Shown here: in pieces, positions 1 to 64,000 of the stretch
How positions within the stretch are numbered: position 1 is the first letter of the stretch
Layout of the letters: every line of letters begins with the position of its first letter
Source: a virus
Lineage: Duplodnaviria; Caudoviricetes
DNA: 64,000 bases
Virus record (IMG/VR): IMGVR_UViG_3300021387_000087
Strand: one strand, 5' to 3'
Program-made: the position numbers and the translations under genes
Notes under the pieces: model-generated
Database searches by the model: none
Seen by the model: only the letters and a program-made list of their open reading frames with translations
What the model was told of the DNA's origin: nothing

Positions 1-1
1 G

Positions 2-178
2 GGATTTCCTAACGGTCAATCTCCACCACAAGATTTATTTCAAGAAATGTATCAAATTTGCATGTCACATCCAGAATGCGTTGGCTGTCCATATATAAGT
101 CAACCTGTGCAAATAAAAGACGCTATGCAGATTTGTGAAATAGGAATTCATAAACAAAAACAAGGAGAAACACAATGA
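2..178 (+). CDS. Partial hypothetical protein (3' end), Cys-containing
   Basis: Open frame from window edge (GFPNGQSPP...CMSHPECVGCPY...ETQ*); stop overlaps next start as ATGA. Confidence 0.6.
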   Translation, partial: GFPNGQSPPQDLFQEMYQICMSHPECVGCPYISQPVQIKDAMQICEIGIHKQKQGETQ

Positions 179-900
179 GTCATTTTGCAGTTTTAGTTTT
201 ACATGAAGAAGATCAGTCTATTGAAGATCTGCTTGCACCTTATAGTGAGAATCTGGAAGTAGAGCCTTATGTCAAGTATACACGCACTCAGGCTATCAAC
301 AAAATGCGGGAAGCTTGCCCAAGTTTATATAAAGATAAATCTGAGGATGAAATTTTTCAGAATGCGTGTGATTGGTTTGGTTGTACGCTTGATGACGATA
401 ATAATCTTCTCAGCACGTATAATCCTAATAGTAAATGGGACTGGTGGGTAGTCGGTGGTCGTTTTGGCGGTATACTCCCTATTATCCCGACAGCACTTGA
501 TGGATATCATGGTATGGAATATGTTGATAGTGCTTTTGTACGTCATGTTAAATGGGTGCAGCCACTTGACAAAGAAGAACGAGAAGATATAATTAAATGG
601 TGGAATGTGAATATTGAGGGCGCTGAGGGAGAAAAGGACGAGTGCTTCTTGTATAATCCTGAATATTATAAAGAGCGTTATAAAGATGTAGAGACATACA
701 TCAAGACTCGGGAACTCCCTTGTTATCATGCGGTTGTAACTCCAGATGGTATCTGGCACGAGCCATCTAAAGTGGGCTGGTGGGGTTGTACAAATGGAGA
801 TCCGTCTAAAGAACTTGAATGGGATCTTCATTTTAAAGAGCATTTCATTGATACAGCTGAATTTGATTGGGTTGCAACTATTGTAGATTGTCATATTTAA
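175..900 (+). CDS. Phage hypothetical protein (NPNSKWDWWVVGGR motif)
   Basis: 241-aa ORF with AAGGAG RBS; Trp-rich motif typical of a widespread phage protein of unknown function. Confidence 0.8.
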   Translation: MSHFAVLVLHEEDQSIEDLLAPYSENLEVEPYVKYTRTQAINKMREACPSLYKDKSEDEIFQNACDWFGCTLDDDNNLLSTYNPNSKWDWWVVGGRFGGILPIIPTALDGYHGMEYVDSAFVRHVKWVQPLDKEEREDIIKWWNVNIEGAEGEKDECFLYNPEYYKERYKDVETYIKTRELPCYHAVVTPDGIWHEPSKVGWWGCTNGDPSKELEWDLHFKEHFIDTAEFDWVATIVDCHI

Positions 901-916
901 AAGAGGTAATAATTAA

Positions 917-1507
917 ATGGCTAAAGGAAGAAAGCGAGTATGTGTATTATGTGGTTTAACTATTGAAGACAATAATGATTCAGTGCCTTATAAGAAACGT
1001 TATGCACATACTGCTTGCTTCCGTGCAGCCGCTAAAGCAATTCATGTAGATAAAGAAGAGAAGGTCAAAAAGAAGGAAGCTGAGAAAAAGATTAAACCTG
1101 TTTCAAAGCCAAAAGCAGAATTAAAAGATGCCCTTTCTGACGAGGAATATATACAGAAAAATCTTTATTATGACTACATTCGTAAAACTACAGGGATTGC
1201 GGAACTTCCTGTAAAGGTTTATGCACTCACAGATAACTATATAAAAAAGTATGAATTTACATTCCAAGGTATGTACGCTACATTAACTTACATGCATGAT
1301 ATTCTTAGTAAGGAATTTGGAGAGGATATTGTCGGTTTGATTCCGTATTATTACACTGAAGCGCAAGCACATTATAAAACTGTGAAAGCTATTGGTGATC
1401 GGAACAAAGATATAAATACTAAAGGAATGTATAAACATAAAACTGTTTATATTGATACAAAAAAGAAGAAAATTAAACAGTTAGATATTACAACAATTGG
1501 GGGATAA
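917..1507 (+). CDS. Zn-finger replication-associated protein (SPbeta YorH-like position)
   Basis: CVLC...HTAC motif; immediately upstream of helicase-primase as in SPbeta yorH-yorI-yorJ. Confidence 0.6.
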   Translation: MAKGRKRVCVLCGLTIEDNNDSVPYKKRYAHTACFRAAAKAIHVDKEEKVKKKEAEKKIKPVSKPKAELKDALSDEEYIQKNLYYDYIRKTTGIAELPVKVYALTDNYIKKYEFTFQGMYATLTYMHDILSKEFGEDIVGLIPYYYTEAQAHYKTVKAIGDRNKDINTKGMYKHKTVYIDTKKKKIKQLDITTIGG

Positions 1508-1510
1508 AGA

Positions 1511-3163
1511 ATGTACGAAACATTAACAGACAAACGAGCAATTCTAAATACGATTGGATGTTTGATGCTCGACCCCACTTTAATAGATGATATTGACCGT
1601 CCTTTGGACAGAACAGATTTTGATACAGAAGCATTATATGAACTATTGTATGTAGCTATTTTTAATTCATATATGCAAGGTGTTAAAGATATAAATGAAT
1701 TTACTATAGATTCGTATCTTTCTTCTTATAAAGAGCAGTATGAGATTTTTCAGACTAATGATGGTTTAAATTATCTTGCAAGTGCACGAGAGATGAGTAG
1801 TCTTGATAATTATGATTATTATTATCATCGACTTAGGAAATATTCTCTGCTTAGATATTATGAGAAGAAAGGCTATAATACAAAATCAATATTTGATCCA
1901 ACTGTAGGTGTAGAAGAACTTACAAAAGAAATGGAAAAGTTCGATAACTATACTGAACAAGATATTGTAAGAATGGTCGAGACAGATTTAGTTATCAGTC
2001 CTACGATTAAATATTGTACGAATATGTTAACTACTGAAATTCAGGCGGCTGATGATGCGTTTGATTTAGTAGAAAGCTTTAGAAAAATTCCTGATGTAGG
2101 CGTGCCATTAAATAATAATGGATTAAATACAGTAGCAAGAGGTGGTAGAAAAGGATGTTTATATATGAGGTCTCTTCCACAAGGAGAAGGAAAATCTCGA
2201 TGTGCGGCAGGAGACGCTTGTAAAATTGCAGTTCCATATGTATATGATACGTATAAAAAAGACTTTGTTTATACAGGAATGTCAGAACCCACTACATATA
2301 TCACTACTGAAATGACAGTAGATGAAATACAAACCATTTTAATTGCCGCTGTCAGCAAAGTAAATGAAGAACATATTTTGTATGGTGAATATAAAGATGG
2401 TGAATATGAAAGAGTTAAAAAAGCGATTGAATATATTCGATCCTCTCCGCTATATATTGTTCACATTCCTGATTTTTCAATTGAAGATATTAAAAATATA
2501 ATTAAAAAATATAATCGAGAATTTAAAGTCGAGTATTTCTTTTTTGATTATATAAGTACTTCACTTAGACTTATGTCAGAAGTTAGTGGCAAATCTCGCA
2601 TGGGTTTGAAAGAACATCAACTTCTGTTGGTATTTTCGACAGAACTAAAAACAATTGCTCAACAATTAAATGTGTTTATTTTTACTGCTTCACAACTTAA
2701 TGGAGAAGCACGAAATGCCACTATCAAAGATCAAAATCTTTTGTCTGGCGCAAAAGCATTAGCCAATAAACTTGATGTAGGTATTATTTCAATGCGTCCC
2801 ACGCAACGTGAGCAGGATAAACTAGATGCTATTATTCAAAATCATTTTGGTTTACGAATGCCTAATATGGGTCATTGGGTGTATAAGGTTCGTAGAGGAA
2901 GACTTACCCATATTATAATTTGGAGTCAGATTGATTTGGGTACAATGGATGAAGAGGCACTGTTTGTAACAGATTTTGATTTTAATCTTATTGATATAGA
3001 TTTTACTCAGATTGAACAAGTCGAAGCTAAAATTCAAGAACATTCAGTATTGGAATCACAGGTACATGATGAAGAACCTGAAATTATTGATACCACGGCT
3101 ATTGAAATTAAATCTGAAGCAGTAGAAGAAGAACAAGTAGTAAAAAGAGATTTTGATTGGTGA
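1511..3163 (+). CDS. DnaB-like replicative helicase
   Basis: Walker A SLPQGEGKS, ITTEM, FFDYI (Walker B), TASQLN, K-x-R-R-G arginine finger region. Confidence 0.9.
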   Translation: MYETLTDKRAILNTIGCLMLDPTLIDDIDRPLDRTDFDTEALYELLYVAIFNSYMQGVKDINEFTIDSYLSSYKEQYEIFQTNDGLNYLASAREMSSLDNYDYYYHRLRKYSLLRYYEKKGYNTKSIFDPTVGVEELTKEMEKFDNYTEQDIVRMVETDLVISPTIKYCTNMLTTEIQAADDAFDLVESFRKIPDVGVPLNNNGLNTVARGGRKGCLYMRSLPQGEGKSRCAAGDACKIAVPYVYDTYKKDFVYTGMSEPTTYITTEMTVDEIQTILIAAVSKVNEEHILYGEYKDGEYERVKKAIEYIRSSPLYIVHIPDFSIEDIKNIIKKYNREFKVEYFFFDYISTSLRLMSEVSGKSRMGLKEHQLLLVFSTELKTIAQQLNVFIFTASQLNGEARNATIKDQNLLSGAKALANKLDVGIISMRPTQREQDKLDAIIQNHFGLRMPNMGHWVYKVRRGRLTHIIIWSQIDLGTMDEEALFVTDFDFNLIDIDFTQIEQVEAKIQEHSVLESQVHDEEPEIIDTTAIEIKSEAVEEEQVVKRDFDW

Positions 3164-3172
3164 TTCCCTTTT

Positions 3173-3202
3173 TGGGTATAACTGGGTATAACTGGGTATA
3201 AC
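3173..3202 (+). repeat. 3 x 10-bp tandem repeat TGGGTATAAC
   Basis: Exact tandem copies at 3173, 3183 and 3193 between helicase stop and primase start. Confidence 0.95.
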
Positions 3203-3211
3203 GGTAAGAAT

Positions 3212-4345
3212 ATGTATTTAGATCAGAAAAAAATATTAAATTCATTAACAAATGAAGATATAATCAAAATTTGTGCAGAATTGGGTTCACCAGAATATAA
3301 GCGTGATAGTCAAGGGAATCTCTGTTTTTCGACAGCAATTTGCCACGATGGAGACAGTCCCTATAAACTAACATATTATAATGATTCTCATCGCTTTAAA
3401 TGTTGGACGTGTGGTGATTCATATGGGATTATTGAACTTATTATTCGTGCTCATAGATTACAGGGAAAAACACTTACTTATTATAAGGCGCTTTATTTTT
3501 TAGCTTCTAAGACAGGTCGATTATACGAAAAAGACCCTGAACAAATTGCTCCAGAAAAAACTATTACAGACTTTGAATGGATCAATCGTTTAAAATCTAT
3601 AAAGAAAAATTCAAAGGCGGTGCCTAATTTATCAGAAATAAATGAAAATATTCTTGATATATTCTGGTATGCACCTTATCAAGGATGGCTTGATGAACAT
3701 ATAACTCGTGAAGCAATGTCACGATTTGAAATAGGATATTATGGATTAACCAATCAAATAACCATTCCACATCGAGACATCAATGAGCGATTAATTGGCA
3801 TCAGAGGGCGTTTTTTAAACGATGAAGATGTTGAACGCTTTGGTAAATATGTGCCATTGCAGATCGGTGGACGCTTCTTGAGCCATCAGCTTGGAAGTAA
3901 TCTATATGGTATTCATGTTGCTAAGGATAAGATACGGCAGTGCAAGAAAGTGATGTTGGTCGAAGCTGAGAAATCCGTGTTACAAGCGTATTCGTATTTT
4001 GGTGAAGATAGCTTCGTAGTTGGGCTTTGCGGATCAAATATATCAAAGACACAAATTAAAATTATACTAGAACAATTAAAAGTTGAAGAAGTTATCATAG
4101 GATTGGATAGAGAGTATGAAGAGTCGGATAGTTTTGAAGCAACTGCGTATTATCAAAAACTGATTAAAAAAGTTGCTCCTCTTGTACCGTATGTCCGTGT
4201 ATATCTGGTGCTCGATAAAGAACATAGACTTGATTATAAAGATTCTCCCACTGACAAGGGTAAAGATATCTTATTGCAACTGATGAAAGAAAAAATTTTA
4301 GTAACTATGGATGACGTGAATGATGTAATGAAAAGAAAGGACTAA
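3212..4345 (+). CDS. DNA primase (Zn ribbon + TOPRIM)
   Basis: CH...CWTC Zn ribbon, LIGIRGR, NLYG, VEAEKS, IGLDRE, KDSPTDKG. Confidence 0.9.
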   Translation: MYLDQKKILNSLTNEDIIKICAELGSPEYKRDSQGNLCFSTAICHDGDSPYKLTYYNDSHRFKCWTCGDSYGIIELIIRAHRLQGKTLTYYKALYFLASKTGRLYEKDPEQIAPEKTITDFEWINRLKSIKKNSKAVPNLSEINENILDIFWYAPYQGWLDEHITREAMSRFEIGYYGLTNQITIPHRDINERLIGIRGRFLNDEDVERFGKYVPLQIGGRFLSHQLGSNLYGIHVAKDKIRQCKKVMLVEAEKSVLQAYSYFGEDSFVVGLCGSNISKTQIKIILEQLKVEEVIIGLDREYEESDSFEATAYYQKLIKKVAPLVPYVRVYLVLDKEHRLDYKDSPTDKGKDILLQLMKEKILVTMDDVNDVMKRKD

Positions 4346-4351
4346 TGTATT

Positions 4352-4522
4352 ATGAGCGGATTTGTAAAAGTACTTGTGGCAAGTGGATGTGCTGCTTTGG
4401 CAGGTGGACTTAATGTGTGGCTGAATCTCAAGGACAAAAAGACACCAACTGTTAAAGATGTGGCTGTTGCATTTATTTCACCTATGCTTATGGTTGTATC
4501 AACATGTGCATTATTTGTGTGA
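4352..4522 (+). CDS. Small two-helix membrane protein (56 aa), below ORF-track cutoff
   Basis: MSGFVKVLVASGCAALAGGLNVWL...VAVAFISPMLMVVSTCALFV*; fills the gap between primase and the next RBS. Confidence 0.65.
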   Translation: MSGFVKVLVASGCAALAGGLNVWLNLKDKKTPTVKDVAVAFISPMLMVVSTCALFV

Positions 4523-4532
4523 GGAGGATAAT

Positions 4533-4904
4533 ATGATTAAAATTGGAGACACTGTGCAAGTTACAAATTGGGGAGCTGAGTATACTACAGATTATGACTG
4601 GTTTGAAAAACATAGAGATGTCCCTTTTAGGTATGTGATTTGTTATGCATATGACGAACGTGATAATTATAAAAATCGAAGATTTACGGATGATAGGCTA
4701 TTTAAAGTTCTGTACGTAGATTGCGTTAGCAACAAGGTGCTTATTACTTTATTAGAAAATGATAATTTTGACTGGGCACCGGGTCGCGTCTATCTTGTAG
4801 GATGTGAAGGTATTAAACCTTGTTGCCGCTCAATGACTTTAGAAGAAATTGAACAAAAACTTGGATATAAAATTATAATTATTGATAAAAAAGGGGATAA
4901 TTAA
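4533..4904 (+). CDS. Hypothetical protein (start revised to ATG 4533)
   Basis: GAGGAGG RBS before MIKIGDTVQV; ends MTLEEIEQKLGYKI, a common phage tail motif of small early genes. Confidence 0.75.
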   Translation: MIKIGDTVQVTNWGAEYTTDYDWFEKHRDVPFRYVICYAYDERDNYKNRRFTDDRLFKVLYVDCVSNKVLITLLENDNFDWAPGRVYLVGCEGIKPCCRSMTLEEIEQKLGYKIIIIDKKGDN

Positions 4905-4906
4905 TT

Positions 4907-5386
4907 ATGAGAAAAAAACTTGTTTCAATTGCGGCTGTTGTTGTCATGATTATTTCTATGTGTTCAATTGTTAAGGCAAAAACCACAACTGGACTAATGG
5001 GACAGGATTCACAGGGTCGTTATTTTTCGACAGAAACCGGATACTTTACAGTACAAGGAAAGACTTATTATGCGCATCATAGTAAAAGTCAAATGTATGC
5101 TAAAGGTGAACTTGCCACAAATACATATAGAATAAGAAATAACAAACTATATTATTTTGGTAGAGATGGTGCCATGATTACTCGCAAAACTAGTCGTGAC
5201 AGAGCAACTCGATTTATTGATTTTAATAAGGATGGTTCTGTGCACTATATTTATCCCATGGGGCGGGGGACGAAATACGAAAGATATAATGCTAATCGTA
5301 AACGTTATCAGATATTTAAGCGTGGAAAATGGCGTGATACGGGTATGCAGTGCTGGCCGTATGGTATGATTGACCACCAGTGGTAA
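4907..5386 (+). CDS. Secreted protein with cell-wall/choline-binding-like repeats
   Basis: Signal peptide MRKKLVSIAAVVVMII...VKA; repeats TGYFTVQGKTYY and NKLYYFGRDGAM. Confidence 0.7.
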   Translation: MRKKLVSIAAVVVMIISMCSIVKAKTTTGLMGQDSQGRYFSTETGYFTVQGKTYYAHHSKSQMYAKGELATNTYRIRNNKLYYFGRDGAMITRKTSRDRATRFIDFNKDGSVHYIYPMGRGTKYERYNANRKRYQIFKRGKWRDTGMQCWPYGMIDHQW

Positions 5387-5524
5387 TAGGCTGTATTTCC
5401 GAAAATTAAGCAGAAAAATCGCCTTAATTTTTTAATAAGGATACTTCCATGAGGGTACGGTGGGGTAAGTAGATAGGATAAAAATAATATCGAAAACCCC
5501 ACTTATTTTGACATAGAGAGGAAA

Positions 5525-6586
5525 GTGAGTATGAGTAATGAATTAGTAGAAGATTATTATAAGTCAATGAGTGACTTTTTTGAGGGGAAAGTAAGGGGCG
5601 TTACTGAAGCAGATCGAGGTGTATTGCCACGATTGAGTTATAGTGGCTTAGAAGTACTTCGTAATTGTCCATATCAATATCATCTTAAATATGGTGAAAA
5701 GAAATTTACCAAAGAAACCACATTGGCTTTGGAACTAGGAAGTCTATGTCACTTAATCCTTGAACTTAAATGTAATTATATTAAAGAGGGCAAACCTGTA
5801 GATTATGATTATCTTCATTTTATTTTAAAATATGGTTCTATAGATACAAATGCGAAAACAAAAGAGCATATCCTTGGAGTGGATGAATTAAAGCGGAAAT
5901 ATTTTGAAGAATGGTATGAGCCTGATAATGCCTCTGGAATGACGTATGAAGAAAAGATGGTAGTATTTGAAAAGGTTCTTAATGAGGAAATGGACGATAC
6001 TTCACTCTGGCATCCTATTTATGCAGAATTACCGTTTGAATTCGTATATAAAGATAGAGTTATTTTTAATGGGTTTATTGATAGAGTAGATATTAATGTA
6101 TATGGGGGTTTTAGAACGGTTGATTACAAGACCAGCAAGAAACAATTCGAATCGGCAAAAGTCGTAACATCACTTCAGTTTGGTATTTATGCAATGGCAA
6201 TTTATCAGCTGCTTGGTCAGATTCCAGTGAGTTTTTTATATCGTTTTATTTTACTTGATGAAGATCAGATGGCTATGAGTTATGGTTGGGAAAAGCGATT
6301 AGAAAAGACGCTTGACAATGCGCTTGATAAGATGGACAAGAATAAGAAGAGTGGTATCTGGCTGCCGAAACCCTCGCCTTTATGTGCGTGGTGTAGCTAT
6401 AGTATTACAAATCCTAAAGCACATGAATTTAAAAACGACTGTGAATATTATAGTCTCTGGACGCCAGAAAATCGCGTTTGGGCTGTAAATAAAAAATACA
6501 ACGCTCTTGACAATGCGGGTAAAAAGAGTACAATTGATACAGGCAACAAGTTAAAATTAAATGGTAAGCGGAAATTGATTTTTTAA
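5525..6586 (+). CDS. PD-(D/E)XK RecB/Cas4-like exonuclease
   Basis: LSYS...CPY, GFIDRVD, VDYKT, QFGIY, CAWC...C (four-Cys Fe-S arrangement). Confidence 0.85.
   Translation: MSMSNELVEDYYKSMSDFFEGKVRGVTEADRGVLPRLSYSGLEVLRNCPYQYHLKYGEKKFTKETTLALELGSLCHLILELKCNYIKEGKPVDYDYLHFILKYGSIDTNAKTKEHILGVDELKRKYFEEWYEPDNASGMTYEEKMVVFEKVLNEEMDDTSLWHPIYAELPFEFVYKDRVIFNGFIDRVDINVYGGFRTVDYKTSKKQFESAKVVTSLQFGIYAMAIYQLLGQIPVSFLYRFILLDEDQMAMSYGWEKRLEKTLDNALDKMDKNKKSGIWLPKPSPLCAWCSYSITNPKAHEFKNDCEYYSLWTPENRVWAVNKKYNALDNAGKKSTIDTGNKLKLNGKRKLIF
6507..6534 (+). promoter_or_regulatory. Candidate sigma-A promoter for dnaE inside the nuclease gene 3' end
   Basis: TTGACA-N16-TACAAT. Confidence 0.5.
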
Positions 6587-6597
6587 GGAGTAAATAT

Positions 6598-9500
6598 ATG
6601 TTTTCTTGCCACGGACATACAGAACATTCGAATTATCGGCTTAGGGACGCAATCATTAAAGTGCCCGATTTTATTGAATATCATAGACAGTGTGGCTGGT
6701 TAGGCTGTGTTATCACCGAGCACGAGACAATAGGCAGTCATCTTGACGCTTTAAAATATTTTGATTCAGTTAAAGATAAACCTGAGTACGAAGGATTTAA
6801 ACTTGGACTTGGTAATGAGATTTACTTGTGTCCTGAATCTGTGACCGCAGATAATAAGGGGAGCAATTTCTATCCTCATTTTATTTTAATTGCTCTTGAT
6901 GCGGAAGGTCATAAAGCAATTCGTGAATTGAGTACAAGGGCATGGGTCAATAATTCTTTCATGTCCGTGATGTATCGAGTACCCACTTATTATTCAGACT
7001 TACAGGAATTACTTGAAAAATATAAGGGACATTTAATCGGTTCTTCTGCGTGTTTAGGGGGAAGTATTCCTAGACAGCTTATTAGATATAGAGATGAACA
7101 AGACCCTATGAAGCGTGCCCAAATCTGGGATAATATTAATTATTGGATCGAAACAATGATTGATTGGTTTGGTAATGATTATTTCTTTTTAGAGATACAA
7201 CCAAATCCACATGAAGATCAGATTTTTGTTAATAAAGCTATTATTCAGTTATCTCAGGAATTAGGTGTTCCTTATATTATTACATTAGATGCACACTATC
7301 TTAAAAAAGAAGACAGAGAAATTCATAAAGCATTCTTAAAGGCTGCGGAAGGTGATAGAGAGGTTGATGATTTTTATGCTACAACTTATATCATGACAAG
7401 AGATGAAATCCATGAATATATGGATGAATCAATCGGGTATGATGCAGTTGAGTTAGGATTAAATAATACTATGCTTATTTATGATAAGATACAGTATTAT
7501 TCATTGACGAAAGAGTTGGATATTCCTTATATTCCTTTTGATCTTACCGAACCTGATGAGCAACTTTATATTAAATATAAAGATAATATACCGCTTTTAG
7601 ATTATTTTTATCATTCAGAATATCCTTCAGATAGACATATGACAAGAGAATTGCTTCGTTCAATTGATGGTAAAAATTCTCATTATCAATGTCAACGTGG
7701 TTATGAAATGATAGATGAATGCTTAAATTATTTAAAAACATCTTCAGAGGTTAATAAAGTTCGATGGTCTCGTTATCTTATGCAGGTTCGAGATTATGTG
7801 CAATTAGCTTGGGATGCAGGAAGTTTGGTAATGCCATCTCGTGGTTCTGGCGGTGGTTTTTGCTTGTTATATTTACTTGATATTATTCAATTAGATGCTT
7901 TACGAGAAAAGACTAAGATGTATCCTTGGCGTTTTCTTAATCCCAAACGCGTTAGCGTTCTTGATATTGATACAGATATAGAGTCCGCTAAACGTGAAGC
8001 TGTAATCCAAAAATTTATTGATACTTATGGGTCAGATAGAGTATCAAAAGTATTAACTTTGCAGACTGAAAAAAGCAAAAGTGCGATTCTTACTGCCGCT
8101 CGTGGACTTGGAATATCAAACGATAAAGCTTCATATATAGCATCATTAGTTGTATTCGACCGTGGTAATCCACGTAGTTTGCATACTATGTATTATGGAG
8201 ATGACGAAAATGCCCCAGTGCCTGAATTCGTAAATGAAATGAATTCTTTACCTGATCTTTGGGATGTCGCACAAAAAATTGAGGGATTGATTAGTGGAAT
8301 CGGATCTCATGCAGGTGGCATTATTATTTGTGATAAGCCTCTTGTAGAATCTACTGCTTTAATGAGAACAAATTCTGGAGATATCATTACTCAATTTGAT
8401 CTACACGGTGATGAAGCAGTATCGTTGATTAAAATTGATGAATTATCAGTAGACGGTGCGGATTTACTTCATGCTACGTTAAATCTTTTACTTAAAGATG
8501 GTTTTATTGAATGGCAAGGAAATTTAAAAGATACATATTTTAAATATTTAGGAATTTATAATATTAAAAGAGACACACCTAAATTGTGGGAGTTGGTTGG
8601 TAATCAAAAAGTAATAAACCTATTCCAGTTTGATAAAGATAGTGGGAAAAAAGCTTTAAGTCTTGTTAAGCCCCATTCAATAGATGACCTTGCTACTATT
8701 AATTCTGTTATTCGACTTATGCCTCAGAATAAAGGGGAAGAAATGCCACTTGAAAAATATGCCAGATTTCATGAAAATATTCAACTTTGGTATGATGAAA
8801 TGACAGAATATGGATTAACCGAAGAGGAACAGGATATTTTAAAAGATATTATTGGTATATCTTATGGTATTTGTGAAGCACAAGAGTATTTAATACTGCT
8901 TACGATGCATCCTAAAATCGGTGGTTTTGATTTAGGATGGGCTGACAGATTAAGAAAAGCTGTTGCAAAAAAGAATCCTAAAGATTTTGAACAATTGGAG
9001 AAAGAATTTTTTGAAAATGCTGAAAAAAAACAACTTTCTCCTAATTTAACAAATTACGTTTGGTATCAACTAATATATACCCAGAGAGGTTATGGATTCA
9101 ATAAGGCACACACTCTCGGGTATTCATGTATTGGTTTGCAAGAAGCATGGCTTAATTATAGATATAATCCTATTTATTGGCAGACGGCTAATCTTATTGT
9201 ACGTTCAGGATCATACAACTCAGACGCTAATGACGCTACTGACTACGGTAAAATGGCAGTTGCTATTGCTCTTATTCAATATGAAGGGGTTAAAATTTCA
9301 AATCCTGATATTAACAATCCACAATTTGAATTTGTACCGAATGCGCAGGATGAAAAAATTGAATTTGGCATGAAGGGTATCAATGGTGTAAATACCGAAC
9401 TTGCTCAAGCGATAATTCAGAACGCCCCGTATTCCTCAATGGATGATTTTGCTGCCCGAATGCTCGACACTAAAATTATTCATCCCGCTCAAATGATTAA

Positions 9501-10524
9501 ATTAATCAAAGGTGGTTGTTTTCTAATGTTACATGACCCAGAGCGTTTTGAAACTATGAAGTGGTATTTGCGTAACTATTGCTTTGAACCGTTGTCGAAA
9601 CTTACAATGACACAGCTTCCTAAGATGCAGGAGTTTGATATTATTCCAGAACAGTTTAGAGACAGCCTTAACCGCATTAAAATTAAACAATATGTGTTGG
9701 ATGATGAGGGGTTATATAAACTTTATATTGATCCTGATAAAAAACTTCCTAAACGTGGTTATCATGACCGCTATTTTATTTTGGACGATACATCACAACC
9801 TGTATTTAATAAATTCTTTTCTGAAGATTCTGTGATTGATGTCAAAGATGGTTATTACATCATTTCAGAAAAGAAGTTTTCTAAAGAATGCGATACATTA
9901 ATTCAACCTTTGCGTGACTGGTTTAATTCACAGGAAGCGCTTGATGCATATAACAATGCTTTCTTTAAATCTGTCTGGGATGAAAAAGCATCAGGCACTG
10001 AAGCATCGTGGAACATGGAAGCATGCTGTTTTTATGATCAGGAACATGAACTGGCAAATGTTGACGAGAAATATTATGGTATTGTAAATTACTTCGATTT
10101 GCCAGAAGAACCTGAACCATATGACTGGTATAGTCGTAAAGTTGATGGTGAGTGGAAGCGTGTTCCTAAATATCGTATTACAAGGATTGCTGGAACCGTT
10201 CTCCGTAGCGATAATAACAGACATTCTGTTGCTTTACTTACGTGTTATGGCGTGGTTAATGTTAAATTTTATAAAGGAAATTATGCATTTTATAATAAGC
10301 GTATCTCGCAGCCGTTAGGAGACGGTAAAAAGAAAGTTCTTGAAGACAGTTGGCTCAAGCGTGGGAATAAACTTCTTATTTCTGGTATTCGCAGAGATGA
10401 CCAGTTCTTCCCTTTGATTTATAAAGATACTATTTACAAACATACAGTTTATTTGATTAAAAACATTCTTCCAGATGGACGGATGGAATTACAGACTGAA
10501 AGGGTTCAAGTAGAAGATGAGTGA
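6598..10524 (+). CDS. dnaE: DNA polymerase III alpha subunit
   Basis: PHP HGHTEHS, RGSGGG, LDIDTD catalytic motif, SHAGG, GYGFNKAH, C-terminal OB fold. Confidence 0.95.
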   Translation: MFSCHGHTEHSNYRLRDAIIKVPDFIEYHRQCGWLGCVITEHETIGSHLDALKYFDSVKDKPEYEGFKLGLGNEIYLCPESVTADNKGSNFYPHFILIALDAEGHKAIRELSTRAWVNNSFMSVMYRVPTYYSDLQELLEKYKGHLIGSSACLGGSIPRQLIRYRDEQDPMKRAQIWDNINYWIETMIDWFGNDYFFLEIQPNPHEDQIFVNKAIIQLSQELGVPYIITLDAHYLKKEDREIHKAFLKAAEGDREVDDFYATTYIMTRDEIHEYMDESIGYDAVELGLNNTMLIYDKIQYYSLTKELDIPYIPFDLTEPDEQLYIKYKDNIPLLDYFYHSEYPSDRHMTRELLRSIDGKNSHYQCQRGYEMIDECLNYLKTSSEVNKVRWSRYLMQVRDYVQLAWDAGSLVMPSRGSGGGFCLLYLLDIIQLDALREKTKMYPWRFLNPKRVSVLDIDTDIESAKREAVIQKFIDTYGSDRVSKVLTLQTEKSKSAILTAARGLGISNDKASYIASLVVFDRGNPRSLHTMYYGDDENAPVPEFVNEMNSLPDLWDVAQKIEGLISGIGSHAGGIIICDKPLVESTALMRTNSGDIITQFDLHGDEAVSLIKIDELSVDGADLLHATLNLLLKDGFIEWQGNLKDTYFKYLGIYNIKRDTPKLWELVGNQKVINLFQFDKDSGKKALSLVKPHSIDDLATINSVIRLMPQNKGEEMPLEKYARFHENIQLWYDEMTEYGLTEEEQDILKDIIGISYGICEAQEYLILLTMHPKIGGFDLGWADRLRKAVAKKNPKDFEQLEKEFFENAEKKQLSPNLTNYVWYQLIYTQRGYGFNKAHTLGYSCIGLQEAWLNYRYNPIYWQTANLIVRSGSYNSDANDATDYGKMAVAIALIQYEGVKISNPDINNPQFEFVPNAQDEKIEFGMKGINGVNTELAQAIIQNAPYSSMDDFAARMLDTKIIHPAQMIKLIKGGCFLMLHDPERFETMKWYLRNYCFEPLSKLTMTQLPKMQEFDIIPEQFRDSLNRIKIKQYVLDDEGLYKLYIDPDKKLPKRGYHDRYFILDDTSQPVFNKFFSEDSVIDVKDGYYIISEKKFSKECDTLIQPLRDWFNSQEALDAYNNAFFKSVWDEKASGTEASWNMEACCFYDQEHELANVDEKYYGIVNYFDLPEEPEPYDWYSRKVDGEWKRVPKYRITRIAGTVLRSDNNRHSVALLTCYGVVNVKFYKGNYAFYNKRISQPLGDGKKKVLEDSWLKRGNKLLISGIRRDDQFFPLIYKDTIYKHTVYLIKNILPDGRMELQTERVQVEDE

Positions 10525-12781
10525 TGATAAAAGAATTAAAGTAGATGCTTCTGTAGAATATATTCCCTATTATAAAGATAATTGGGGAATCATTAAATGT
10601 TCTATTGATAGAGTACGTTCTGGAAAAAATATTTACAAAGGCGATTTAATGGTGTTTAAAGGTCAGATGCCTGAACCAATAAAAGGGTGCCAATATACAA
10701 TTGTTGCAGATTTTGCGTCAGATCCTAAGTGGGGAGATCAGTATGTAATTCAGTCTATGTATACAGCAATTGAATTTGGGGACGATGATACAGGAAAGAA
10801 AAAATATTTGAGTTCATTGTATACACCATATCAAATTGATTGTATGTATAAAGCTTTAAAAGACCCATTTGAAGCACTAAAGAAACGTGACATGGAGTCG
10901 CTAGTTAAAATTAAAGGATGTGCTCTTAAAACTGCAACATATTGGTGCCATAAGTTCCATGAACATTATGATCGTGCTAAGATTTATATAGAACTGGAAG
11001 ATTACAATCTCACAAATAACGTGGTGAACAGACTTATGTCTACATATCATTCACCTGATTTGGTGGTTGATAAGGTTAAAAATAATCCATATGTTCTTGT
11101 AAATGAGGTTAATGGACTTGGTTGGAAAAAAGCTGATGAGATTGCTCTCAAAGGTGGTATTGATCCATTGGGCGAAACCCGTGTCGCAGAATATATTAAA
11201 TATTATTTGAAGATGAGTGGCGATAATGGTATTTCTTGGGTGACGCCTGATCAGTTGCTTGGGGCAATTCTTGATGAAATTGGTGAAGAGGTTGAAGATA
11301 GTACAATTACTAAAGCAATTAGAAGCCTTGACCTTTGGTACGATGATGAAAAAACTAAGATTGGATTACCTTATTTTAGATGGCTGTCTGAACAGATTGC
11401 GACTGAGTTATTAAGAATTAGAGACGCAGAATCTGATTTTAAATATGATGGTTGGGAAGATAGGATTAAAGAACTAGAACAAGAACAAGGCTGGGAGTTT
11501 ACGGATGAGCAAATGAATGGCATTAAGATGGGGCTTGAGAATAATGTTTTACTTATTCATGCTGGGGCTGGCTGTGGTAAGACATCGCTAGTAAGTGGAA
11601 TTTTAGCGGCAATTCCTGACTATTCTCATGTAATGTGTGCTTTGTCTGGTCGTGCTTCCGCAAGATTAGCTGAAGTCACAGGTGAAGAAGGTTTTACGAT
11701 TCATCGACTGTTGGGTTATCCCAAAGGGGATGATTGTTATCAGGGTTTTTTATATAATCAAGATAGGCAGTTGGGATATGATATCTTTATTTTAGATGAA
11801 ATTTCTATGGTTGATGCTAAATTGTTCTATTATTTGATTCGTGCTATTCCTTCTGGTTCAAAATTAATTATGCTTGGAGACGTTGGTCAGCTTGAGGCTA
11901 TAGGTTGTGGTAACGTAGCATACGATATGATTATTTCAAAAGAAATTCCTGATGTTCATCTTACAAAGATTCATCGTCAGGCTGCTAAATCGGCTATTAT
12001 TACAAATAGTGTTGCTGTCAGACATGGTGAACAGATTGTGGATAAAGATTGGAGTGGCACCGAGGTTCGTGGAGAATTAAAAGATCTTGTATTGGATTGT
12101 TATTTAGATTCTTCTAATAGTTTTTATAAAGTTATGGAATATTTTCAGAGACTTTATGCCCAAAAAGATTTTGATATTATGGAGACTCAGATTATCGTTC
12201 CTGTTAAGAAGCGTGGTGTGTCTAATACATACACTCTAAACAACGATATTCAAGAGTTGTATAATCCTGCAAAAGACGGTCTTAAAGAAGAATCTGTTAT
12301 GACCATTAGTTCTGGAGTGAGAATATTCAGAGTAGGCGATAAGGTTATTAATACTGTTAATAATTATAAGGTTGATCCTACTGTATATAACGGTAATATT
12401 GGTATTATCAAAGATATTACGATTGAAGAGAATGAAGATGGCGAAATTGTAGATGTTATGATTATTGATTTTGTTGGAATTGGTAGAGTTAGTATTCCGA
12501 AAGATTATTGGAATCAGCTTGATTTGGCGTATGCCATTACAGCGCATAAATTCCAAGGTTCACAAGCAGACAATGTAATCTTTAACTTTGATTTTGCGTC
12601 ATATAGTCTTCTGACCCGTCAGCTTATTTATACAGCCATTACTCGTGCTAAGAAGAAATGTTATCTCGTATGCCAGACAAGCGCTTTGCGATATGGTGTG
12701 GCACAGGAAGCCATTAGCCATAAACAAACTCATTTACAGGATGCTTTATATGAGATTGCACATCCTAAGTTAGTCTTTTAA
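10517..12781 (+). CDS. RecD2-like SF1B helicase
   Basis: NPY HhH region, AGAGCGKT, TIHRLL, DEISM, GDVGQL, HRQA, YAITAHKFQGS, YTAITRAK. Confidence 0.92.
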   Translation: MSDDKRIKVDASVEYIPYYKDNWGIIKCSIDRVRSGKNIYKGDLMVFKGQMPEPIKGCQYTIVADFASDPKWGDQYVIQSMYTAIEFGDDDTGKKKYLSSLYTPYQIDCMYKALKDPFEALKKRDMESLVKIKGCALKTATYWCHKFHEHYDRAKIYIELEDYNLTNNVVNRLMSTYHSPDLVVDKVKNNPYVLVNEVNGLGWKKADEIALKGGIDPLGETRVAEYIKYYLKMSGDNGISWVTPDQLLGAILDEIGEEVEDSTITKAIRSLDLWYDDEKTKIGLPYFRWLSEQIATELLRIRDAESDFKYDGWEDRIKELEQEQGWEFTDEQMNGIKMGLENNVLLIHAGAGCGKTSLVSGILAAIPDYSHVMCALSGRASARLAEVTGEEGFTIHRLLGYPKGDDCYQGFLYNQDRQLGYDIFILDEISMVDAKLFYYLIRAIPSGSKLIMLGDVGQLEAIGCGNVAYDMIISKEIPDVHLTKIHRQAAKSAIITNSVAVRHGEQIVDKDWSGTEVRGELKDLVLDCYLDSSNSFYKVMEYFQRLYAQKDFDIMETQIIVPVKKRGVSNTYTLNNDIQELYNPAKDGLKEESVMTISSGVRIFRVGDKVINTVNNYKVDPTVYNGNIGIIKDITIEENEDGEIVDVMIIDFVGIGRVSIPKDYWNQLDLAYAITAHKFQGSQADNVIFNFDFASYSLLTRQLIYTAITRAKKKCYLVCQTSALRYGVAQEAISHKQTHLQDALYEIAHPKLVF

Positions 12782-12802
12782 GAAGTAAAAATTAAATACT
12801 GA

Positions 12803-12831
12803 TTGACATGTGAAGTGAGAACGGTTATAAT
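12803..12831 (+). promoter_or_regulatory. Consensus sigma-A promoter
   Basis: TTGACA-N17-TATAAT in the intergenic gap. Confidence 0.85.
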
Positions 12832-12870
12832 AAGTGAGTATCAAATAACCGTTCTCTACTTAAAAAAGGG

Positions 12871-13071
12871 GTGACTATGAAAAAGTTGTGGGTGTATTCA
12901 AAGCCTAATGCTATGGTGGGACATCGATATTCTGATGATGTAGCACTTGTACGTGCCAATAGTGCAGAAGAAGCATTAAATAAATTTAAAAAATTATATA
13001 ATATAAACATGAAAGATATACATTTGGTTGTATTTAATGCTCATGATATCGCAATTTTAACTGATTATTAA
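12871..13071 (+). CDS. Hypothetical protein
   Basis: 66-aa ORF with AAGGGG RBS, first gene after the promoter. Confidence 0.7.
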   Translation: MTMKKLWVYSKPNAMVGHRYSDDVALVRANSAEEALNKFKKLYNINMKDIHLVVFNAHDIAILTDY

Positions 13072-13084
13072 GGAGGAGTGTTGA

Positions 13085-13846
13085 ATGAAATTTCAGTCGG
13101 GAGATGTTATTTATTGGGTAGAACGACATAAAGCGCCTTACTTTGATTATTATGTTGATTTTGGCATCGTGGACGAGGAATTTTCAGATGTCGTGTATGT
13201 TAGACGGTTACATCTACAGGATTGTCGTTATATTAATGGTATTCCATATAAAGAATTTCCCCAATTTACTAAATGGAATAAACTTCCTAAGGGGTGGACT
13301 TATAATACACAGCTGTTCGAAGTTGAGTGGAAAAGTCCAGTACCTATTGATTCAGACGAACATCTGTTAGAAATGTCTCTTAGACTTGATCGTCCAGAAG
13401 ACGTAAAAACAGCCCTAGAACATGGGTTTTTGGTTTATCTCGAAGATTATGATCAGACTGTTCCGCACTCTGAAGTAGATAAGAAGCTTGGTTGGCGTAT
13501 CAGAAAAGAACATGATGATTCAAATTATCTTTTCCCGAATATTTCTCTTCAGAAGGATAACGCTTTTAAAACCTATGAAGAGGCGAAGGCTGTTATTGAT
13601 GCACAGGAAGCTGAGTGGAAACGTCAGTCTGAATTAACTGATGAAGAATGGTCTATTGAACAGATTGATCATGATTTGCAGCGCTGGGCGAAGATTTACA
13701 GCAAATCTCCTGAAGAAGTGCAGAAAATAAGAGAATTTCTTCTGGGTATGGATAAGGTTGAAGATATTGAAACCAGAGCGTTTGGTGAAGATTTTCAGTG
13801 GAAATACTGGAAGAATAAGAAGTGGAGAACTATTGTTTTAGATTAA
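13085..13846 (+). CDS. Hypothetical protein
   Basis: 253-aa ORF with AGGAGG RBS. Confidence 0.8.
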   Translation: MKFQSGDVIYWVERHKAPYFDYYVDFGIVDEEFSDVVYVRRLHLQDCRYINGIPYKEFPQFTKWNKLPKGWTYNTQLFEVEWKSPVPIDSDEHLLEMSLRLDRPEDVKTALEHGFLVYLEDYDQTVPHSEVDKKLGWRIRKEHDDSNYLFPNISLQKDNAFKTYEEAKAVIDAQEAEWKRQSELTDEEWSIEQIDHDLQRWAKIYSKSPEEVQKIREFLLGMDKVEDIETRAFGEDFQWKYWKNKKWRTIVLD

Positions 13847-13860
13847 GAAAGGAATATTAA

Positions 13861-14586
13861 ATGAACGTATATTTGAATGAAATTACAGGCATGGCAGATG
13901 GACTTGTTACTTTGTATTTTAGTAAACGTACTTGGACACGAGAAAAAGAAGAAAATATCAGGCGTGCTTGGAAAGCAGTAAATGAGCCAGATAGTTTAAA
14001 AGGACGTTTTTGGAAAGATGGTGATTTACATTTTATTCATCAGACAATTGAATCTTTTTGTAAATATGCGTGGAAACATACCACAATGCTTGATTTTGTT
14101 ACTATTTCTGTAACTGTTGAAGGAATTCATAGAGCGGGACAGGATGACTGGGACTCTCACGCTAAACGCTTTGATAATCGTATTATTCGTAGTTCCACAC
14201 GTCTTGCAGATTTTTCTGAAGGAGAAATGTCTGATTATTATAAAGATAAAATTATTCCCTTGGGTGTAGCACTTGACTATTTAGGAATTGATGCTCCTAA
14301 AGAATTTGTCAAGGATGATACAATTTATGTTCGTTCAGTAAATGGTTATATTCAAAAAGACCTTGAAAATAATCGTGATGTAAAACGTGGTCTTTATATG
14401 GAATCCATCCCATCAAATTTTATTTTCAAGTGTAATATGGCTCAGTGGGCACATGTATATCGTATGAGAAATAAAACTGGAACGGCTAATCCTGAGGTTA
14501 AGCAACTTGCAGAGGCAATTCAAGATCAGATTGAAGAACAGATGCCTTGGTTCAATCGAGAATTCCTCGCAAAGGTGCAGATTTAA
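13861..14586 (+). CDS. Divergent ThyX-like (flavin-dependent thymidylate synthase fold) protein
   Basis: H-T-T-M-L-D-F, S-H-x...S-S-T-R, N-x3-W-x-H-x3-R, A-x-P-E-V pattern follows the ThyX layout but lacks RHR. Confidence 0.6.
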   Translation: MNVYLNEITGMADGLVTLYFSKRTWTREKEENIRRAWKAVNEPDSLKGRFWKDGDLHFIHQTIESFCKYAWKHTTMLDFVTISVTVEGIHRAGQDDWDSHAKRFDNRIIRSSTRLADFSEGEMSDYYKDKIIPLGVALDYLGIDAPKEFVKDDTIYVRSVNGYIQKDLENNRDVKRGLYMESIPSNFIFKCNMAQWAHVYRMRNKTGTANPEVKQLAEAIQDQIEEQMPWFNREFLAKVQI

Positions 14587-14602
14587 ATAAAGGAGACTAC
14601 AA

Positions 14603-14812
14603 ATGAAACAAATATTTAAAAATATACTAGATTATATATTAATTATCGATATTTCTATTATACCTATTATTCTTATATTAGGAGCCAGTTTTGGTCTTAC
14701 GGGACTGATTATTAAAGGTATATGTTGGGCTATTTTCTTGGAGATTGGCATTTGGTGTGTGGCTTATATTGGGACTTATAGGCAGTATATTTGGTGGTAC
14801 GAAATATGTTAA
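14603..14812 (+). CDS. Small membrane protein
   Basis: Two hydrophobic segments; AGGAG RBS. Confidence 0.65.
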   Translation: MKQIFKNILDYILIIDISIIPIILILGASFGLTGLIIKGICWAIFLEIGIWCVAYIGTYRQYIWWYEIC

Positions 14813-14841
14813 AAAAGTTAATTAAGGAGAAAATTAAAATT

Positions 14842-15195
14842 ATGGCAAAAGGTAACAAAGATTGGATCAAAGTAACTGACAGGCTTCCTGAATCTGAGAA
14901 GACTGTTGAAATTACATTCAGATGGAAAAAACACAACAATCCTGATGAATATTGGTATGGAACATGTAATGCATTTTATGAAGATGGTTCTATTCCTGTA
15001 GAAGATAGTAAGTACGATTGGGATGACTATGATGACGAGGATCTTGTCTGGGATGAATTTACGAACACATGGTATGTCCCTAGAGGATGGCATGAAGATG
15101 TCTGGTTCATGGAAGAGTGTTGGCACATTGATGAAACTGAGTTTGAAGTTGTAGCTTGGAAAGAAAAGTGTAAGCCTTATAAGGAGAAGGAATGA
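14842..15195 (+). CDS. DUF551-like phage protein (start revised to 14842)
   Basis: WIKVTDRLPE...VVAW; AAGGAG RBS upstream. Confidence 0.65.
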   Translation: MAKGNKDWIKVTDRLPESEKTVEITFRWKKHNNPDEYWYGTCNAFYEDGSIPVEDSKYDWDDYDDEDLVWDEFTNTWYVPRGWHEDVWFMEECWHIDETEFEVVAWKEKCKPYKEKE

Positions 15196-15392
15196 TTACT
15201 AAATTGGGCGTTGGGTGGATAATAGGAACACTAATAGTCGCATGCCAATGGTGGTACTATCTGCTTGAGACTGATAATCATATAATGATGTTAATATGTG
15301 CATTGATATATTGGGCACTAGTTGGTATCTGGAGTTGGAATCCATTTCGTATATTTCATAAAAACGAGGAGAATCAAGATGATCGCTTTTAA
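15192..15392 (+). CDS. Small membrane protein
   Basis: Two hydrophobic Trp-rich helices; ATGA overlap. Confidence 0.65.
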   Translation: MITKLGVGWIIGTLIVACQWWYYLLETDNHIMMLICALIYWALVGIWSWNPFRIFHKNEENQDDRF

Positions 15393-15612
15393 AATTGAAA
15401 CACTCACTGATGCACAGAATCTTGTAAATATTTGTGATAAATATTCTTTTAACATTGACGTTATCCATGGCGTACAGACTGTTGATGCCAAATCATTTTT
15501 AGGTGTGGCTTCACTTCTTGGGAATTATGTAAGTGTAATTCCTATCACAGATGATAAAGATACTCTAATTAAATTAGAAAACGAGATTAAACCAATTAGT
15601 CATTGCTATTAA
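15379..15612 (+). CDS. HPr-family protein lacking His15
   Basis: GAGGAG RBS; 77 aa with VDAKSFLGVASL (HPr Ser46 signature). Confidence 0.75.
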   Translation: MIAFKIETLTDAQNLVNICDKYSFNIDVIHGVQTVDAKSFLGVASLLGNYVSVIPITDDKDTLIKLENEIKPISHCY

Positions 15613-15625
15613 GGAGAAATGAATT

Positions 15626-15973
15626 ATGTTGGTAGGAAGTAAGAGTAGACCAGTTCACGTTAGATTTATTGAATATACTGGTAAGTATCCATCATTATGT
15701 ATGGGTGTGCTGATACTTGAGATTGATGGTAAAAGATATCATTTCGGTTATGATTATGACGGTAAATATAAAGATGTAAAAATGCTGCCCCAGTTCTGGA
15801 GTAGTGGTGGTAGCTGTGGATTTAGAAATAATTATTCTGATGCTTATGTAGAGCATGATGATTGGCGTATAGATACAGATGAACTGCCTACTGAGTTGCT
15901 TGATTACGCAGAAGAAATTGACGAAGTATTTAATGAGAATGTTCCGTATGGATGTTGTGGAGGATGTTTATGA
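15626..15973 (+). CDS. Hypothetical protein with C-terminal CCGGC
   Basis: 115-aa ORF with AAGGAG RBS. Confidence 0.75.
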   Translation: MLVGSKSRPVHVRFIEYTGKYPSLCMGVLILEIDGKRYHFGYDYDGKYKDVKMLPQFWSSGGSCGFRNNYSDAYVEHDDWRIDTDELPTELLDYAEEIDEVFNENVPYGCCGGCL

Positions 15974-16152
15974 TGAAGACGATTAATTATTATGATGTAA
16001 TGATGGCTGGCTACGAGTTGCTTAAAGAAGAGACTGATATAATTTATAATAATGATGTTAAGAATCAGGCTGAATCTGCTATACGCATGGGTGGTATTGT
16101 AGACATGGTCTTTCAACTTCGTAAAATGTGCAAAGAAGAAGAGGATAATTAA
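15970..16152 (+). CDS. Hypothetical protein
   Basis: ATGA-coupled ORF filling the gap. Confidence 0.6.
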   Translation: MMKTINYYDVMMAGYELLKEETDIIYNNDVKNQAESAIRMGGIVDMVFQLRKMCKEEEDN

Positions 16153-16154
16153 AT

Positions 16155-16724
16155 ATGTTGCTTATTATTTGTGGCAAGATGTGTTCTGGTAAAGACACTG
16201 TTGTAAAGAGACTTATTAACAAAGGATTCAAAAAGGTGGTGACATATACTACCAGACCAAAGAGAAGAGGTGAGACAGATGGTGTAGATTATCATTTTAT
16301 TTCTACAGAAGAATTCAAGAGGCGAATTCAGGATGGTTTCTTCTTGGAATATAGGGATTATGAAGTTGCTTCTGGTGATATTTGGTATTATGGCAGCGCT
16401 AAAGAAGATGTTATGAAGATTAGAGATGATCAGAAAAAGGTCATTATTCTGAGTCCTTCTGGCGTGGATAAGATGTATGAACTTAAACGTGACGGGTCTG
16501 TAAAATTTAGAGTCGTATATCTTAAATGCAACGATAATACTATTAAAGTGCGTGCAAAAAGACGTGGCGATAAGAAACCAGAGATTGCCAGAAGAATTGA
16601 AACTGATGGTATTGATTTTTCCGTCATGGACATCTTTGCTCAGAAAGTCGTTTGGAATGACGAGGATACTGAGATTGGAGATGTTGTACGGGAAATCTTA
16701 GATTATATAGAAGGAGAGAGTTAA
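16155..16724 (+). CDS. gmk: Guanylate kinase-like protein
   Basis: GKMCSGKD P-loop, TYTTRPKRRGETDGVDYHF, FLEY, YYGS. Confidence 0.88.
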   Translation: MLLIICGKMCSGKDTVVKRLINKGFKKVVTYTTRPKRRGETDGVDYHFISTEEFKRRIQDGFFLEYRDYEVASGDIWYYGSAKEDVMKIRDDQKKVIILSPSGVDKMYELKRDGSVKFRVVYLKCNDNTIKVRAKRRGDKKPEIARRIETDGIDFSVMDIFAQKVVWNDEDTEIGDVVREILDYIEGES

Positions 16725-16725
16725 T

Positions 16726-16935
16726 ATGATTGTACTTTATAGTACAGGATGCCCTAAATGTAAAGTATTAGAAAAGAAATTGAATGCGGATAATATAGAA
16801 TATTCTATGTCTGATGATATTGATGAATTAATTGAAAAGGGCTTTCAGTCTGCCCCTGTATTAAATGTTGACGGTGATTTTATGGAGTTTAAAGATGCTG
16901 TTAATTGGATTAAGAACAGGGGGAAGATGGAATGA
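16726..16935 (+). CDS. NrdH/glutaredoxin-like redoxin
   Basis: CPKC active site, SAPVLNVDG; directly upstream of nrdD. Confidence 0.85.
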   Translation: MIVLYSTGCPKCKVLEKKLNADNIEYSMSDDIDELIEKGFQSAPVLNVDGDFMEFKDAVNWIKNRGKME

Positions 16936-18881
16936 AGATAGATATTAAACTAATTAAAAATTTTGTGTCTCAATATAATAAACTGCAAGCAGAATTTGGA
17001 ACAGAAATTGCAAAGTTAAATGGGTTTGATGATGGTCAGCTTAGTTACACTGATTTTATCGATAATTTTATTGATGAGGATGTGGTAGCTGATTCAAGCA
17101 TTGACGGCAATTCAAATGTGAGTCACAAAGATATTGTTACTCTTGAGCGTGAAATGCCGAAGCCTCATTCTAAATTGCTTGCTTTTAACAAAATTTATTA
17201 TGAGATTTCTAAGAAGTTCGGATTTAAAACGGCAAACGATTGGCTTAGGATGGAATGGATGGGCAAGCTTTATATGCATGATGCCCCATCAAGTACGTTT
17301 CGTAGTTATTGTTTTGCTTATGATTTAACCGATCTTGCAGAAAAAGGATTATTTTTTATTGAGGGACAAAACCCTGAACCCGCAAAGCACCTTACTACTT
17401 TTGTTGATTTTGTAAAAGAATATGTAAGTTTTGCATGCAATAGAACTTCTGGCGCAGTTGGATTGCCTAACATTATTCCTTATATGTTTTATTTTTGGAA
17501 AAAAGATGTTGATCAGGATTATTTAGGCATTAAAACCACTCACAATGAGAAGTATTATGCCAGACAGAATTTCCAGAGATTCATTTATGCTGTTAATCAG
17601 CCTTATGTCCGTGATGGTAGTCAGTCTGCTTTTACAAATACAAGCGTATTTGACCATCCATATTTTGAAGCGCTTTTTGGTGGGGGTGAATTTCCAGATG
17701 GAACTTTTATGATTGATTTTGAAGAAGAGATTATTGAATTCCAGAAGTGGTATATGGAAGTCATGTCTGAAATTCGTAGTACTAATATGTTTACATTCCC
17801 CGTGAGCACTATTTCTCTGCTTCGTCAAGATGGTAAATTTGTAGATGAAGATTTTGCCCGTTGGGCTGTTAAACACAATATGAAATGGTCTGATAGTAAC
17901 TTATTCGTTGATACGAGCGTGAATTCTTTGTCAAATTGCTGTAGATTAAAGAGCAATATTGAGGATTTGGGGTATTTTAATTCCATTGGCGGGACAGCGC
18001 TTAAAGTTGGTTCTGTAAAAGTCAACACTATTAATCTTGCAAGAATTGCGTTAGATACCAATTCTGAAGAAGAATATTTGAAGGAACTTGAAAATCGTGC
18101 ATATATTTGCTTATGTGCTCTTGATGCTGTTAGGCATATCATCCGCAGGAATGTTGAAAAGGGCATTCTTCCCAATTTCACCTATGGATTAATTGACTTT
18201 GAACATCTTTATAACACAATTGGCTTTATTGGCGTGTATGAATCAATGAAGAAGTTCGGATACACCACAATGGATGAGTTTGGTAATACATTCTATACTT
18301 CAAAGGCATCTGCTTTTGGAGAAAAGATTTTTAAAACCATGAGAAAAGTTGCGGATGATTTTATTAAAGAATATAATTGCGATTACCAAATTAACACTGA
18401 ACAGATCCCCGGTGAGAGTGCAGCAGCGAAACTTATGAAGAAAGATAAATTCTTCTATCCTAAAGCGAAGGTATATGATTTACCTCTTTACGGTAATCAG
18501 TTTATTCCTCTTGGAATTAAAACTACCCTTCAGGAAAGAATTAGAATAGCGGCTGAATTTGATGGTTATTGTAATGGTGGTTCGATACTTCATGCAAATA
18601 TTGACGCACCGTTTGATAGCTTTGAAAAAGCATGGAAAATGGTTGAGTATATTGCAGATCAAGGGCTGACCTATTTTGCATTCAATACTAAAATACAGTG
18701 CTGTGAGAATAATCATGCATTTTACGGTACGACATGTCCTGTTTGTGGGAAGCCTGTAGATAGTGAATACACAAGAATTGTTGGCTTTTACACCAAAATT
18801 AAATCGTGGTCTACTGAAAGAACAGCTGAATATAAAATGAGGAAATGGGAACCTGTTAATCAAAATGAGGTTGTATCATGA
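16932..18881 (+). CDS. nrdD: Class III anaerobic ribonucleoside-triphosphate reductase
   Basis: YMHD, FTFPV, SNCCRL, NTIGFIG, EQIPGE, CPVCG, TRIVGFY glycyl-radical loop; no ATP cone. Confidence 0.93.
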   Translation: MKIDIKLIKNFVSQYNKLQAEFGTEIAKLNGFDDGQLSYTDFIDNFIDEDVVADSSIDGNSNVSHKDIVTLEREMPKPHSKLLAFNKIYYEISKKFGFKTANDWLRMEWMGKLYMHDAPSSTFRSYCFAYDLTDLAEKGLFFIEGQNPEPAKHLTTFVDFVKEYVSFACNRTSGAVGLPNIIPYMFYFWKKDVDQDYLGIKTTHNEKYYARQNFQRFIYAVNQPYVRDGSQSAFTNTSVFDHPYFEALFGGGEFPDGTFMIDFEEEIIEFQKWYMEVMSEIRSTNMFTFPVSTISLLRQDGKFVDEDFARWAVKHNMKWSDSNLFVDTSVNSLSNCCRLKSNIEDLGYFNSIGGTALKVGSVKVNTINLARIALDTNSEEEYLKELENRAYICLCALDAVRHIIRRNVEKGILPNFTYGLIDFEHLYNTIGFIGVYESMKKFGYTTMDEFGNTFYTSKASAFGEKIFKTMRKVADDFIKEYNCDYQINTEQIPGESAAAKLMKKDKFFYPKAKVYDLPLYGNQFIPLGIKTTLQERIRIAAEFDGYCNGGSILHANIDAPFDSFEKAWKMVEYIADQGLTYFAFNTKIQCCENNHAFYGTTCPVCGKPVDSEYTRIVGFYTKIKSWSTERTAEYKMRKWEPVNQNEVVS

Positions 18882-19354
18882 AAATTCTTGGTATTATAGA
18901 TGAAGATTTTGTCAATTATAAAAAACCGTCTATGGTAATTGAATTCCCTTATTGTTCGTTTAAATGTGATAAGGAATGCGGCAGACCTGTTTGTCAGAAT
19001 AGCGCTCTTGTCAATGAACCTGTCATTGAAATTGATACTAAAAAAATAGTTGAAAGATATTTGCAAAATCCAATTACTGAAGCAATAGTATTTCAAGGAT
19101 TAGAACCATTTGATTCTTGTGAAGATATGTATGATTTAATAGTTGAGATTAGAAGAAGAACTAATGATGATATTGTGATTTATACTGGTTATGATTATCG
19201 TGAAATATATCATTACACAGATAAACTTGGTCATATATTTCAAAATATAATTATTAAATACGGCAGATATATTCCAGATGTAGAACCACATTTTGATCCT
19301 ATACTCGGTGTAAATCTTGCGTCTGATAATCAATATGCAGAAAAGATATCCTAA
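18878..19354 (+). CDS. nrdG: Anaerobic RNR activase (radical SAM)
   Basis: CSFKC...CQNS, GLEPF, IYTGY, KYGRY, LASDNQ; follows nrdD. Confidence 0.88.
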   Translation: MKILGIIDEDFVNYKKPSMVIEFPYCSFKCDKECGRPVCQNSALVNEPVIEIDTKKIVERYLQNPITEAIVFQGLEPFDSCEDMYDLIVEIRRRTNDDIVIYTGYDYREIYHYTDKLGHIFQNIIIKYGRYIPDVEPHFDPILGVNLASDNQYAEKIS

Positions 19355-19357
19355 GTA

Positions 19358-19386
19358 TTGACAAACAATAATTAAACGGCTACAAT
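19358..19386 (+). promoter_or_regulatory. Sigma-A promoter
   Basis: TTGACA-N17-TACAAT upstream of the HD gene. Confidence 0.75.
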
Positions 19387-19465
19387 ATCATTATATTAAT
19401 ACCTCCATTAGGGCTGTGGGCAGTTGGTACTGTTCATAGCCCACTATTAAAGAAAGGTTACAAAT

Positions 19466-20146
19466 ATGCTTATAACAAACGAACAAAAGGTAGCGGTCTT
19501 CGAACCAATGTTTGAAAAGTTCGAAAATGGATATATACTTGAATTCTTTAAAGAAATAGTTCAATTTATCCCAGATGCAATTTTTTATAAACCAGCCAGT
19601 AGTTCTGGTAAATTTCATAATAGACAGCAGGTTGGGGATTACGGGCAACTTATTCATATCTATATGTTTTTTGATATTTTGAATATGCTTCTTGATCTGG
19701 AATACAATCAAAAGAAATTCGGCTCTTCAATAACACGAGACTTGATGCGTTGTGTTCCTGCATTGCACGATATGAACAAGTATGGACGATATGGTATGAG
19801 AACGCGCACTACCAGTGAACATCCTATTATGGCTGCGAAGCGCATTGCAGAGATTAATCAGCAAAAGAATTTTAAACACTCATTGCCAGAATATCAAATA
19901 CAACGACTTTGTGAAATGTGTGAACGGCATTCTGGTCAATGGAATGAATACAAAGTTCGTGAATATGGTGGTGAGATACGTAAAGGAATCATGGAAAAAC
20001 CACAGAATGACGTGGATATGTTGATTCATGAGTGTGATATGTTAGCGTCAAGAAATTGGCTCACATATGAAATTCCTGAAGATTTAATGCAGAAATTTAG
20101 AGATAATATTAATATGGAATTAATTTCAAAGTTTACGAGACTTTAA
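19466..20146 (+). CDS. HD-domain phosphohydrolase
   Basis: ASSSGKFH, LIH, LHDMNKYG, EHP, RHSGQW, HECD. Confidence 0.85.
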   Translation: MLITNEQKVAVFEPMFEKFENGYILEFFKEIVQFIPDAIFYKPASSSGKFHNRQQVGDYGQLIHIYMFFDILNMLLDLEYNQKKFGSSITRDLMRCVPALHDMNKYGRYGMRTRTTSEHPIMAAKRIAEINQQKNFKHSLPEYQIQRLCEMCERHSGQWNEYKVREYGGEIRKGIMEKPQNDVDMLIHECDMLASRNWLTYEIPEDLMQKFRDNINMELISKFTRL

Positions 20147-20158
20147 TGCTCGTGACAC

Positions 20159-20240
20159 GCCCCTATGGTGAAATTGGCAAACACGTTGGCTTCAAGTACC
20201 AATGCCGAAAGGCTTCAGGGTTCGAGTCCCTGTAGGGGTA
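20159..20240 (+). tRNA. tRNA-Leu(CAA), CCA not encoded
   Basis: Acceptor GCCCCTA/TAGGGGT plus A73; D-stem GTG/CAC; anticodon loop TTCAAGT (C31:A39 mismatch); long variable arm GCC-GAAA-GGC; T-arm CAGGG-TTCGAGT-CCCTG. Confidence 0.9.
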
Positions 20241-20281
20241 TTTAGTAACAAATAATTAAATAAAATAAAAGGAGTAAAACG

Positions 20282-20908
20282 ATGAACACTGATTTTTTTA
20301 ATGGAATGTTTGGTAGAATTGATCCGGGTAACATCCGACTTGATGTGAATGGTAACATTGCTGTTCGCACAACAAATGGCTACAAGTCTTACAATACTAA
20401 GACTGGCAAGCTGATCAACTGTAACAATTTCGTCTTTGATATCGGTGAGGAATTCTTTTTTGTAATTCCCACAAACAAGGTTGAAAAGGGCGATATCATT
20501 CTTGCTCAGGGCAAAGGTGGCAATCGTAAACCTAAATGCGTTGTGGATGTAAACCCCTCTTTTATTACCGTAATCAATTATGAAGATTCTACGGTGGAGC
20601 AGATTCTTCCTGAGCGACACATGTTTATGGGCAATACTTATTTCTATGGTAAGATTGTTTCTATGTTTAACTTTTCTAAAGGCAAGGGCAAGAAGAATGG
20701 CTTTGAAAACATCCTGAAGTATAAGATGATGTCTGAAATGATGGGTGGCAAGAATGGTAGTAATAATAATGGTATGGGCAACCTTATGATGCTTGGTATG
20801 ATGGGTAATGGCGGTTTTAACGACATGTTTAATTTCGATGGAATGTTCGGTTTTGATGATGACACAGAAGATGCAGAAGATGATAATCAGGAGGACGGGG
20901 AAGAATGA
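20282..20908 (+). CDS. Hypothetical protein with Gly/Met/Asn-rich and acidic C-terminus
   Basis: AAGGAG RBS; 208 aa; ATGA-coupled to the vWA gene. Confidence 0.8.
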   Translation: MNTDFFNGMFGRIDPGNIRLDVNGNIAVRTTNGYKSYNTKTGKLINCNNFVFDIGEEFFFVIPTNKVEKGDIILAQGKGGNRKPKCVVDVNPSFITVINYEDSTVEQILPERHMFMGNTYFYGKIVSMFNFSKGKGKKNGFENILKYKMMSEMMGGKNGSNNNGMGNLMMLGMMGNGGFNDMFNFDGMFGFDDDTEDAEDDNQEDGEE

Positions 20909-21783
20909 GTAAAGGAACCTATAGCACAACCAGTTTTGTAAACTATTCTAATAGCCGTGGTAGAAATGTCACTACAGATGGACTTGTAACATCTACAAAT
21001 CTACATGATTATTATGATCAGAAACGTATCCATAAGGATTTGGCACCTTATAAAGTCATGAGAGAGTGTGTTGATTATGATGAGCATCCTAATACCATTC
21101 CTGTAATTTTGGCACTTGATGTGACCGGAAGCATGGATAGTGCATGCATTAGAACTGCTCAGGCACTTAATCAGATTATGACAAATCTTTATGAAAGGTA
21201 CAATGATATTGAAATTTTAGTTGCTGGTATTGGTGATTTGGAATGTGACCGTGCTCCTGTACAAGTGTCCCAGTTTGAAGTAGATGTTAAAATTGCAGAG
21301 CATCTTGATAAGATTTATATTGAACATGGTGGCGGTGGAAATGGCTATGAATCCTATACTGCTGCTTGGTACTTTGGTCTGAAACATACGAAGCTTGATT
21401 GTTGGAAGCGTGGTAAAAAGGGTATTATCATTACCATGGGCGATGAACCACTTAATCCTATTCTATACAAAAAAGAAATAAAAGCTGTTTTTGGTGATAC
21501 TGTTGAAGCAAATGTAAGAACAGAAGAATTATATAAAATGGCAACTGAGAAATTCGATATTTATCATATTGCTGTTGATGATCCCGCAGATAGTTATTCT
21601 TGGTATGAAAATGCTATTCATCGAACATTTAAGCCTGTCCTTGGAGATCGATTGAAAGTATCTACTATTGAACGGCTTCCGATGACTATCGTAGATTGTA
21701 TTGAAGATTCTGTGAATGGTGGTACTCAGACAGAGACAGTGCCGAATATTGAGAAAACTGAGTCTGGTTATATTACGTGGTGA
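20905..21783 (+). CDS. vWA-domain protein
   Basis: LALDVTGSM MIDAS motif, GIGD, GGGGNGYESY, ITMGDE. Confidence 0.85.
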   Translation: MSKGTYSTTSFVNYSNSRGRNVTTDGLVTSTNLHDYYDQKRIHKDLAPYKVMRECVDYDEHPNTIPVILALDVTGSMDSACIRTAQALNQIMTNLYERYNDIEILVAGIGDLECDRAPVQVSQFEVDVKIAEHLDKIYIEHGGGGNGYESYTAAWYFGLKHTKLDCWKRGKKGIIITMGDEPLNPILYKKEIKAVFGDTVEANVRTEELYKMATEKFDIYHIAVDDPADSYSWYENAIHRTFKPVLGDRLKVSTIERLPMTIVDCIEDSVNGGTQTETVPNIEKTESGYITW

Positions 21784-21790
21784 TAATTAA

Positions 21791-21976
21791 ATGAGTGATG
21801 AATTAAAATGGTGTAAAAGCTTTCTTAGAGTTAATTATTTAATGTGTTTTCATCATCGTAAAAAAATACGGAAGAAAAATATGCATCGAAGAGATAAATT
21901 AGCACAGTATGCATTTAAAAGATGGGGGCATTTCCCAATGCCCCCTGAATGGTGTTTATCAAAGGAGGTGATCTAA
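21791..21976 (+). CDS. Small basic hypothetical protein
   Basis: 61-aa ORF between vWA and PurA-like genes. Confidence 0.55.
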   Translation: MSDELKWCKSFLRVNYLMCFHHRKKIRKKNMHRRDKLAQYAFKRWGHFPMPPEWCLSKEVI

Positions 21977-23163
21977 ATGCCTACACAAAATATTAAAATT
22001 GTTGTAGGTGCCTAGCACTTGCGGGTGATGAGGGCAAAGGTTTGGCTACAGATTATTTTGCCTCAAAAGCAGAAGGCTCTATTCTTGGAGTATTAACAAA
22101 TGGATCTTCTCAAAGAGCACATACAGTAGACACCTCTGACGGCAAGCACCATGTATTTAGTCATTTTAGTTCTGCTACATTTCGTGGGGCTGACACATAT
22201 ATTTCAAAATATTTTGTGGTCAACCCCATAAAATTTGCAGAAGAATATGTGCAGCTTCAGCGAGAATTTGGCATTACTCCTAAAGTATATATACATCCTG
22301 ATTGTAAGTTTATTACGCCTTGGGATATCCTTGCTAATTTAGCAGAATTAAAAAGAACAACAGCGTATAATAGCACAGGCTGTGGCTTCTGGAAAACTTT
22401 AGAAAGATATAAGAATGATGTGTGTGCTTTAAGTTTTAAAGATGCGTATAATTTAACTTCCTATAATGGATCAACTTTCAAAGATATAATACAGTATTAT
22501 CAAAAAGATTTGGATTTACTATCAACATCAATTAATAAGGCTGGTCTAGAGCGCCATTTTATTGATGATATGATTTTCTTATCTAATCATGTAATTTGGA
22601 TTAATGATGTAATATTAAATAGATATGATAATATCATCTTTGAAAATGGTCAGGGATTAATGATTGGACAGCAATATACTTCAGAAAAAGATTGGGAATA
22701 TTGCACACCATCTAATACTGGTGTTGAATATGCTGTTAATATGATTAAAAAAATAAAACCTTTTGAGTTTGAAAAAAAAGATATCGAGATATGTTATATA
22801 TCAAGAACTTATATGACAAGACATGGTGATGGCGATATTTTAAAGGCATGTGATAAACGAGATATTAATCCCATGATATATGATCAAACCAATGTTTTTA
22901 ATGCATGTCAAGGACATTTAAGATATGGCTTGTTACCAGTAAAAGAAATGATGGATAATATTTGTCTTGATATGGCGCTTGCGCTTGGTCTGCATTTTAC
23001 AGATTTTAATATGGACTATATAACATTTTCTTTAATGCTTACACATTGGAATGAATATTATGACAATAATGTCGAAGCATTGTTTGAAAGATTTGAGAAG
23101 GTATATATCTCAAATGGTAAAATCGCAGAGTCAGTAAAATTAAAAGAAGAGGTAATTAAATGA
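21977..23163 (+). CDS. Adenylosuccinate synthetase-like protein interrupted at codon 13 (TAG plus frame change); recoded gene or pseudogene
   Basis: AGGAGGTG RBS, ATG 21977 MPTQNIKIVVGA-TAG, then in another frame ALAGDEGKG; downstream AHTV, STGCG, FENGQG, TPSNTG, RTYMTRHGDG, QGHLRYG. Confidence 0.85.
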
Positions 23164-23516
23164 ACGAGGATAGACCTGTTTGGATAGTATATGTAGAAAA
23201 CTATAATCAAAATTGTATTGAAGAGTATAATATTTTTGATCATGATATTTTCTGGGATGATTGTTGTTTAGAATGGATTACGGTAGAACATTTTGCAACA
23301 GCACAAGAAGATTTTAATAATAGAATTATGCTTGAAGTCAATTATCATTTCGGCAATAAAAGTGCATGGGAGATTGAATTAACAACTCTATTTCCAAGAG
23401 ATAAATTTAAAAATAATAGAATTGATGTAAGTGACCAGATAAAATTAAACAAGAAACAATTTCTTAATTATTTATGGAATTGGTTCATGGAAGGGGAGTT
23501 AAAGAAGAATGGGTGA
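23160..23516 (+). CDS. Hypothetical protein
   Basis: 118-aa ORF, ATGA overlap. Confidence 0.7.
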   Translation: MNEDRPVWIVYVENYNQNCIEEYNIFDHDIFWDDCCLEWITVEHFATAQEDFNNRIMLEVNYHFGNKSAWEIELTTLFPRDKFKNNRIDVSDQIKLNKKQFLNYLWNWFMEGELKKNG

Positions 23517-24285
23517 TTTAAGATATTGTTTTGAACAAGATAAAGTCGTCCCAATGTTAAGAAAGATGAAAGACGGGTTGGCTGTTATTGATTCTGATGG
23601 TATTTCAGGGACAATAATTAAAGATATCCTTGAAAAAAAACCTAAATTATTAATTTATGATTATTTAAATCCATGTGCTCTTGAGCGGGAACGCTCATAT
23701 TATGAAAAATTTAAACATCTTCGCATAGCTAAGTATGCAAGTTGGTCTGGCGAATATTGGATTGATGTTACAGACGCAGACTGGCAAGAACACATTATTA
23801 ACGAGGCACGCAAGAAAAAAGCTAAAGGCGCTATTGGTCTATACTTTGATAACACTGATTTGTACTATATGTGCAAAGAGGGGTTTGAAGAAAAGGGGAC
23901 TAAAATGATGCGGAAAGCACCGTCTGTAAATAGCGTATATAAAGCATTAGCACATATTATTTTGACTATTCAAAATGATGTTGGACTTGTGGTAATGCCT
24001 AACGGTGGTGACGTTTTCCTTCGTAGATTTATGATAGAATATCCTAATGTTATTCAAACTATTAATCAAGAAGGAGTGTTCTTCGAAAACTTTAAAAAGA
24101 ATTCAACATCAGATACTAATTATTATAAGAGTTGGTGTAAGTGGGCACAAAAACGCATAAAGGGCAAAGTCCGTCTTATTGAATATTGCACGGATGAAAG
24201 AGAGCAAAAAAAGATTAAAGCTTACTGCACGCGACATAAATGGCATGTATATTTTAGTAAACATAAAAATTTATGCGGAGATTAA
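23509..24285 (+). CDS. GH114/PelA-like glycoside hydrolase (endo-alpha-1,4-polygalactosaminidase-like)
   Basis: LAVID, YDYLN...LE, W-x-G-E-Y-W-I-D, DWQ, GLYFDNTDLY, MPNGG, NQEGVF. Confidence 0.7.
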   Translation: MGDLRYCFEQDKVVPMLRKMKDGLAVIDSDGISGTIIKDILEKKPKLLIYDYLNPCALERERSYYEKFKHLRIAKYASWSGEYWIDVTDADWQEHIINEARKKKAKGAIGLYFDNTDLYYMCKEGFEEKGTKMMRKAPSVNSVYKALAHIILTIQNDVGLVVMPNGGDVFLRRFMIEYPNVIQTINQEGVFFENFKKNSTSDTNYYKSWCKWAQKRIKGKVRLIEYCTDEREQKKIKAYCTRHKWHVYFSKHKNLCGD

Positions 24286-24300
24286 GCATAAAATTAAAAT

Positions 24301-24684
24301 ATGCGGAGATTAAGCATGATTCAAAAAAATTGGATTATAACTGATTATTGTAAAAAAAATATTAAACAGCTTGGTTTCATGTATGATGAAAAAACAGATT
24401 ACTGGAAATATAGTTTTCCTGTAAGATATTGGAAAAGAAGACAAACACTGCGGTGTGATGTATTCATAAGTCGTGATAAAGATCATGTATGGATTAATGT
24501 ATTTGATAATATGAATTGTATTTATCCTGCTTTCTATACTCAAGAATATGGATGTTATGGAGAGTTTGTTGATATTGCAGAAAAGAAGATTCTTTATAAA
24601 CTCAAATCGTTGGGAATTATAGAAAAGAGACCTAAAAATAAGGAGAAAAAGAAATATGGAAGTAGTAGAAAAAAACGAAGATAA
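24301..24684 (+). CDS. Hypothetical protein
   Basis: 127-aa ORF. Confidence 0.65.
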
Positions 24685-25117
24685 GCCTGCTGAAGAAATC
24701 AAAATTAAATATTTTACAGATATTGAACCGATTAAACCTGCTCACACAGGCGAATGGGTAGACCTTAGAGCCGCTGATACTTTTGAATTAAAGAAGGGTG
24801 AATTCAAACTTATTCCTCTGGGAGTCGCTATGGAATTACCTGAGGGCTATGAAGCTATTGTAGCACCTAGAAGTTCCACTTTTAAGAACTTTAAAATCAT
24901 TCAGGTTAATAGTACGGGCGTGGTGGACAATAAATATTGCGGAGATAACGATCAGTGGTTTATGCCTGTACTGGCGATTGAAGATACAGTGATTAAAAAG
25001 AACGACAGAATTTGTCAGTTCAGGATTCAAGAATGTAATCCTGTTATTAATTTTATTGAAGTAAATCACTTAGGAAATGAGAACCGTGGCGGTCATGGCA
25101 GCACTGGAGTAAACTGA
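24656..25117 (+). CDS. dut: Trimeric dUTPase
   Basis: [27 protein letters not shown] (motifs 1-5). Confidence 0.93.
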
Positions 25118-25119
25118 AA

Positions 25120-25378
25120 ACCTGATATCCAGTCACTCCTTTCTATAGTATAATAATACTTGATTACCTTTTTATTAAAAAGTAATCATTAGTAAATTTA
25201 AAAAATCAATAAATATAAGGGTCACAGGGATTCGTACAAAGTTCGATTCTCGTTGCCAGCTCTGAAAAACACGCTCAATTCCTTTTAAAATCAATAAGGT
25301 TTTGAGCGTGTTATTTTTTCTTTGATTAACAGTAATCAATTTAGTAATCACCTAGAAAGGAGCGATTGGATATCAGGT
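25120..25378. other. Candidate attP region bounded by 26-bp inverted repeats
   Basis: tRNA 3'-end-like core AGTTCGATTCTCGTTGCCAGCTC at 25240-25262; repeated AGTAATCA/TGATTA motifs on both sides; IR 25120-25145 / 25353-25378. Confidence 0.6.
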
Positions 25379-25390
25379 AATATCCTTTTT

Positions 25391-25434
25391 CGCACAAAAA
25401 ATGGGTGTCTCCACCCAGAGGTAGAAACACCCAT
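25391..25434 (-). terminator. Rho-independent terminator ending the late operon
   Basis: Stem ATGGGTGT...ACACCCAT (25401-25434) followed on the - strand by TTTTTGTGCG. Confidence 0.8.
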
Positions 25435-25503
25435 GAAAGTATCCAGACTAAAAAATTTAGTCGATTTTCCGTATTAAATTTTCGAAATTTGACCTGCTAC
25501 GCA

Positions 25504-25785
25504 TCACTTACGTGTCAGCTTACCAATCAGATCGCTTGCATAGTTAGAGCCACGACTGATGATAATGCCAGTAATGGCAGTACCAACAACAGGATTTACA
25601 GTAAAGCCTGTTGCAAATGCATTGATGCCGAACGAAAAAGCCATTAAGACACCAAGAACAATACTGGCAACCTGTGTTCTGAATGTTTTATAATCTTTAC
25701 TTTCAAAACTTTCAGCTACAGTTTTTGCGTATTCAATAAGTGCTTCGGTCAGTACTGCGACTGCAATAATTGTAATAATATCCAT
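25504..25785 (-). CDS. Holin (clostridial phage type)
   Basis: 93 aa, 2-3 hydrophobic helices, GIIISRGSNY motif; last gene of the late operon. Confidence 0.75.
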   Translation of the reverse strand: MDIITIIAVAVLTEALIEYAKTVAESFESKDYKTFRTQVASIVLGVLMAFSFGINAFATGFTVNPVVGTAITGIIISRGSNYASDLIGKLTRK

Positions 25786-25788
25786 AAT

Positions 25789-26319
25789 TTAGTCCTCCTG
25801 ATTAATATAATGTTCTTCAACTGCAAAGTCTGCTTTAAGTAAATGCTCTTCATATTTTGTTCTGATAGCTTGAATTGTTGAGTTGATAACATTATTTGTA
25901 ATTTTATTATCTTTATTATCTTTAAAAAATTGTTCGTATTCATCACATACTTTAAGTGCGGTTTCAAATGATTCTTTTGTATGTCGTCTGCCGTTAACAC
26001 CTTCAGTAACAAAATCGACAAGATATTGACGTTTTTTTAATATTTCATCATATTTATTGTTTTTTATATGCTCATCGATTTGTTTTTCCATCTTGTCAAC
26101 TCTAGCATCTATTTTATCGATTTTTTTATTCATCCCTGAATTAAATCTTTCGCCAATCCATCCAAGTAAAACATCCCATGGATTAAGCTTGATAGGAGAT
26201 ATCTGCACGAATGTACATAATACAAAACCGATAAATAGTAAAGTTGATCCAAGACTTTCGAAGGGATGAAGTTGATGTAATATTTCTTCAATCAATTCTC
26301 CTAAACCCATCTGGCTCAC
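25789..26319 (-). CDS. Lysis-cassette membrane protein (QISPIKLNPW family)
   Basis: One TM helix, QISPIKLNPW, coiled coil; adjacent to the holin. Confidence 0.6.
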   Translation of the reverse strand: MSQMGLGELIEEILHQLHPFESLGSTLLFIGFVLCTFVQISPIKLNPWDVLLGWIGERFNSGMNKKIDKIDARVDKMEKQIDEHIKNNKYDEILKKRQYLVDFVTEGVNGRRHTKESFETALKVCDEYEQFFKDNKDNKITNNVINSTIQAIRTKYEEHLLKADFAVEEHYINQED

Positions 26320-26335
26320 CCCTTTCTATATTTAA

Positions 26336-26623
26336 TTATTCCCCATCAGCAGGTGTTTCTTCTTCAGGTGCTTCAGGCTCAACCTCTTCCTGCACAACAA
26401 CATGAGTATACTTCTGGTGCATTACAGGTACTCCATCAGAAGTAAACATGATCGCCGCATGTACAGGCAGTTCACTGATAGCTGCCGCCGCAAGCACTTC
26501 ATGGAATTTACTCTCAGCTTTTAGTCTTGCTTTCGTAGGATCTTCATCCCATGCTATGTGCTTAGTATCGCCAAAAGAGCCATCAGTATATTTTTGAAGT
26601 TCTATGATATAGTATTGAGTCAT
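26336..26623 (-). CDS. Small fibre-associated protein, paralog of 26816-27058 (start revised to 26623)
   Basis: AGGAGG RBS; QYYI...ARLKAESKFHEVL...YTH. Confidence 0.75.
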   Translation of the reverse strand: MTQYYIIELQKYTDGSFGDTKHIAWDEDPTKARLKAESKFHEVLAAAAISELPVHAAIMFTSDGVPVMHQKYTHVVVQEEVEPEAPEEETPADGE

Positions 26624-26637
26624 AATAATTTCCTCCT

Positions 26638-26806
26638 TTATGTCCACTTAATCACCGTATAATTATATGTCTGTCCCGAACGAAATCGCCTTGCTGACGT
26701 GTTGGATACCGTATCAATAGTCAGTGTGCTATTAGAATATGTGGCATACAGGTTTGATGTATCTCCGTACCTGCTGATGCTGTGTCTCAAAGCAGTATGT
26801 CAGCAT
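26638..26806 (-). pseudogene. Frameshifted remnant of a fibre-like gene
   Basis: AAGGAG RBS plus ATG 26806 gives only 24 codons; another frame reads ...YGDTSNLYATYSNSTLTIDTVSN...GQTYNYTVIKWT* with its stop next to the following RBS. Confidence 0.5.
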
Positions 26807-26815
26807 GGTGTCTCC

Positions 26816-27058
26816 TTATTCTTCCTGCTTTGTTCCATGTGTATAGCATTCGTGCTTGATGGGATAGCATGTGGATGTAAACAGGATTGCTCCGTGCTCT
26901 GCAAATGTGGACGTTGCCGCACGGCTCAGAACTTCGTGGAATTTTCCTTCGCCCTTGAGCCTTGCGGTCTGCTCGTCCTCATCGTAGACCCAATAGTTGT
27001 CATGCTCAAATTCGCCTGTTATAGTCTTGCGGACTTCGGTAATATAATATTGATACAT
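26816..27058 (-). CDS. Small fibre-associated protein
   Basis: QYYI...ARLKGEGKFHEVL...YTH; AAGGAG RBS. Confidence 0.75.
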   Translation of the reverse strand: MYQYYITEVRKTITGEFEHDNYWVYDEDEQTARLKGEGKFHEVLSRAATSTFAEHGAILFTSTCYPIKHECYTHGTKQEE

Positions 27059-27070
27059 ATGTTTTCTCCT

Positions 27071-27754
27071 TTACGTAAAAATTGGTATGCCGCCTGCGGG
27101 GTCTAACAGGTAGACTTCGACTTTGTATGTGCCGTCTATCGTGAGGGAATTGCCGGAATTGTAACGCCGTCGGATTCTGATACGACCATCACTATAAAGT
27201 GTATCAGCGTATACACCATAACCAGTTGTACCTGTTGTAGAAGTTATTGCAAAAGCATTATCCGAATAACATGTAGTAATGCGCAATGCGGTAGTTGCGC
27301 TTGTAGCGCTTGTTCCATTGACAACATCCACGCTATAGAAAAACTGGTCGCTTCCGTAAAAATAACCATTTCTTTTTCCTGCCGTATCCCTAACACGCAC
27401 ATATACCCACTTAGAACTCGTCCATATCTCACTATGCCCCGTTGCCCATGTCGCCACAGTAGTCGCAGCCGTGCTTGTCGTGCTGACTTGATAACTCGTT
27501 TCCGCAACCTTTGTCCAACTAGATGCCGCACTGCTCGGAACATTGACCGTTACTTCCGAATATCCATCTGCGGAGTCATCACTTGCGGAATATGTGCCGT
27601 TGGCGGTGATGGTCTTGGTGATGAGAGTTGCTGAACCGCCATACCCACTCCCAAGTGTATGCACTGCATCCGACAATGTTGTATCCGATGCCCCTGTGAC
27701 ATCATTAGCATAAGTGGTCAAGGCATTGATGCCATCTGTTAATGGAGTTGCCAT
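27071..27754 (-). CDS. Putative tail fibre/receptor-binding protein
   Basis: Thr/Ser-rich beta protein with TKTITANGTYSASDDSADGYSEVTVNV fibre motif. Confidence 0.65.
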   Translation of the reverse strand: MATPLTDGINALTTYANDVTGASDTTLSDAVHTLGSGYGGSATLITKTITANGTYSASDDSADGYSEVTVNVPSSAASSWTKVAETSYQVSTTSTAATTVATWATGHSEIWTSSKWVYVRVRDTAGKRNGYFYGSDQFFYSVDVVNGTSATSATTALRITTCYSDNAFAITSTTGTTGYGVYADTLYSDGRIRIRRRYNSGNSLTIDGTYKVEVYLLDPAGGIPIFT

Positions 27755-27755
27755 A

Positions 27756-28160
27756 TCAAATCACCCCCAATGCTGTAAGTGCGCTTGAATAATCCGCATA
27801 CACATCATCAAGTCTGCTCTTATCCTGTGCGGACATTGCACCTGCTTTGGATGTTGTGGCAAGGTCGGTAAACTGCACATAGTTGGTAAGGCTTGGAGTA
27901 GTTCCATCTATCACATCAGCCGTCTTTGTGCCGTCCTTATCCGTGATAGTGATTCTGTGACCGCCTGTGATGGGGGTTATAGTTACTGTCGGGGAGATGC
28001 CGTCTGCACCGTCACGACCCGATGCACCTGTGTCACCTTTATCTCCCTTTTCTCCACGTTCACCTTGGATACCCTGCTTACCAGTGTCACCCTTATCACC
28101 CTTTACGCCAGTGATTTCAACCCATTTCCCGTTTTTGTCTTTTATTTTTAATTTACTCAT
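27756..28160 (-). CDS. Collagen-like tail fibre protein
   Basis: GXY repeats; GISPTVTITPITGGHRITITD. Confidence 0.75.
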   Translation of the reverse strand: MSKLKIKDKNGKWVEITGVKGDKGDTGKQGIQGERGEKGDKGDTGASGRDGADGISPTVTITPITGGHRITITDKDGTKTADVIDGTTPSLTNYVQFTDLATTSKAGAMSAQDKSRLDDVYADYSSALTALGVI

Positions 28161-28181
28161 GTTAAATCACCTCACTTTTTT

Positions 28182-29756
28182 TTAATCGGGTACAGTAACT
28201 AAATCTGCGGGAACCCATGTTTTAAGTTCACCGCTAGAGTTTAAACCGACATAGGTTACGTAGCTATTGCTACCTGCACCAGAGATTGTAAGACGGTTCG
28301 AATATGTACCACTTGTGCCAGAGAGGACATGGTAGAACTGTTTCGGTGCTGCTGAGGTTCCAGACGGCATATTAATGAATTGGCACCACGCATCAAAGGT
28401 ATTGCTTCTGCAATAGTCCCCGAAGGTGTTGTTGCCACAATCCTCCCCAAAGGTGTTGTTGCTGCAATCGTTTCCAAAGCTGTTGGCGCCACAACCGCTC
28501 CCAAAGGTGTTGTTGCTGCAATCGTTTCCAAAAGTGTTGCTGCCGCAACCGCTCCCAAAGGTGATGTTGTAGCACATGTCCCCAAAGCTGTTGGCGCCAC
28601 AACCGCTCCCAAAGGTGATGTTGCTGCAACTCTCCTCAAAAGTGTTGTTGGTGCAATCGTTCCCAAAGAAGTTGGCGTTACAGTTGCTCCCAAAAGTGTT
28701 GCTACCACAACCGTTTCCAAAAGTGATGTTGCTGCAACCCCCCTCAAAAGTGTTGTTGGTGCAATCGTTCCCAAAAGTATTGTTGGTGCAAGCTTCCCCA
28801 AAAGTGATGTTGCCACAATAACTACCAAAGGTGTTGCCGGTGCAGCCACTAAAGGTGATGTCACCACAACCTCCCCCGAAGGTGTTGTTGGTACAAGCAG
28901 CCCCAAAGGTAATCCTGACGCAATCCCCTCCAATGGTGTTGTAGCTGCAATAATTACTAAAGAGGTTTATGAAAACAATATCATTCAAATAATAGATATA
29001 CGGCCCAGTGTACCCTGTCATATCGGCATAGCTTCGGCAACTTGTAATGACGTTACCACAAACTATGCAACCCGTGGTTTCATCCATCACCGCAACAGAC
29101 CCGTCCTCATAAGTCGGTGTATCAGCATTTAAATCATAAACGCTGAATGTATAGAGCCATACCGGGTTAGTCTCATCAATCGCCGTGATAGCCGCTGCGT
29201 GTTCAAGAGTAGTAAACATTCCAACAAGATCCTGCACGGTACACTCTGTGATCTTATACCGTTTAAACTGAATTTGTTTAAAGTCATAAGAGCACTCGTT
29301 GCCACGTTCATCTTTCATCCAAAAGATGACGCCCTTGCCGTTGGTAGCATCTGCCCACCCGAAACGATTTCTGTCGTTGTCAATACAGTACTTCAGCTCC
29401 CACGCCTCAAGGTTTGCTGAGTGGTTTTCGGCTGTATAATAGGCATCGCCCTCATGTAAGCAAGCACGGGCATTTTCGTTCAATATCGACGCATCGTCCG
29501 CAACAACAATAACGTCAAATGGATGCGATACCGCCCTTGACTCTTCCTGTGTAGTAGTACAGATATAGTCAGTGATACGGTACTGCATCCCCGGTGTCAA
29601 TGTCCCGGCGTTACGCATCGCCAAAAGTTCCGCATAGGTAGTAGATTTCATTGGACTTCCACCGCCACCAGCATTTGCAATTCCATCTTCTATATTATTT
29701 AATTTTTCTTTGGTAATCACGTCACCATTTTCCCAAACAGTTTTTATATAAGCCAT
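28182..29756 (-). CDS. Tail fibre/adhesin with 9-aa C-x-x-N-T-F-G repeats
   Basis: N-terminal YIKTVWENGDVITKEKLNNIEDGI anchor motif; about 20 CxxNTFGxx repeats. Confidence 0.75.
   Translation of the reverse strand: MAYIKTVWENGDVITKEKLNNIEDGIANAGGGGSPMKSTTYAELLAMRNAGTLTPGMQYRITDYICTTTQEESRAVSHPFDVIVVADDASILNENARACLHEGDAYYTAENHSANLEAWELKYCIDNDRNRFGWADATNGKGVIFWMKDERGNECSYDFKQIQFKRYKITECTVQDLVGMFTTLEHAAAITAIDETNPVWLYTFSVYDLNADTPTYEDGSVAVMDETTGCIVCGNVITSCRSYADMTGYTGPYIYYLNDIVFINLFSNYCSYNTIGGDCVRITFGAACTNNTFGGGCGDITFSGCTGNTFGSYCGNITFGEACTNNTFGNDCTNNTFEGGCSNITFGNGCGSNTFGSNCNANFFGNDCTNNTFEESCSNITFGSGCGANSFGDMCYNITFGSGCGSNTFGNDCSNNTFGSGCGANSFGNDCSNNTFGEDCGNNTFGDYCRSNTFDAWCQFINMPSGTSAAPKQFYHVLSGTSGTYSNRLTISGAGSNSYVTYVGLNSSGELKTWVPADLVTVPD
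28390..28950 (-). repeat. 27-bp-period coding repeat array with exact internal duplications
   Basis: 36-bp identical copies at 28474-28509 and 28582-28617; 33-bp copies at 28446 and 28500; about 34-bp copies at 28634 and 28742. Confidence 0.9.
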
Positions 29757-29771
29757 ATCATTACCTCCTTT

Positions 29772-31166
29772 TTATCCTACTATAGCATTACCTACTATTG
29801 CTTCTCCCACAGTATTATTTGTATCATCATTTTCTGAAGTATCTACCCAAACTATTATTTGCGGATCAGTAGGTTCGGTATCTCCAATATATACACCAGA
29901 ATTACCTGTGTCACCTTTTATACCTTGAATACCCTGTTCGCCTTGTATTCCTTGATCCCCTTTATCACCTTTGTCTCCCTTCTCGCCTTTTAATCCAGCA
30001 AGTTGTTCAGGAGTAAAATCTTCATAAACAAACGGGTCGCCTTTATCACCCTTACTTCCAGTATCACCCTTATCACCTTTAACTCCTTTAGGAATACCAT
30101 AAGTAAGAGTGACTGCACCAGTTTCAGGATCGACAGTTTTCTCAACAGTAACATCAGAACCAACATCTAATGTAACAGCTTGTACATTCATATTTTGAAT
30201 AGCTTGATTTGCGGATTGTGCGGACTCAGCATAATTCTGGGCAGAATTTACAGCAGACAACACATCAGACTTAGCCGATTCAACCACTTCTCTATCTGAT
30301 TGTGTTTTTTGTGCGTTTAATTCTGCATTATCAGCGGATGCGGATGCCGAATTTGCAGCTTCTCCTGCATATGTTGCGGCTTGCTGTGCGTGTATTGCAG
30401 CGTTTGACGCTTCATCTGCCTTAGTTGCGGCAATATATGCGCTTTCTGATATTTCACCAGCTTTTTCTGTAGCAGTATTAGCAGACGCTTCTGCATTACG
30501 GGAAGCGGTTTCCGCACGCTCTGTATATTGTTCAATATCATTTGCAATCTGTTCAGCATGTGATTCAGATTGTTTTGCGCTCTCTTCACTAGCTTTTGCA
30601 TTTGTTTCAGATTTTTCAGAACTTTCAGCAGCAGTTTCCGCACGTTCCATATATTGTTGTGCCAGCTCTTCTGAATTAGATGCGTTTGTTGCGGATTGTT
30701 CAGCACTCGTAGCCGATTCATGAGCACGATTAGCACTATTTTCAGCACTTTCTACATCTGCCGAAGTTCGTTCAACTGCTTCATTTAAAGTAGCAATAGC
30801 TGTAGAAACCACATCCTGTTCAACAGGCTCTAATTCAATATCAGCACGCTTAGAACGTTTATTAATAGGAATATTAATAATATATTTAGTGCGTCCATCT
30901 TTATCTGTGGCGTGTACATTGATCATTACGATAATGTCTTTGCCTGATAAAAAATAATTATCATCTATTGGCAATTCGTTATTTGTTCCTATTGCAGCTT
31001 TTGCTTGTTTATCACCTTTGTTTGCAATATCTGCATCAAAGCTTGCGGGCAAGTGTAATCCGCTAATCTTTACTACTTGCCCATAAGCATACTGAGAGCG
31101 CGGGTCAGTTGTTATCTCGTGACCATGATTAAATCTAGCATAAATAATATTATCATTATTTGCCAT
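29772..31166 (-). CDS. Tail fibre/baseplate-attached protein with Ala/Ser-rich coiled region and collagen repeats
   Basis: Ala/Ser/Glu-rich heptads, GXY runs, VYIGDTEPTDP...VWVD motif. Confidence 0.75.
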   Translation of the reverse strand: MANNDNIIYARFNHGHEITTDPRSQYAYGQVVKISGLHLPASFDADIANKGDKQAKAAIGTNNELPIDDNYFLSGKDIIVMINVHATDKDGRTKYIINIPINKRSKRADIELEPVEQDVVSTAIATLNEAVERTSADVESAENSANRAHESATSAEQSATNASNSEELAQQYMERAETAAESSEKSETNAKASEESAKQSESHAEQIANDIEQYTERAETASRNAEASANTATEKAGEISESAYIAATKADEASNAAIHAQQAATYAGEAANSASASADNAELNAQKTQSDREVVESAKSDVLSAVNSAQNYAESAQSANQAIQNMNVQAVTLDVGSDVTVEKTVDPETGAVTLTYGIPKGVKGDKGDTGSKGDKGDPFVYEDFTPEQLAGLKGEKGDKGDKGDQGIQGEQGIQGIKGDTGNSGVYIGDTEPTDPQIIVWVDTSENDDTNNTVGEAIVGNAIVG

Positions 31167-31196
31167 GTTTATTCACCTCTTTTAATTAATGTTTAT

Positions 31197-31577
31197 TTAA
31201 TGCGGGATTATTCCATATATAGTTTGATAATGAATTAAATTGTAGTGCGACCCGTTTGTTCCCGCACTTATTGCCCTGATACCGATCTGGTTGTTAGCCC
31301 AGTCAACATATAATGATCCTCTGAATTTACCTGCATCAGGCCAGTCTGTGAGACATCTCTCAAGAGTATCGCCTCTTACTATATAAAATATTTCAAGATG
31401 TTCATGCACTACAAAACTAATTGCAATCATATCCCAATCTGCGAGAAAAGCGTGCTTATGATATTCCCAAGCTGTACCAACTTTTGTTGCTGTTGTATTG
31501 GTATTGTATAATTGAGTAGGACTAAAAGCTATTCTTTTCAACATCTTTGTAAGGAGTTTTTTAATATCAATAATCAT
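31197..31577 (-). CDS. Hypothetical tail-region protein
   Basis: 126-aa ORF coupled to the upstream gene. Confidence 0.7.
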   Translation of the reverse strand: MIIDIKKLLTKMLKRIAFSPTQLYNTNTTATKVGTAWEYHKHAFLADWDMIAISFVVHEHLEIFYIVRGDTLERCLTDWPDAGKFRGSLYVDWANNQIGIRAISAGTNGSHYNLIHYQTIYGIIPH

Positions 31578-33190
31578 TAAATCACCTCGTTTTCCCAGCC
31601 TAAAGTTGTTGCAATAACATTATAAAATTCAGCATCCACCGTGTCCAAAGATGCATACTGATTAATTTCTAAAAAAATATTATTTCTAAATGTAAAATTC
31701 ATATTAACAAAAATTCCTGTTTCATCATCAGGGGCTTGTTGTCCAAAACCAATAGCAGTACCATCTGTATTAATGTCAATAATAAAAGAAGAAATAGATA
31801 CATATGTAGTACGTTCTATTGTTGCTCGGTCTCCTTCAGGTGTTAAAACCACTTTTATATCATATGCTTCTCCAACATCAAAATTGTTTCCAAGATTCTC
31901 TATAATAGTAGTATTAGTAGGAGACGTTATAGTTTTTGCTAAAATATAATCGGCGCTTCTTTTTAATTTATAATATATTTCTATTTTCTCTGGATTTACA
32001 TCTGTAGTATCGGAAATTCCTTTGACCCAATTAAAACTAACTTTTACATATGTTCCCTCAGAATCATCTACATTAGCACTATTAACTCTTTGCGCTGTTA
32101 AATTGTTTAATTGTGGAGCTGTATAAACAGATTTCCATTGAGCATATAACGCAACAGCGGCATTTGTGGTATAAGTGGCGCCCGGCGCATAAGAAACACC
32201 TGTTCCTGATGCGCTAGTATTCCAGTTAACGAAAGCGTAATCTGTTCTTGTGGGAATCCCTCTTCGTAATGTTAAATCAGTTCCATAGGTTTTAGTCTGA
32301 TTGCTAGGCGCACCAGAGCCGCCATTAGAATGATACGTCACTGAGTACGTATTGATAGTCCATTGTGCATATAAGGTTAGAGCTGAATTTCCTTGATATG
32401 TAGCACCCGGCGCATAATTTGTACCACTTCCATTAGACGCTGTATTCCACGTAGAAAATGTATAACCCGTTCGTGTGGGTCTAGTAGAAGAGAGGGTCAA
32501 ATTTGTTCCGTATGTCTTGGACTGATTGCTTGGGGCACCTTGTCCACCATTCGCATTATAAGAAACGGTATAAGTATTAGCTGTCCATTTTGCGTATAAC
32601 GCTAAATTAGCATTTCCTGTATAAGTTCCTCCAGACGCATAGTTTGTACCAGTTCCATTAGAAGCTGTATTCCACGTAGAAAAGGAATAACCCGGCCTTG
32701 TCGGTTTTGTAGAAGACAGAGTGATATTTGTACCATGGGTCTTGGTCTGATTCCCCGGTGCTCCTGAACCACCATTTGCACTATATGAAACTGTATAAGT
32801 AGGAAGTGCGGCAATCGTACAAGAGTAATATGCAGGTGAACTGTCTACTAACACATTTCCACCCCCACTTGGGTTTTTTATAACGCCGTCCCATTGCACA
32901 TAAAAACTACGTGCTGATGTTAATCTTGAAACTGTTACAGTTTTTGACCCTACTGGGAAGTGTTCCCATTGACTTTTCTCGTTTGTAAAACTTTTGGAAT
33001 AAGACTTCCATTCAAAATTACCCTGAAGCTGGCCACTAACATTATAAGCGGTTGAACGATAGGGAATTTTATTAACAGCCTGAATACCAAAAACAATATT
33101 AAACACATAATTAGTCGCGTTTACTGTAACTGTAACTGATATATATGGACGTTCGTCCTGTGCTCCTACACCGCCATAAACTGTAGACAT
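31577..33190 (-). CDS. Virion protein with three InlB B-repeat (Listeria-Bacteroides repeat) domains
   Basis: 3 x YTVSYxANGGxGAPxNQxK...PTRxGYxFxxWNT...LYAxW. Confidence 0.85.
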   Translation of the reverse strand: MSTVYGGVGAQDERPYISVTVTVNATNYVFNIVFGIQAVNKIPYRSTAYNVSGQLQGNFEWKSYSKSFTNEKSQWEHFPVGSKTVTVSRLTSARSFYVQWDGVIKNPSGGGNVLVDSSPAYYSCTIAALPTYTVSYSANGGSGAPGNQTKTHGTNITLSSTKPTRPGYSFSTWNTASNGTGTNYASGGTYTGNANLALYAKWTANTYTVSYNANGGQGAPSNQSKTYGTNLTLSSTRPTRTGYTFSTWNTASNGSGTNYAPGATYQGNSALTLYAQWTINTYSVTYHSNGGSGAPSNQTKTYGTDLTLRRGIPTRTDYAFVNWNTSASGTGVSYAPGATYTTNAAVALYAQWKSVYTAPQLNNLTAQRVNSANVDDSEGTYVKVSFNWVKGISDTTDVNPEKIEIYYKLKRSADYILAKTITSPTNTTIIENLGNNFDVGEAYDIKVVLTPEGDRATIERTTYVSISSFIIDINTDGTAIGFGQQAPDDETGIFVNMNFTFRNNIFLEINQYASLDTVDAEFYNVIATTLGWENEVI

Positions 33191-33209
33191 ATATCATCAC
33201 CTCCTTCTT

Positions 33210-36200
33210 TTAATTCATTATTTTCAATGACAAATGACCATTGGTTCTCATAACCCAACCAATTTGTCCTATTGTTTCACCAGTTTCTGCGTTTGTTGTT
33301 TGCATTAATAAATTAGTTATACTTGCTGTAGGAATATTCATCTGATTTTGTGACATATAAGCAGTTTCGTTAGCATCAACCCAAAATCCTAACTTGTTAG
33401 ATTCTATCAACAGATAATTTCTATCATTTGTTGCTAATTTAATAGACGGGACTTCAGGATCAATTTGAATATATTTTTGAGTGTTTTCAATAACTTCTGC
33501 ATTTTGCTCTATTGCTTGAGCATTTAAATCAATATTTTCATTTAATCCTTCTAACTCGCTTCGCAAATCTTTTTCTGTACCATTGCTGTGGAAAGATATA
33601 CTGTCCGCAACTATACGTAATGAATCAGCTTTAGCGTCATTATCAGTATCTTCAAAGGCAATATAAGTTGTATCGTTGCCTATCTTATATGGAGTTTCAT
33701 CATCAAAAGTAATTCCAAGACTACTATAATGCGCTAATTCTTTCTGGTCTTCCCTGATCGTTACTGCGTCATCTCCAACGAGCACATGATTCCCGCTTTC
33801 TTTTCCTATTCGAATAAAAGGCAGTGAAAATTCACCTTCCTCAACTTTATCGAACCACATTTTAATATAACTTACACCGTTTTTTAATAGTTCAAGCGTA
33901 CTGCCAATTGACCAGCCTGTATTTTTTTGACCAACAGGATGTACCATAATACCATCTTCATTTTGTTCGGTTTCATATTCATCAATGTAAGCGGAAACTA
34001 TATCGTCAGACATATTCCACGCTTGACCATCAAAATAAAACGTTCTGATTGCACCAGCGTGCCAATTAAAACGACTATTAACCTTTAAAACATCACCATT
34101 AACCAGCAATGGCTTTTGTGTTATATTCGCAACATTAAAAACGGTATTATCTGAAGTGTTAGAGTACATAAAATCAACCGTGATAGTTGTACCCTTACAT
34201 ATAACGGCTTCCGCACATTCTATTACTTTTTCAGGAATTTCTTCAGTGACAGAACATATTCCATATAAAGAATAAGGCGCATTCTGTAACACCCAATAAG
34301 TTCCATCATATACAAATTCCATCTGCGCATCTTCTGCCCATAACAACTGATTGGATTCAGACACTATAGCTTGATTAATTAATATTTGTTTTGCTCCCGT
34401 ATTATTCACATTAAGAGAGGGCACATTAGTGGAATTCGCATTTTCAAAAGCTACTTGTATTCTTACGCCATCAAATAAAATAAAGTTCTCACATACGACT
34501 TCTTTAAGTGGTGTATCTGCAGCAGTTGAACACGTTCCATAAACCGCTGTTGCTAAATTCTTAGCTTGATCTATATCTGCTTGTGTATCTTCTGGTGCGG
34601 GCGTCCAGTCTGTAGACCTGTTCCCCTTTTCAACCTTTATATTAGTAAAGCGCCCTTGTTTAATAGTTCCATCCATAATGCCTATCATAACGTTTATTGT
34701 GTCTACAGTGTATGTACTATGAGTTGGCACTGTAAAAGTGTGAGAAAATCTGGTGATTGCTTCTGTAAGAGGAAATCTTTGTATAGCCTGTGAAAGATTA
34801 GCTCCACCCTCTGTTGATCTATAATGCAACCACACTACAGCGTTACCTTCACCTTCAATTAATTGAGCATCAAATGAAATTGTTATTTCGTCTCCTGAAG
34901 CTATTTGCATAGGATCAGCAGTTGTTTTTTTGCCCAGTTCCCAACTAAAGCCACCGTAAGTTTTATCTGTACCCATTGTTACATGTGCCCAATTTTTATT
35001 TTCAATATTTTCATCTATTGTAACAGTAGCACCAGCCCAAATGCTCCACTTATTTAACTGGTCTCTAAAGTTACTGTTCCTTTTGTAATTCCTACCACCA
35101 ACTTCAATTTTATCAATAGCAGCTTGATAATCCGTAACTTTAACCCATTTACTACCATCATATCTATAGCTACTTCCGTCTGTAGCGTCTACAAGATAAT
35201 CACCAGTCTCTACACCAGTATAAGTACCAGATGTGGTGCCATAAAAGATTGTTGATTTGCTATCAACTTTATCAAACAACTCCCCTGATGCAGAATATAC
35301 TGACCACGTATTATTTGAACCATTGTATCTGTATACATTATCTTTTATATATGTTGATGTAGTTGTACCTGTGTAATACCAAAGATCTCCATCGTGAGCC
35401 ATTTTTAATTCCGTAGTAGTCCAAGATAATGCAGGATTAGTTGATTGATAAAAAGTTTGAATTTTTTCGTCTATTTGTGATTGAAGGTCTGTACGGAGAG
35501 TAGAAATTTCTTGTTCTACATCTTCAGGGGCGGGAGACCAGTCTGTTGCTTTATTACCTTTTTCAACTTTTAAATTAGAAATCCTGAAAAAATTATTTGT
35601 ACCATAATCAGAATAAAACTCAAGATAGTCATGTGGAAGACTCGGTGATTCTCTGTCAGTTATAGTAGATACAAATGTAATACGTTCATCTATTATATCA
35701 CCGACTTGATAAGAAGTGCCTGATAATATATTGGTATATATACAAGTTTGATGCACTCCTTTGTTATTACTATTATATACAGCAAGTTTTGGTTTTGCTG
35801 TACGTACTACCATATAAAGATCAAAAGATATACAAATATCATCATTGTTATTTAATGGTAGTGCACATCCTAAATCAAAATAGGCATATTCATTTCTTGA
35901 ACCATCAGCTGATTCTGTTTTATCTATAATAACACCTTTTGTATTTCTTGCTAAATTACGTCCACCAATTTGAATATTATCAATAGCAGTTTTATAATCA
36001 GTTACTTTAACCCAAGCACCATTATTCCAACGATAACTACTTCCATCTGTACTATCTACTAAATAATCTCCTTCTTCAGCAGAGGTTACGCTACTCGTTG
36101 TCCCATAATAAATAGCACTCTTACCATCAATTTTATCAAACAAATCAGGATTAGCTGAATATGCAGACCATACATTAGTTTCACCATTATATTGATAGGT

Positions 36201-38570
36201 TGTATTATTTTTATAAGTAGTGCCAGATTCACCAATATAATACCAAAGATCACCAGTATGATTCGGTCTTTCTTCCGCAGTCCAAGAATTTGCGGGATTA
36301 GTCTTTTGACACCATGTTTCGACCTTACTGTCAATTTGTGTTTCTAAAGATGTCTTTAATGAATTGATATTTTGTAATGTTTGTGCTTTATCATATAAAA
36401 TAAATTCACCATTATAAAACATATAAGCAGGATTCTCTGTACTTAACCATACTTGATAGCTACTATATGCCATACCTACATATACATACACTTTTCCATC
36501 TGCATAAGTCGGTTCTGTTTGTGTATACCATTGACCAACATCTAAATGAAATAATCCATCATTCTCAATAGTTCCTACTATATAAACAGGATGTTGTGTT
36601 GTTAACGTACTTGCGCAATTTGTTGAATATCTTAAATCAACAGGATAAGCATCATAAATAGTTGACGTATTCATTCCTAATTTATAATTATAATATGTAT
36701 CAAGAGAACTATTTGAGGTTTGCGCACCTGCCCCTGCACTATATAAAATTTTACCAAGTATAAATCCACCCGTATAAACAGGTTTTCCAGTGTTTGTTGT
36801 TTTATATGCTCCAGAATAAAAACAAGACCATGTATTTTCACTATCTTTCATAATAAGGTTATACCCTTTAATTCCATTAGTTCCTGCCTTTACATTATTA
36901 CTATATTGAGTATAACTAGTATTTTGATAATAACTTGCATTTGCAAAAAATCCTCTTACAATGGCGGATCCCCCTGTCGTTTCTGTAGCATTTGAAAGCA
37001 AATTTTCTCGATAAGTAAAATCAATTGCTGTACCTGCTCCATAATGAGTAGTCAATCTTGCAGTTTGAGAATAGTAACAAGGAATCCATTCAGACTTAGT
37101 TCCATCTGGATATATTAATCTTAAATAAACATTACTGTTTGATGATGTATCATCCCAGCCAACTAATTCACTTGTTTGTGTTGAATTAACAACATTTCCA
37201 TAAGAATAAGTAACAGTAATTTTTTGACCATCTTCTAATCTATTAAAAGGTACAGAAGTTTCCCACATACGAGAACGGTTTTTATTAACTACAGTAGTAC
37301 TAACATCTGCTTTATTTAAACTATCAGCAATCGTATCAACATTAGTAATATCTCCTACTTCATTACCAAATAGCATACCGGGAGCAGGATAAAAATGTTT
37401 ACTTACCTTATCATATAAACCTGTTATACCATCCGCTTTTCTTATTGAACCAACTAAATCAACCGCAAGAGTATCACCATCATAAAATTTAAGTGAATAT
37501 ATTCGTGTACTAGAAGGTTCAGTTATATTTCCTGTACTTGTTCGTCTTAAACCTTCATAAAGACCAAAAACAGCCATATTACAATAAGGTTTTGTGGTAT
37601 TTTCATCTACTCTTGTAACGGTAGCAGTTGTACCATCAGTTTTTGTTACAGTAGTACCTTGAAGTTTAATAGTTTGTCTGGAATGATCCGTTTTAAAACC
37701 AGTAGCTATAGTAGTGCCATTTCCAATTCTTAACAAACCAGTATTATAAGAAGATAATTGACAGTTATTAACACCGCTAGCATTTCTAACGCCAAAAATT
37801 GTACCATAACCATTTACATTTGTAGATTCATTCCATGCACCTGTGCTAGTATTAACAGCATTTCGGCTAATAAAGTCTATCTCAAAGCCCCATGTTTTAA
37901 TTGGCGGTTTCCAATCTAAATATACGTATTGTTTACCAGTAGATTCTACCCATTCAACTTCTTTATAAGGCGGTTCTACTGTACCAACCCCATCATTCAC
38001 AATAGGAATAGTTATATGGTCTAATAATACTGTGAGACCTCCTGCCTGATACAATGAACATTTAATAAGCGCAGTATTTTCAGGTATTGTAAATGTAACG
38101 GAAGATTCATCAACCCCTGTTCCAGATGTAGGATAAACTATTACCCAAGTAACCTTATCAGTAGTTACTTCAATTTTAAATCTACCTGCATATGGTGTAA
38201 CCGCGCTAGTTCCTTGTTTAAATATTGCAGAAAAAGTAATTGTAGGGGTAGATAGTTCTCCTGTTTCTGATTTAGTTACAATAGTATCAGACGCATTTAA
38301 TTTGTATGAGTAAGCGGAAGTACCTGTCGCACCTTGCTGTCCTGTAATATTTACAGGATCAGATTCTGAATAATACGACCCATTATCAAGTTTTCCCTCA
38401 TATGTTGTTCTAATCTTTTGCCAAACGTATCTTCCATCGACCCATGTAGGTTTTGTGGTAGACCACGAACCGCCAGTTTGAGTTGTTGGACTCGTTGACT
38501 GATAATAATATACTTCTATTTTTGTTATAGTATTATAAGAAGTAAGAGTAGTTGAACCATAAGTTATCAT
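33210..38570 (-). CDS. Large host-specificity/tail fibre protein with duplicated carbohydrate-binding modules
   Basis: Two GGRN...KVEKGNxxTDWxPAPED modules; start probably MITYGS (38570). Confidence 0.8.
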   Translation of the reverse strand: MITYGSTTLTSYNTITKIEVYYYQSTSPTTQTGGSWSTTKPTWVDGRYVWQKIRTTYEGKLDNGSYYSESDPVNITGQQGATGTSAYSYKLNASDTIVTKSETGELSTPTITFSAIFKQGTSAVTPYAGRFKIEVTTDKVTWVIVYPTSGTGVDESSVTFTIPENTALIKCSLYQAGGLTVLLDHITIPIVNDGVGTVEPPYKEVEWVESTGKQYVYLDWKPPIKTWGFEIDFISRNAVNTSTGAWNESTNVNGYGTIFGVRNASGVNNCQLSSYNTGLLRIGNGTTIATGFKTDHSRQTIKLQGTTVTKTDGTTATVTRVDENTTKPYCNMAVFGLYEGLRRTSTGNITEPSSTRIYSLKFYDGDTLAVDLVGSIRKADGITGLYDKVSKHFYPAPGMLFGNEVGDITNVDTIADSLNKADVSTTVVNKNRSRMWETSVPFNRLEDGQKITVTYSYGNVVNSTQTSELVGWDDTSSNSNVYLRLIYPDGTKSEWIPCYYSQTARLTTHYGAGTAIDFTYRENLLSNATETTGGSAIVRGFFANASYYQNTSYTQYSNNVKAGTNGIKGYNLIMKDSENTWSCFYSGAYKTTNTGKPVYTGGFILGKILYSAGAGAQTSNSSLDTYYNYKLGMNTSTIYDAYPVDLRYSTNCASTLTTQHPVYIVGTIENDGLFHLDVGQWYTQTEPTYADGKVYVYVGMAYSSYQVWLSTENPAYMFYNGEFILYDKAQTLQNINSLKTSLETQIDSKVETWCQKTNPANSWTAEERPNHTGDLWYYIGESGTTYKNNTTYQYNGETNVWSAYSANPDLFDKIDGKSAIYYGTTSSVTSAEEGDYLVDSTDGSSYRWNNGAWVKVTDYKTAIDNIQIGGRNLARNTKGVIIDKTESADGSRNEYAYFDLGCALPLNNNDDICISFDLYMVVRTAKPKLAVYNSNNKGVHQTCIYTNILSGTSYQVGDIIDERITFVSTITDRESPSLPHDYLEFYSDYGTNNFFRISNLKVEKGNKATDWSPAPEDVEQEISTLRTDLQSQIDEKIQTFYQSTNPALSWTTTELKMAHDGDLWYYTGTTTSTYIKDNVYRYNGSNNTWSVYSASGELFDKVDSKSTIFYGTTSGTYTGVETGDYLVDATDGSSYRYDGSKWVKVTDYQAAIDKIEVGGRNYKRNSNFRDQLNKWSIWAGATVTIDENIENKNWAHVTMGTDKTYGGFSWELGKKTTADPMQIASGDEITISFDAQLIEGEGNAVVWLHYRSTEGGANLSQAIQRFPLTEAITRFSHTFTVPTHSTYTVDTINVMIGIMDGTIKQGRFTNIKVEKGNRSTDWTPAPEDTQADIDQAKNLATAVYGTCSTAADTPLKEVVCENFILFDGVRIQVAFENANSTNVPSLNVNNTGAKQILINQAIVSESNQLLWAEDAQMEFVYDGTYWVLQNAPYSLYGICSVTEEIPEKVIECAEAVICKGTTITVDFMYSNTSDNTVFNVANITQKPLLVNGDVLKVNSRFNWHAGAIRTFYFDGQAWNMSDDIVSAYIDEYETEQNEDGIMVHPVGQKNTGWSIGSTLELLKNGVSYIKMWFDKVEEGEFSLPFIRIGKESGNHVLVGDDAVTIREDQKELAHYSSLGITFDDETPYKIGNDTTYIAFEDTDNDAKADSLRIVADSISFHSNGTEKDLRSELEGLNENIDLNAQAIEQNAEVIENTQKYIQIDPEVPSIKLATNDRNYLLIESNKLGFWVDANETAYMSQNQMNIPTASITNLLMQTTNAETGETIGQIGWVMRTNGHLSLKIMN

Positions 38571-38637
38571 ATTAATTTCCCTTTCTTCCATAAAATGCTG
38601 ATAGTTGTATCAGCATTTTAAAATACTAATACAACTA

Positions 38638-41160
38638 TCAAATTTGAGCCTTTACGTCTGCAATAATTTTCTTTGAAATCAATGTACCGTCTACATAAAT
38701 TACTTTGCCCGATTTCTGAGTAGAACCATTAAATGTAGTTGCGTTACCAGAACTATCTCTGAAAGACCATGTATATTTTCCTTTTGGTAAATCATCGTCA
38801 CCAGCATCAGCCCATGCAGACCCAGTGTATTTCTTTAATACAACGGTTTTATGAGTAGAATCTAAATGATAATAAAATTCACCTGTTGTAGGATTACTTG
38901 GTGCCGCCGTTAAGAATCTATCAGATTTAAGGGGATCTAATTCCTGTCCAGTACCAGTATCAGTTACAATTACATAGAATGCACCAACACCTTGTCCATT
39001 GACAATTTGTTCTCCAAGTGAACAAAATGCTGTAGCCTGAATAGGATCAAGTCGGTCGATAAGAGAGTAATATGCTGTATATGTTACACTGCTGTATTTG
39101 CAAGTTGCTCTGAATGAAGCGAAGCCTTCGACTACAGAATTATTGACTGTCAGTTTTGAGCCATTAACATTATATCCTTCTGTTCCTGCGGCAATAGTAA
39201 CATAATCGGCTTGACTAACATCATATTTAGCCCATGTCCAATTACTTGCAGAAGAAGTTTTATCTGCTGAACCATCCATTAAACGTCCTTGAATTGTAAT
39301 ATTTTGCGATTCTCTACTTGTAAATACATCTCCACCAATAGTATATAATTCAAATAATTTAGCATTAACACCATTCGTAGCGGCTGTGCTACGTGTCCAT
39401 GTGTAGTTTTGTGTAATTTTTTTCCCTTCACAAGTAAAAGTAAGTGTTATAGTACCAGATGCGGCAGAAATACTTGTACTTGTAGTTAGATTATATCTTA
39501 CATGTCCTACTGCGGAAGCTGTAGCCTGTGCAACTGTAGGACTTACTTCACAAATCGCTGCTGGAGTATCTACAGTACATGCCACTTGAGTTGTACCTTT
39601 ATACCCAACAAAAGGAATATCAATAGTAAATGCGGCTTGTGGCTTATTTGCTGTTGTACAAGGAATTACGTCTGCATAATTACCCATAACTACGTTAATA
39701 GCATCTTTACCAGCATTACCATCTTCACCCTTATCTCCCTTTGCACCATCAGACGTAATAACAATAGTCTGCGTATCAAGAAGGGTAGTAGTACCGCCCG
39801 CTTTATATAATTCTACTGTGATATATCCATTAGTTGTGGCAGTTGCCATATTACTTGATGTTATAATATATGAAGATTCATCTTGTGTTGATGTGTATAT
39901 GGCAGTTGAACCAGATGTAATTTTAAAACGTCCAGTATAAGCCGCTCTTGCGTTATTACCTTCTTGACTGTACGCTTTAACGTTAACAGAAGATGGAGTA
40001 TATGTTACTGCGTCACTGCCGCTAGGTGTGGTTTTATTGATTGCGATTGAATCACACTCTACAGAATAAATAACAGGCGTCTTACCATCAGCACCTGCGG
40101 TCACCTTTACTAAAGAGAATACTTTGATAATATCGTCATAACCAGTTCTCTTACATGTAAAAGTTACCTTGCCTGTTAGCGCACTCATAGCAGTTACGGT
40201 AGCGGTATCGTTTGCTTTTGTTGTTGCAGACTTAGTAAATGTAACACCAGTTCCCGCACTTGTGATCGTCCAATTTTTTGTATCATCTGTGCCACCATTA
40301 TAAATAATAATCTGAGAAACAGCCCCATTAAAAGCGCCTGACACAGGAGTGCCCGCCGAATTACATGGGATCATTTGGTTCTCGTTTGTAAGAACTGCGG
40401 TCACCGCCTTATCACCCGGTGCACCATCCCTAAGTTTCGTAATACAATGTATATCATAAACGTTCGCATCGTTAGTAATTACTTGAATAGTCGCAACGTC
40501 ATTAATAAATAAATAATTATCAGACTCATTAACTACAAGTGTATCTCCTGTATCTGAGCCAGTAACTTTTGTCCAGTCTCCGTTAGCGTCTTTATACTGC
40601 CATTCTTGGATAGAAACATTATTTGTTTTTGCGGACAAAGTAATAATAGAATCGCTGACCAACGTACCATTTGTATTATATTTAAATACTGTATCACCAG
40701 AAATAATACAGGTTTTTGCAGAAGATGCCAGTTTTACGAGACTAAACGTGATCTGACCTTCTGCGGTTAATGTTTTTTGAGTTTCTGGTTCAACATATTC
40801 CACAGTGACTATATAACTAATCATAGTGGAAGTGGGTGTAAACTTATTGGCGTTTACCTTTAATGAACCATTAGATTGTTTTGTTTCGCCAGTTGTTAAG
40901 GCTGTAATATTTCCAGATCCTTCGCGCCTTTTCCATGTAATAGTTACACCAGTAGTAGATGAGGTCAAAGCAATATTGTTATAATAAATAACAGGTGTTA
41001 AAACTAAATTAGTTGAAGAAGTTCCCCAATTAGGCGTATAAGTATTTTGGTCTGGATCATATATAATTGACAAGGGCATATTACTAGTAGGATATACAGA
41101 TAATTGCCCAACGTCAGTAAGGTCTACTAGTGTTATTGAACCATATGTAACTTGTGCCAT
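38638..41160 (-). CDS. Baseplate/minor tail structural protein
   Basis: TYGSITL N-terminus, Thr-rich Ig-like segments, short GXY linkers. Confidence 0.75.
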   Translation of the reverse strand: MAQVTYGSITLVDLTDVGQLSVYPTSNMPLSIIYDPDQNTYTPNWGTSSTNLVLTPVIYYNNIALTSSTTGVTITWKRREGSGNITALTTGETKQSNGSLKVNANKFTPTSTMISYIVTVEYVEPETQKTLTAEGQITFSLVKLASSAKTCIISGDTVFKYNTNGTLVSDSIITLSAKTNNVSIQEWQYKDANGDWTKVTGSDTGDTLVVNESDNYLFINDVATIQVITNDANVYDIHCITKLRDGAPGDKAVTAVLTNENQMIPCNSAGTPVSGAFNGAVSQIIIYNGGTDDTKNWTITSAGTGVTFTKSATTKANDTATVTAMSALTGKVTFTCKRTGYDDIIKVFSLVKVTAGADGKTPVIYSVECDSIAINKTTPSGSDAVTYTPSSVNVKAYSQEGNNARAAYTGRFKITSGSTAIYTSTQDESSYIITSSNMATATTNGYITVELYKAGGTTTLLDTQTIVITSDGAKGDKGEDGNAGKDAINVVMGNYADVIPCTTANKPQAAFTIDIPFVGYKGTTQVACTVDTPAAICEVSPTVAQATASAVGHVRYNLTTSTSISAASGTITLTFTCEGKKITQNYTWTRSTAATNGVNAKLFELYTIGGDVFTSRESQNITIQGRLMDGSADKTSSASNWTWAKYDVSQADYVTIAAGTEGYNVNGSKLTVNNSVVEGFASFRATCKYSSVTYTAYYSLIDRLDPIQATAFCSLGEQIVNGQGVGAFYVIVTDTGTGQELDPLKSDRFLTAAPSNPTTGEFYYHLDSTHKTVVLKKYTGSAWADAGDDDLPKGKYTWSFRDSSGNATTFNGSTQKSGKVIYVDGTLISKKIIADVKAQI

Positions 41161-41180
41161 ATTTTTAATTCCTTTCTATC

Positions 41181-44100
41181 TTAATCAAATGATACCTCAC
41201 ATCTAAAAATTGCCTTACTAAATAAATCAGCAGGAGAAATTTGAATAGTTCGAGTATCTAAACGACTCCATGAGGTGTCTTCATTGCCATCTTTATCGTA
41301 TTTTACCCAATGAAATTTGGTGACTTTATCAGAAATATCTGTATTACCACGTCTTACAGTTGCGGTTAATAAAGTGCTGATTCCCCGATTTTTAAAAATA
41401 TTTCCAGCACTAGACTCTATTTCTACAGTGACAGGAGAGGAAGCTGCTATTAATTTTTTAACAACAAAGCTTTTCCTGACTTCTGTCCCACGATATACAG
41501 CATGGATTTCTATAGTTGCATAATTGTTGATTATATTGGAAACACTTATTCTGTGATTAACATTATCCCAAACAGCGGTTGCACTTTCTGGGATAATAAT
41601 ATTCCATTGAATTCCTGCGCTATTAGTAATATCAATTCCATCATAATAAACAATAGCATCCGTGTAGCAATCAGAATAATCGCCACCCTGTCCATCTTCA
41701 TCTGTAAAAACAGCTTGGAATTCATTGGTAAGTGTAATTGTTAAAGAACCGTTAGTCTCGCCAATGATATCTAAAACATAATCTTGCAATGTCTTATCAT
41801 CGGTGATCATAATATTATCAGCACTTACTGTAGCTACGAAATTCCCTTGTGCACCTTGCGTAATAGAAGATATTTGATTTACAATATTCGCCGTATTTTC
41901 AGTATCGTCTATTTTTTTGGACAGGTCTGTCAGAGTCTTTTCATTATTATGAGTGCTTTTTCTCATACTTTTATACGATGAGAAGAAATCATTGGGTGCT
42001 TTTACATCACTAAATTCCACCTCAATAGTATTTAAAGCACCGTAATTTATTTGATAACTAATTAATCGTAGCTTATAAATCTTATCATCAACTTCTATAC
42101 GCAACCAGTTTCCTACATCAAATAATTCATCAATATTGTCGATTGTCTCAGGAAGTAATAAAAGTAAATTCCTTAATGTGCAGGAAATAGAATATTGAGA
42201 TTCTGCTCGCTTAGCTATGTCTTCATCAGCCCTATCAAAGAAATCTTGTGCGTTTTGGATTAACTCAATAATACCGAGTCCATCACTGACAAAATTAGTG
42301 TTTTCCTGTTCATCTTCTCTTCGAAAAGCCAATAATTCCAGCCACAAAGAATCTCCCAAATAAGATTCTAAATTCAAGTATTTATTTACTTGTTCTTGCT
42401 GGGTCTCAATATCATCAATAAATTTATTTAATGCTTCAAGATCATTCTCTCTTACCTGCATCTCACGTTCAACAATTGCTCGTTTCTCTAAATACGGTTT
42501 ATATATTTCTTCATACGCATCTGGATGAGTAGTTTCAGTTATCTTTGCTTCATCTAATATATTTAAAACCGAATTGATAGTTGAAGAAATATTGGTTAAA
42601 GATACCAGATTATATTTGATCATCTCATTTTCAAAATCTTCTGAAGACGCTTTTAATAAATTAACAATGCCACTTAATAATGTTTCTTTTTTCTTAATGA
42701 TTTTTTCGATCTGCGCTTTTATATAATCATCAGTTGCTTCAGAAAGCGTGATCGAAACATTTTTAAAAGCGGTATCTTCTTCATCTGTTAGAGATGTTAC
42801 TGTAATTGTTCCTTGCCAAACTGGGGCTGTATATGAAACAACTTCTGCTTTGGCATCATAACGAGATGTATCTATTGCGACTCTAACGGCATCTCTTATT
42901 TCTATTGTTGCGGTAGATTGTGTTATAGCAGATAATTGGCGCACACCAATTTTTGTATCTGTAAATAAATTTAATTGTTCTTCTGCCGTTGTATCTACTA
43001 CATCGGAAGAATAGGGCATCATTATATTTCTTAAAAATCCATCTAGATATGTAGCGTGATAATAAAGTGCTGTCAAATCTGTATAGCCAACTATTGGAGT
43101 AGGAGAGTGCATCAATTCTTCTTTTGAATACTGTTGATATTTATCAACCAAATTATTATAGTTGTCTATATTTGCAGAAGACACTAAGTTCATCACCCTG
43201 TTATGTTTATACATATCATATTCTTTTTCATACATATCTAATCTATTTCGTAATTTATCTGACATGTCTTCTTTTGTATTATCAGTAAAACGCCAGATAT
43301 ATCTCGATCCAGAAGGGTTACAGTTTACTATAGCGGCTGTCATATCATCATCGCCCGCTGATAGTCTATAACAATTCTTTATATCATCTGTATTAGTTGA
43401 TAAATTAATATTATCTCCTAAATTTTCTTTATTGATAAAAATACCCGTATCTTTGCCGTAACGAGGAATGATTTTTAAAGAATGTGTGCATTTAGGATTG
43501 GTACATCCATCTGAAAAATCACCACGTTTGCCACATTCAGGACAGTAGTCTTTAGCATCATAAAAAGATATCGTCCGTTGAAAGAGTTCGTCTGCTTCTT
43601 CATCTGATTCACCCAATATAACGATACAGTCCACTTCTTCGGCTAGTTCTTTAAAACAATCTATAACTTCTGTTTTATCAAAATCAAAAGTCCGCTTCAC
43701 ATTTTTTAATGAATCGTCAACATGATATATAGTATAGTGCCTTGCTTTATCATGCAGAATCCTGTCTACAATAGAAGCATCAGGATTAAGAGGATTATAA
43801 AAAACGGTATCTTCATAATCATCTCTATCAATATCATCCTCTGTGCGTATTTCTACATCGTAATTTCGAGATTGATTTAATTCTGCATATTGCGCCAAAG
43901 TACCTGTCAAATGCTTTACAGTATCATTAAAGTCATCTATAGTTACAGTGATTTCAAACCATAGTCCTCTTGATTTAATATGTGGTACATTGATTGGTAT
44001 ATATAATAGTTTAAAATCTTTAATTTGATCCCAGAGAGGATTCTTAACTGTATTAATATACTTGTGTACATCACATGACATTTCAGCTAATAATATATAA

Positions 44101-44255
44101 GAATCTTCTAAAGATACTTTTACAGTTAATGTTTTTTCGTCTATTATTAATACACCAAGTTTTTTACCACTTTTATTTGCCAAAATACATGAGGGAATAA
44201 TAGGTTGTTTAACAACATCTCGTTCTATCCGTTTCCCTGATACTAAACCATTCAA
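41181..44255 (-). CDS. Tal/tail-tip hub protein
   Basis: Position after Dit; conserved hub-like N-terminal half followed by coiled coil. Confidence 0.7.
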   Translation of the reverse strand: MNGLVSGKRIERDVVKQPIIPSCILANKSGKKLGVLIIDEKTLTVKVSLEDSYILLAEMSCDVHKYINTVKNPLWDQIKDFKLLYIPINVPHIKSRGLWFEITVTIDDFNDTVKHLTGTLAQYAELNQSRNYDVEIRTEDDIDRDDYEDTVFYNPLNPDASIVDRILHDKARHYTIYHVDDSLKNVKRTFDFDKTEVIDCFKELAEEVDCIVILGESDEEADELFQRTISFYDAKDYCPECGKRGDFSDGCTNPKCTHSLKIIPRYGKDTGIFINKENLGDNINLSTNTDDIKNCYRLSAGDDDMTAAIVNCNPSGSRYIWRFTDNTKEDMSDKLRNRLDMYEKEYDMYKHNRVMNLVSSANIDNYNNLVDKYQQYSKEELMHSPTPIVGYTDLTALYYHATYLDGFLRNIMMPYSSDVVDTTAEEQLNLFTDTKIGVRQLSAITQSTATIEIRDAVRVAIDTSRYDAKAEVVSYTAPVWQGTITVTSLTDEEDTAFKNVSITLSEATDDYIKAQIEKIIKKKETLLSGIVNLLKASSEDFENEMIKYNLVSLTNISSTINSVLNILDEAKITETTHPDAYEEIYKPYLEKRAIVEREMQVRENDLEALNKFIDDIETQQEQVNKYLNLESYLGDSLWLELLAFRREDEQENTNFVSDGLGIIELIQNAQDFFDRADEDIAKRAESQYSISCTLRNLLLLLPETIDNIDELFDVGNWLRIEVDDKIYKLRLISYQINYGALNTIEVEFSDVKAPNDFFSSYKSMRKSTHNNEKTLTDLSKKIDDTENTANIVNQISSITQGAQGNFVATVSADNIMITDDKTLQDYVLDIIGETNGSLTITLTNEFQAVFTDEDGQGGDYSDCYTDAIVYYDGIDITNSAGIQWNIIIPESATAVWDNVNHRISVSNIINNYATIEIHAVYRGTEVRKSFVVKKLIAASSPVTVEIESSAGNIFKNRGISTLLTATVRRGNTDISDKVTKFHWVKYDKDGNEDTSWSRLDTRTIQISPADLFSKAIFRCEVSFD

Positions 44256-44279
44256 ATGTATTCCCCCCTTTCATTTTAT

Positions 44280-45080
44280 TTATACTGGAATTACTTTTCT
44301 GATTGGATTGTAAACAATAGTATATTCACACGGTAAAGAAAAAGTAATGATGTTTTCGTTGGTTAAATAATTATTACATATTCTGAGGAATTTAAAATTG
44401 AAATCATCATAAACGTTATGACTTTCCTGAGAAGATTGTAATTGTAAATACTTGGAAAATGTCAACGTTTCTCCATTTGTACAATTCTTAACAATAGTAT
44501 CTCTATCTTCTTCAAAGTCGTTATGAATTACTAAGTCTCCACTTGTTGAACATGTAATGATCACTTCAGGATATAAATAACCAAGTTCAACAGATGTATC
44601 ATTGATTATAATTTGTTCATTTGCTGTTGCAGTACCACTATAAGTTACATCGTCTTGAACAGCATATGGACGAGTGGAAATAAAGTTCAAAGTAGCGCCA
44701 ATCCTTCTCGATCCTGATAATTCTTCTGTAATATTAAAACTACCGTCCCAATGTACGCCTTGATATTCTGTTTCGGGCAATTTAAAAACATGAGGTGCTG
44801 GTCTGCACAACCAACGCTTTAACGCTTCCATTTCTTCAATGCTTATACTGATTTCATCTGTTTTACATGGATTTTTAATTATAGTAATAGTAAAGGCTAA
44901 TGTACTACTATAAATCTGATATAGAAAAGGTTGTTCTTTCCCCATAAATAATGAGGTTTGGGTTATATCTCGCTGTCCCTCTGTAGGTGTAGTAGTGCTC
45001 GAAAATGATGCCATAACATATTTTCCATCTTGAAATTCGCTCAAACGTGTATTGTCATAAATAAAATCTGCTACACTCAA
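44280..45080 (-). CDS. Distal tail (Dit)-like protein
   Basis: DFIYDN, LKRWL, STRPYA, YLYP, FNFKFLR; follows the tape measure gene. Confidence 0.75.
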   Translation of the reverse strand: MSVADFIYDNTRLSEFQDGKYVMASFSSTTTPTEGQRDITQTSLFMGKEQPFLYQIYSSTLAFTITIIKNPCKTDEISISIEEMEALKRWLCRPAPHVFKLPETEYQGVHWDGSFNITEELSGSRRIGATLNFISTRPYAVQDDVTYSGTATANEQIIINDTSVELGYLYPEVIITCSTSGDLVIHNDFEEDRDTIVKNCTNGETLTFSKYLQLQSSQESHNVYDDFNFKFLRICNNYLTNENIITFSLPCEYTIVYNPIRKVIPV

Positions 45081-45096
45081 GTGTCACACCACCTTT

Positions 45097-45258
45097 CTAT
45101 TCTTGAGAATTAATTAATTCTTGTAAATTTTTTTGTAGTTCTTTTACTTCTATCAGGGCTTTTCGCAGATTACGATTAAGTTCGTTATACTCCTTTATCG
45201 CTTCTCTGTATACTTTTCCCAATTCTAATACTTCTTGAATATCTTTTTCTTCATTCAT
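45097..45258 (-). CDS. Small coiled-coil protein (53 aa), below ORF-track cutoff
   Basis: AAGGAGGT RBS; MNEEKDIQEVLELGKVYREAIKEYNELNRNLRKALIEVKELQKNLQELINSQE*. Confidence 0.7.
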   Translation of the reverse strand: MNEEKDIQEVLELGKVYREAIKEYNELNRNLRKALIEVKELQKNLQELINSQE

Positions 45259-45272
45259 CCCTTTACCTCCTT

Positions 45273-45303
45273 AAAAACAACGAGTGCCCGGTTAGGGGCA
45301 CTC
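45273..45303 (-). terminator. Terminator after the tape measure gene
   Basis: GAGTGCCC/GGGCACTC stem followed by GTTGTTTTT on the - strand. Confidence 0.7.
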
Positions 45304-45317
45304 ATTGTAATCATCAA

Positions 45318-48300
45318 TTATCTAAACCTAATTGAATTACCTTTCAAAGAATTATTGCCATTAAGTCTGCCGATAGAAAGTTCCTGAATATATTTTGTGA
45401 AATTCGGATCTCTCTGTGCTTCCTGCATAAATTCTTTATAATTAGTAACATTAGGAATATTAAATGTAATATTGTTAACAATATCTCCAGTTGTATTATT
45501 GGTATTCGTTATATTCTTATTAGGTCTCATATCCATATGGCTGGCTATAAAGTCAACAGGATTAGACATACCTTTCAAAAGATTAACCGCAGCATCGTGG
45601 GGCAGAACAGCAGTACCTTTATTTAAACGAGTATAGATTTTACCGTTCTTGTTAATAAATACTTCTTGCCCCTCTTCATCAACACGATACATTCCAGCAC
45701 GATTGACATTCTTGGTACCTTTTGCAAACCCACCTTGTATTTTTAAACCTTTAGATGCGGCTGTGCTAACTGCTTTATTGCTGTTATTTGAGGAACTTTT
45801 TAAAGCGTTGCCGCCAGCGGTTTTAGTTCTCTTTTTAATCTTACCATTTTTATCGGTCTCAAAAGTATATCCATCAACATTAAATTTACCAATTTGCAGT
45901 ATACCATTAGAATTGAAGTAATATTCATCGTTACCTATTTTTTGCCTACCAGTCAGCATCTTGCCACTATTTACACTAAAGTAACGTCTTCCTTCCTTCA
46001 TGTCTCTCCAACCAGTTTGTATAGTGCCAGATTTGAAGTAATATGTCGAACTTCCAGTTTTATATAAACCTGTATAATTACTTTTTAACGCGCCAGTCGT
46101 TTTATCTAACAGATAATAAGTATTACCTATTTTCTGTACGTCTTTAAGCATTGCACCATTTTTAGTACTCAAGTAGTACCACTTGCCGCCGACTTTCTGC
46201 CAGCCAGTCGTCATTGCTCCGCTGGAGTTCATATAGTACCAGTTGCCTCCAACCTTCTGCCAACCTGTTTGCTTCTTATCGTTCTTATAATAATAAGTTT
46301 TTCCACCTTCTGTGATAAAACCGTTTTTGGCTTTAGCTGTAGTTTTGGCAGGTGTCGTAGTTGATTTAGCCGCTGTACTACTTGATGCTGTAGACTTAGG
46401 AGTATAATCCGCAACTGTAGGCGTAGTAGGCACTGTCGGTGTAGGTGTTTTTGCATATGTGGTTGCAGATGTATTGTCTACAGAACCATTAGAAGTAGAT
46501 GTAGCAGTAACGAGTGCACCAACTTGTCCTGCGACATTAGCAACATTTGCAGAGAGATTCTGCACACCTGTGTATATATTATTTAAACTACCGCTAAGTG
46601 AATAATCAACAGAAGAAGCAACATCTTTCAAAGTAGATACGATATCAGCTCCAGACTGATTAACTCCAGAAACGACTTCGGTTAATAGAGCATCAATATT
46701 GTCTAATCGAGCATTTAAAACCTCTTCATATTTTTCTTGCATGGTAGATAATGCATCTTTAATATCAGAGATTCTCTGATCTTCCTGAGTGTCTTCTAAA
46801 TCTTTTTGTGCTTCTTTCAGTTGGTCTCGTAATTTCTGACGTTTCGTTGCACCCTCTTCAGAATCATCACCTTCCATACTCTTTAATTGCTTTTGTAAAG
46901 AATTAATTTCTTTTTGTTTTTTGGCAATACTTTCGGCATATTTTTGCTGTTCTTTTTCAGCATCTAAAGCATCTTCATATTTATCAATAAGGTCTTCCAT
47001 GACCTCTATTTGCTTTTTGATGCCTTTTTCTACAAGATCAGCGATAGCTTCTTTTTGAGAATGCGCATTAGAAATAGCATCTTGCTGTGCTTTTAACCAT
47101 TCGTTACGTTGGTCAATCAGTGTTTTATTATTAGGGTCTTTAGCGATATCTGCGTTCAGTCGCTTTACTGCTTCTCCATATTTTTTAGCTTGCTTGATAT
47201 AAATATCATATCGTTGAGCTTCTAATGCAAAAGCGGCTTTTCCTTTATCAGTTACTAATCCAGTATCTTTATCAAAGAGATCTATCTCATTAATAAGATC
47301 ACCTAAGAATTCCATCTCATCTGCAAGATTACTTAATTCATCTTGACCGCGTTCAAACTTATCCCACCGAAGTTGACGAATAGAATTAACTAACGATTGA
47401 ATTTCTTTATTAACCGCAATGACTTCATTATTAATGTTTTTGATTTGGATATACCATTTATACCATTCTTCGGAATATTGCTGAATTCTTCCAGCTTTTA
47501 CTGCGGCATTTAATTGCGCTTGTAATTCAGAGGCTTCACTATTCAGTGCTTTAATCTTATTTTGATTTTCAGTAATTTGACTAGAATAATAATTTTCTGC
47601 TACATCATATCCACGCTCAGTTACCAAATCTATTCTATTTTGAAGAGATGTGATATTAGCCCCGATATTATTGATCGTAGTTTCCCATTTGGTTTGAATT
47701 AATGTAAGTTGCTGTATAGTAAGTTGAGACAGTTTATTAATCTGGTCTTGTAACTTTTGTTGCATCTTAACATATTTTTCATACCAAGTCTGGTACGCCT
47801 GAATCTTTTTCCAAAGTCCTTCATCTCTAACATCATTAATAGTAAAATATTGTCCGCTGTTAACCGAATTTTGGATTCGCTTAATCCAAGTTTGACTTAG
47901 TGCGGTGCCTGAGGCTCCTTGAGAACCCTTTTTGTAACCCTCGTCACCACTCTTTAAGCCAGCTTCTTTTGCGGCAGCTGATGCTTTAGAAAGATAATTG
48001 TAAACATGGCTCTTACTGCTTAAAGAAGAATTGATTGCATTAATTTCTTTTTGTACAGTTGCTAAATCTTGAACCAAAGCACTGTTACGATTAGCAAAAG
48101 TGCTATAAGTTTTAGCCGCATTTGTGTCTAATTGAGAGATTAAAGCATCAATACGATTAAGTCTAATTTCAATAGCATCAAGTGTTTGAAGATTATCTTT
48201 AGAGCTTTTATTCGAAGAGGAATTACCAGAAGATTTCTTGCCACTCTTACCAGAAGATTTCTTACCACTGCCAGAAGATTTTTTGCTACTACTGGAAGAA

Positions 48301-51300
48301 GAGGTACTACCTTTGCGAGATTTTTTCGAAGCTTTTTTCAAAGTTCCACCTGCCGCATGAGACATGCCTGATAGCTGTCCATCCCATTTAGCAGTACCAG
48401 CAGCAAATGCTTTACCTTCTAATTCGTCTTCGTCAAAATCTTCGTCATCTACAGTGCCGTTTGCAAAAGCGCCACCAACCATTTTGCCATGAGAACCATT
48501 AACATATCCTTTTTTAAGGAGTGATTCAGATTGTTTATGATTAAAAATAATCGAGCCTTTAGGAAGATTAGCAAATGTAGGATCACCGCCATTAAGAATT
48601 TGCCAATGTCCGTCTGGAGTTACAATTACTTCACTACCTAATTCGTTTACAAGAGCACCTTTTTCTGCTTTAGGAAGACCCCAATCACCAGATAAAGTGC
48701 CACCCGCATAAGCATGACCTTTGGATATTACTGTACCTTGATTATGAGCGGAGCCTTGGAAACCTCCTCCATTATTAGGTTTTCCTTCAGTAGTATATTT
48801 GGTTTTTATGGTTATGGTCTTGTTAGATAATTTATCATAAACACTTGACTTCCAACTAGAAATTGTACTAAAACCAACCTGACTAGCGGTAATTCTAGCT
48901 GTTTTATCTTTGATAGAGCTTAATTTACTCTTTGAATCTGAAACTTTACTGCTTAATCTAGAATTGTCTGCTGAGATCTTAGGTGTGGTGACTTTTTTCC
49001 CTAAAGCGTTTAATTTATTGGTTACATCACTGCTTGTTTTGTTAAATTGAGCAGAATTACCATTAATAGTAACTTTTACTTTAGGATTCTTCTGAGATGT
49101 TAAATTATCAATCGAATCTTTAGCTTTGTCAACATCTTCTATTCCATCTACACTTAAACCAATAGAGACATTTGATCCGCTCATCGCTTTAAGATTTGAT
49201 ACTGTCTGATTGGCAGCATCTACCTGAGAAGTATCAGAAGTAACCGTGGTATTTATCTGCTCATCTTTAATAGTAGTTTCATGGTTTGTAGTTTGAACAC
49301 CCTGTTGTACACCTGCTTGATTAGCTGCATCTTGAGCGGTATTTTCGGCTTTTAAGACAAGAGGCATCTCTGTTTCTTTTGTTGCTTCCTCTTTGGTTTC
49401 TTCAATTACTTCATTCGCTTGAGATGCGTCTGCACTAAGATTCATTTGAAAATCTGCTTCACCATTGAAACCAAGAGTAGTAAGAGGTTTAAGATCTTCA
49501 GCAGAAGAAGCTAAATGAGCATGTACACCAACATCGGGTTCTGCTGAACCAATTGTATCTGCCACTTCTTGTTTAGCCGCTTCTTCGCTTGCAGGATCGA
49601 CACCGACACCAACAGTAATAAGATCTGCACCAATAGGAGCATGCCCATCTTTATAATAACCCTGAATATGAGAGTTGTCTAAAACAGGAGATATTTTTAT
49701 CTCAACTCCATTAGCATATTTATTTTCAATTTGTTTAATAATCTCTTCGGGGTCATTAGTCGGTGTAAAATCATATGCCATCTGTATTTTTTCAGGCAAC
49801 TGAGAAAATTGTTGGGCAAACTCTTGTATTTTTTTATCGTCTTTAATCGAAATATCAAATCCTAATTTACTGTTTTCTTTAATTGAATCTAATCTTTCGT
49901 TAAGATCACCTGTTATTTCTTTAGCGTAATCTAAAGTATCAACGTTAATTTCCATATCAGGTTCAACATGTTTACCATTTATGATATCTAAGCGCTCAAT
50001 CATTGATTGCAATAAATCGTCTAAAGCACTAGCAGTTTCAGTACTAATATCAGGATTAGCCTTTAAATCTTGGATTTCTTTAATTTTAGATTCTAATTCT
50101 TCAGCGCTTAAAGTCGCTACATCAAAATCAAAAAGATTTGCATGTGCGAGTGCTGGATCAGTGCCTGTCTTTTTTAAATCAATTAATCTTTGTTTTGCCG
50201 CTTCAGCCTGCTCGGTTACTTTATCTAACTGTTGCATTTGACCATCGGTGAAGAAATGAACTCTAGAACCAGTAGCATTTAATTCATTCATTAAAGAAAG
50301 AATTAAATCCTTAGATACGCCATAATGTTCTGCAACAGCATCAAGATTTTTATCAGTCATTGTCATGACAGTTTCGCCAGCTGCATTTGTGGAAATTTCA
50401 GCATACTCTTCAGGCCAAGACATTATTTCATCAATCCATAAATTAGCTCCCTGTGTAGGATCTTCTGTAAAGAATTTTTGCATTGTGTCAGCGCCTTGTT
50501 CATAAGCCGCTTCTACTTCCTTAACTGACGCTAATGCTAAATCTTTATAGGAGAATAACTGAGCAATACGCCTGAATCCTTCTTCACCAGTTTCACCACT
50601 TTCAAGATAGGCATCGCCCTCTTTAAAGATTTGATCTCTAAACAATTTGTAATTAGTACTATAATCTGCGCTTCCGTGTCCATTTTGATATTTGCTTAAA
50701 GCCGATGTAGCTCCACTATAAGCTGACCATAGCATATCTAATTGTTCAATTTCTTCTCTGTATGCATCAGCGACCGCTCCAGAAGAAGCTGTAAACTTCT
50801 CCATTAATTCTTGACGCTTCTCATAAAATTCTGCATGACGCATTGATTCTTCTTGAGACTGCAACGCTCTTAATGCATCGGCATTAACCATAATGCCGCC
50901 CGCTGTTTCTTCAAATAAAGAAGCATAATCATAATTGGGCAAATCTTTATAAGCATCAGCAATTGCTTTAACTTCGCTTGCAATTTCATGCCCTTGATCA
51001 TCTTGCGTCTTAGTAAATGTCAAGAATCCTTGTCCCTTAGAAAGGGTAGAAGATAAGTTAGAAGTTTCTTCAATCCATCCAGAAGCTTTTTGAGCGAATT
51101 TATCAAATGACTCGCCCGCCTCATCTAGAGAAGTGGTAGCTATATAACCTAACCTACCCAATAATTCTGCGACAGCATTGATTGACTCTTGCGAAGACTC
51201 TGCGGTAATACCAAATGCGTCAGCTATTGTTTGGATATCGCTTGCTACTTCAGGGGGAAGATTAGATAAGTTACTTAAATATCCTTCAATATCTGTAACA

Positions 51301-54300
51301 TCATATTTAAAATCATCAAACAATCCACTTAAAGCATCTACACTGCCAGTCTTTTGTAAAGCTTCCATTACATTGTTTACATCAAGACCAGCCTCTTTAG
51401 CGGCTTTAGACAATTGTTCCATCCCTAAGTAGATAGCGCCCTTTTTGCCTGAAAAATGCATCATTTTACCAACTGCATTGGCGGTATAATCTCCAATATC
51501 ATTAACAGCCGCTATGATGCCTTTGCCCCCTTTTTCAGGTTTGTCAAGTTCAAGTATTTGACCAAGATCAATTTTCCCTGTTGTTTTATCTGTGGCTTCG
51601 TTTATAATATTTTGTATATAGTCATGAACGGTATCAGCATCTAAAAATTCGCCCTTCCCATTTTTAGAATTCTTCATAATAGGAGTAAAGGCTATATCAA
51701 TATTATTAAATTTTTCCGATGTTCCAAATACAGTATCTATACTGCCTTTTTCGGGATTATAGTCCCAAGATTTTAATGCGTCTGCATATTGCTTCTTGGT
51801 TTTTTTATCCCATTTTATTACGGGACGTTCATTCATATTAACGTTGCCGAATTGGGCAGTTGGATATAATCCTTGTAATGGCTCAACTCCGAAACCTTTC
51901 ATTCCCCATTCATATGCTTTTTGTTGTTCATTTAAAAGATTTTCAACGGCATCACGAAGGGTATCAGGAATTTCCTTAGCTGATTTTTTATTTTCTTTTG
52001 GAGTGCCTAAAACGGACTCAACAGCATTCTTTACTTTAGAATCATTAAATTTCTTCTTGATATTATAGGCTTCTATCTGAGTTTGATCAACTTTATCAAA
52101 AATGTCTTCAAATGGACGATTAAATTTTTGATCGCCCATTGCATCGACCACTTCATTGGCAGCCTCTTTTACTTTGTCAAAGGCAGTTTTGGTCTTTTCA
52201 ATTTGGGAAGTATCGCCAGAAACTAGTGCAGCATTATAATTATCTACTGCCTCTTGTGCCTCAACAAGGACTTCGCCAGCGGAAAGATTGTCTTCACCAA
52301 AAGTGCCATTCTTAGCAAAAATGCTTTGTTCAAGAAAAGAGTTGTAATCGTCTTTGTATTTAGAAATTATTTCATCGTTCTCTTGGATGGAAGCGGTTAA
52401 TGAATTCATTAATCCTTCAAAGCCACTGCCGTCCCAATCCTCGCCCATTTCTTCTTTTAATTCCAAAAGACGATTATACAATACGTCCATAGACTCTTCA
52501 GCTTCTAATGCATTACCTGTAAAACGAATACCAATTTCACCAGCATAATCATATTTTCCCCAATTGCCCGTTAAATCTTTTGTTAAAGATTCTATGTCTT
52601 TATCTGACAAAAAGCCACCTGAAGACATATTATATACTTGTCTGTCTTTGGTAAGTTTTTCTTCTGCATTTTCATAATCTCCAGCATTATGCGCAAGATT
52701 AGAACGCGCTTCCTCTGCTTTAATATTACGAAGCTTGTCTAACTGCTCATCTAATTTTCCATTAACAAGATCAACTCCATCAGCACTATGTCCGTATTCA
52801 TCAGTAATTTGTTTTTGTAAATCATATAATTGTTTTTTAATATTTGCTTGTTCTTCTTCGGATAAATTAGTATTTTCTAATTGTTTATGTAAATCTTGAT
52901 ATTGTTGTGTATAGTTATTGAGAGAGTCCTTATTCTCATTCCAAGTATTAGTTAATTCATGTGCTTTATCAATGTGATCTTGTTGTTGTTGATCGAGATA
53001 GTTGAATAATCCGTTTATAATAGTAATAGCTGCAGGAATTGCTATAAGCCAGAACAGGGGACTTGAGGCTAGTCCAGCTAATCCAGTTGCGCCCGCAGCA
53101 GTACCAGCGCTACCCGCACCAGTTGCGACTCCATCAAGACCTTGACTCATACCACCAGATAGTTTCGAGCCAGTTTGAGCATCTTCCGCTTCTTTGTTTG
53201 CAATAGTAGCTAGTGTGTTTTCCTCTGTCTTTTTTGTATTATCTGCAGTTGCGACAGAATCAGTGGTTTCACCAACGGCACCTTCTATATGTGCTGAATT
53301 GTTAGCATTTTCAGCTGTAGTTTCAGCGACTTCAGCAGCCGCTTTCTCTCCAGAAACAGATATACTTTCTTCTTTTAAAGCATTGCCTTCTTCTAGAACA
53401 TCGTTCATTTCTTGTTGGGCTTCTTTTTGTTCTTTTAATGCTTGTATTTCAGGGTTTTCTTTAGCTTTCGCTCGATTTTCTCTTTGATTTTGAATTTGTG
53501 CCCAGCCTTTAAAGATTGATTTATTTTCATCGTCAGATTTGTTACTATCAAAAATTGTTCTGAAAACATCACCTAAAGACTTACTAGTCGCTTTCGCTTC
53601 GTCTAATCGGCTAACAAATTTAACAAGCCAACTATCTGCGGTCATGAGACCTCTAATAATTGTTCCACCATAAAGAAGAGCAAAAGCAGACTGGAGTCCA
53701 CCAACCTCATTTATGACGTTAAGAATAGTAGTACCTAAGTCAATGAACATATTGATGATATCGCGATTAGCGGCATTTGCCCAGAGTTCTTGCCAAGCGT
53801 TTTGAAGTTTTGCAAGGTGCCCAGAGATACTATCTAAATATTTCTGATTTTCTTTCATTGCAGAATTTGCAGCTTTAGTGGAAGAATCTTCGTAGACAGA
53901 TTGAAGAGTTTTAGGGTTCTGAAGAATCGAACTGGCAATAGATGCACGGTTTTTACCTGCAATTGATTCAAGCAACAAGTTCTGACGGTTATCACCAGAT
54001 TTAAGGTCAGCTTGACGGATTTCATCCCAGATTTGGGAGAGACCTAGCATGATTTCATACGTTGATTTGTAGCGACCTAACTCATCTTGAATATCAAAAC
54101 CTTGGTAATTATTAGAAGCTACTTTGGTTGCGTTCATAATCAATTCACGCATCTTAGATTGCGACATAATCATGTCGGACGTATCTTCGCCCATTTCTTC
54201 CAATTCTTCTGCCGCTTCTTTAGTGCCTGTTAAACGAAGCGCGATTGTACGAATACCCTTGCCCGTCTTGGAAGCGTCCTGCGTAATAAGGTTGCCTGCC

Positions 54301-57300
54301 GTTGTCAAAGCAATAGCTTCATCAAGATCATTTCCTGCTGTTGTAAGTGTAGCTGCTCCATCTTGAAGAGCAGTTGCTAATTCATCAGTTGCTATTGCAT
54401 AATTATTACCGATAAGATTCAATCTATCTACGATGTCCATCTTATCGATACCTTTTTCTGCGTCTTCATATGCGGCGCTCATAGCAACCAATGCAGTTGT
54501 TGCGTCATTAATATTGTCAAATTCAGAGACATTAAACAGTACATTTGCAGTTTGCGCTGATTGAGAGGCTTCCTGTAAAGTTTCGCCTAAACGCATCCAG
54601 TCGGCAGTACTCGTTTGTAATTGCGCGGCTGTAGTACCGATATCATTCGCTGTATCAAATGTACTCTTTTGATATTCTCTTAAACTACTCAGACTTTCAT
54701 CTGAAACTTTTTGCATCTCTGTTAATGCATCATCAAGTTCATGGATGATTCCAATACCCTGTTTAAATACGCCAATTACTTCATAAAACGAAACAAAGGA
54801 CAGGAGATAAGTGCCTAAGGATTTAAAACGCTCGGTAAGCATCGAAATAAAAGTGCCGCCTGTATTCCCAGCTTCCTTTTCTGCATTCGCAATATCTCTT
54901 AATTGCTGAACGACATTTGATGCATCAAAACTGTTAATTCCAGTTTGTAATTGACCGATTAATCCGCTCATTTCTGTTCTAGCACTAGATGATATAGCTG
55001 GATTATCGTTTAAAAATTTTTGATAAATTGCTCGTTGTTTTTGTAATTCACTAGGATTAACAATAGAAAAATCTTTTGCGCCATTTTTTATACGATCTAA
55101 GGACTCTTCAAATCCTTTTAAATTAGTTACATATTCTTTTATAATATCAGGATTACCAAGAATTTCTTCAAGTGACATGCCCTGCATTTTCTCAACAATC
55201 TTTTGAAAATTACCAAAAGATTCAGATGCGGAAACAATGTCTTTTTTAAATACCTTAAAAGCCGCATCGCTAAGAGAACCTTGAGCAAACACTTTGTTTA
55301 TTCCTTCAAAATTAGATTGTTTAATAATATTTGTAAATAAATCTCCCCCAAGGATTTTCGTCAAATCATCTTTTGTGCTTTTCGCCTCATGAATAATCTG
55401 TGAGTGAAATTTTTCAAACCCTAACGTTACTTTATCTAAAGCAACCTGTTGATTTAAAACCGCTTTATCGGGCGCGTTTTCACTTAATATACCCGTAAGA
55501 AAATCTGGTCTTTGTATATTGGTTGCCTTTGATATGCGATCTGTATATGTTTTTATGCTTTTATAAATGGCATCTATAGAAGTTGTAGTTGCTTTAGGAT
55601 TACTAATTTCGCCAAATAATTTAGTAATAGCAGTCCCATATCCCGTAAAACTTGCAGGTAAACTTGCCAATAGATTTTTCGACTCTGTAATTGAATCTTT
55701 GGCGGTTTTAAAAGTATTAGTAACCGATTCAATGTCCTGTTTTACCTGTTCCGTCACAGAATTTGTATTAGGATCAAATACTTTGAGAGGCTCATCAGTT
55801 AATGTTTGTTTTATTTGTCTAATTCGTTCTAATGCCTGTTCAACATTTATTAATTGAGCTTCTAAAGCGGGATCAATGACAACTAATTTTTCACTATCTG
55901 CTTTAATCTTTTCTAAATCTTTTTCTAATTTATTTAAATCTGCTATAGGTCTTTTAGTAGCCGATTCAGCTTTGGCTAACGCTTCTTTCTCAGCTTGATC
56001 TTTAGCTGCTTGGGCAGCCGTCTTTTGTGCTTCAACTTGTGCTTTATATGCTTTATCACCAGCAGCGGCACCACTTACATTCTGAGATAACATCTCGGTT
56101 AGTTGCAAGACCTCTTTTAATGCAGAAGCATCCATGAAATTAAAGGTACCGTTTTTCATAGAATCAACGATTTCTTTTAATCTCTCCAATGCCATAGTTG
56201 CACTATCTACATTCTCAACATAACCCCTGATTTCTTCTCCTGGATTATTTATTAATAATTGCATTTTCTGTGTATCATCATTAGGATTATATTGATATGC
56301 TAAATTCAAGTCTTCTAATGCACTTTTTTGTTTTTCATATTCAGCAATAGTCTTAGCAACATAAGAGGCTTGAGCATTCTCTATTGCTTTTAAAGATTCA
56401 ACTTGCTGAGAAGCTGCTTTTGTAAAACTATCACCTAATTGAGCACCAAAGATATTATCTTCAGGTTTAAGAGATGCTTGAGACAGTATTCTTTGTTTTG
56501 TTTCTTCAACATGTTTGGCAGCAGCATCTATTTCTTGTACTGATTTAGCGTCCAAAGCACCTTTTACATCTGTGCTATAACCTTTATATTGCTTACTTAA
56601 AGATTCATCAGCGGCTTTTTGTTGTGCTTTTTCTTCTTCTTTTTTAGCCTTTTCTGCCGCTTTTATTTGCTCTAGTTCAATTCGATTTTTTTGTTTTGTT
56701 TGTTCATCTAATAATTTTTTGTTTTGTGCTTCAGCCTCTTCTGTTCTTTGTTTTCTTTCAGCCTCTAATTGTTTTGCAAGATTATTTTTTTCAGTTTCTA
56801 ACGCTTTCTTTTCAGCCTCTAATGTTTTCTTTTCTTCTGCATTCGCTTTTTGTTGATCGTTAGCCTTTTTGTTCTTATACTTGTCAACTTCAGACTGTAA
56901 TTGCTTTCTAGCCTGTGTTTCTTCATCTAACAGTTTTTTAGTTTTAGCCAACTCCTCATTAGTAGCTTTAGTCTGCTCTTTAGCGACTTCAAGCTGTTCT
57001 GTAAGACCTTTAAACTGCTCATCAAATCCTTGAGAAAATTGAGCTGTATCAATTTGTTGCTTGAGTTCAAAAATCTTTTGAGTAGCCGCTTCTATCTTTT
57101 GAGGAATTTGTTCAAATACTTCTTTTAAACCTGTCAAATTAGAACCGTCAGAAAGAGATGAGAGAGTCGAATTTAAAATATTAAGTTGACCAATAATTTC
57201 TTGAATCTTTCCTGAAATGGCATCTAATACAGCGCTATTATCACCACCAAATATTTGTTTGATTAATTCGGTCGGAGAATTGTCAAGAGCAAAATTCTTT

Positions 57301-60300
57301 GCGCTATCTATAATTGCATCTGGGGCTTGCGTTATTTTAGGAAGAATAGATTGTAAATCAGCACCAGCTTCAATAGCATATTGTTTTAAATCATCTATTC
57401 TCCTTTTGTATGCTTCCATTTTTTCTTCGTTGGTAGATTTTTTATCGTCTAAAACATCTTGCGTAGACCAAAGAGTTTTAAAATAATTATCTCCACCATT
57501 GCGTTTCAGCATACCCTCCCAATTTTGTCCTAAATTATTAGAAAAATATTTTTCCAAAGATTCTGCTTGTGATCGTAATTCTTTTAAAGCCTGCCTATCT
57601 TTCGCAGCTTGTTGCTGGATAGCATTACCTGTGTTTGAAATATTAAAATTAAACCCTAAATCTTTTTGAGAGATCGTTTGTAAACTATCAGCAATAGTTT
57701 GAATCTGTGATAACAAATTTGGTAATCCAGAATTGTCATCAACTGCTCCAATAGCAGATTGCACACTTGCCAAAGATGCAACAAGTGCTATAACTTCTTC
57801 ATTTAATGTTTCAAACTGACTAATTAACGGATTAATATCTAATCCATTTTGTAAATCAACTTTAAGCCCACCCTCAGCTTGAACAGCAGACATTACTTTA
57901 CTCACTTGTTGACCTGCTTCAACAATTTGTCCCATTGCTTCGGCTATTTTTGTCAATTGTTCTGTAGTGCCAGCAGAGTCAGAACTTTTTCCCATTTGGT
58001 TAATTGTATTAGATACTTGGGTTAATAAAGTTTGAATTTTTTGAGTAGTATTAATAGTATTTTGTAATTCTTCAGGATCAAAACCAAATTTTGCTTTTAA
58101 TGCGGCTTTAGATTCTTCTTCAATACTTTTAGCACTCGCTTCTGCTGATGCTTTAACATCTTTGTTTGCATCAACAAATGCTTGTTTGGCTTCAGCGGCA
58201 CTTATAAATTTAAAAGTAAGATTATCAGCGTCATCCCCTTCTTTTTGCATTCCCTTGATATTGTCCGTCTTCACAGGTGTCTCTGGGTGAGTAGGGGGTA
58301 CCTCTGGTTTCGGTGCTGGTGTAGGATTCGCTGGTGTGCTAGGTGGCTGCGCATTATTGGCATTTTGACGAGAAGTCGCCAACCTATCTTGCGCATCAGC
58401 ATCCGCATTAGCCGCATCTGCTTCTTCTCGCATAGCTGTAGCCGCACCTTGTGCTGTTTCAGCGGCCTGTTGCCCCACTTGATTTCCTTGCTGTTGTGCT
58501 TGAGATAACCCTTCAACAGCACCTGTCGCACGAGTTGCTGATTCGTCTAAAGATTCAGTTGGTATTTCTCCATTTTGATTTGTTAAGTCGTTTAAGGCAT
58601 TTTGAGTTTGCTGTATTCGTCCCTCCCAATATGATATTTTTTGTTCTAAGGAATCAGCAAACTCTTGAAAACTGTCTATGGTAATAACATCACTGTCTTC
58701 AGCCCATTTTGCAATTAGCGCGTTTTGATGATCAAATAAAGATCCGGGGTCAAAATTGTCCTTATCACTAAGAATTTTATTAACTTCATCACGGGCTTCC
58801 TTTAATTTTTCTTGGATATTTTTATAAGTACTAATATATTTTTCTAATTGCTCTTCCGTTGCGTGTTCGTCCGTCTCTCCACTGCCCGCCTCTTCATTTG
58901 GAATTTCTATTGATGTTGGAGACATCTGCCTAATTGTCTCATTAATTTCTTTTACTTTTTCTTGTCTTGCTTCAATTTGTTCTTTTAAATTATCTAATTT
59001 TTCCTGAGCATCTTCACCATAGCTTTCCAGAGCGCCAAATGAAGCACCCGTTTCACCTGATGATTCCCAATATTGTGCTAAATCTCTAATAACATCATTA
59101 TCAGAGTCATACATATGTTCTAAAACAATTTCAGCTTCAGACCTAAATTTAGTCGCTGATTCACCCTCATTTATTGATTCAACAATATTTTGAATGGCAG
59201 AATTCAGTTCTTGCTGTTCTTGGTATTGTCTTTCAAGTTCTTCAAGCTCTTCTTCTAATGCTTTTCTTTGTTGTTCTAATTGTCCAACATCAACTATTTC
59301 TTGAGTATCAGGCGTTGATTCTGGCGTTACCTTTGCTGGTTTTGATTCTTCTGCTTGGATGTTCGCAATTTGTTCATTTATTGCTCTTTTTTGCGATTCA
59401 GTCTCAGCAATTGTGTTTAGGAGATTTTGTAGTTCAGTAGAATTTTCAATCCATCTTTGTTTTAGATTGGTTATATGCTCTCGGAGACCATCAGTATTAA
59501 ACTCTTTTTCGCCACCAAATTCTCTTGCTAATCTTTCTGCCAACGACTCTTTTTTATCCCATGTTTTAAGTTTATCTAAGTTAGAGGGCATATTTTTGCC
59601 ATTATTACCCCCTATCATATTTTGGTAAGCCTTATAATATTCAATCCATGCTAAATCTTTATTTGATTCATCGGCCTCATCATACGCTTGCTGTTTTTCC
59701 CATAATTGTTTTTTTGATGCTGATACGCCCTTTTGTTCATAATTTCCATTAATTACATCAACAATCGCTGTATTTTCTTTTTCTAATTCTTCTTTTGCCC
59801 TTTGTAATTCATCAGCTTGTTTTTCTACTTCTTGACGCTGTTTGGTTAAATGATCAACATCTCCCTCTAGCTTATCAGTAAAAACAGACGGATCTACCAT
59901 TCCTTCAATATTTTCAGCGCTAGAATCAACGCCAGTTTTTCCATATGTGTTTAATAAGTTTTTAAAGGCTTGAGAAATTTGTGCTTTTCTTCTAGCTTCA
60001 TCATCTCTTTGTTTTTTTTCTTCTGAACGATTATCAGCCGTTTTTTCTGCAAGAGACTCTAACCAATTTGTAACAGTATCATCATATCTTAAATCAGCAG
60101 GTTCTTCGTCAGGTGCAATTATATTAAATAACTGATCCCAGTCAAGCGTATTAGCTTTATCATACTCTTGAATGGTTGATTCAATCTGTTTAGAACGCTC
60201 TCCTTGAACCATTTCACGAAGACGGGATAAAAGAGCTGGGATGTCTTTTTGTTCATATTGACTCGCATTTAACTTCTCTCGTATATCATCTCTTGTTTTA

Positions 60301-61199
60301 CTTGCTTTCTCTATTTTTGAACGTAAATCACCAATAATATTAGTAACATCTTCTTGTGTATATTTACCACCTTTTTCCGAACTTGTGATTGCAGAAATAA
60401 TCTCGTCAAGACGATTTTCTGCGGTCGCATATGCTTTCTGTTGTTCCTCGTTTTTAGGATTCTGCTTTGCAATATATTTTAAACGTTCAGTTAAAGCAGC
60501 CGCTCTTCGCAAATCTGATTTGGTAAAAGAATCAGTTTTCCCACCCGCTTTTAGCCACAGGTCTTCAACTTGCTGTGATGATGCTGTACCGCCTATCATA
60601 TAAGGCATAACATCTTTATAATCTGTTGAAATAGACACATTGCTCATCATTTGGACAATATCTTTTATTGTTTCATCAGCATGCTGACCTAACGCATTTC
60701 GATATTGTGCCTTGAATTTTTGGGTGTCTCTTTTCCCCATACCAAAAGATTCGATAGCCTCATCAAAAATTGAGGCTCCTAAAATTTGTTGAGCAATCTC
60801 CTCCCCAGGTTTAATTTTCTCCCATTTCGAGGCACCTGTTTTAGAAAATTCTGAGCTATAATAATATGGGATCTCTTCTATGCCCCTTCTAAAACCCTCA
60901 ATAATTTGTACTTTAACGCTTTCCGCTAAATCTCCATCGGCTAAAACTTGAGTTAAAGGAGGAATTACATTACTCCAATCCAAATCTTTAAATTTACTAT
61001 TAGACAATAATTCATTGATTTTGCCCAATTCACTTTCAGCCTGTTCTGCTAATTTTTTATCGTTAAAACCTACATCCAATTCATAGTCTTTAAGATTGCC
61101 TTTTAGTCCATTTTTAAGTTGACTAGCAATTTGTTTATAATTATCAATTAACTCAACTGCTAATGATATCTTACCAGTCGCAACACCCTGTCCAGCCAT
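45318..61199 (-). CDS. Giant tape measure protein (5293 aa) with C-terminal cell-wall-binding repeats
   Basis: TP901-type core (LDDALTEMQKV...IGNNYAI...GIRTIALRL), TM segments, long coiled coils, FAKGT...VDEEGQE motif. Confidence 0.92.
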   Translation of the reverse strand: MAGQGVATGKISLAVELIDNYKQIASQLKNGLKGNLKDYELDVGFNDKKLAEQAESELGKINELLSNSKFKDLDWSNVIPPLTQVLADGDLAESVKVQIIEGFRRGIEEIPYYYSSEFSKTGASKWEKIKPGEEIAQQILGASIFDEAIESFGMGKRDTQKFKAQYRNALGQHADETIKDIVQMMSNVSISTDYKDVMPYMIGGTASSQQVEDLWLKAGGKTDSFTKSDLRRAAALTERLKYIAKQNPKNEEQQKAYATAENRLDEIISAITSSEKGGKYTQEDVTNIIGDLRSKIEKASKTRDDIREKLNASQYEQKDIPALLSRLREMVQGERSKQIESTIQEYDKANTLDWDQLFNIIAPDEEPADLRYDDTVTNWLESLAEKTADNRSEEKKQRDDEARRKAQISQAFKNLLNTYGKTGVDSSAENIEGMVDPSVFTDKLEGDVDHLTKQRQEVEKQADELQRAKEELEKENTAIVDVINGNYEQKGVSASKKQLWEKQQAYDEADESNKDLAWIEYYKAYQNMIGGNNGKNMPSNLDKLKTWDKKESLAERLAREFGGEKEFNTDGLREHITNLKQRWIENSTELQNLLNTIAETESQKRAINEQIANIQAEESKPAKVTPESTPDTQEIVDVGQLEQQRKALEEELEELERQYQEQQELNSAIQNIVESINEGESATKFRSEAEIVLEHMYDSDNDVIRDLAQYWESSGETGASFGALESYGEDAQEKLDNLKEQIEARQEKVKEINETIRQMSPTSIEIPNEEAGSGETDEHATEEQLEKYISTYKNIQEKLKEARDEVNKILSDKDNFDPGSLFDHQNALIAKWAEDSDVITIDSFQEFADSLEQKISYWEGRIQQTQNALNDLTNQNGEIPTESLDESATRATGAVEGLSQAQQQGNQVGQQAAETAQGAATAMREEADAANADADAQDRLATSRQNANNAQPPSTPANPTPAPKPEVPPTHPETPVKTDNIKGMQKEGDDADNLTFKFISAAEAKQAFVDANKDVKASAEASAKSIEEESKAALKAKFGFDPEELQNTINTTQKIQTLLTQVSNTINQMGKSSDSAGTTEQLTKIAEAMGQIVEAGQQVSKVMSAVQAEGGLKVDLQNGLDINPLISQFETLNEEVIALVASLASVQSAIGAVDDNSGLPNLLSQIQTIADSLQTISQKDLGFNFNISNTGNAIQQQAAKDRQALKELRSQAESLEKYFSNNLGQNWEGMLKRNGGDNYFKTLWSTQDVLDDKKSTNEEKMEAYKRRIDDLKQYAIEAGADLQSILPKITQAPDAIIDSAKNFALDNSPTELIKQIFGGDNSAVLDAISGKIQEIIGQLNILNSTLSSLSDGSNLTGLKEVFEQIPQKIEAATQKIFELKQQIDTAQFSQGFDEQFKGLTEQLEVAKEQTKATNEELAKTKKLLDEETQARKQLQSEVDKYKNKKANDQQKANAEEKKTLEAEKKALETEKNNLAKQLEAERKQRTEEAEAQNKKLLDEQTKQKNRIELEQIKAAEKAKKEEEKAQQKAADESLSKQYKGYSTDVKGALDAKSVQEIDAAAKHVEETKQRILSQASLKPEDNIFGAQLGDSFTKAASQQVESLKAIENAQASYVAKTIAEYEKQKSALEDLNLAYQYNPNDDTQKMQLLINNPGEEIRGYVENVDSATMALERLKEIVDSMKNGTFNFMDASALKEVLQLTEMLSQNVSGAAAGDKAYKAQVEAQKTAAQAAKDQAEKEALAKAESATKRPIADLNKLEKDLEKIKADSEKLVVIDPALEAQLINVEQALERIRQIKQTLTDEPLKVFDPNTNSVTEQVKQDIESVTNTFKTAKDSITESKNLLASLPASFTGYGTAITKLFGEISNPKATTTSIDAIYKSIKTYTDRISKATNIQRPDFLTGILSENAPDKAVLNQQVALDKVTLGFEKFHSQIIHEAKSTKDDLTKILGGDLFTNIIKQSNFEGINKVFAQGSLSDAAFKVFKKDIVSASESFGNFQKIVEKMQGMSLEEILGNPDIIKEYVTNLKGFEESLDRIKNGAKDFSIVNPSELQKQRAIYQKFLNDNPAISSSARTEMSGLIGQLQTGINSFDASNVVQQLRDIANAEKEAGNTGGTFISMLTERFKSLGTYLLSFVSFYEVIGVFKQGIGIIHELDDALTEMQKVSDESLSSLREYQKSTFDTANDIGTTAAQLQTSTADWMRLGETLQEASQSAQTANVLFNVSEFDNINDATTALVAMSAAYEDAEKGIDKMDIVDRLNLIGNNYAIATDELATALQDGAATLTTAGNDLDEAIALTTAGNLITQDASKTGKGIRTIALRLTGTKEAAEELEEMGEDTSDMIMSQSKMRELIMNATKVASNNYQGFDIQDELGRYKSTYEIMLGLSQIWDEIRQADLKSGDNRQNLLLESIAGKNRASIASSILQNPKTLQSVYEDSSTKAANSAMKENQKYLDSISGHLAKLQNAWQELWANAANRDIINMFIDLGTTILNVINEVGGLQSAFALLYGGTIIRGLMTADSWLVKFVSRLDEAKATSKSLGDVFRTIFDSNKSDDENKSIFKGWAQIQNQRENRAKAKENPEIQALKEQKEAQQEMNDVLEEGNALKEESISVSGEKAAAEVAETTAENANNSAHIEGAVGETTDSVATADNTKKTEENTLATIANKEAEDAQTGSKLSGGMSQGLDGVATGAGSAGTAAGATGLAGLASSPLFWLIAIPAAITIINGLFNYLDQQQQDHIDKAHELTNTWNENKDSLNNYTQQYQDLHKQLENTNLSEEEQANIKKQLYDLQKQITDEYGHSADGVDLVNGKLDEQLDKLRNIKAEEARSNLAHNAGDYENAEEKLTKDRQVYNMSSGGFLSDKDIESLTKDLTGNWGKYDYAGEIGIRFTGNALEAEESMDVLYNRLLELKEEMGEDWDGSGFEGLMNSLTASIQENDEIISKYKDDYNSFLEQSIFAKNGTFGEDNLSAGEVLVEAQEAVDNYNAALVSGDTSQIEKTKTAFDKVKEAANEVVDAMGDQKFNRPFEDIFDKVDQTQIEAYNIKKKFNDSKVKNAVESVLGTPKENKKSAKEIPDTLRDAVENLLNEQQKAYEWGMKGFGVEPLQGLYPTAQFGNVNMNERPVIKWDKKTKKQYADALKSWDYNPEKGSIDTVFGTSEKFNNIDIAFTPIMKNSKNGKGEFLDADTVHDYIQNIINEATDKTTGKIDLGQILELDKPEKGGKGIIAAVNDIGDYTANAVGKMMHFSGKKGAIYLGMEQLSKAAKEAGLDVNNVMEALQKTGSVDALSGLFDDFKYDVTDIEGYLSNLSNLPPEVASDIQTIADAFGITAESSQESINAVAELLGRLGYIATTSLDEAGESFDKFAQKASGWIEETSNLSSTLSKGQGFLTFTKTQDDQGHEIASEVKAIADAYKDLPNYDYASLFEETAGGIMVNADALRALQSQEESMRHAEFYEKRQELMEKFTASSGAVADAYREEIEQLDMLWSAYSGATSALSKYQNGHGSADYSTNYKLFRDQIFKEGDAYLESGETGEEGFRRIAQLFSYKDLALASVKEVEAAYEQGADTMQKFFTEDPTQGANLWIDEIMSWPEEYAEISTNAAGETVMTMTDKNLDAVAEHYGVSKDLILSLMNELNATGSRVHFFTDGQMQQLDKVTEQAEAAKQRLIDLKKTGTDPALAHANLFDFDVATLSAEELESKIKEIQDLKANPDISTETASALDDLLQSMIERLDIINGKHVEPDMEINVDTLDYAKEITGDLNERLDSIKENSKLGFDISIKDDKKIQEFAQQFSQLPEKIQMAYDFTPTNDPEEIIKQIENKYANGVEIKISPVLDNSHIQGYYKDGHAPIGADLITVGVGVDPASEEAAKQEVADTIGSAEPDVGVHAHLASSAEDLKPLTTLGFNGEADFQMNLSADASQANEVIEETKEEATKETEMPLVLKAENTAQDAANQAGVQQGVQTTNHETTIKDEQINTTVTSDTSQVDAANQTVSNLKAMSGSNVSIGLSVDGIEDVDKAKDSIDNLTSQKNPKVKVTINGNSAQFNKTSSDVTNKLNALGKKVTTPKISADNSRLSSKVSDSKSKLSSIKDKTARITASQVGFSTISSWKSSVYDKLSNKTITIKTKYTTEGKPNNGGGFQGSAHNQGTVISKGHAYAGGTLSGDWGLPKAEKGALVNELGSEVIVTPDGHWQILNGGDPTFANLPKGSIIFNHKQSESLLKKGYVNGSHGKMVGGAFANGTVDDEDFDEDELEGKAFAAGTAKWDGQLSGMSHAAGGTLKKASKKSRKGSTSSSSSSKKSSGSGKKSSGKSGKKSSGNSSSNKSSKDNLQTLDAIEIRLNRIDALISQLDTNAAKTYSTFANRNSALVQDLATVQKEINAINSSLSSKSHVYNYLSKASAAAKEAGLKSGDEGYKKGSQGASGTALSQTWIKRIQNSVNSGQYFTINDVRDEGLWKKIQAYQTWYEKYVKMQQKLQDQINKLSQLTIQQLTLIQTKWETTINNIGANITSLQNRIDLVTERGYDVAENYYSSQITENQNKIKALNSEASELQAQLNAAVKAGRIQQYSEEWYKWYIQIKNINNEVIAVNKEIQSLVNSIRQLRWDKFERGQDELSNLADEMEFLGDLINEIDLFDKDTGLVTDKGKAAFALEAQRYDIYIKQAKKYGEAVKRLNADIAKDPNNKTLIDQRNEWLKAQQDAISNAHSQKEAIADLVEKGIKKQIEVMEDLIDKYEDALDAEKEQQKYAESIAKKQKEINSLQKQLKSMEGDDSEEGATKRQKLRDQLKEAQKDLEDTQEDQRISDIKDALSTMQEKYEEVLNARLDNIDALLTEVVSGVNQSGADIVSTLKDVASSVDYSLSGSLNNIYTGVQNLSANVANVAGQVGALVTATSTSNGSVDNTSATTYAKTPTPTVPTTPTVADYTPKSTASSSTAAKSTTTPAKTTAKAKNGFITEGGKTYYYKNDKKQTGWQKVGGNWYYMNSSGAMTTGWQKVGGKWYYLSTKNGAMLKDVQKIGNTYYLLDKTTGALKSNYTGLYKTGSSTYYFKSGTIQTGWRDMKEGRRYFSVNSGKMLTGRQKIGNDEYYFNSNGILQIGKFNVDGYTFETDKNGKIKKRTKTAGGNALKSSSNNSNKAVSTAASKGLKIQGGFAKGTKNVNRAGMYRVDEEGQEVFINKNGKIYTRLNKGTAVLPHDAAVNLLKGMSNPVDFIASHMDMRPNKNITNTNNTTGDIVNNITFNIPNVTNYKEFMQEAQRDPNFTKYIQELSIGRLNGNNSLKGNSIRFR

Positions 61200-61229
61200 T
61201 GTAACGCACCTCCTTTCACATTATATTTA

Positions 61230-61772
61230 TTAGCTAAACCTAAGCACTGAATATTTTTGTTTCATAGCTGCTTCTACTCCTAAATTAAACATTTTATTTT
61301 GAAATTGGTCACTAGCAACCATCTTTTCGATTTTTCCGAACCTATTTGGTTCTCCTTGAATATAAACAGGATCTTTAGCCACAGGAGAAAGATAATCCCC
61401 ATAATGTCGTAAATGATTCACGCGCCTGCCATGCAATCCTAAATCCCAAACGCTTTCATATATTTCTTCTTCTGAAATGCCTTTTGGCTCATGATTCGTA
61501 AAACCGGGCAATATGGCAACACCACCCTCTCGAAAGTTGCCTTTACGAAAATGAAATTTTTTATAAGACCAATCACGCATTTGACCAGTTCTTTGATAAT
61601 ATTCAGGATCATATTCATTGTAATAACCCGCCATTTCTTTTTTAGCAAATTCTTCAATTTTATTAGACGCTTCTTTAATTGCAACAATAGAAAAAGTATT
61701 AAAGAATAATTGCAAATCGTTAGTAATGGCAGCATCGTTAAGGTCTATTGTAAAATTTAAACCAAATTTCAT
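61230..61772 (-). CDS. Hypothetical tail-region protein
   Basis: YNEYDPEYYQRT motif; located between chaperone and tape measure genes. Confidence 0.7.
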   Translation of the reverse strand: MKFGLNFTIDLNDAAITNDLQLFFNTFSIVAIKEASNKIEEFAKKEMAGYYNEYDPEYYQRTGQMRDWSYKKFHFRKGNFREGGVAILPGFTNHEPKGISEEEIYESVWDLGLHGRRVNHLRHYGDYLSPVAKDPVYIQGEPNRFGKIEKMVASDQFQNKMFNLGVEAAMKQKYSVLRFS

Positions 61773-61776
61773 AGAA

Positions 61777-62391
61777 TTACTCCCTCTTCACAATCCTCCT
61801 CACCTTATCCATATCAATTTCTCCGACCACATCTTCAGCAGCCCCAAGGAAACTTTCAATCCATTTATGAATAAGCGGAGCAAACTTTACCACTTGTTCC
61901 CTGACAAAAGCATGCGGTTCATAATAATTTGTCATAATATCATTGCTCTTCATATTGAGCACACTATCAAACATAGCCACTTGCGCTTCAGGAATATAAC
62001 TAATAATTACGTCCACAAGACCATACCTCTGTAACAGGTTAAAATCACCCAATGCATCATTTTCATCAAACTTAATATTTGTATATGTATTAAGTAGTGC
62101 ACTTACATACAATAAATACTTTTTACATGAATCGACTTTAAACTGCCCATCAACTGTAAAATAACTAGACGCGATAATCTGATCGCAAATAGCGCACACC
62201 ACTTCATAACGTTCATAATCTTTTACAGCAAGTGTCCCTTCCAGATATACACGTCTAGCATCATCTGAAGATCTGTTTTTAAGTGACTTAACAAAATCCT
62301 TTACTGTCACAAATTTAACTCTATCTTTTTCAGCATCTATAAAATGTGTTCTAACATCTGCCTGCTGATTCTGATTCGTATTTTTAGCCAT
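61777..62391 (-). CDS. Putative tail assembly chaperone
   Basis: YTNIKF...L...GL motif; position upstream of the tape measure gene. Confidence 0.55.
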   Translation of the reverse strand: MAKNTNQNQQADVRTHFIDAEKDRVKFVTVKDFVKSLKNRSSDDARRVYLEGTLAVKDYERYEVVCAICDQIIASSYFTVDGQFKVDSCKKYLLYVSALLNTYTNIKFDENDALGDFNLLQRYGLVDVIISYIPEAQVAMFDSVLNMKSNDIMTNYYEPHAFVREQVVKFAPLIHKWIESFLGAAEDVVGEIDMDKVRRIVKRE

Positions 62392-62412
62392 AATTAATTC
62401 TCCTTTTCTTCC

Positions 62413-62883
62413 TTAATTAAATTTCTTACAGTATGCCACCCCTACACAAATAGCATCTGCCTCATCGTCATTTACTTCTTTGTTAAAGTTATCTTTAACA
62501 TATTTAATTGAAGCTTGTTTAAATTCTGTTCGTTTCCTACCAAACGCTTGCAGTTTCACATATTTACGCCATTCACTGGGCGCAAATTCATAATATGTAA
62601 TTCCATTAAATAAACAAAAACCGTAGACCGCTCCAATAATTTTCATGAGCATATCTATGACTTTCATATTTCCAAACACAACATCTTTTTCTATTACTAT
62701 AATATCAGGCTTTAACTGTCCTATATCAGCCAGTAATTCTTTGACCATTAATTCAAGACGTTTATAACCGTTCTTTTCTTTTTTAAAATTATCAATAACA
62801 CCCGATTCTTGATAGACGCCATCTTTAAAAATAGCCCATCCTGTAGATGTTGTACTGGTATCAAGAGATAGAAGAGTAATCAT
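62413..62883 (-). CDS. RuvC-like Holliday junction resolvase
   Basis: LSLDTSTTSTGWAIF, IVIE, PSEWRK, DDEADAI. Confidence 0.85.
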   Translation of the reverse strand: MITLLSLDTSTTSTGWAIFKDGVYQESGVIDNFKKEKNGYKRLELMVKELLADIGQLKPDIIVIEKDVVFGNMKVIDMLMKIIGAVYGFCLFNGITYYEFAPSEWRKYVKLQAFGRKRTEFKQASIKYVKDNFNKEVNDDEADAICVGVAYCKKFN

Positions 62884-63128
62884 ATTGTGTCCTCCTCTAA
62901 TTCATAACGACACCAAAGTTCATATGCCTCTTTGGTTTCTTCTTTTAAGAAGATCATTACCAAAATAGTATTACCTGTTTTCCTGTCCATTCCTGTATAT
63001 ATATCAATTGGGTAAATACCGTTTGCGATATATAATTTAAATTGTTTGCTATTAACAATTCGCACAACTTCTTCAGGACGGTATGGACGTGGATGTAAGT
63101 TTGAATTTACTAAATCATGACTGACCAT
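62880..63128 (-). CDS. Small hypothetical protein
   Basis: 82 aa; GAAAGGA RBS; follows a structured leader. Confidence 0.75.
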   Translation of the reverse strand: MVSHDLVNSNLHPRPYRPEEVVRIVNSKQFKLYIANGIYPIDIYTGMDRKTGNTILVMIFLKEETKEAYELWCRYELEEDTI

Positions 63129-63150
63129 ATATCTTTAACCAATCCTTTCT

Positions 63151-63200
63151 CGTACAAAAAAAGGGCATAACCTCGCCTGAACAGCGTAAGCTATGCCCTT
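63151..63200 (-). terminator. Terminator hairpin within a structured leader
   Basis: AAGGGCATAGC...GTTATGCCCTT followed by a T-run on the - strand. Confidence 0.8.
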
Positions 63201-63278
63201 ATCAATATGACTACCACCAAAAATTAGGGGGTAGTATTTGTTAAAGTATAAAAATAATCACTGTTCATTCAAAAATAA

Positions 63279-63701
63279 TTAATGCTTTTTGTAAACAATT
63301 GAACGGGGTACGTTCTTACCTGATTCACGGGTAGCATTATAAACCGCTTTCTTTACTGTCTCTCCAGCAATTTGCTTTTCAACCTCTGGCTTAACAGATT
63401 CAGATTCTTTCTCCTCGGTTTTTACGGGTTTAGCTTCTTCAGCCATAATCTTTTTGTAAGAATTAGCCATAGAGTTTTTAAGCATTTTCATTTTATTTTG
63501 ATCCATTCCCTGAAGCACTTTTTGGGCATCTTCTTTAGAGGTTTGTCCTGCTTCAAAAGAGGAAAGGATATCAAAGAGATCTACACATTCCTTACTACAA
63601 TACATTGTCATAAACGTGGGATAATTGAGGAATCGGTCACAGTTTGTGCAATACTCATAATGTTTCCCACAGACAACACAGGTTCTATCAAATTTTCCCA
63701 T
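63279..63701 (-). CDS. Zn-finger hypothetical protein (start revised to 63701)
   Basis: AAGGAG RBS; CVVC...CTNC...CSKEC. Confidence 0.75.
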   Translation of the reverse strand: MGKFDRTCVVCGKHYEYCTNCDRFLNYPTFMTMYCSKECVDLFDILSSFEAGQTSKEDAQKVLQGMDQNKMKMLKNSMANSYKKIMAEEAKPVKTEEKESESVKPEVEKQIAGETVKKAVYNATRESGKNVPRSIVYKKH

Positions 63702-63740
63702 GTTTTTCTCCTTTACATTTAAATTGTAATAATAGTTACT

Positions 63741-63780
63741 AAAAAAATAAAAAACAGAGTGGGCTGTGGCACCCACTCTG
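63741..63780 (-). terminator. Terminator after the probable major tail gene
   Basis: CAGAGTGGG/CCCACTCTG stem plus T-rich tail on the - strand. Confidence 0.8.
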
Positions 63781-63811
63781 CCATTTAACAAATTTAATTA
63801 AAATCTGTTTC

Positions 63812-64000
63812 TTACTGCTCAGTATCAGCTGTAGCATAGTAAACATGATACAGGGATTTATCAGTGGAGCAGTAGTCAGTCTGAAGACTACCATTGAAGT
63901 CCAGAGTTGCGTTATCAGAACTCAGAGCGATAGTGGTCTCAGGGCTAGGCTGGAAGGACGGAAGCACGATATAGACAGCGCGGAGCGTATCTGCTTCACA
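63812..64000 (-). CDS. Partial CDS (3' end), probably major tail protein
   Basis: Open frame CEADTLRAVYIVLPSFQPSPETTIAL...LQTDYCSTDKSLYHVYY...EQ*; strongly biased codons; position upstream of chaperone and tape measure genes. Confidence 0.6.
   Translation of the reverse strand, partial: CEADTLRAVYIVLPSFQPSPETTIALSSDNATLDFNGSLQTDYCSTDKSLYHVYYATADTEQ

Follow-up and report, generated by a model that had tools for sequence, protein, structure and literature searches.

The window analysed here is a 64,000-nt stretch of DNA from a virus of the Caudoviricetes (IMG/VR record IMGVR_UViG_3300021387_000087), and the locus of interest lies on its plus strand. A Shine-Dalgarno region read from the sequence, AAAGGAGGTGA (21961-21971, with GGAGG at 21964-21968), serves an ATG at 21977. 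From this ATG, frame 0 encodes a first coding segment of 12 codons (21977-22012), MPTQNIKIVVGA, and then runs into a TAG stop at 22013-22015. The P-loop motif GDEGKG (22024-22041) is found in the +2 (equivalently -1) frame, which is open from 21997 to a stop at 23161-23163, reads ...ALAGDEGKGLATDYF..., and contains an intact second coding segment of 381 codons plus stop (22018-23163). The first ATG, GTG, or TTG of that frame is TTG 22042, which lies 3' of the P-loop, so the P-loop frame has no start codon of its own. An earlier reading of the letters without database searches (the sequence-only reading) had described the strong ribosome-binding site, the ATG, the short peptide ended by TAG, the P-loop with about 380 intact codons in another frame, and a TTG start that omits the P-loop, and all of these were confirmed.

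The second coding segment matched PF00709 (E = 9e-18, 64.6 bits against a cut-off of 27) and phrog_1211 (E = 6e-35). When the family profile was compared with solved structures, PurA chains were retrieved at 1e-19, none of them named PurZ, and a single-sequence search of solved structures gave no match. Judged by the PF00709 match and the GDEGKG P-loop, the window gene is an adenylosuccinate-synthetase-family (PurA/PurZ-like) enzyme gene. Its substrate may be IMP or dGMP, and a PurZ function is hence putative.

The uninterrupted homologs L003-L006 and L012-L014 read GGN GCA CTT at the corresponding site and lack five bases of the window, GCCTA (22010-22014), which in the DNA comparison could alternatively be placed as CCTAG or CTAGC. 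Removal of exactly 5 nt gives IKI[IV]VGALAGDEGKG, the very sequence of the uninterrupted homologs, in agreement with the earlier proposal that it restores the PurA spacing. The last codon of the first segment, GCC (Ala; 22010-22012; hereafter the take-off codon), has the TAG directly on its 3' side, and the G of that TAG is the first base of GCA (Ala; 22015-22017; the landing codon), the first GCN triplet after GCC and 5 nt 3' of it. These two Ala codons, already noticed in the sequence-only reading, are the sole matching pair at the site. In the window, no Ala codon is used less often than GCC (10%), and only 3 of the 70 open frames with 100 codons or more end in TAG. A motif scan of the window for other hop sites returned 16 matches, among which the sole extra candidate, AAG TAG AAG at 10508, was rejected as an ordinary gene junction.

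Recurrence of the gap and hairpins at the site

The gap is real and recurrent. An identical 5-nt gap (type A; GCC TA GCA, with take-off codon, intervening bases, and landing codon set apart) is present in at least eight independent contigs or assemblies, namely the window and L001, L002, L011, L017, L018, L020, and L030, which come from different assemblies (JGI, ENA, NCBI, and Logan; different assemblers and samples). Related gaps of other types were found in about 15 further contigs. Type B has 6 nt (TCT TAG TCC; L007, L023, L028, L044, and L117), type C has 7 nt (TCG TTAA TCC, or TTAG for TTAA, that is, TTAR; L027, L032-L036, and L049-L051), and type E has 5 nt (GCT TA GCC; L202, whose lineage shares just 42-45% identity with its closest relatives). 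Type D, on the single contig L101, reads GCC TAG GTT GGC and fails to match, having no cognate landing codon; its GTTGGC resembles an inverted GCCAAC, a resemblance that we offer as conjecture.

The gaps of 5, 6, and 7 nt all fall at the same codon of the gene, and all three frame relations are represented. The sites of types A, B, C, and E are compatible with a hop: the flanking codons co-vary (Ala/Ala, Ser/Ser, Ser/Ser, and Ala/Ala, respectively), share their first two bases while being synonymous, not identical, and the landing codon is the first downstream triplet in which those two bases match. In each of these types the hop product has the canonical G-x-x-x-GDEGKG spacing and equals the uninterrupted homolog sequence. 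Reading of both synonymous codons by one tRNA depends on the host tRNA set. At take-off, TAG would occupy the A site in type A, including the window, and likewise in types B, D, and E. In type C, no stop follows the take-off codon in frame: the A-site codon is TTA, the commonest Leu codon (42%) in this window, which serves as a proxy for the type C phages, and this tells against a hop there. Only three to five carrier lineages were counted, perhaps not all of them independent.

Among database proteins, the 373-aa truncated gene call of the window was found on 3 contigs of up to 156 kb. Its 90% identity cluster, spread over dozens of contigs, contains both uninterrupted calls of 392-396 aa and truncated ones of 373 and 315 aa. 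The sequence-only reading had reckoned with the case that all close relatives have a continuous frame; some do, at 98% identity, but about half of the cluster carries the gap. Scans of IMG/VR for a YTAG pattern beside the P-loop returned only the 9 interrupted loci already known, the other 26 matches being canonical G-L-G codons. Two further candidates were rejected: P0017, which begins MGDEGKG, is an uninterrupted gene with a late start call, and P0042 has a true 5' deletion.

A hairpin at 21979-22009 (plus strand), in which GCCUACA(CAA) pairs with (UUG)UGUAGGU, is conserved among the carriers. Its 3' arm contains the Shine-Dalgarno-like AGGUG and ends at the Gly codon adjoining the take-off codon. 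Across all of the carrier types (A-E), the minimum free energy ranged from -8.1 to -11.7 kcal/mol, compared with -2.4 +/- 2.35 in 120 distinct non-carrier segments; 93.8% of cells were paired, compared with 26-51% when the partner was slid, and compensatory changes were seen at two pairs. The hairpin is mostly absent in non-carriers, although the uninterrupted L008 has it too. Since it overlaps the start codon, it could control initiation instead.

The hairpin on which the sequence-only reading had relied (22004-22022) is a different one. It folds as claimed, UGUAGGUGC-CUA-GCACUUGCG at 22003-22023 (plus strand), with -10.7 kcal/mol for the window and -7.5 for L001. It is nevertheless confined to type A (types B, C, and E score -0.8 to -1.7) and so loses its standing as a signature resembling that of T4 gene 60. 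The proposed alignment of homologs bore out the conservation of the gap in relatives but not that of this hairpin beyond type A. It derives from a GTGCAC palindrome of the uninterrupted gene and is mutually exclusive with the conserved hairpin. Folding of the 71-nt context was ordinary compared with shuffles (z = -0.4). The gap and landing codon may also pair, on the 3' side, with the G-L-A codons, but this is no more than suggestive.

Selection on the gene and variation at its 5' end

The downstream ORF is full-length in all of the distinct carriers, which number at least 20. As the sequence-only reading had suggested, dN/dS was measured downstream of the gap, and the second coding segment of the type A carriers gave 0.10-0.30. 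Variation in the P-loop segment is mostly synonymous among carriers, and the first segment has a single variable site (CAA/CAG) among 8 type A carriers. However, type A carriers are interleaved in the tree with near-identical (98%) non-carriers, so recombination could have passed intact ORFs and a low dN/dS to them from uninterrupted donors.

Type C forms a carrier-only clade with 100/100 support, in which no uninterrupted member was found among the sequences examined. In its 90-member protein cluster, each of the 15 listed members is a truncated call; identity to the nearest uninterrupted protein is 72%. Within the clade, dN/dS was 0.08-0.13, with dS up to 0.40. At least 155 substitutions have created no stop (P ~3e-4 if neutral), the sole indel is in frame, and nd/sd was 41/66 against 80% non-synonymous sites (p = 4e-21). 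The P-loop segment shows synonymous variation only. The type C lineage is under strong purifying selection, P-loop included. From selection on both segments, we infer that one polypeptide would be made across the gap.

The 5' end of the gene behaves differently from its surroundings. Type A carriers share 95-100% identity in the block from the ribosome-binding site to the gap and 65-90% in its flanks; in L018, the DNA upstream of the module falls to 75-86% identity while the module is still 97% identical. Carriers and non-carriers are interleaved in the gene tree. Between a vWA-like gene and the interrupted gene lies an ORF for a basic, Cys/His-rich protein of 61 aa (21791-21976, plus strand). 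Of 8 type A carriers 7 have it, and the uninterrupted relative L004 has it too. The ORF is extra DNA: type A carriers with it have 192-193 nt between the vWA-like stop and the PurA-like ATG, whereas 5 of the 6 non-carriers of the lineage have none. Searches of Pfam and PHROG matched it to no family, and its protein showed no similarity to the HNH protein of L197; a nuclease identity was rejected on these grounds and on its occurrence in a non-carrier, and to call it a cassette remnant is only a guess. In L197, the interrupted start is immediately preceded, with an overlap, by an HNH endonuclease gene (phrog_374, E = 1e-40), and no HNH endonuclease was found beside the interrupted gene in types A, B, C, and E. 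An RNA ligase is encoded nearby on type C contigs. Much as the 50-nt gap of T4 gene 60 does with MobA, the gap probably entered on a mobile cassette that replaced the 5' end of the gene.

A candidate short hop and competing readings

The recurrence of 5-, 6-, and 7-nt gaps at the same codon with the same hairpin indicates that ribosomes most likely hop the gap. With moderate confidence, and on the comparison of sequences, we favour the reading that a full-length PurA/PurZ-like enzyme would be made through a maintained +5 ribosomal hop, a short translational bypass. The hop itself, together with its driver, efficiency, and purpose, we infer. The sequence-only reading had left the choice between a programmed hop and a -1 frameshift; the comparative data favour the hop from GCC to GCA, and the frameshift was rejected because ATT GTT GTA GGT GCC TAG contains no X XXY YYZ slippery heptamer and a -1 shift would leave tRNA(Ala) facing UGC, with which it cannot re-pair.

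In the proposed mechanism, initiation at ATG 21977 would yield MPTQNIKIVVGA, and the ribosome would then pause with peptidyl-tRNA(Ala) on the rare GCC (22010-22012) and TAG in the A site. The mRNA would slip 5 nt forward, the same tRNA would re-pair with GCA (22015-22017), and decoding would restart at CTT 22018 to give ...IVVGALAGDEGKG..., so that the predicted tryptic peptide of the hop junction, of canonical length, is IVVGALAGDEGK. A forward push may come from the hairpin at 21979-22009, whose 3' arm would, at take-off, occupy the mRNA exit channel of the ribosome and could re-zip while the message advances. The AGGUG beside the take-off codon may act in place of the hairpin or in addition to it. 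The window site belongs to a family: in rumen and gut phages, this codon of the gene is interrupted by gaps of 5, 6, or 7 nt.

A more far-reaching version is tentative, and as a whole we would not expect it to hold. In this version, the PurA/PurZ-like gene of rumen and gut phages may carry a natural family of 5-7-nt hops driven by re-zipping of the exit hairpin, and the gap may confer self-immunity against a homing endonuclease targeting P-loop DNA, or act as an enzyme throttle sensitive to RF1. The family might then be a minimal, independently evolved counterpart of T4 gene 60 and MobA, within a much wider, unannotated class of short gaps in phage genes.

The gap may instead simply inactivate the gene, the allele being common through a selfish or recombining 5' cassette or through neutral or useful loss, with the ORF intact since the invasions are recent. 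Such a history would suit the interleaving of type A and B carriers with near-identical uninterrupted genes, and the near identity of the module across diverged backgrounds is what recent spread predicts. The degenerate landing site of type D beside an HNH endonuclease gene also fits it, as does the copy in L031, which has lost the whole P-loop region and still keeps a 342-codon ORF, so that loss of the gene may be tolerated. We nevertheless consider it unlikely. It does not sit well with the carrier-only type C clade, with its dN/dS of about 0.1, its many substitutions without a stop, and its synonymous-only P-loop variation, nor with the full-length downstream ORFs of all carriers or a hop-compatible codon layout in four gap types of differing sequence. 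The contrast in L018 between the module and the DNA upstream of it argues for constraint and not recency alone. A recent one-off inactivation, which the sequence-only reading had listed, is likewise unlikely.

It is improbable that each type is recoded separately, type A by TAG readthrough plus a -1 slip, type B by TAG readthrough, and type C by a +1 shift at UUA-A. The products would have two extra residues ahead of the P-loop (G-A-X-A-L-A-GDEGKG and the like). This two-residue insertion would be common to all types, and the in-frame TAG of type D, without a landing codon, suits readthrough better than a hop. However, three unrelated mechanisms would be needed at one codon, GGU GCC UAG offers neither a slippery heptamer nor re-pairing at -1, and the G-x-x-x-GDEGKG spacing is kept in 120 database homologs and 150 further loci inspected. 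The only tRNA in the window is Leu(CAA), and neither the window nor one complete type B phage genome yielded a CUA suppressor tRNA. Recoding of TAG as in code 15 was rejected, as code 11 already gives 94% ORF coverage in the window; the neighbours of L101, too, are intact under that code. TAG reassignment would leave the frame unrestored anyway.

Removal of the extra bases from the RNA, by editing or by cutting and ligation, to give a continuous mature mRNA is very improbable. The position of the gap in or beside predicted hairpins and the RNA ligase near the gene on type C contigs are circumstantial points for it, but the gap edges vary by type while the codon match, relevant only to a tRNA, is conserved. 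To our knowledge, excision of 5-7 nt from mRNA has no precedent in phages. A sequencing or assembly artefact in this contig, for which the only argument is the general one that a 5-nt indel seen in one metagenome contig may be erroneous, is effectively excluded by the identical gap in independent assemblies and the related gaps elsewhere.

Comparison with known recoding systems

Stimulators of bypassing (a 5' stem-loop or a Shine-Dalgarno element) and synthetic stop-hops have been described (PMC5009743; PMC10732093; 10.1101/2024.12.09.627546; 10.1101/2022.08.31.505936). In T4 gene 60, a 50-nt gap is bypassed within the MobA homing-endonuclease element (10.1101/2022.08.31.505936; PMC5462505; 10.1101/2024.12.09.627546). 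The present sites resemble it in having a take-off codon followed by UAG, a cognate landing codon, and, as predicted here from the sequence, a single polypeptide. A 5' stem-loop and a Shine-Dalgarno-like element are also shared, being stimulators there and putative ones here, and in both cases the gap lies in a conserved part of an enzyme gene that has near-identical gap-free relatives. The gap comes with a replacement gene piece there and probably does so here, where an HNH endonuclease adjoins it in one lineage (L197). They differ in the length of the gap (5-7 nt instead of 50 nt), in the gene (PurA/PurZ-like instead of topoisomerase, with no homology to the gene 60 cassette), in the codons, which here are synonymous rather than identical, and in the window copy having no adjoining endonuclease. 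With take-off at codon 11-13, a long nascent-peptide signal would be impossible here, unlike in T4 gene 60; the nascent peptides of the carriers (MPT..., KPM..., and LPM...) are alike because of the CCU of the hairpin.

The synthetic E. coli stop-hops of Weiss et al. 1987, as far as they are recounted in PMC5009743, placed matched codons on both sides of a stop and gave +5 and +6 hops. The type B site, TCT TAG TCC, is the same arrangement of 9 nt for one residue, and the window has the +5 form; those hops were low-level and in artificial constructs, whereas the present sites occur in nature, are conserved, and have a hairpin beside them. According to that 2016 review, no natural in-frame stop-hop was known (PMC5009743). 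In the terminase gene of the Streptomyces phage phiHau3, 10-nt UUA inserts have been described, with a 5' stem-loop and a Shine-Dalgarno-like element as proposed stimulators, and bypass of the gap in E. coli was supported by mass spectrometry (PMC10732093). That case shares with ours a short gap in a phage gene and, with type C, UUA in the A site. However, the gap lengths and genes differ, and UUA is rare and regulated in Streptomyces, whereas TTA is the commonest Leu codon in the window phage.

The present sites also share features with a shift of another kind. In the programmed +1 frameshift of prfB (RF2), a stop stands in the A site and a Shine-Dalgarno-like element a few nucleotides upstream pushes the ribosome forward. 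An A-site stop and such an element upstream of the shift codon are present here too, but the prfB shift is of 1 nt onto an overlapping codon, whereas re-pairing here would be non-overlapping, at +5 to +7. TAG is read only by RF1, so a link with the release factor is possible at the window site.

Natural bypassing in the literature searched comprises very few cases, namely T4 gene 60 and its homologs, yeast mitochondrial inserts, and the phiHau3 candidate. A maintained +5 hop would be a new short form of T4 gene 60-type bypassing and a rare natural case. The locus offers a compact set of natural variants differing by type in gap length, codon pair, and hairpin, so that the rules of short-range hopping are testable with about 100 nt. 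Gene callers annotate the carriers as N-terminally truncated proteins of 373, 315, or 342 aa without the P-loop; many truncated database entries result, and an enzyme that probably works looks dead. If the link to a homing endonuclease is true, selfish elements can enter invariant catalytic motifs without killing the gene.

The interrupted PurA-like gene and the recurrence of its gap

A strong Shine-Dalgarno sequence, GGAGG (21964-21968, + strand), precedes ATG 21977, from which frame 0 reads MPTQNIKIVVGA before stopping at TAG (22013-22015). The +2 frame of the same strand is open from 21997 to a stop at 23161-23163 and encodes ...ALAGDEGKGLATDYF... and then an intact protein of the adenylosuccinate synthetase family (PF00709, E = 9e-18; phrog_1211 'PurZ-type', E = 6e-35). 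The split gene, its ribosome-binding site, the TAG and the P-loop in another frame were all found as the sequence-only reading had described them. It had also stated that a start at TTG 22042 would omit the P-loop, and the +2 frame indeed contains no start codon until this TTG, which lies past the P-loop. The nearest database proteins (98-70% identity) are uninterrupted and read IKI[IV]VGALAGDEGKG, and relative to uninterrupted proteins the window carries exactly five surplus bases, GGT GCC TA/GCA CTT (slash before the landing codon).

This 5 nt gap, designated type A, was identical base for base in seven further loci (L001, L002, L011, L017, L018, L020, and L030) from JGI, ENA, and NCBI assemblies of different metagenomic samples. 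Such identity in separate assemblies rules out an assembly error, and the gap of the window is almost certainly real. The shortened gene call of the window (373 aa) was present on three contigs, the largest up to 156 kb, and the 90% identity cluster of its protein contained both uninterrupted members (392-396 aa) and shortened calls of 373 and 315 aa, which mark carriers of the gap. In the gene-body tree, carriers and non-carriers of the type A lineage were intermingled, and the closest relative of the window was an uninterrupted gene (L014, 97%).

More diverged relatives had other gaps at the same site, flanked by the Gly codon at the end of the first strand and by the three codons preceding GDEGKG. 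These were type B (GGT TCT TAG/TCC AAT TAY, 6 nt; L007, L023, L028, L044, and L117), type C (GGC TCG TTAA/TCC AAT TAT, 7 nt, with TTAG in L051; L027, L032-36, and L049-51), and type E (GGA GCT TA/GCC AAT TTC, 5 nt; L202, whose nearest relatives are 42-45% identical). In types A, B, C, and E, the codons flanking the gap are synonymous (Ala/Ala, Ser/Ser, Ser/Ser, and Ala/Ala, respectively), the landing codon is the earliest downstream triplet with the same first two bases, and joining the flanking codons gives exactly the canonical protein. Type D (GGA GCC TAG GTT GGC TTT, 6 nt; L101) has TAG in frame and no cognate landing codon. Its site (L101:1179-1260) was seen on one contig only; its GTTGGC reads as GCCAAC on the opposite strand, and type D thus looks like a 6 nt inversion of a GCC TAG GCC AAC stop-hop. 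Among IMG/VR relatives, 9 of 483 loci were interrupted, and IMG/VR pattern scans for YTAG beside the P-loop found no interrupted loci beyond these nine.

Selection on the interrupted genes

The downstream ORF was full-length (353-381 codons) in every distinct carrier. Type C forms a long-stemmed clade of carriers only (support 100/100), and the closest uninterrupted protein is only 72% identical. Its protein cluster in a collection of 5.8 billion proteins has 90 members, and all 15 listed are shortened calls of 266-346 aa. Within the clade, dN/dS was 0.08-0.13 with dS up to 0.40, synonymous change was in strong excess (p = 4e-21), at least 155 substitutions had created no stop (P about 3e-4 if neutral), and the sole indel was in frame. 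From the landing codon through GDEGKGLATDYF, variation was synonymous only, and this frame lacks its own start codon; ribosomes must therefore reach the P-loop of type C genes by starting at the upstream ATG and crossing the gap. Judged from these substitutions, type C is the decisive case for continued selection, and its interrupted genes are very probably expressed across the gap.

The type A carriers, to which the window belongs, also showed purifying dN/dS downstream (0.10-0.30), which is weaker evidence because recombination with uninterrupted genes could bring in selected sequence. Expression across the gap is nevertheless probable for type A. That the gap marks a dead allele spread through recombination or homing is unlikely, as the carriers-only type C has remained under strong purifying selection, without stops in its substitutions.

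Recoding events other than a hop are more doubtful still. The gaps cover all three frame relations (+5, +6, and +7) at one codon, which is expected from downstream re-pairing of peptidyl-tRNA and unexpected under frameshift or readthrough. A -1 frameshift had been offered as an option for the window, but the slippery heptamer permitting it is absent at the site. The standard code applies in the window (94% coverage), and among its 70 open frames of 100 codons or more only 3 end in TAG. Its one tRNA is Leu(CAA). A complete 149-kb type B phage encodes 14 ordinary tRNAs, with tRNA-Ser(UGA), and one odd tRNA; none has a CUA anticodon. In a type B phage (L236:1786-1901, IMGVR_UViG_3300021426_000003), a tRNA-like gene missed by ARAGORN (Rfam 42 bits; anticodon probably GGU, Thr) has an insertion of ~42-55 nt that separates its D arm from the anticodon stem.

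Hairpins at the gap and a candidate hop

All carrier types can pair codons 2-4 with the final codons ahead of the take-off codon. In the window, this conserved 5' hairpin spans 21979-22009 (+ strand), and its 3' arm extends as far as the Gly codon abutting the take-off codon. The pairing is CCUACA with UGUAGG in types A-C, CCUAUGAC with GUUAUAGG in type D, and CCUAUGA with UCAUAGG in type E; the 3' arm contains an SD-like element, AGGUG in the window and AGGAG in types D and E. Predicted MFE was -8.1 to -11.7 kcal/mol in carriers versus -2.4 ± 2.35 in 120 distinct non-carrier segments, ~3% of which reach -8. In the ten-carrier alignment, 93.8% of cells pair, versus 26-51% in slid controls, and two pairs are altered on both sides. 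An uninterrupted near relative of type B (L008) retains the hairpin, which may therefore predate the gap or outlast its loss.

The local hairpin proposed in the sequence-only reading (22003-22023) is strong in the window (-10.7 kcal/mol) but is not conserved, being missing from types B, C, and E (-0.8 to -1.7 kcal/mol). It shares bases with the 5' hairpin and stems from GTGCAC, a palindrome in the uninterrupted gene. A third predicted pairing joins the gap and landing codon to the G-L-A codons ~20 nt downstream; most non-carriers form it more weakly than carriers do, without clean separation of the two groups.

Architecture, recurrence, and selection are observed here; for the mechanism, we lean towards a ribosomal hop. 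Peptidyl-tRNA(Ala) would pause on the rare GCC (22010-22012; 10% of Ala codons) while TAG occupied the A site, the mRNA would shift 5 nt, and the tRNA would re-pair at GCA (22015-22017). At take-off, the 3' arm of the 5' hairpin would occupy the E site and the exit channel, and each nucleotide of forward movement would allow one more of ~seven lower base pairs to form, which fits gap lengths of 5-7 nt. Such re-forming would match the exit-side pairing model put forward for gene 60 (10.1101/2024.12.09.627546). In type C, the A-site codon is TTA, a common codon. An alternative or added driver could be the SD-like element lying too near the P site, as in prfB. No second hop-like site was found within the 64-kb window.

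Genomic surroundings and relation to known bypassing

Among type A carriers, identity is 95-100% from the RBS to the gap and 65-90% in the flanks, and L011 shares only the RBS-to-gap block, its upstream DNA being unrelated. Seven of the eight type A carriers have an extra 192-193 nt between the upstream vWA-like gene and the interrupted gene, absent in five of six non-carriers. It contains a 61-aa basic ORF (21791-21976, + strand) without a match among protein families; the uninterrupted L004 has this DNA and ORF as well. On the type D contig (IMGVR_UViG_3300001528_000259), a 254-aa HNH endonuclease gene (L197:3313-4077; phrog_374, E = 1e-40; weak HNH_3 and AP2 in Pfam) lies between the vWA-like and interrupted genes. 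Its 3' end overlaps the start and hairpin 5' arm of the interrupted gene, with its stop within the first codons. A parallel is the MobA element in T4 gene 60, which brings in the bypass gap together with DNA that replaces part of the target gene, occurs beside near-identical genomes lacking it, and often retains the gap after its nuclease is lost (10.1101/2022.08.31.505936). In the window, a nuclease link would be by analogy only.

Other features were noted nearby. In type C loci, a terminator-like hairpin (GAATGGGTGAG...CTCGCCCATTC; L032:1330-1400) lies between the vWA-like and interrupted genes, where a deletion in L033 takes out the end of the vWA-like gene. In the relative L031 (1440-1530; ERZ919342 scaffold_9348), the gene start and entire P-loop region are deleted, the vWA-like stop directly precedes ...GLATDYF, and the other 342 codons are open. 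Downstream of the PurA-like gene, a 118-aa gene of the window (23160-23516; no family match) has ~30% DNA identity to the unrelated 122-aa gene at that place in all compared relatives, marking a local gene replacement. Three genes downstream in L012 (2455-3717) and relatives is a protein of 420 aa with a metallo-beta-lactamase fold and a precomputed match to the anti-Pycsar Apyc1 family, and beyond it a dUTPase/DCD-like gene. The longest open frame of the window (45318-61199, - strand; ~5300 codons) is a candidate giant tape measure protein by its first-stage label.

The gap might confer nuclease immunity, act as an expression throttle, or be a merely tolerated insertion. Among known systems, the site most resembles bypassing in T4 gene 60, the synthetic +5 and +6 stop-hops reported by Weiss et al. 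(PMC5009743), and the 10-nt inserts of phiHau3 (PMC10732093). According to a 2016 review, natural counterparts of shorter length had been anticipated for a long time, but no natural stop-hop was known (PMC5009743); the short gap family described here, supported by comparative evidence only, would thus be a new, very short variant of bypassing.
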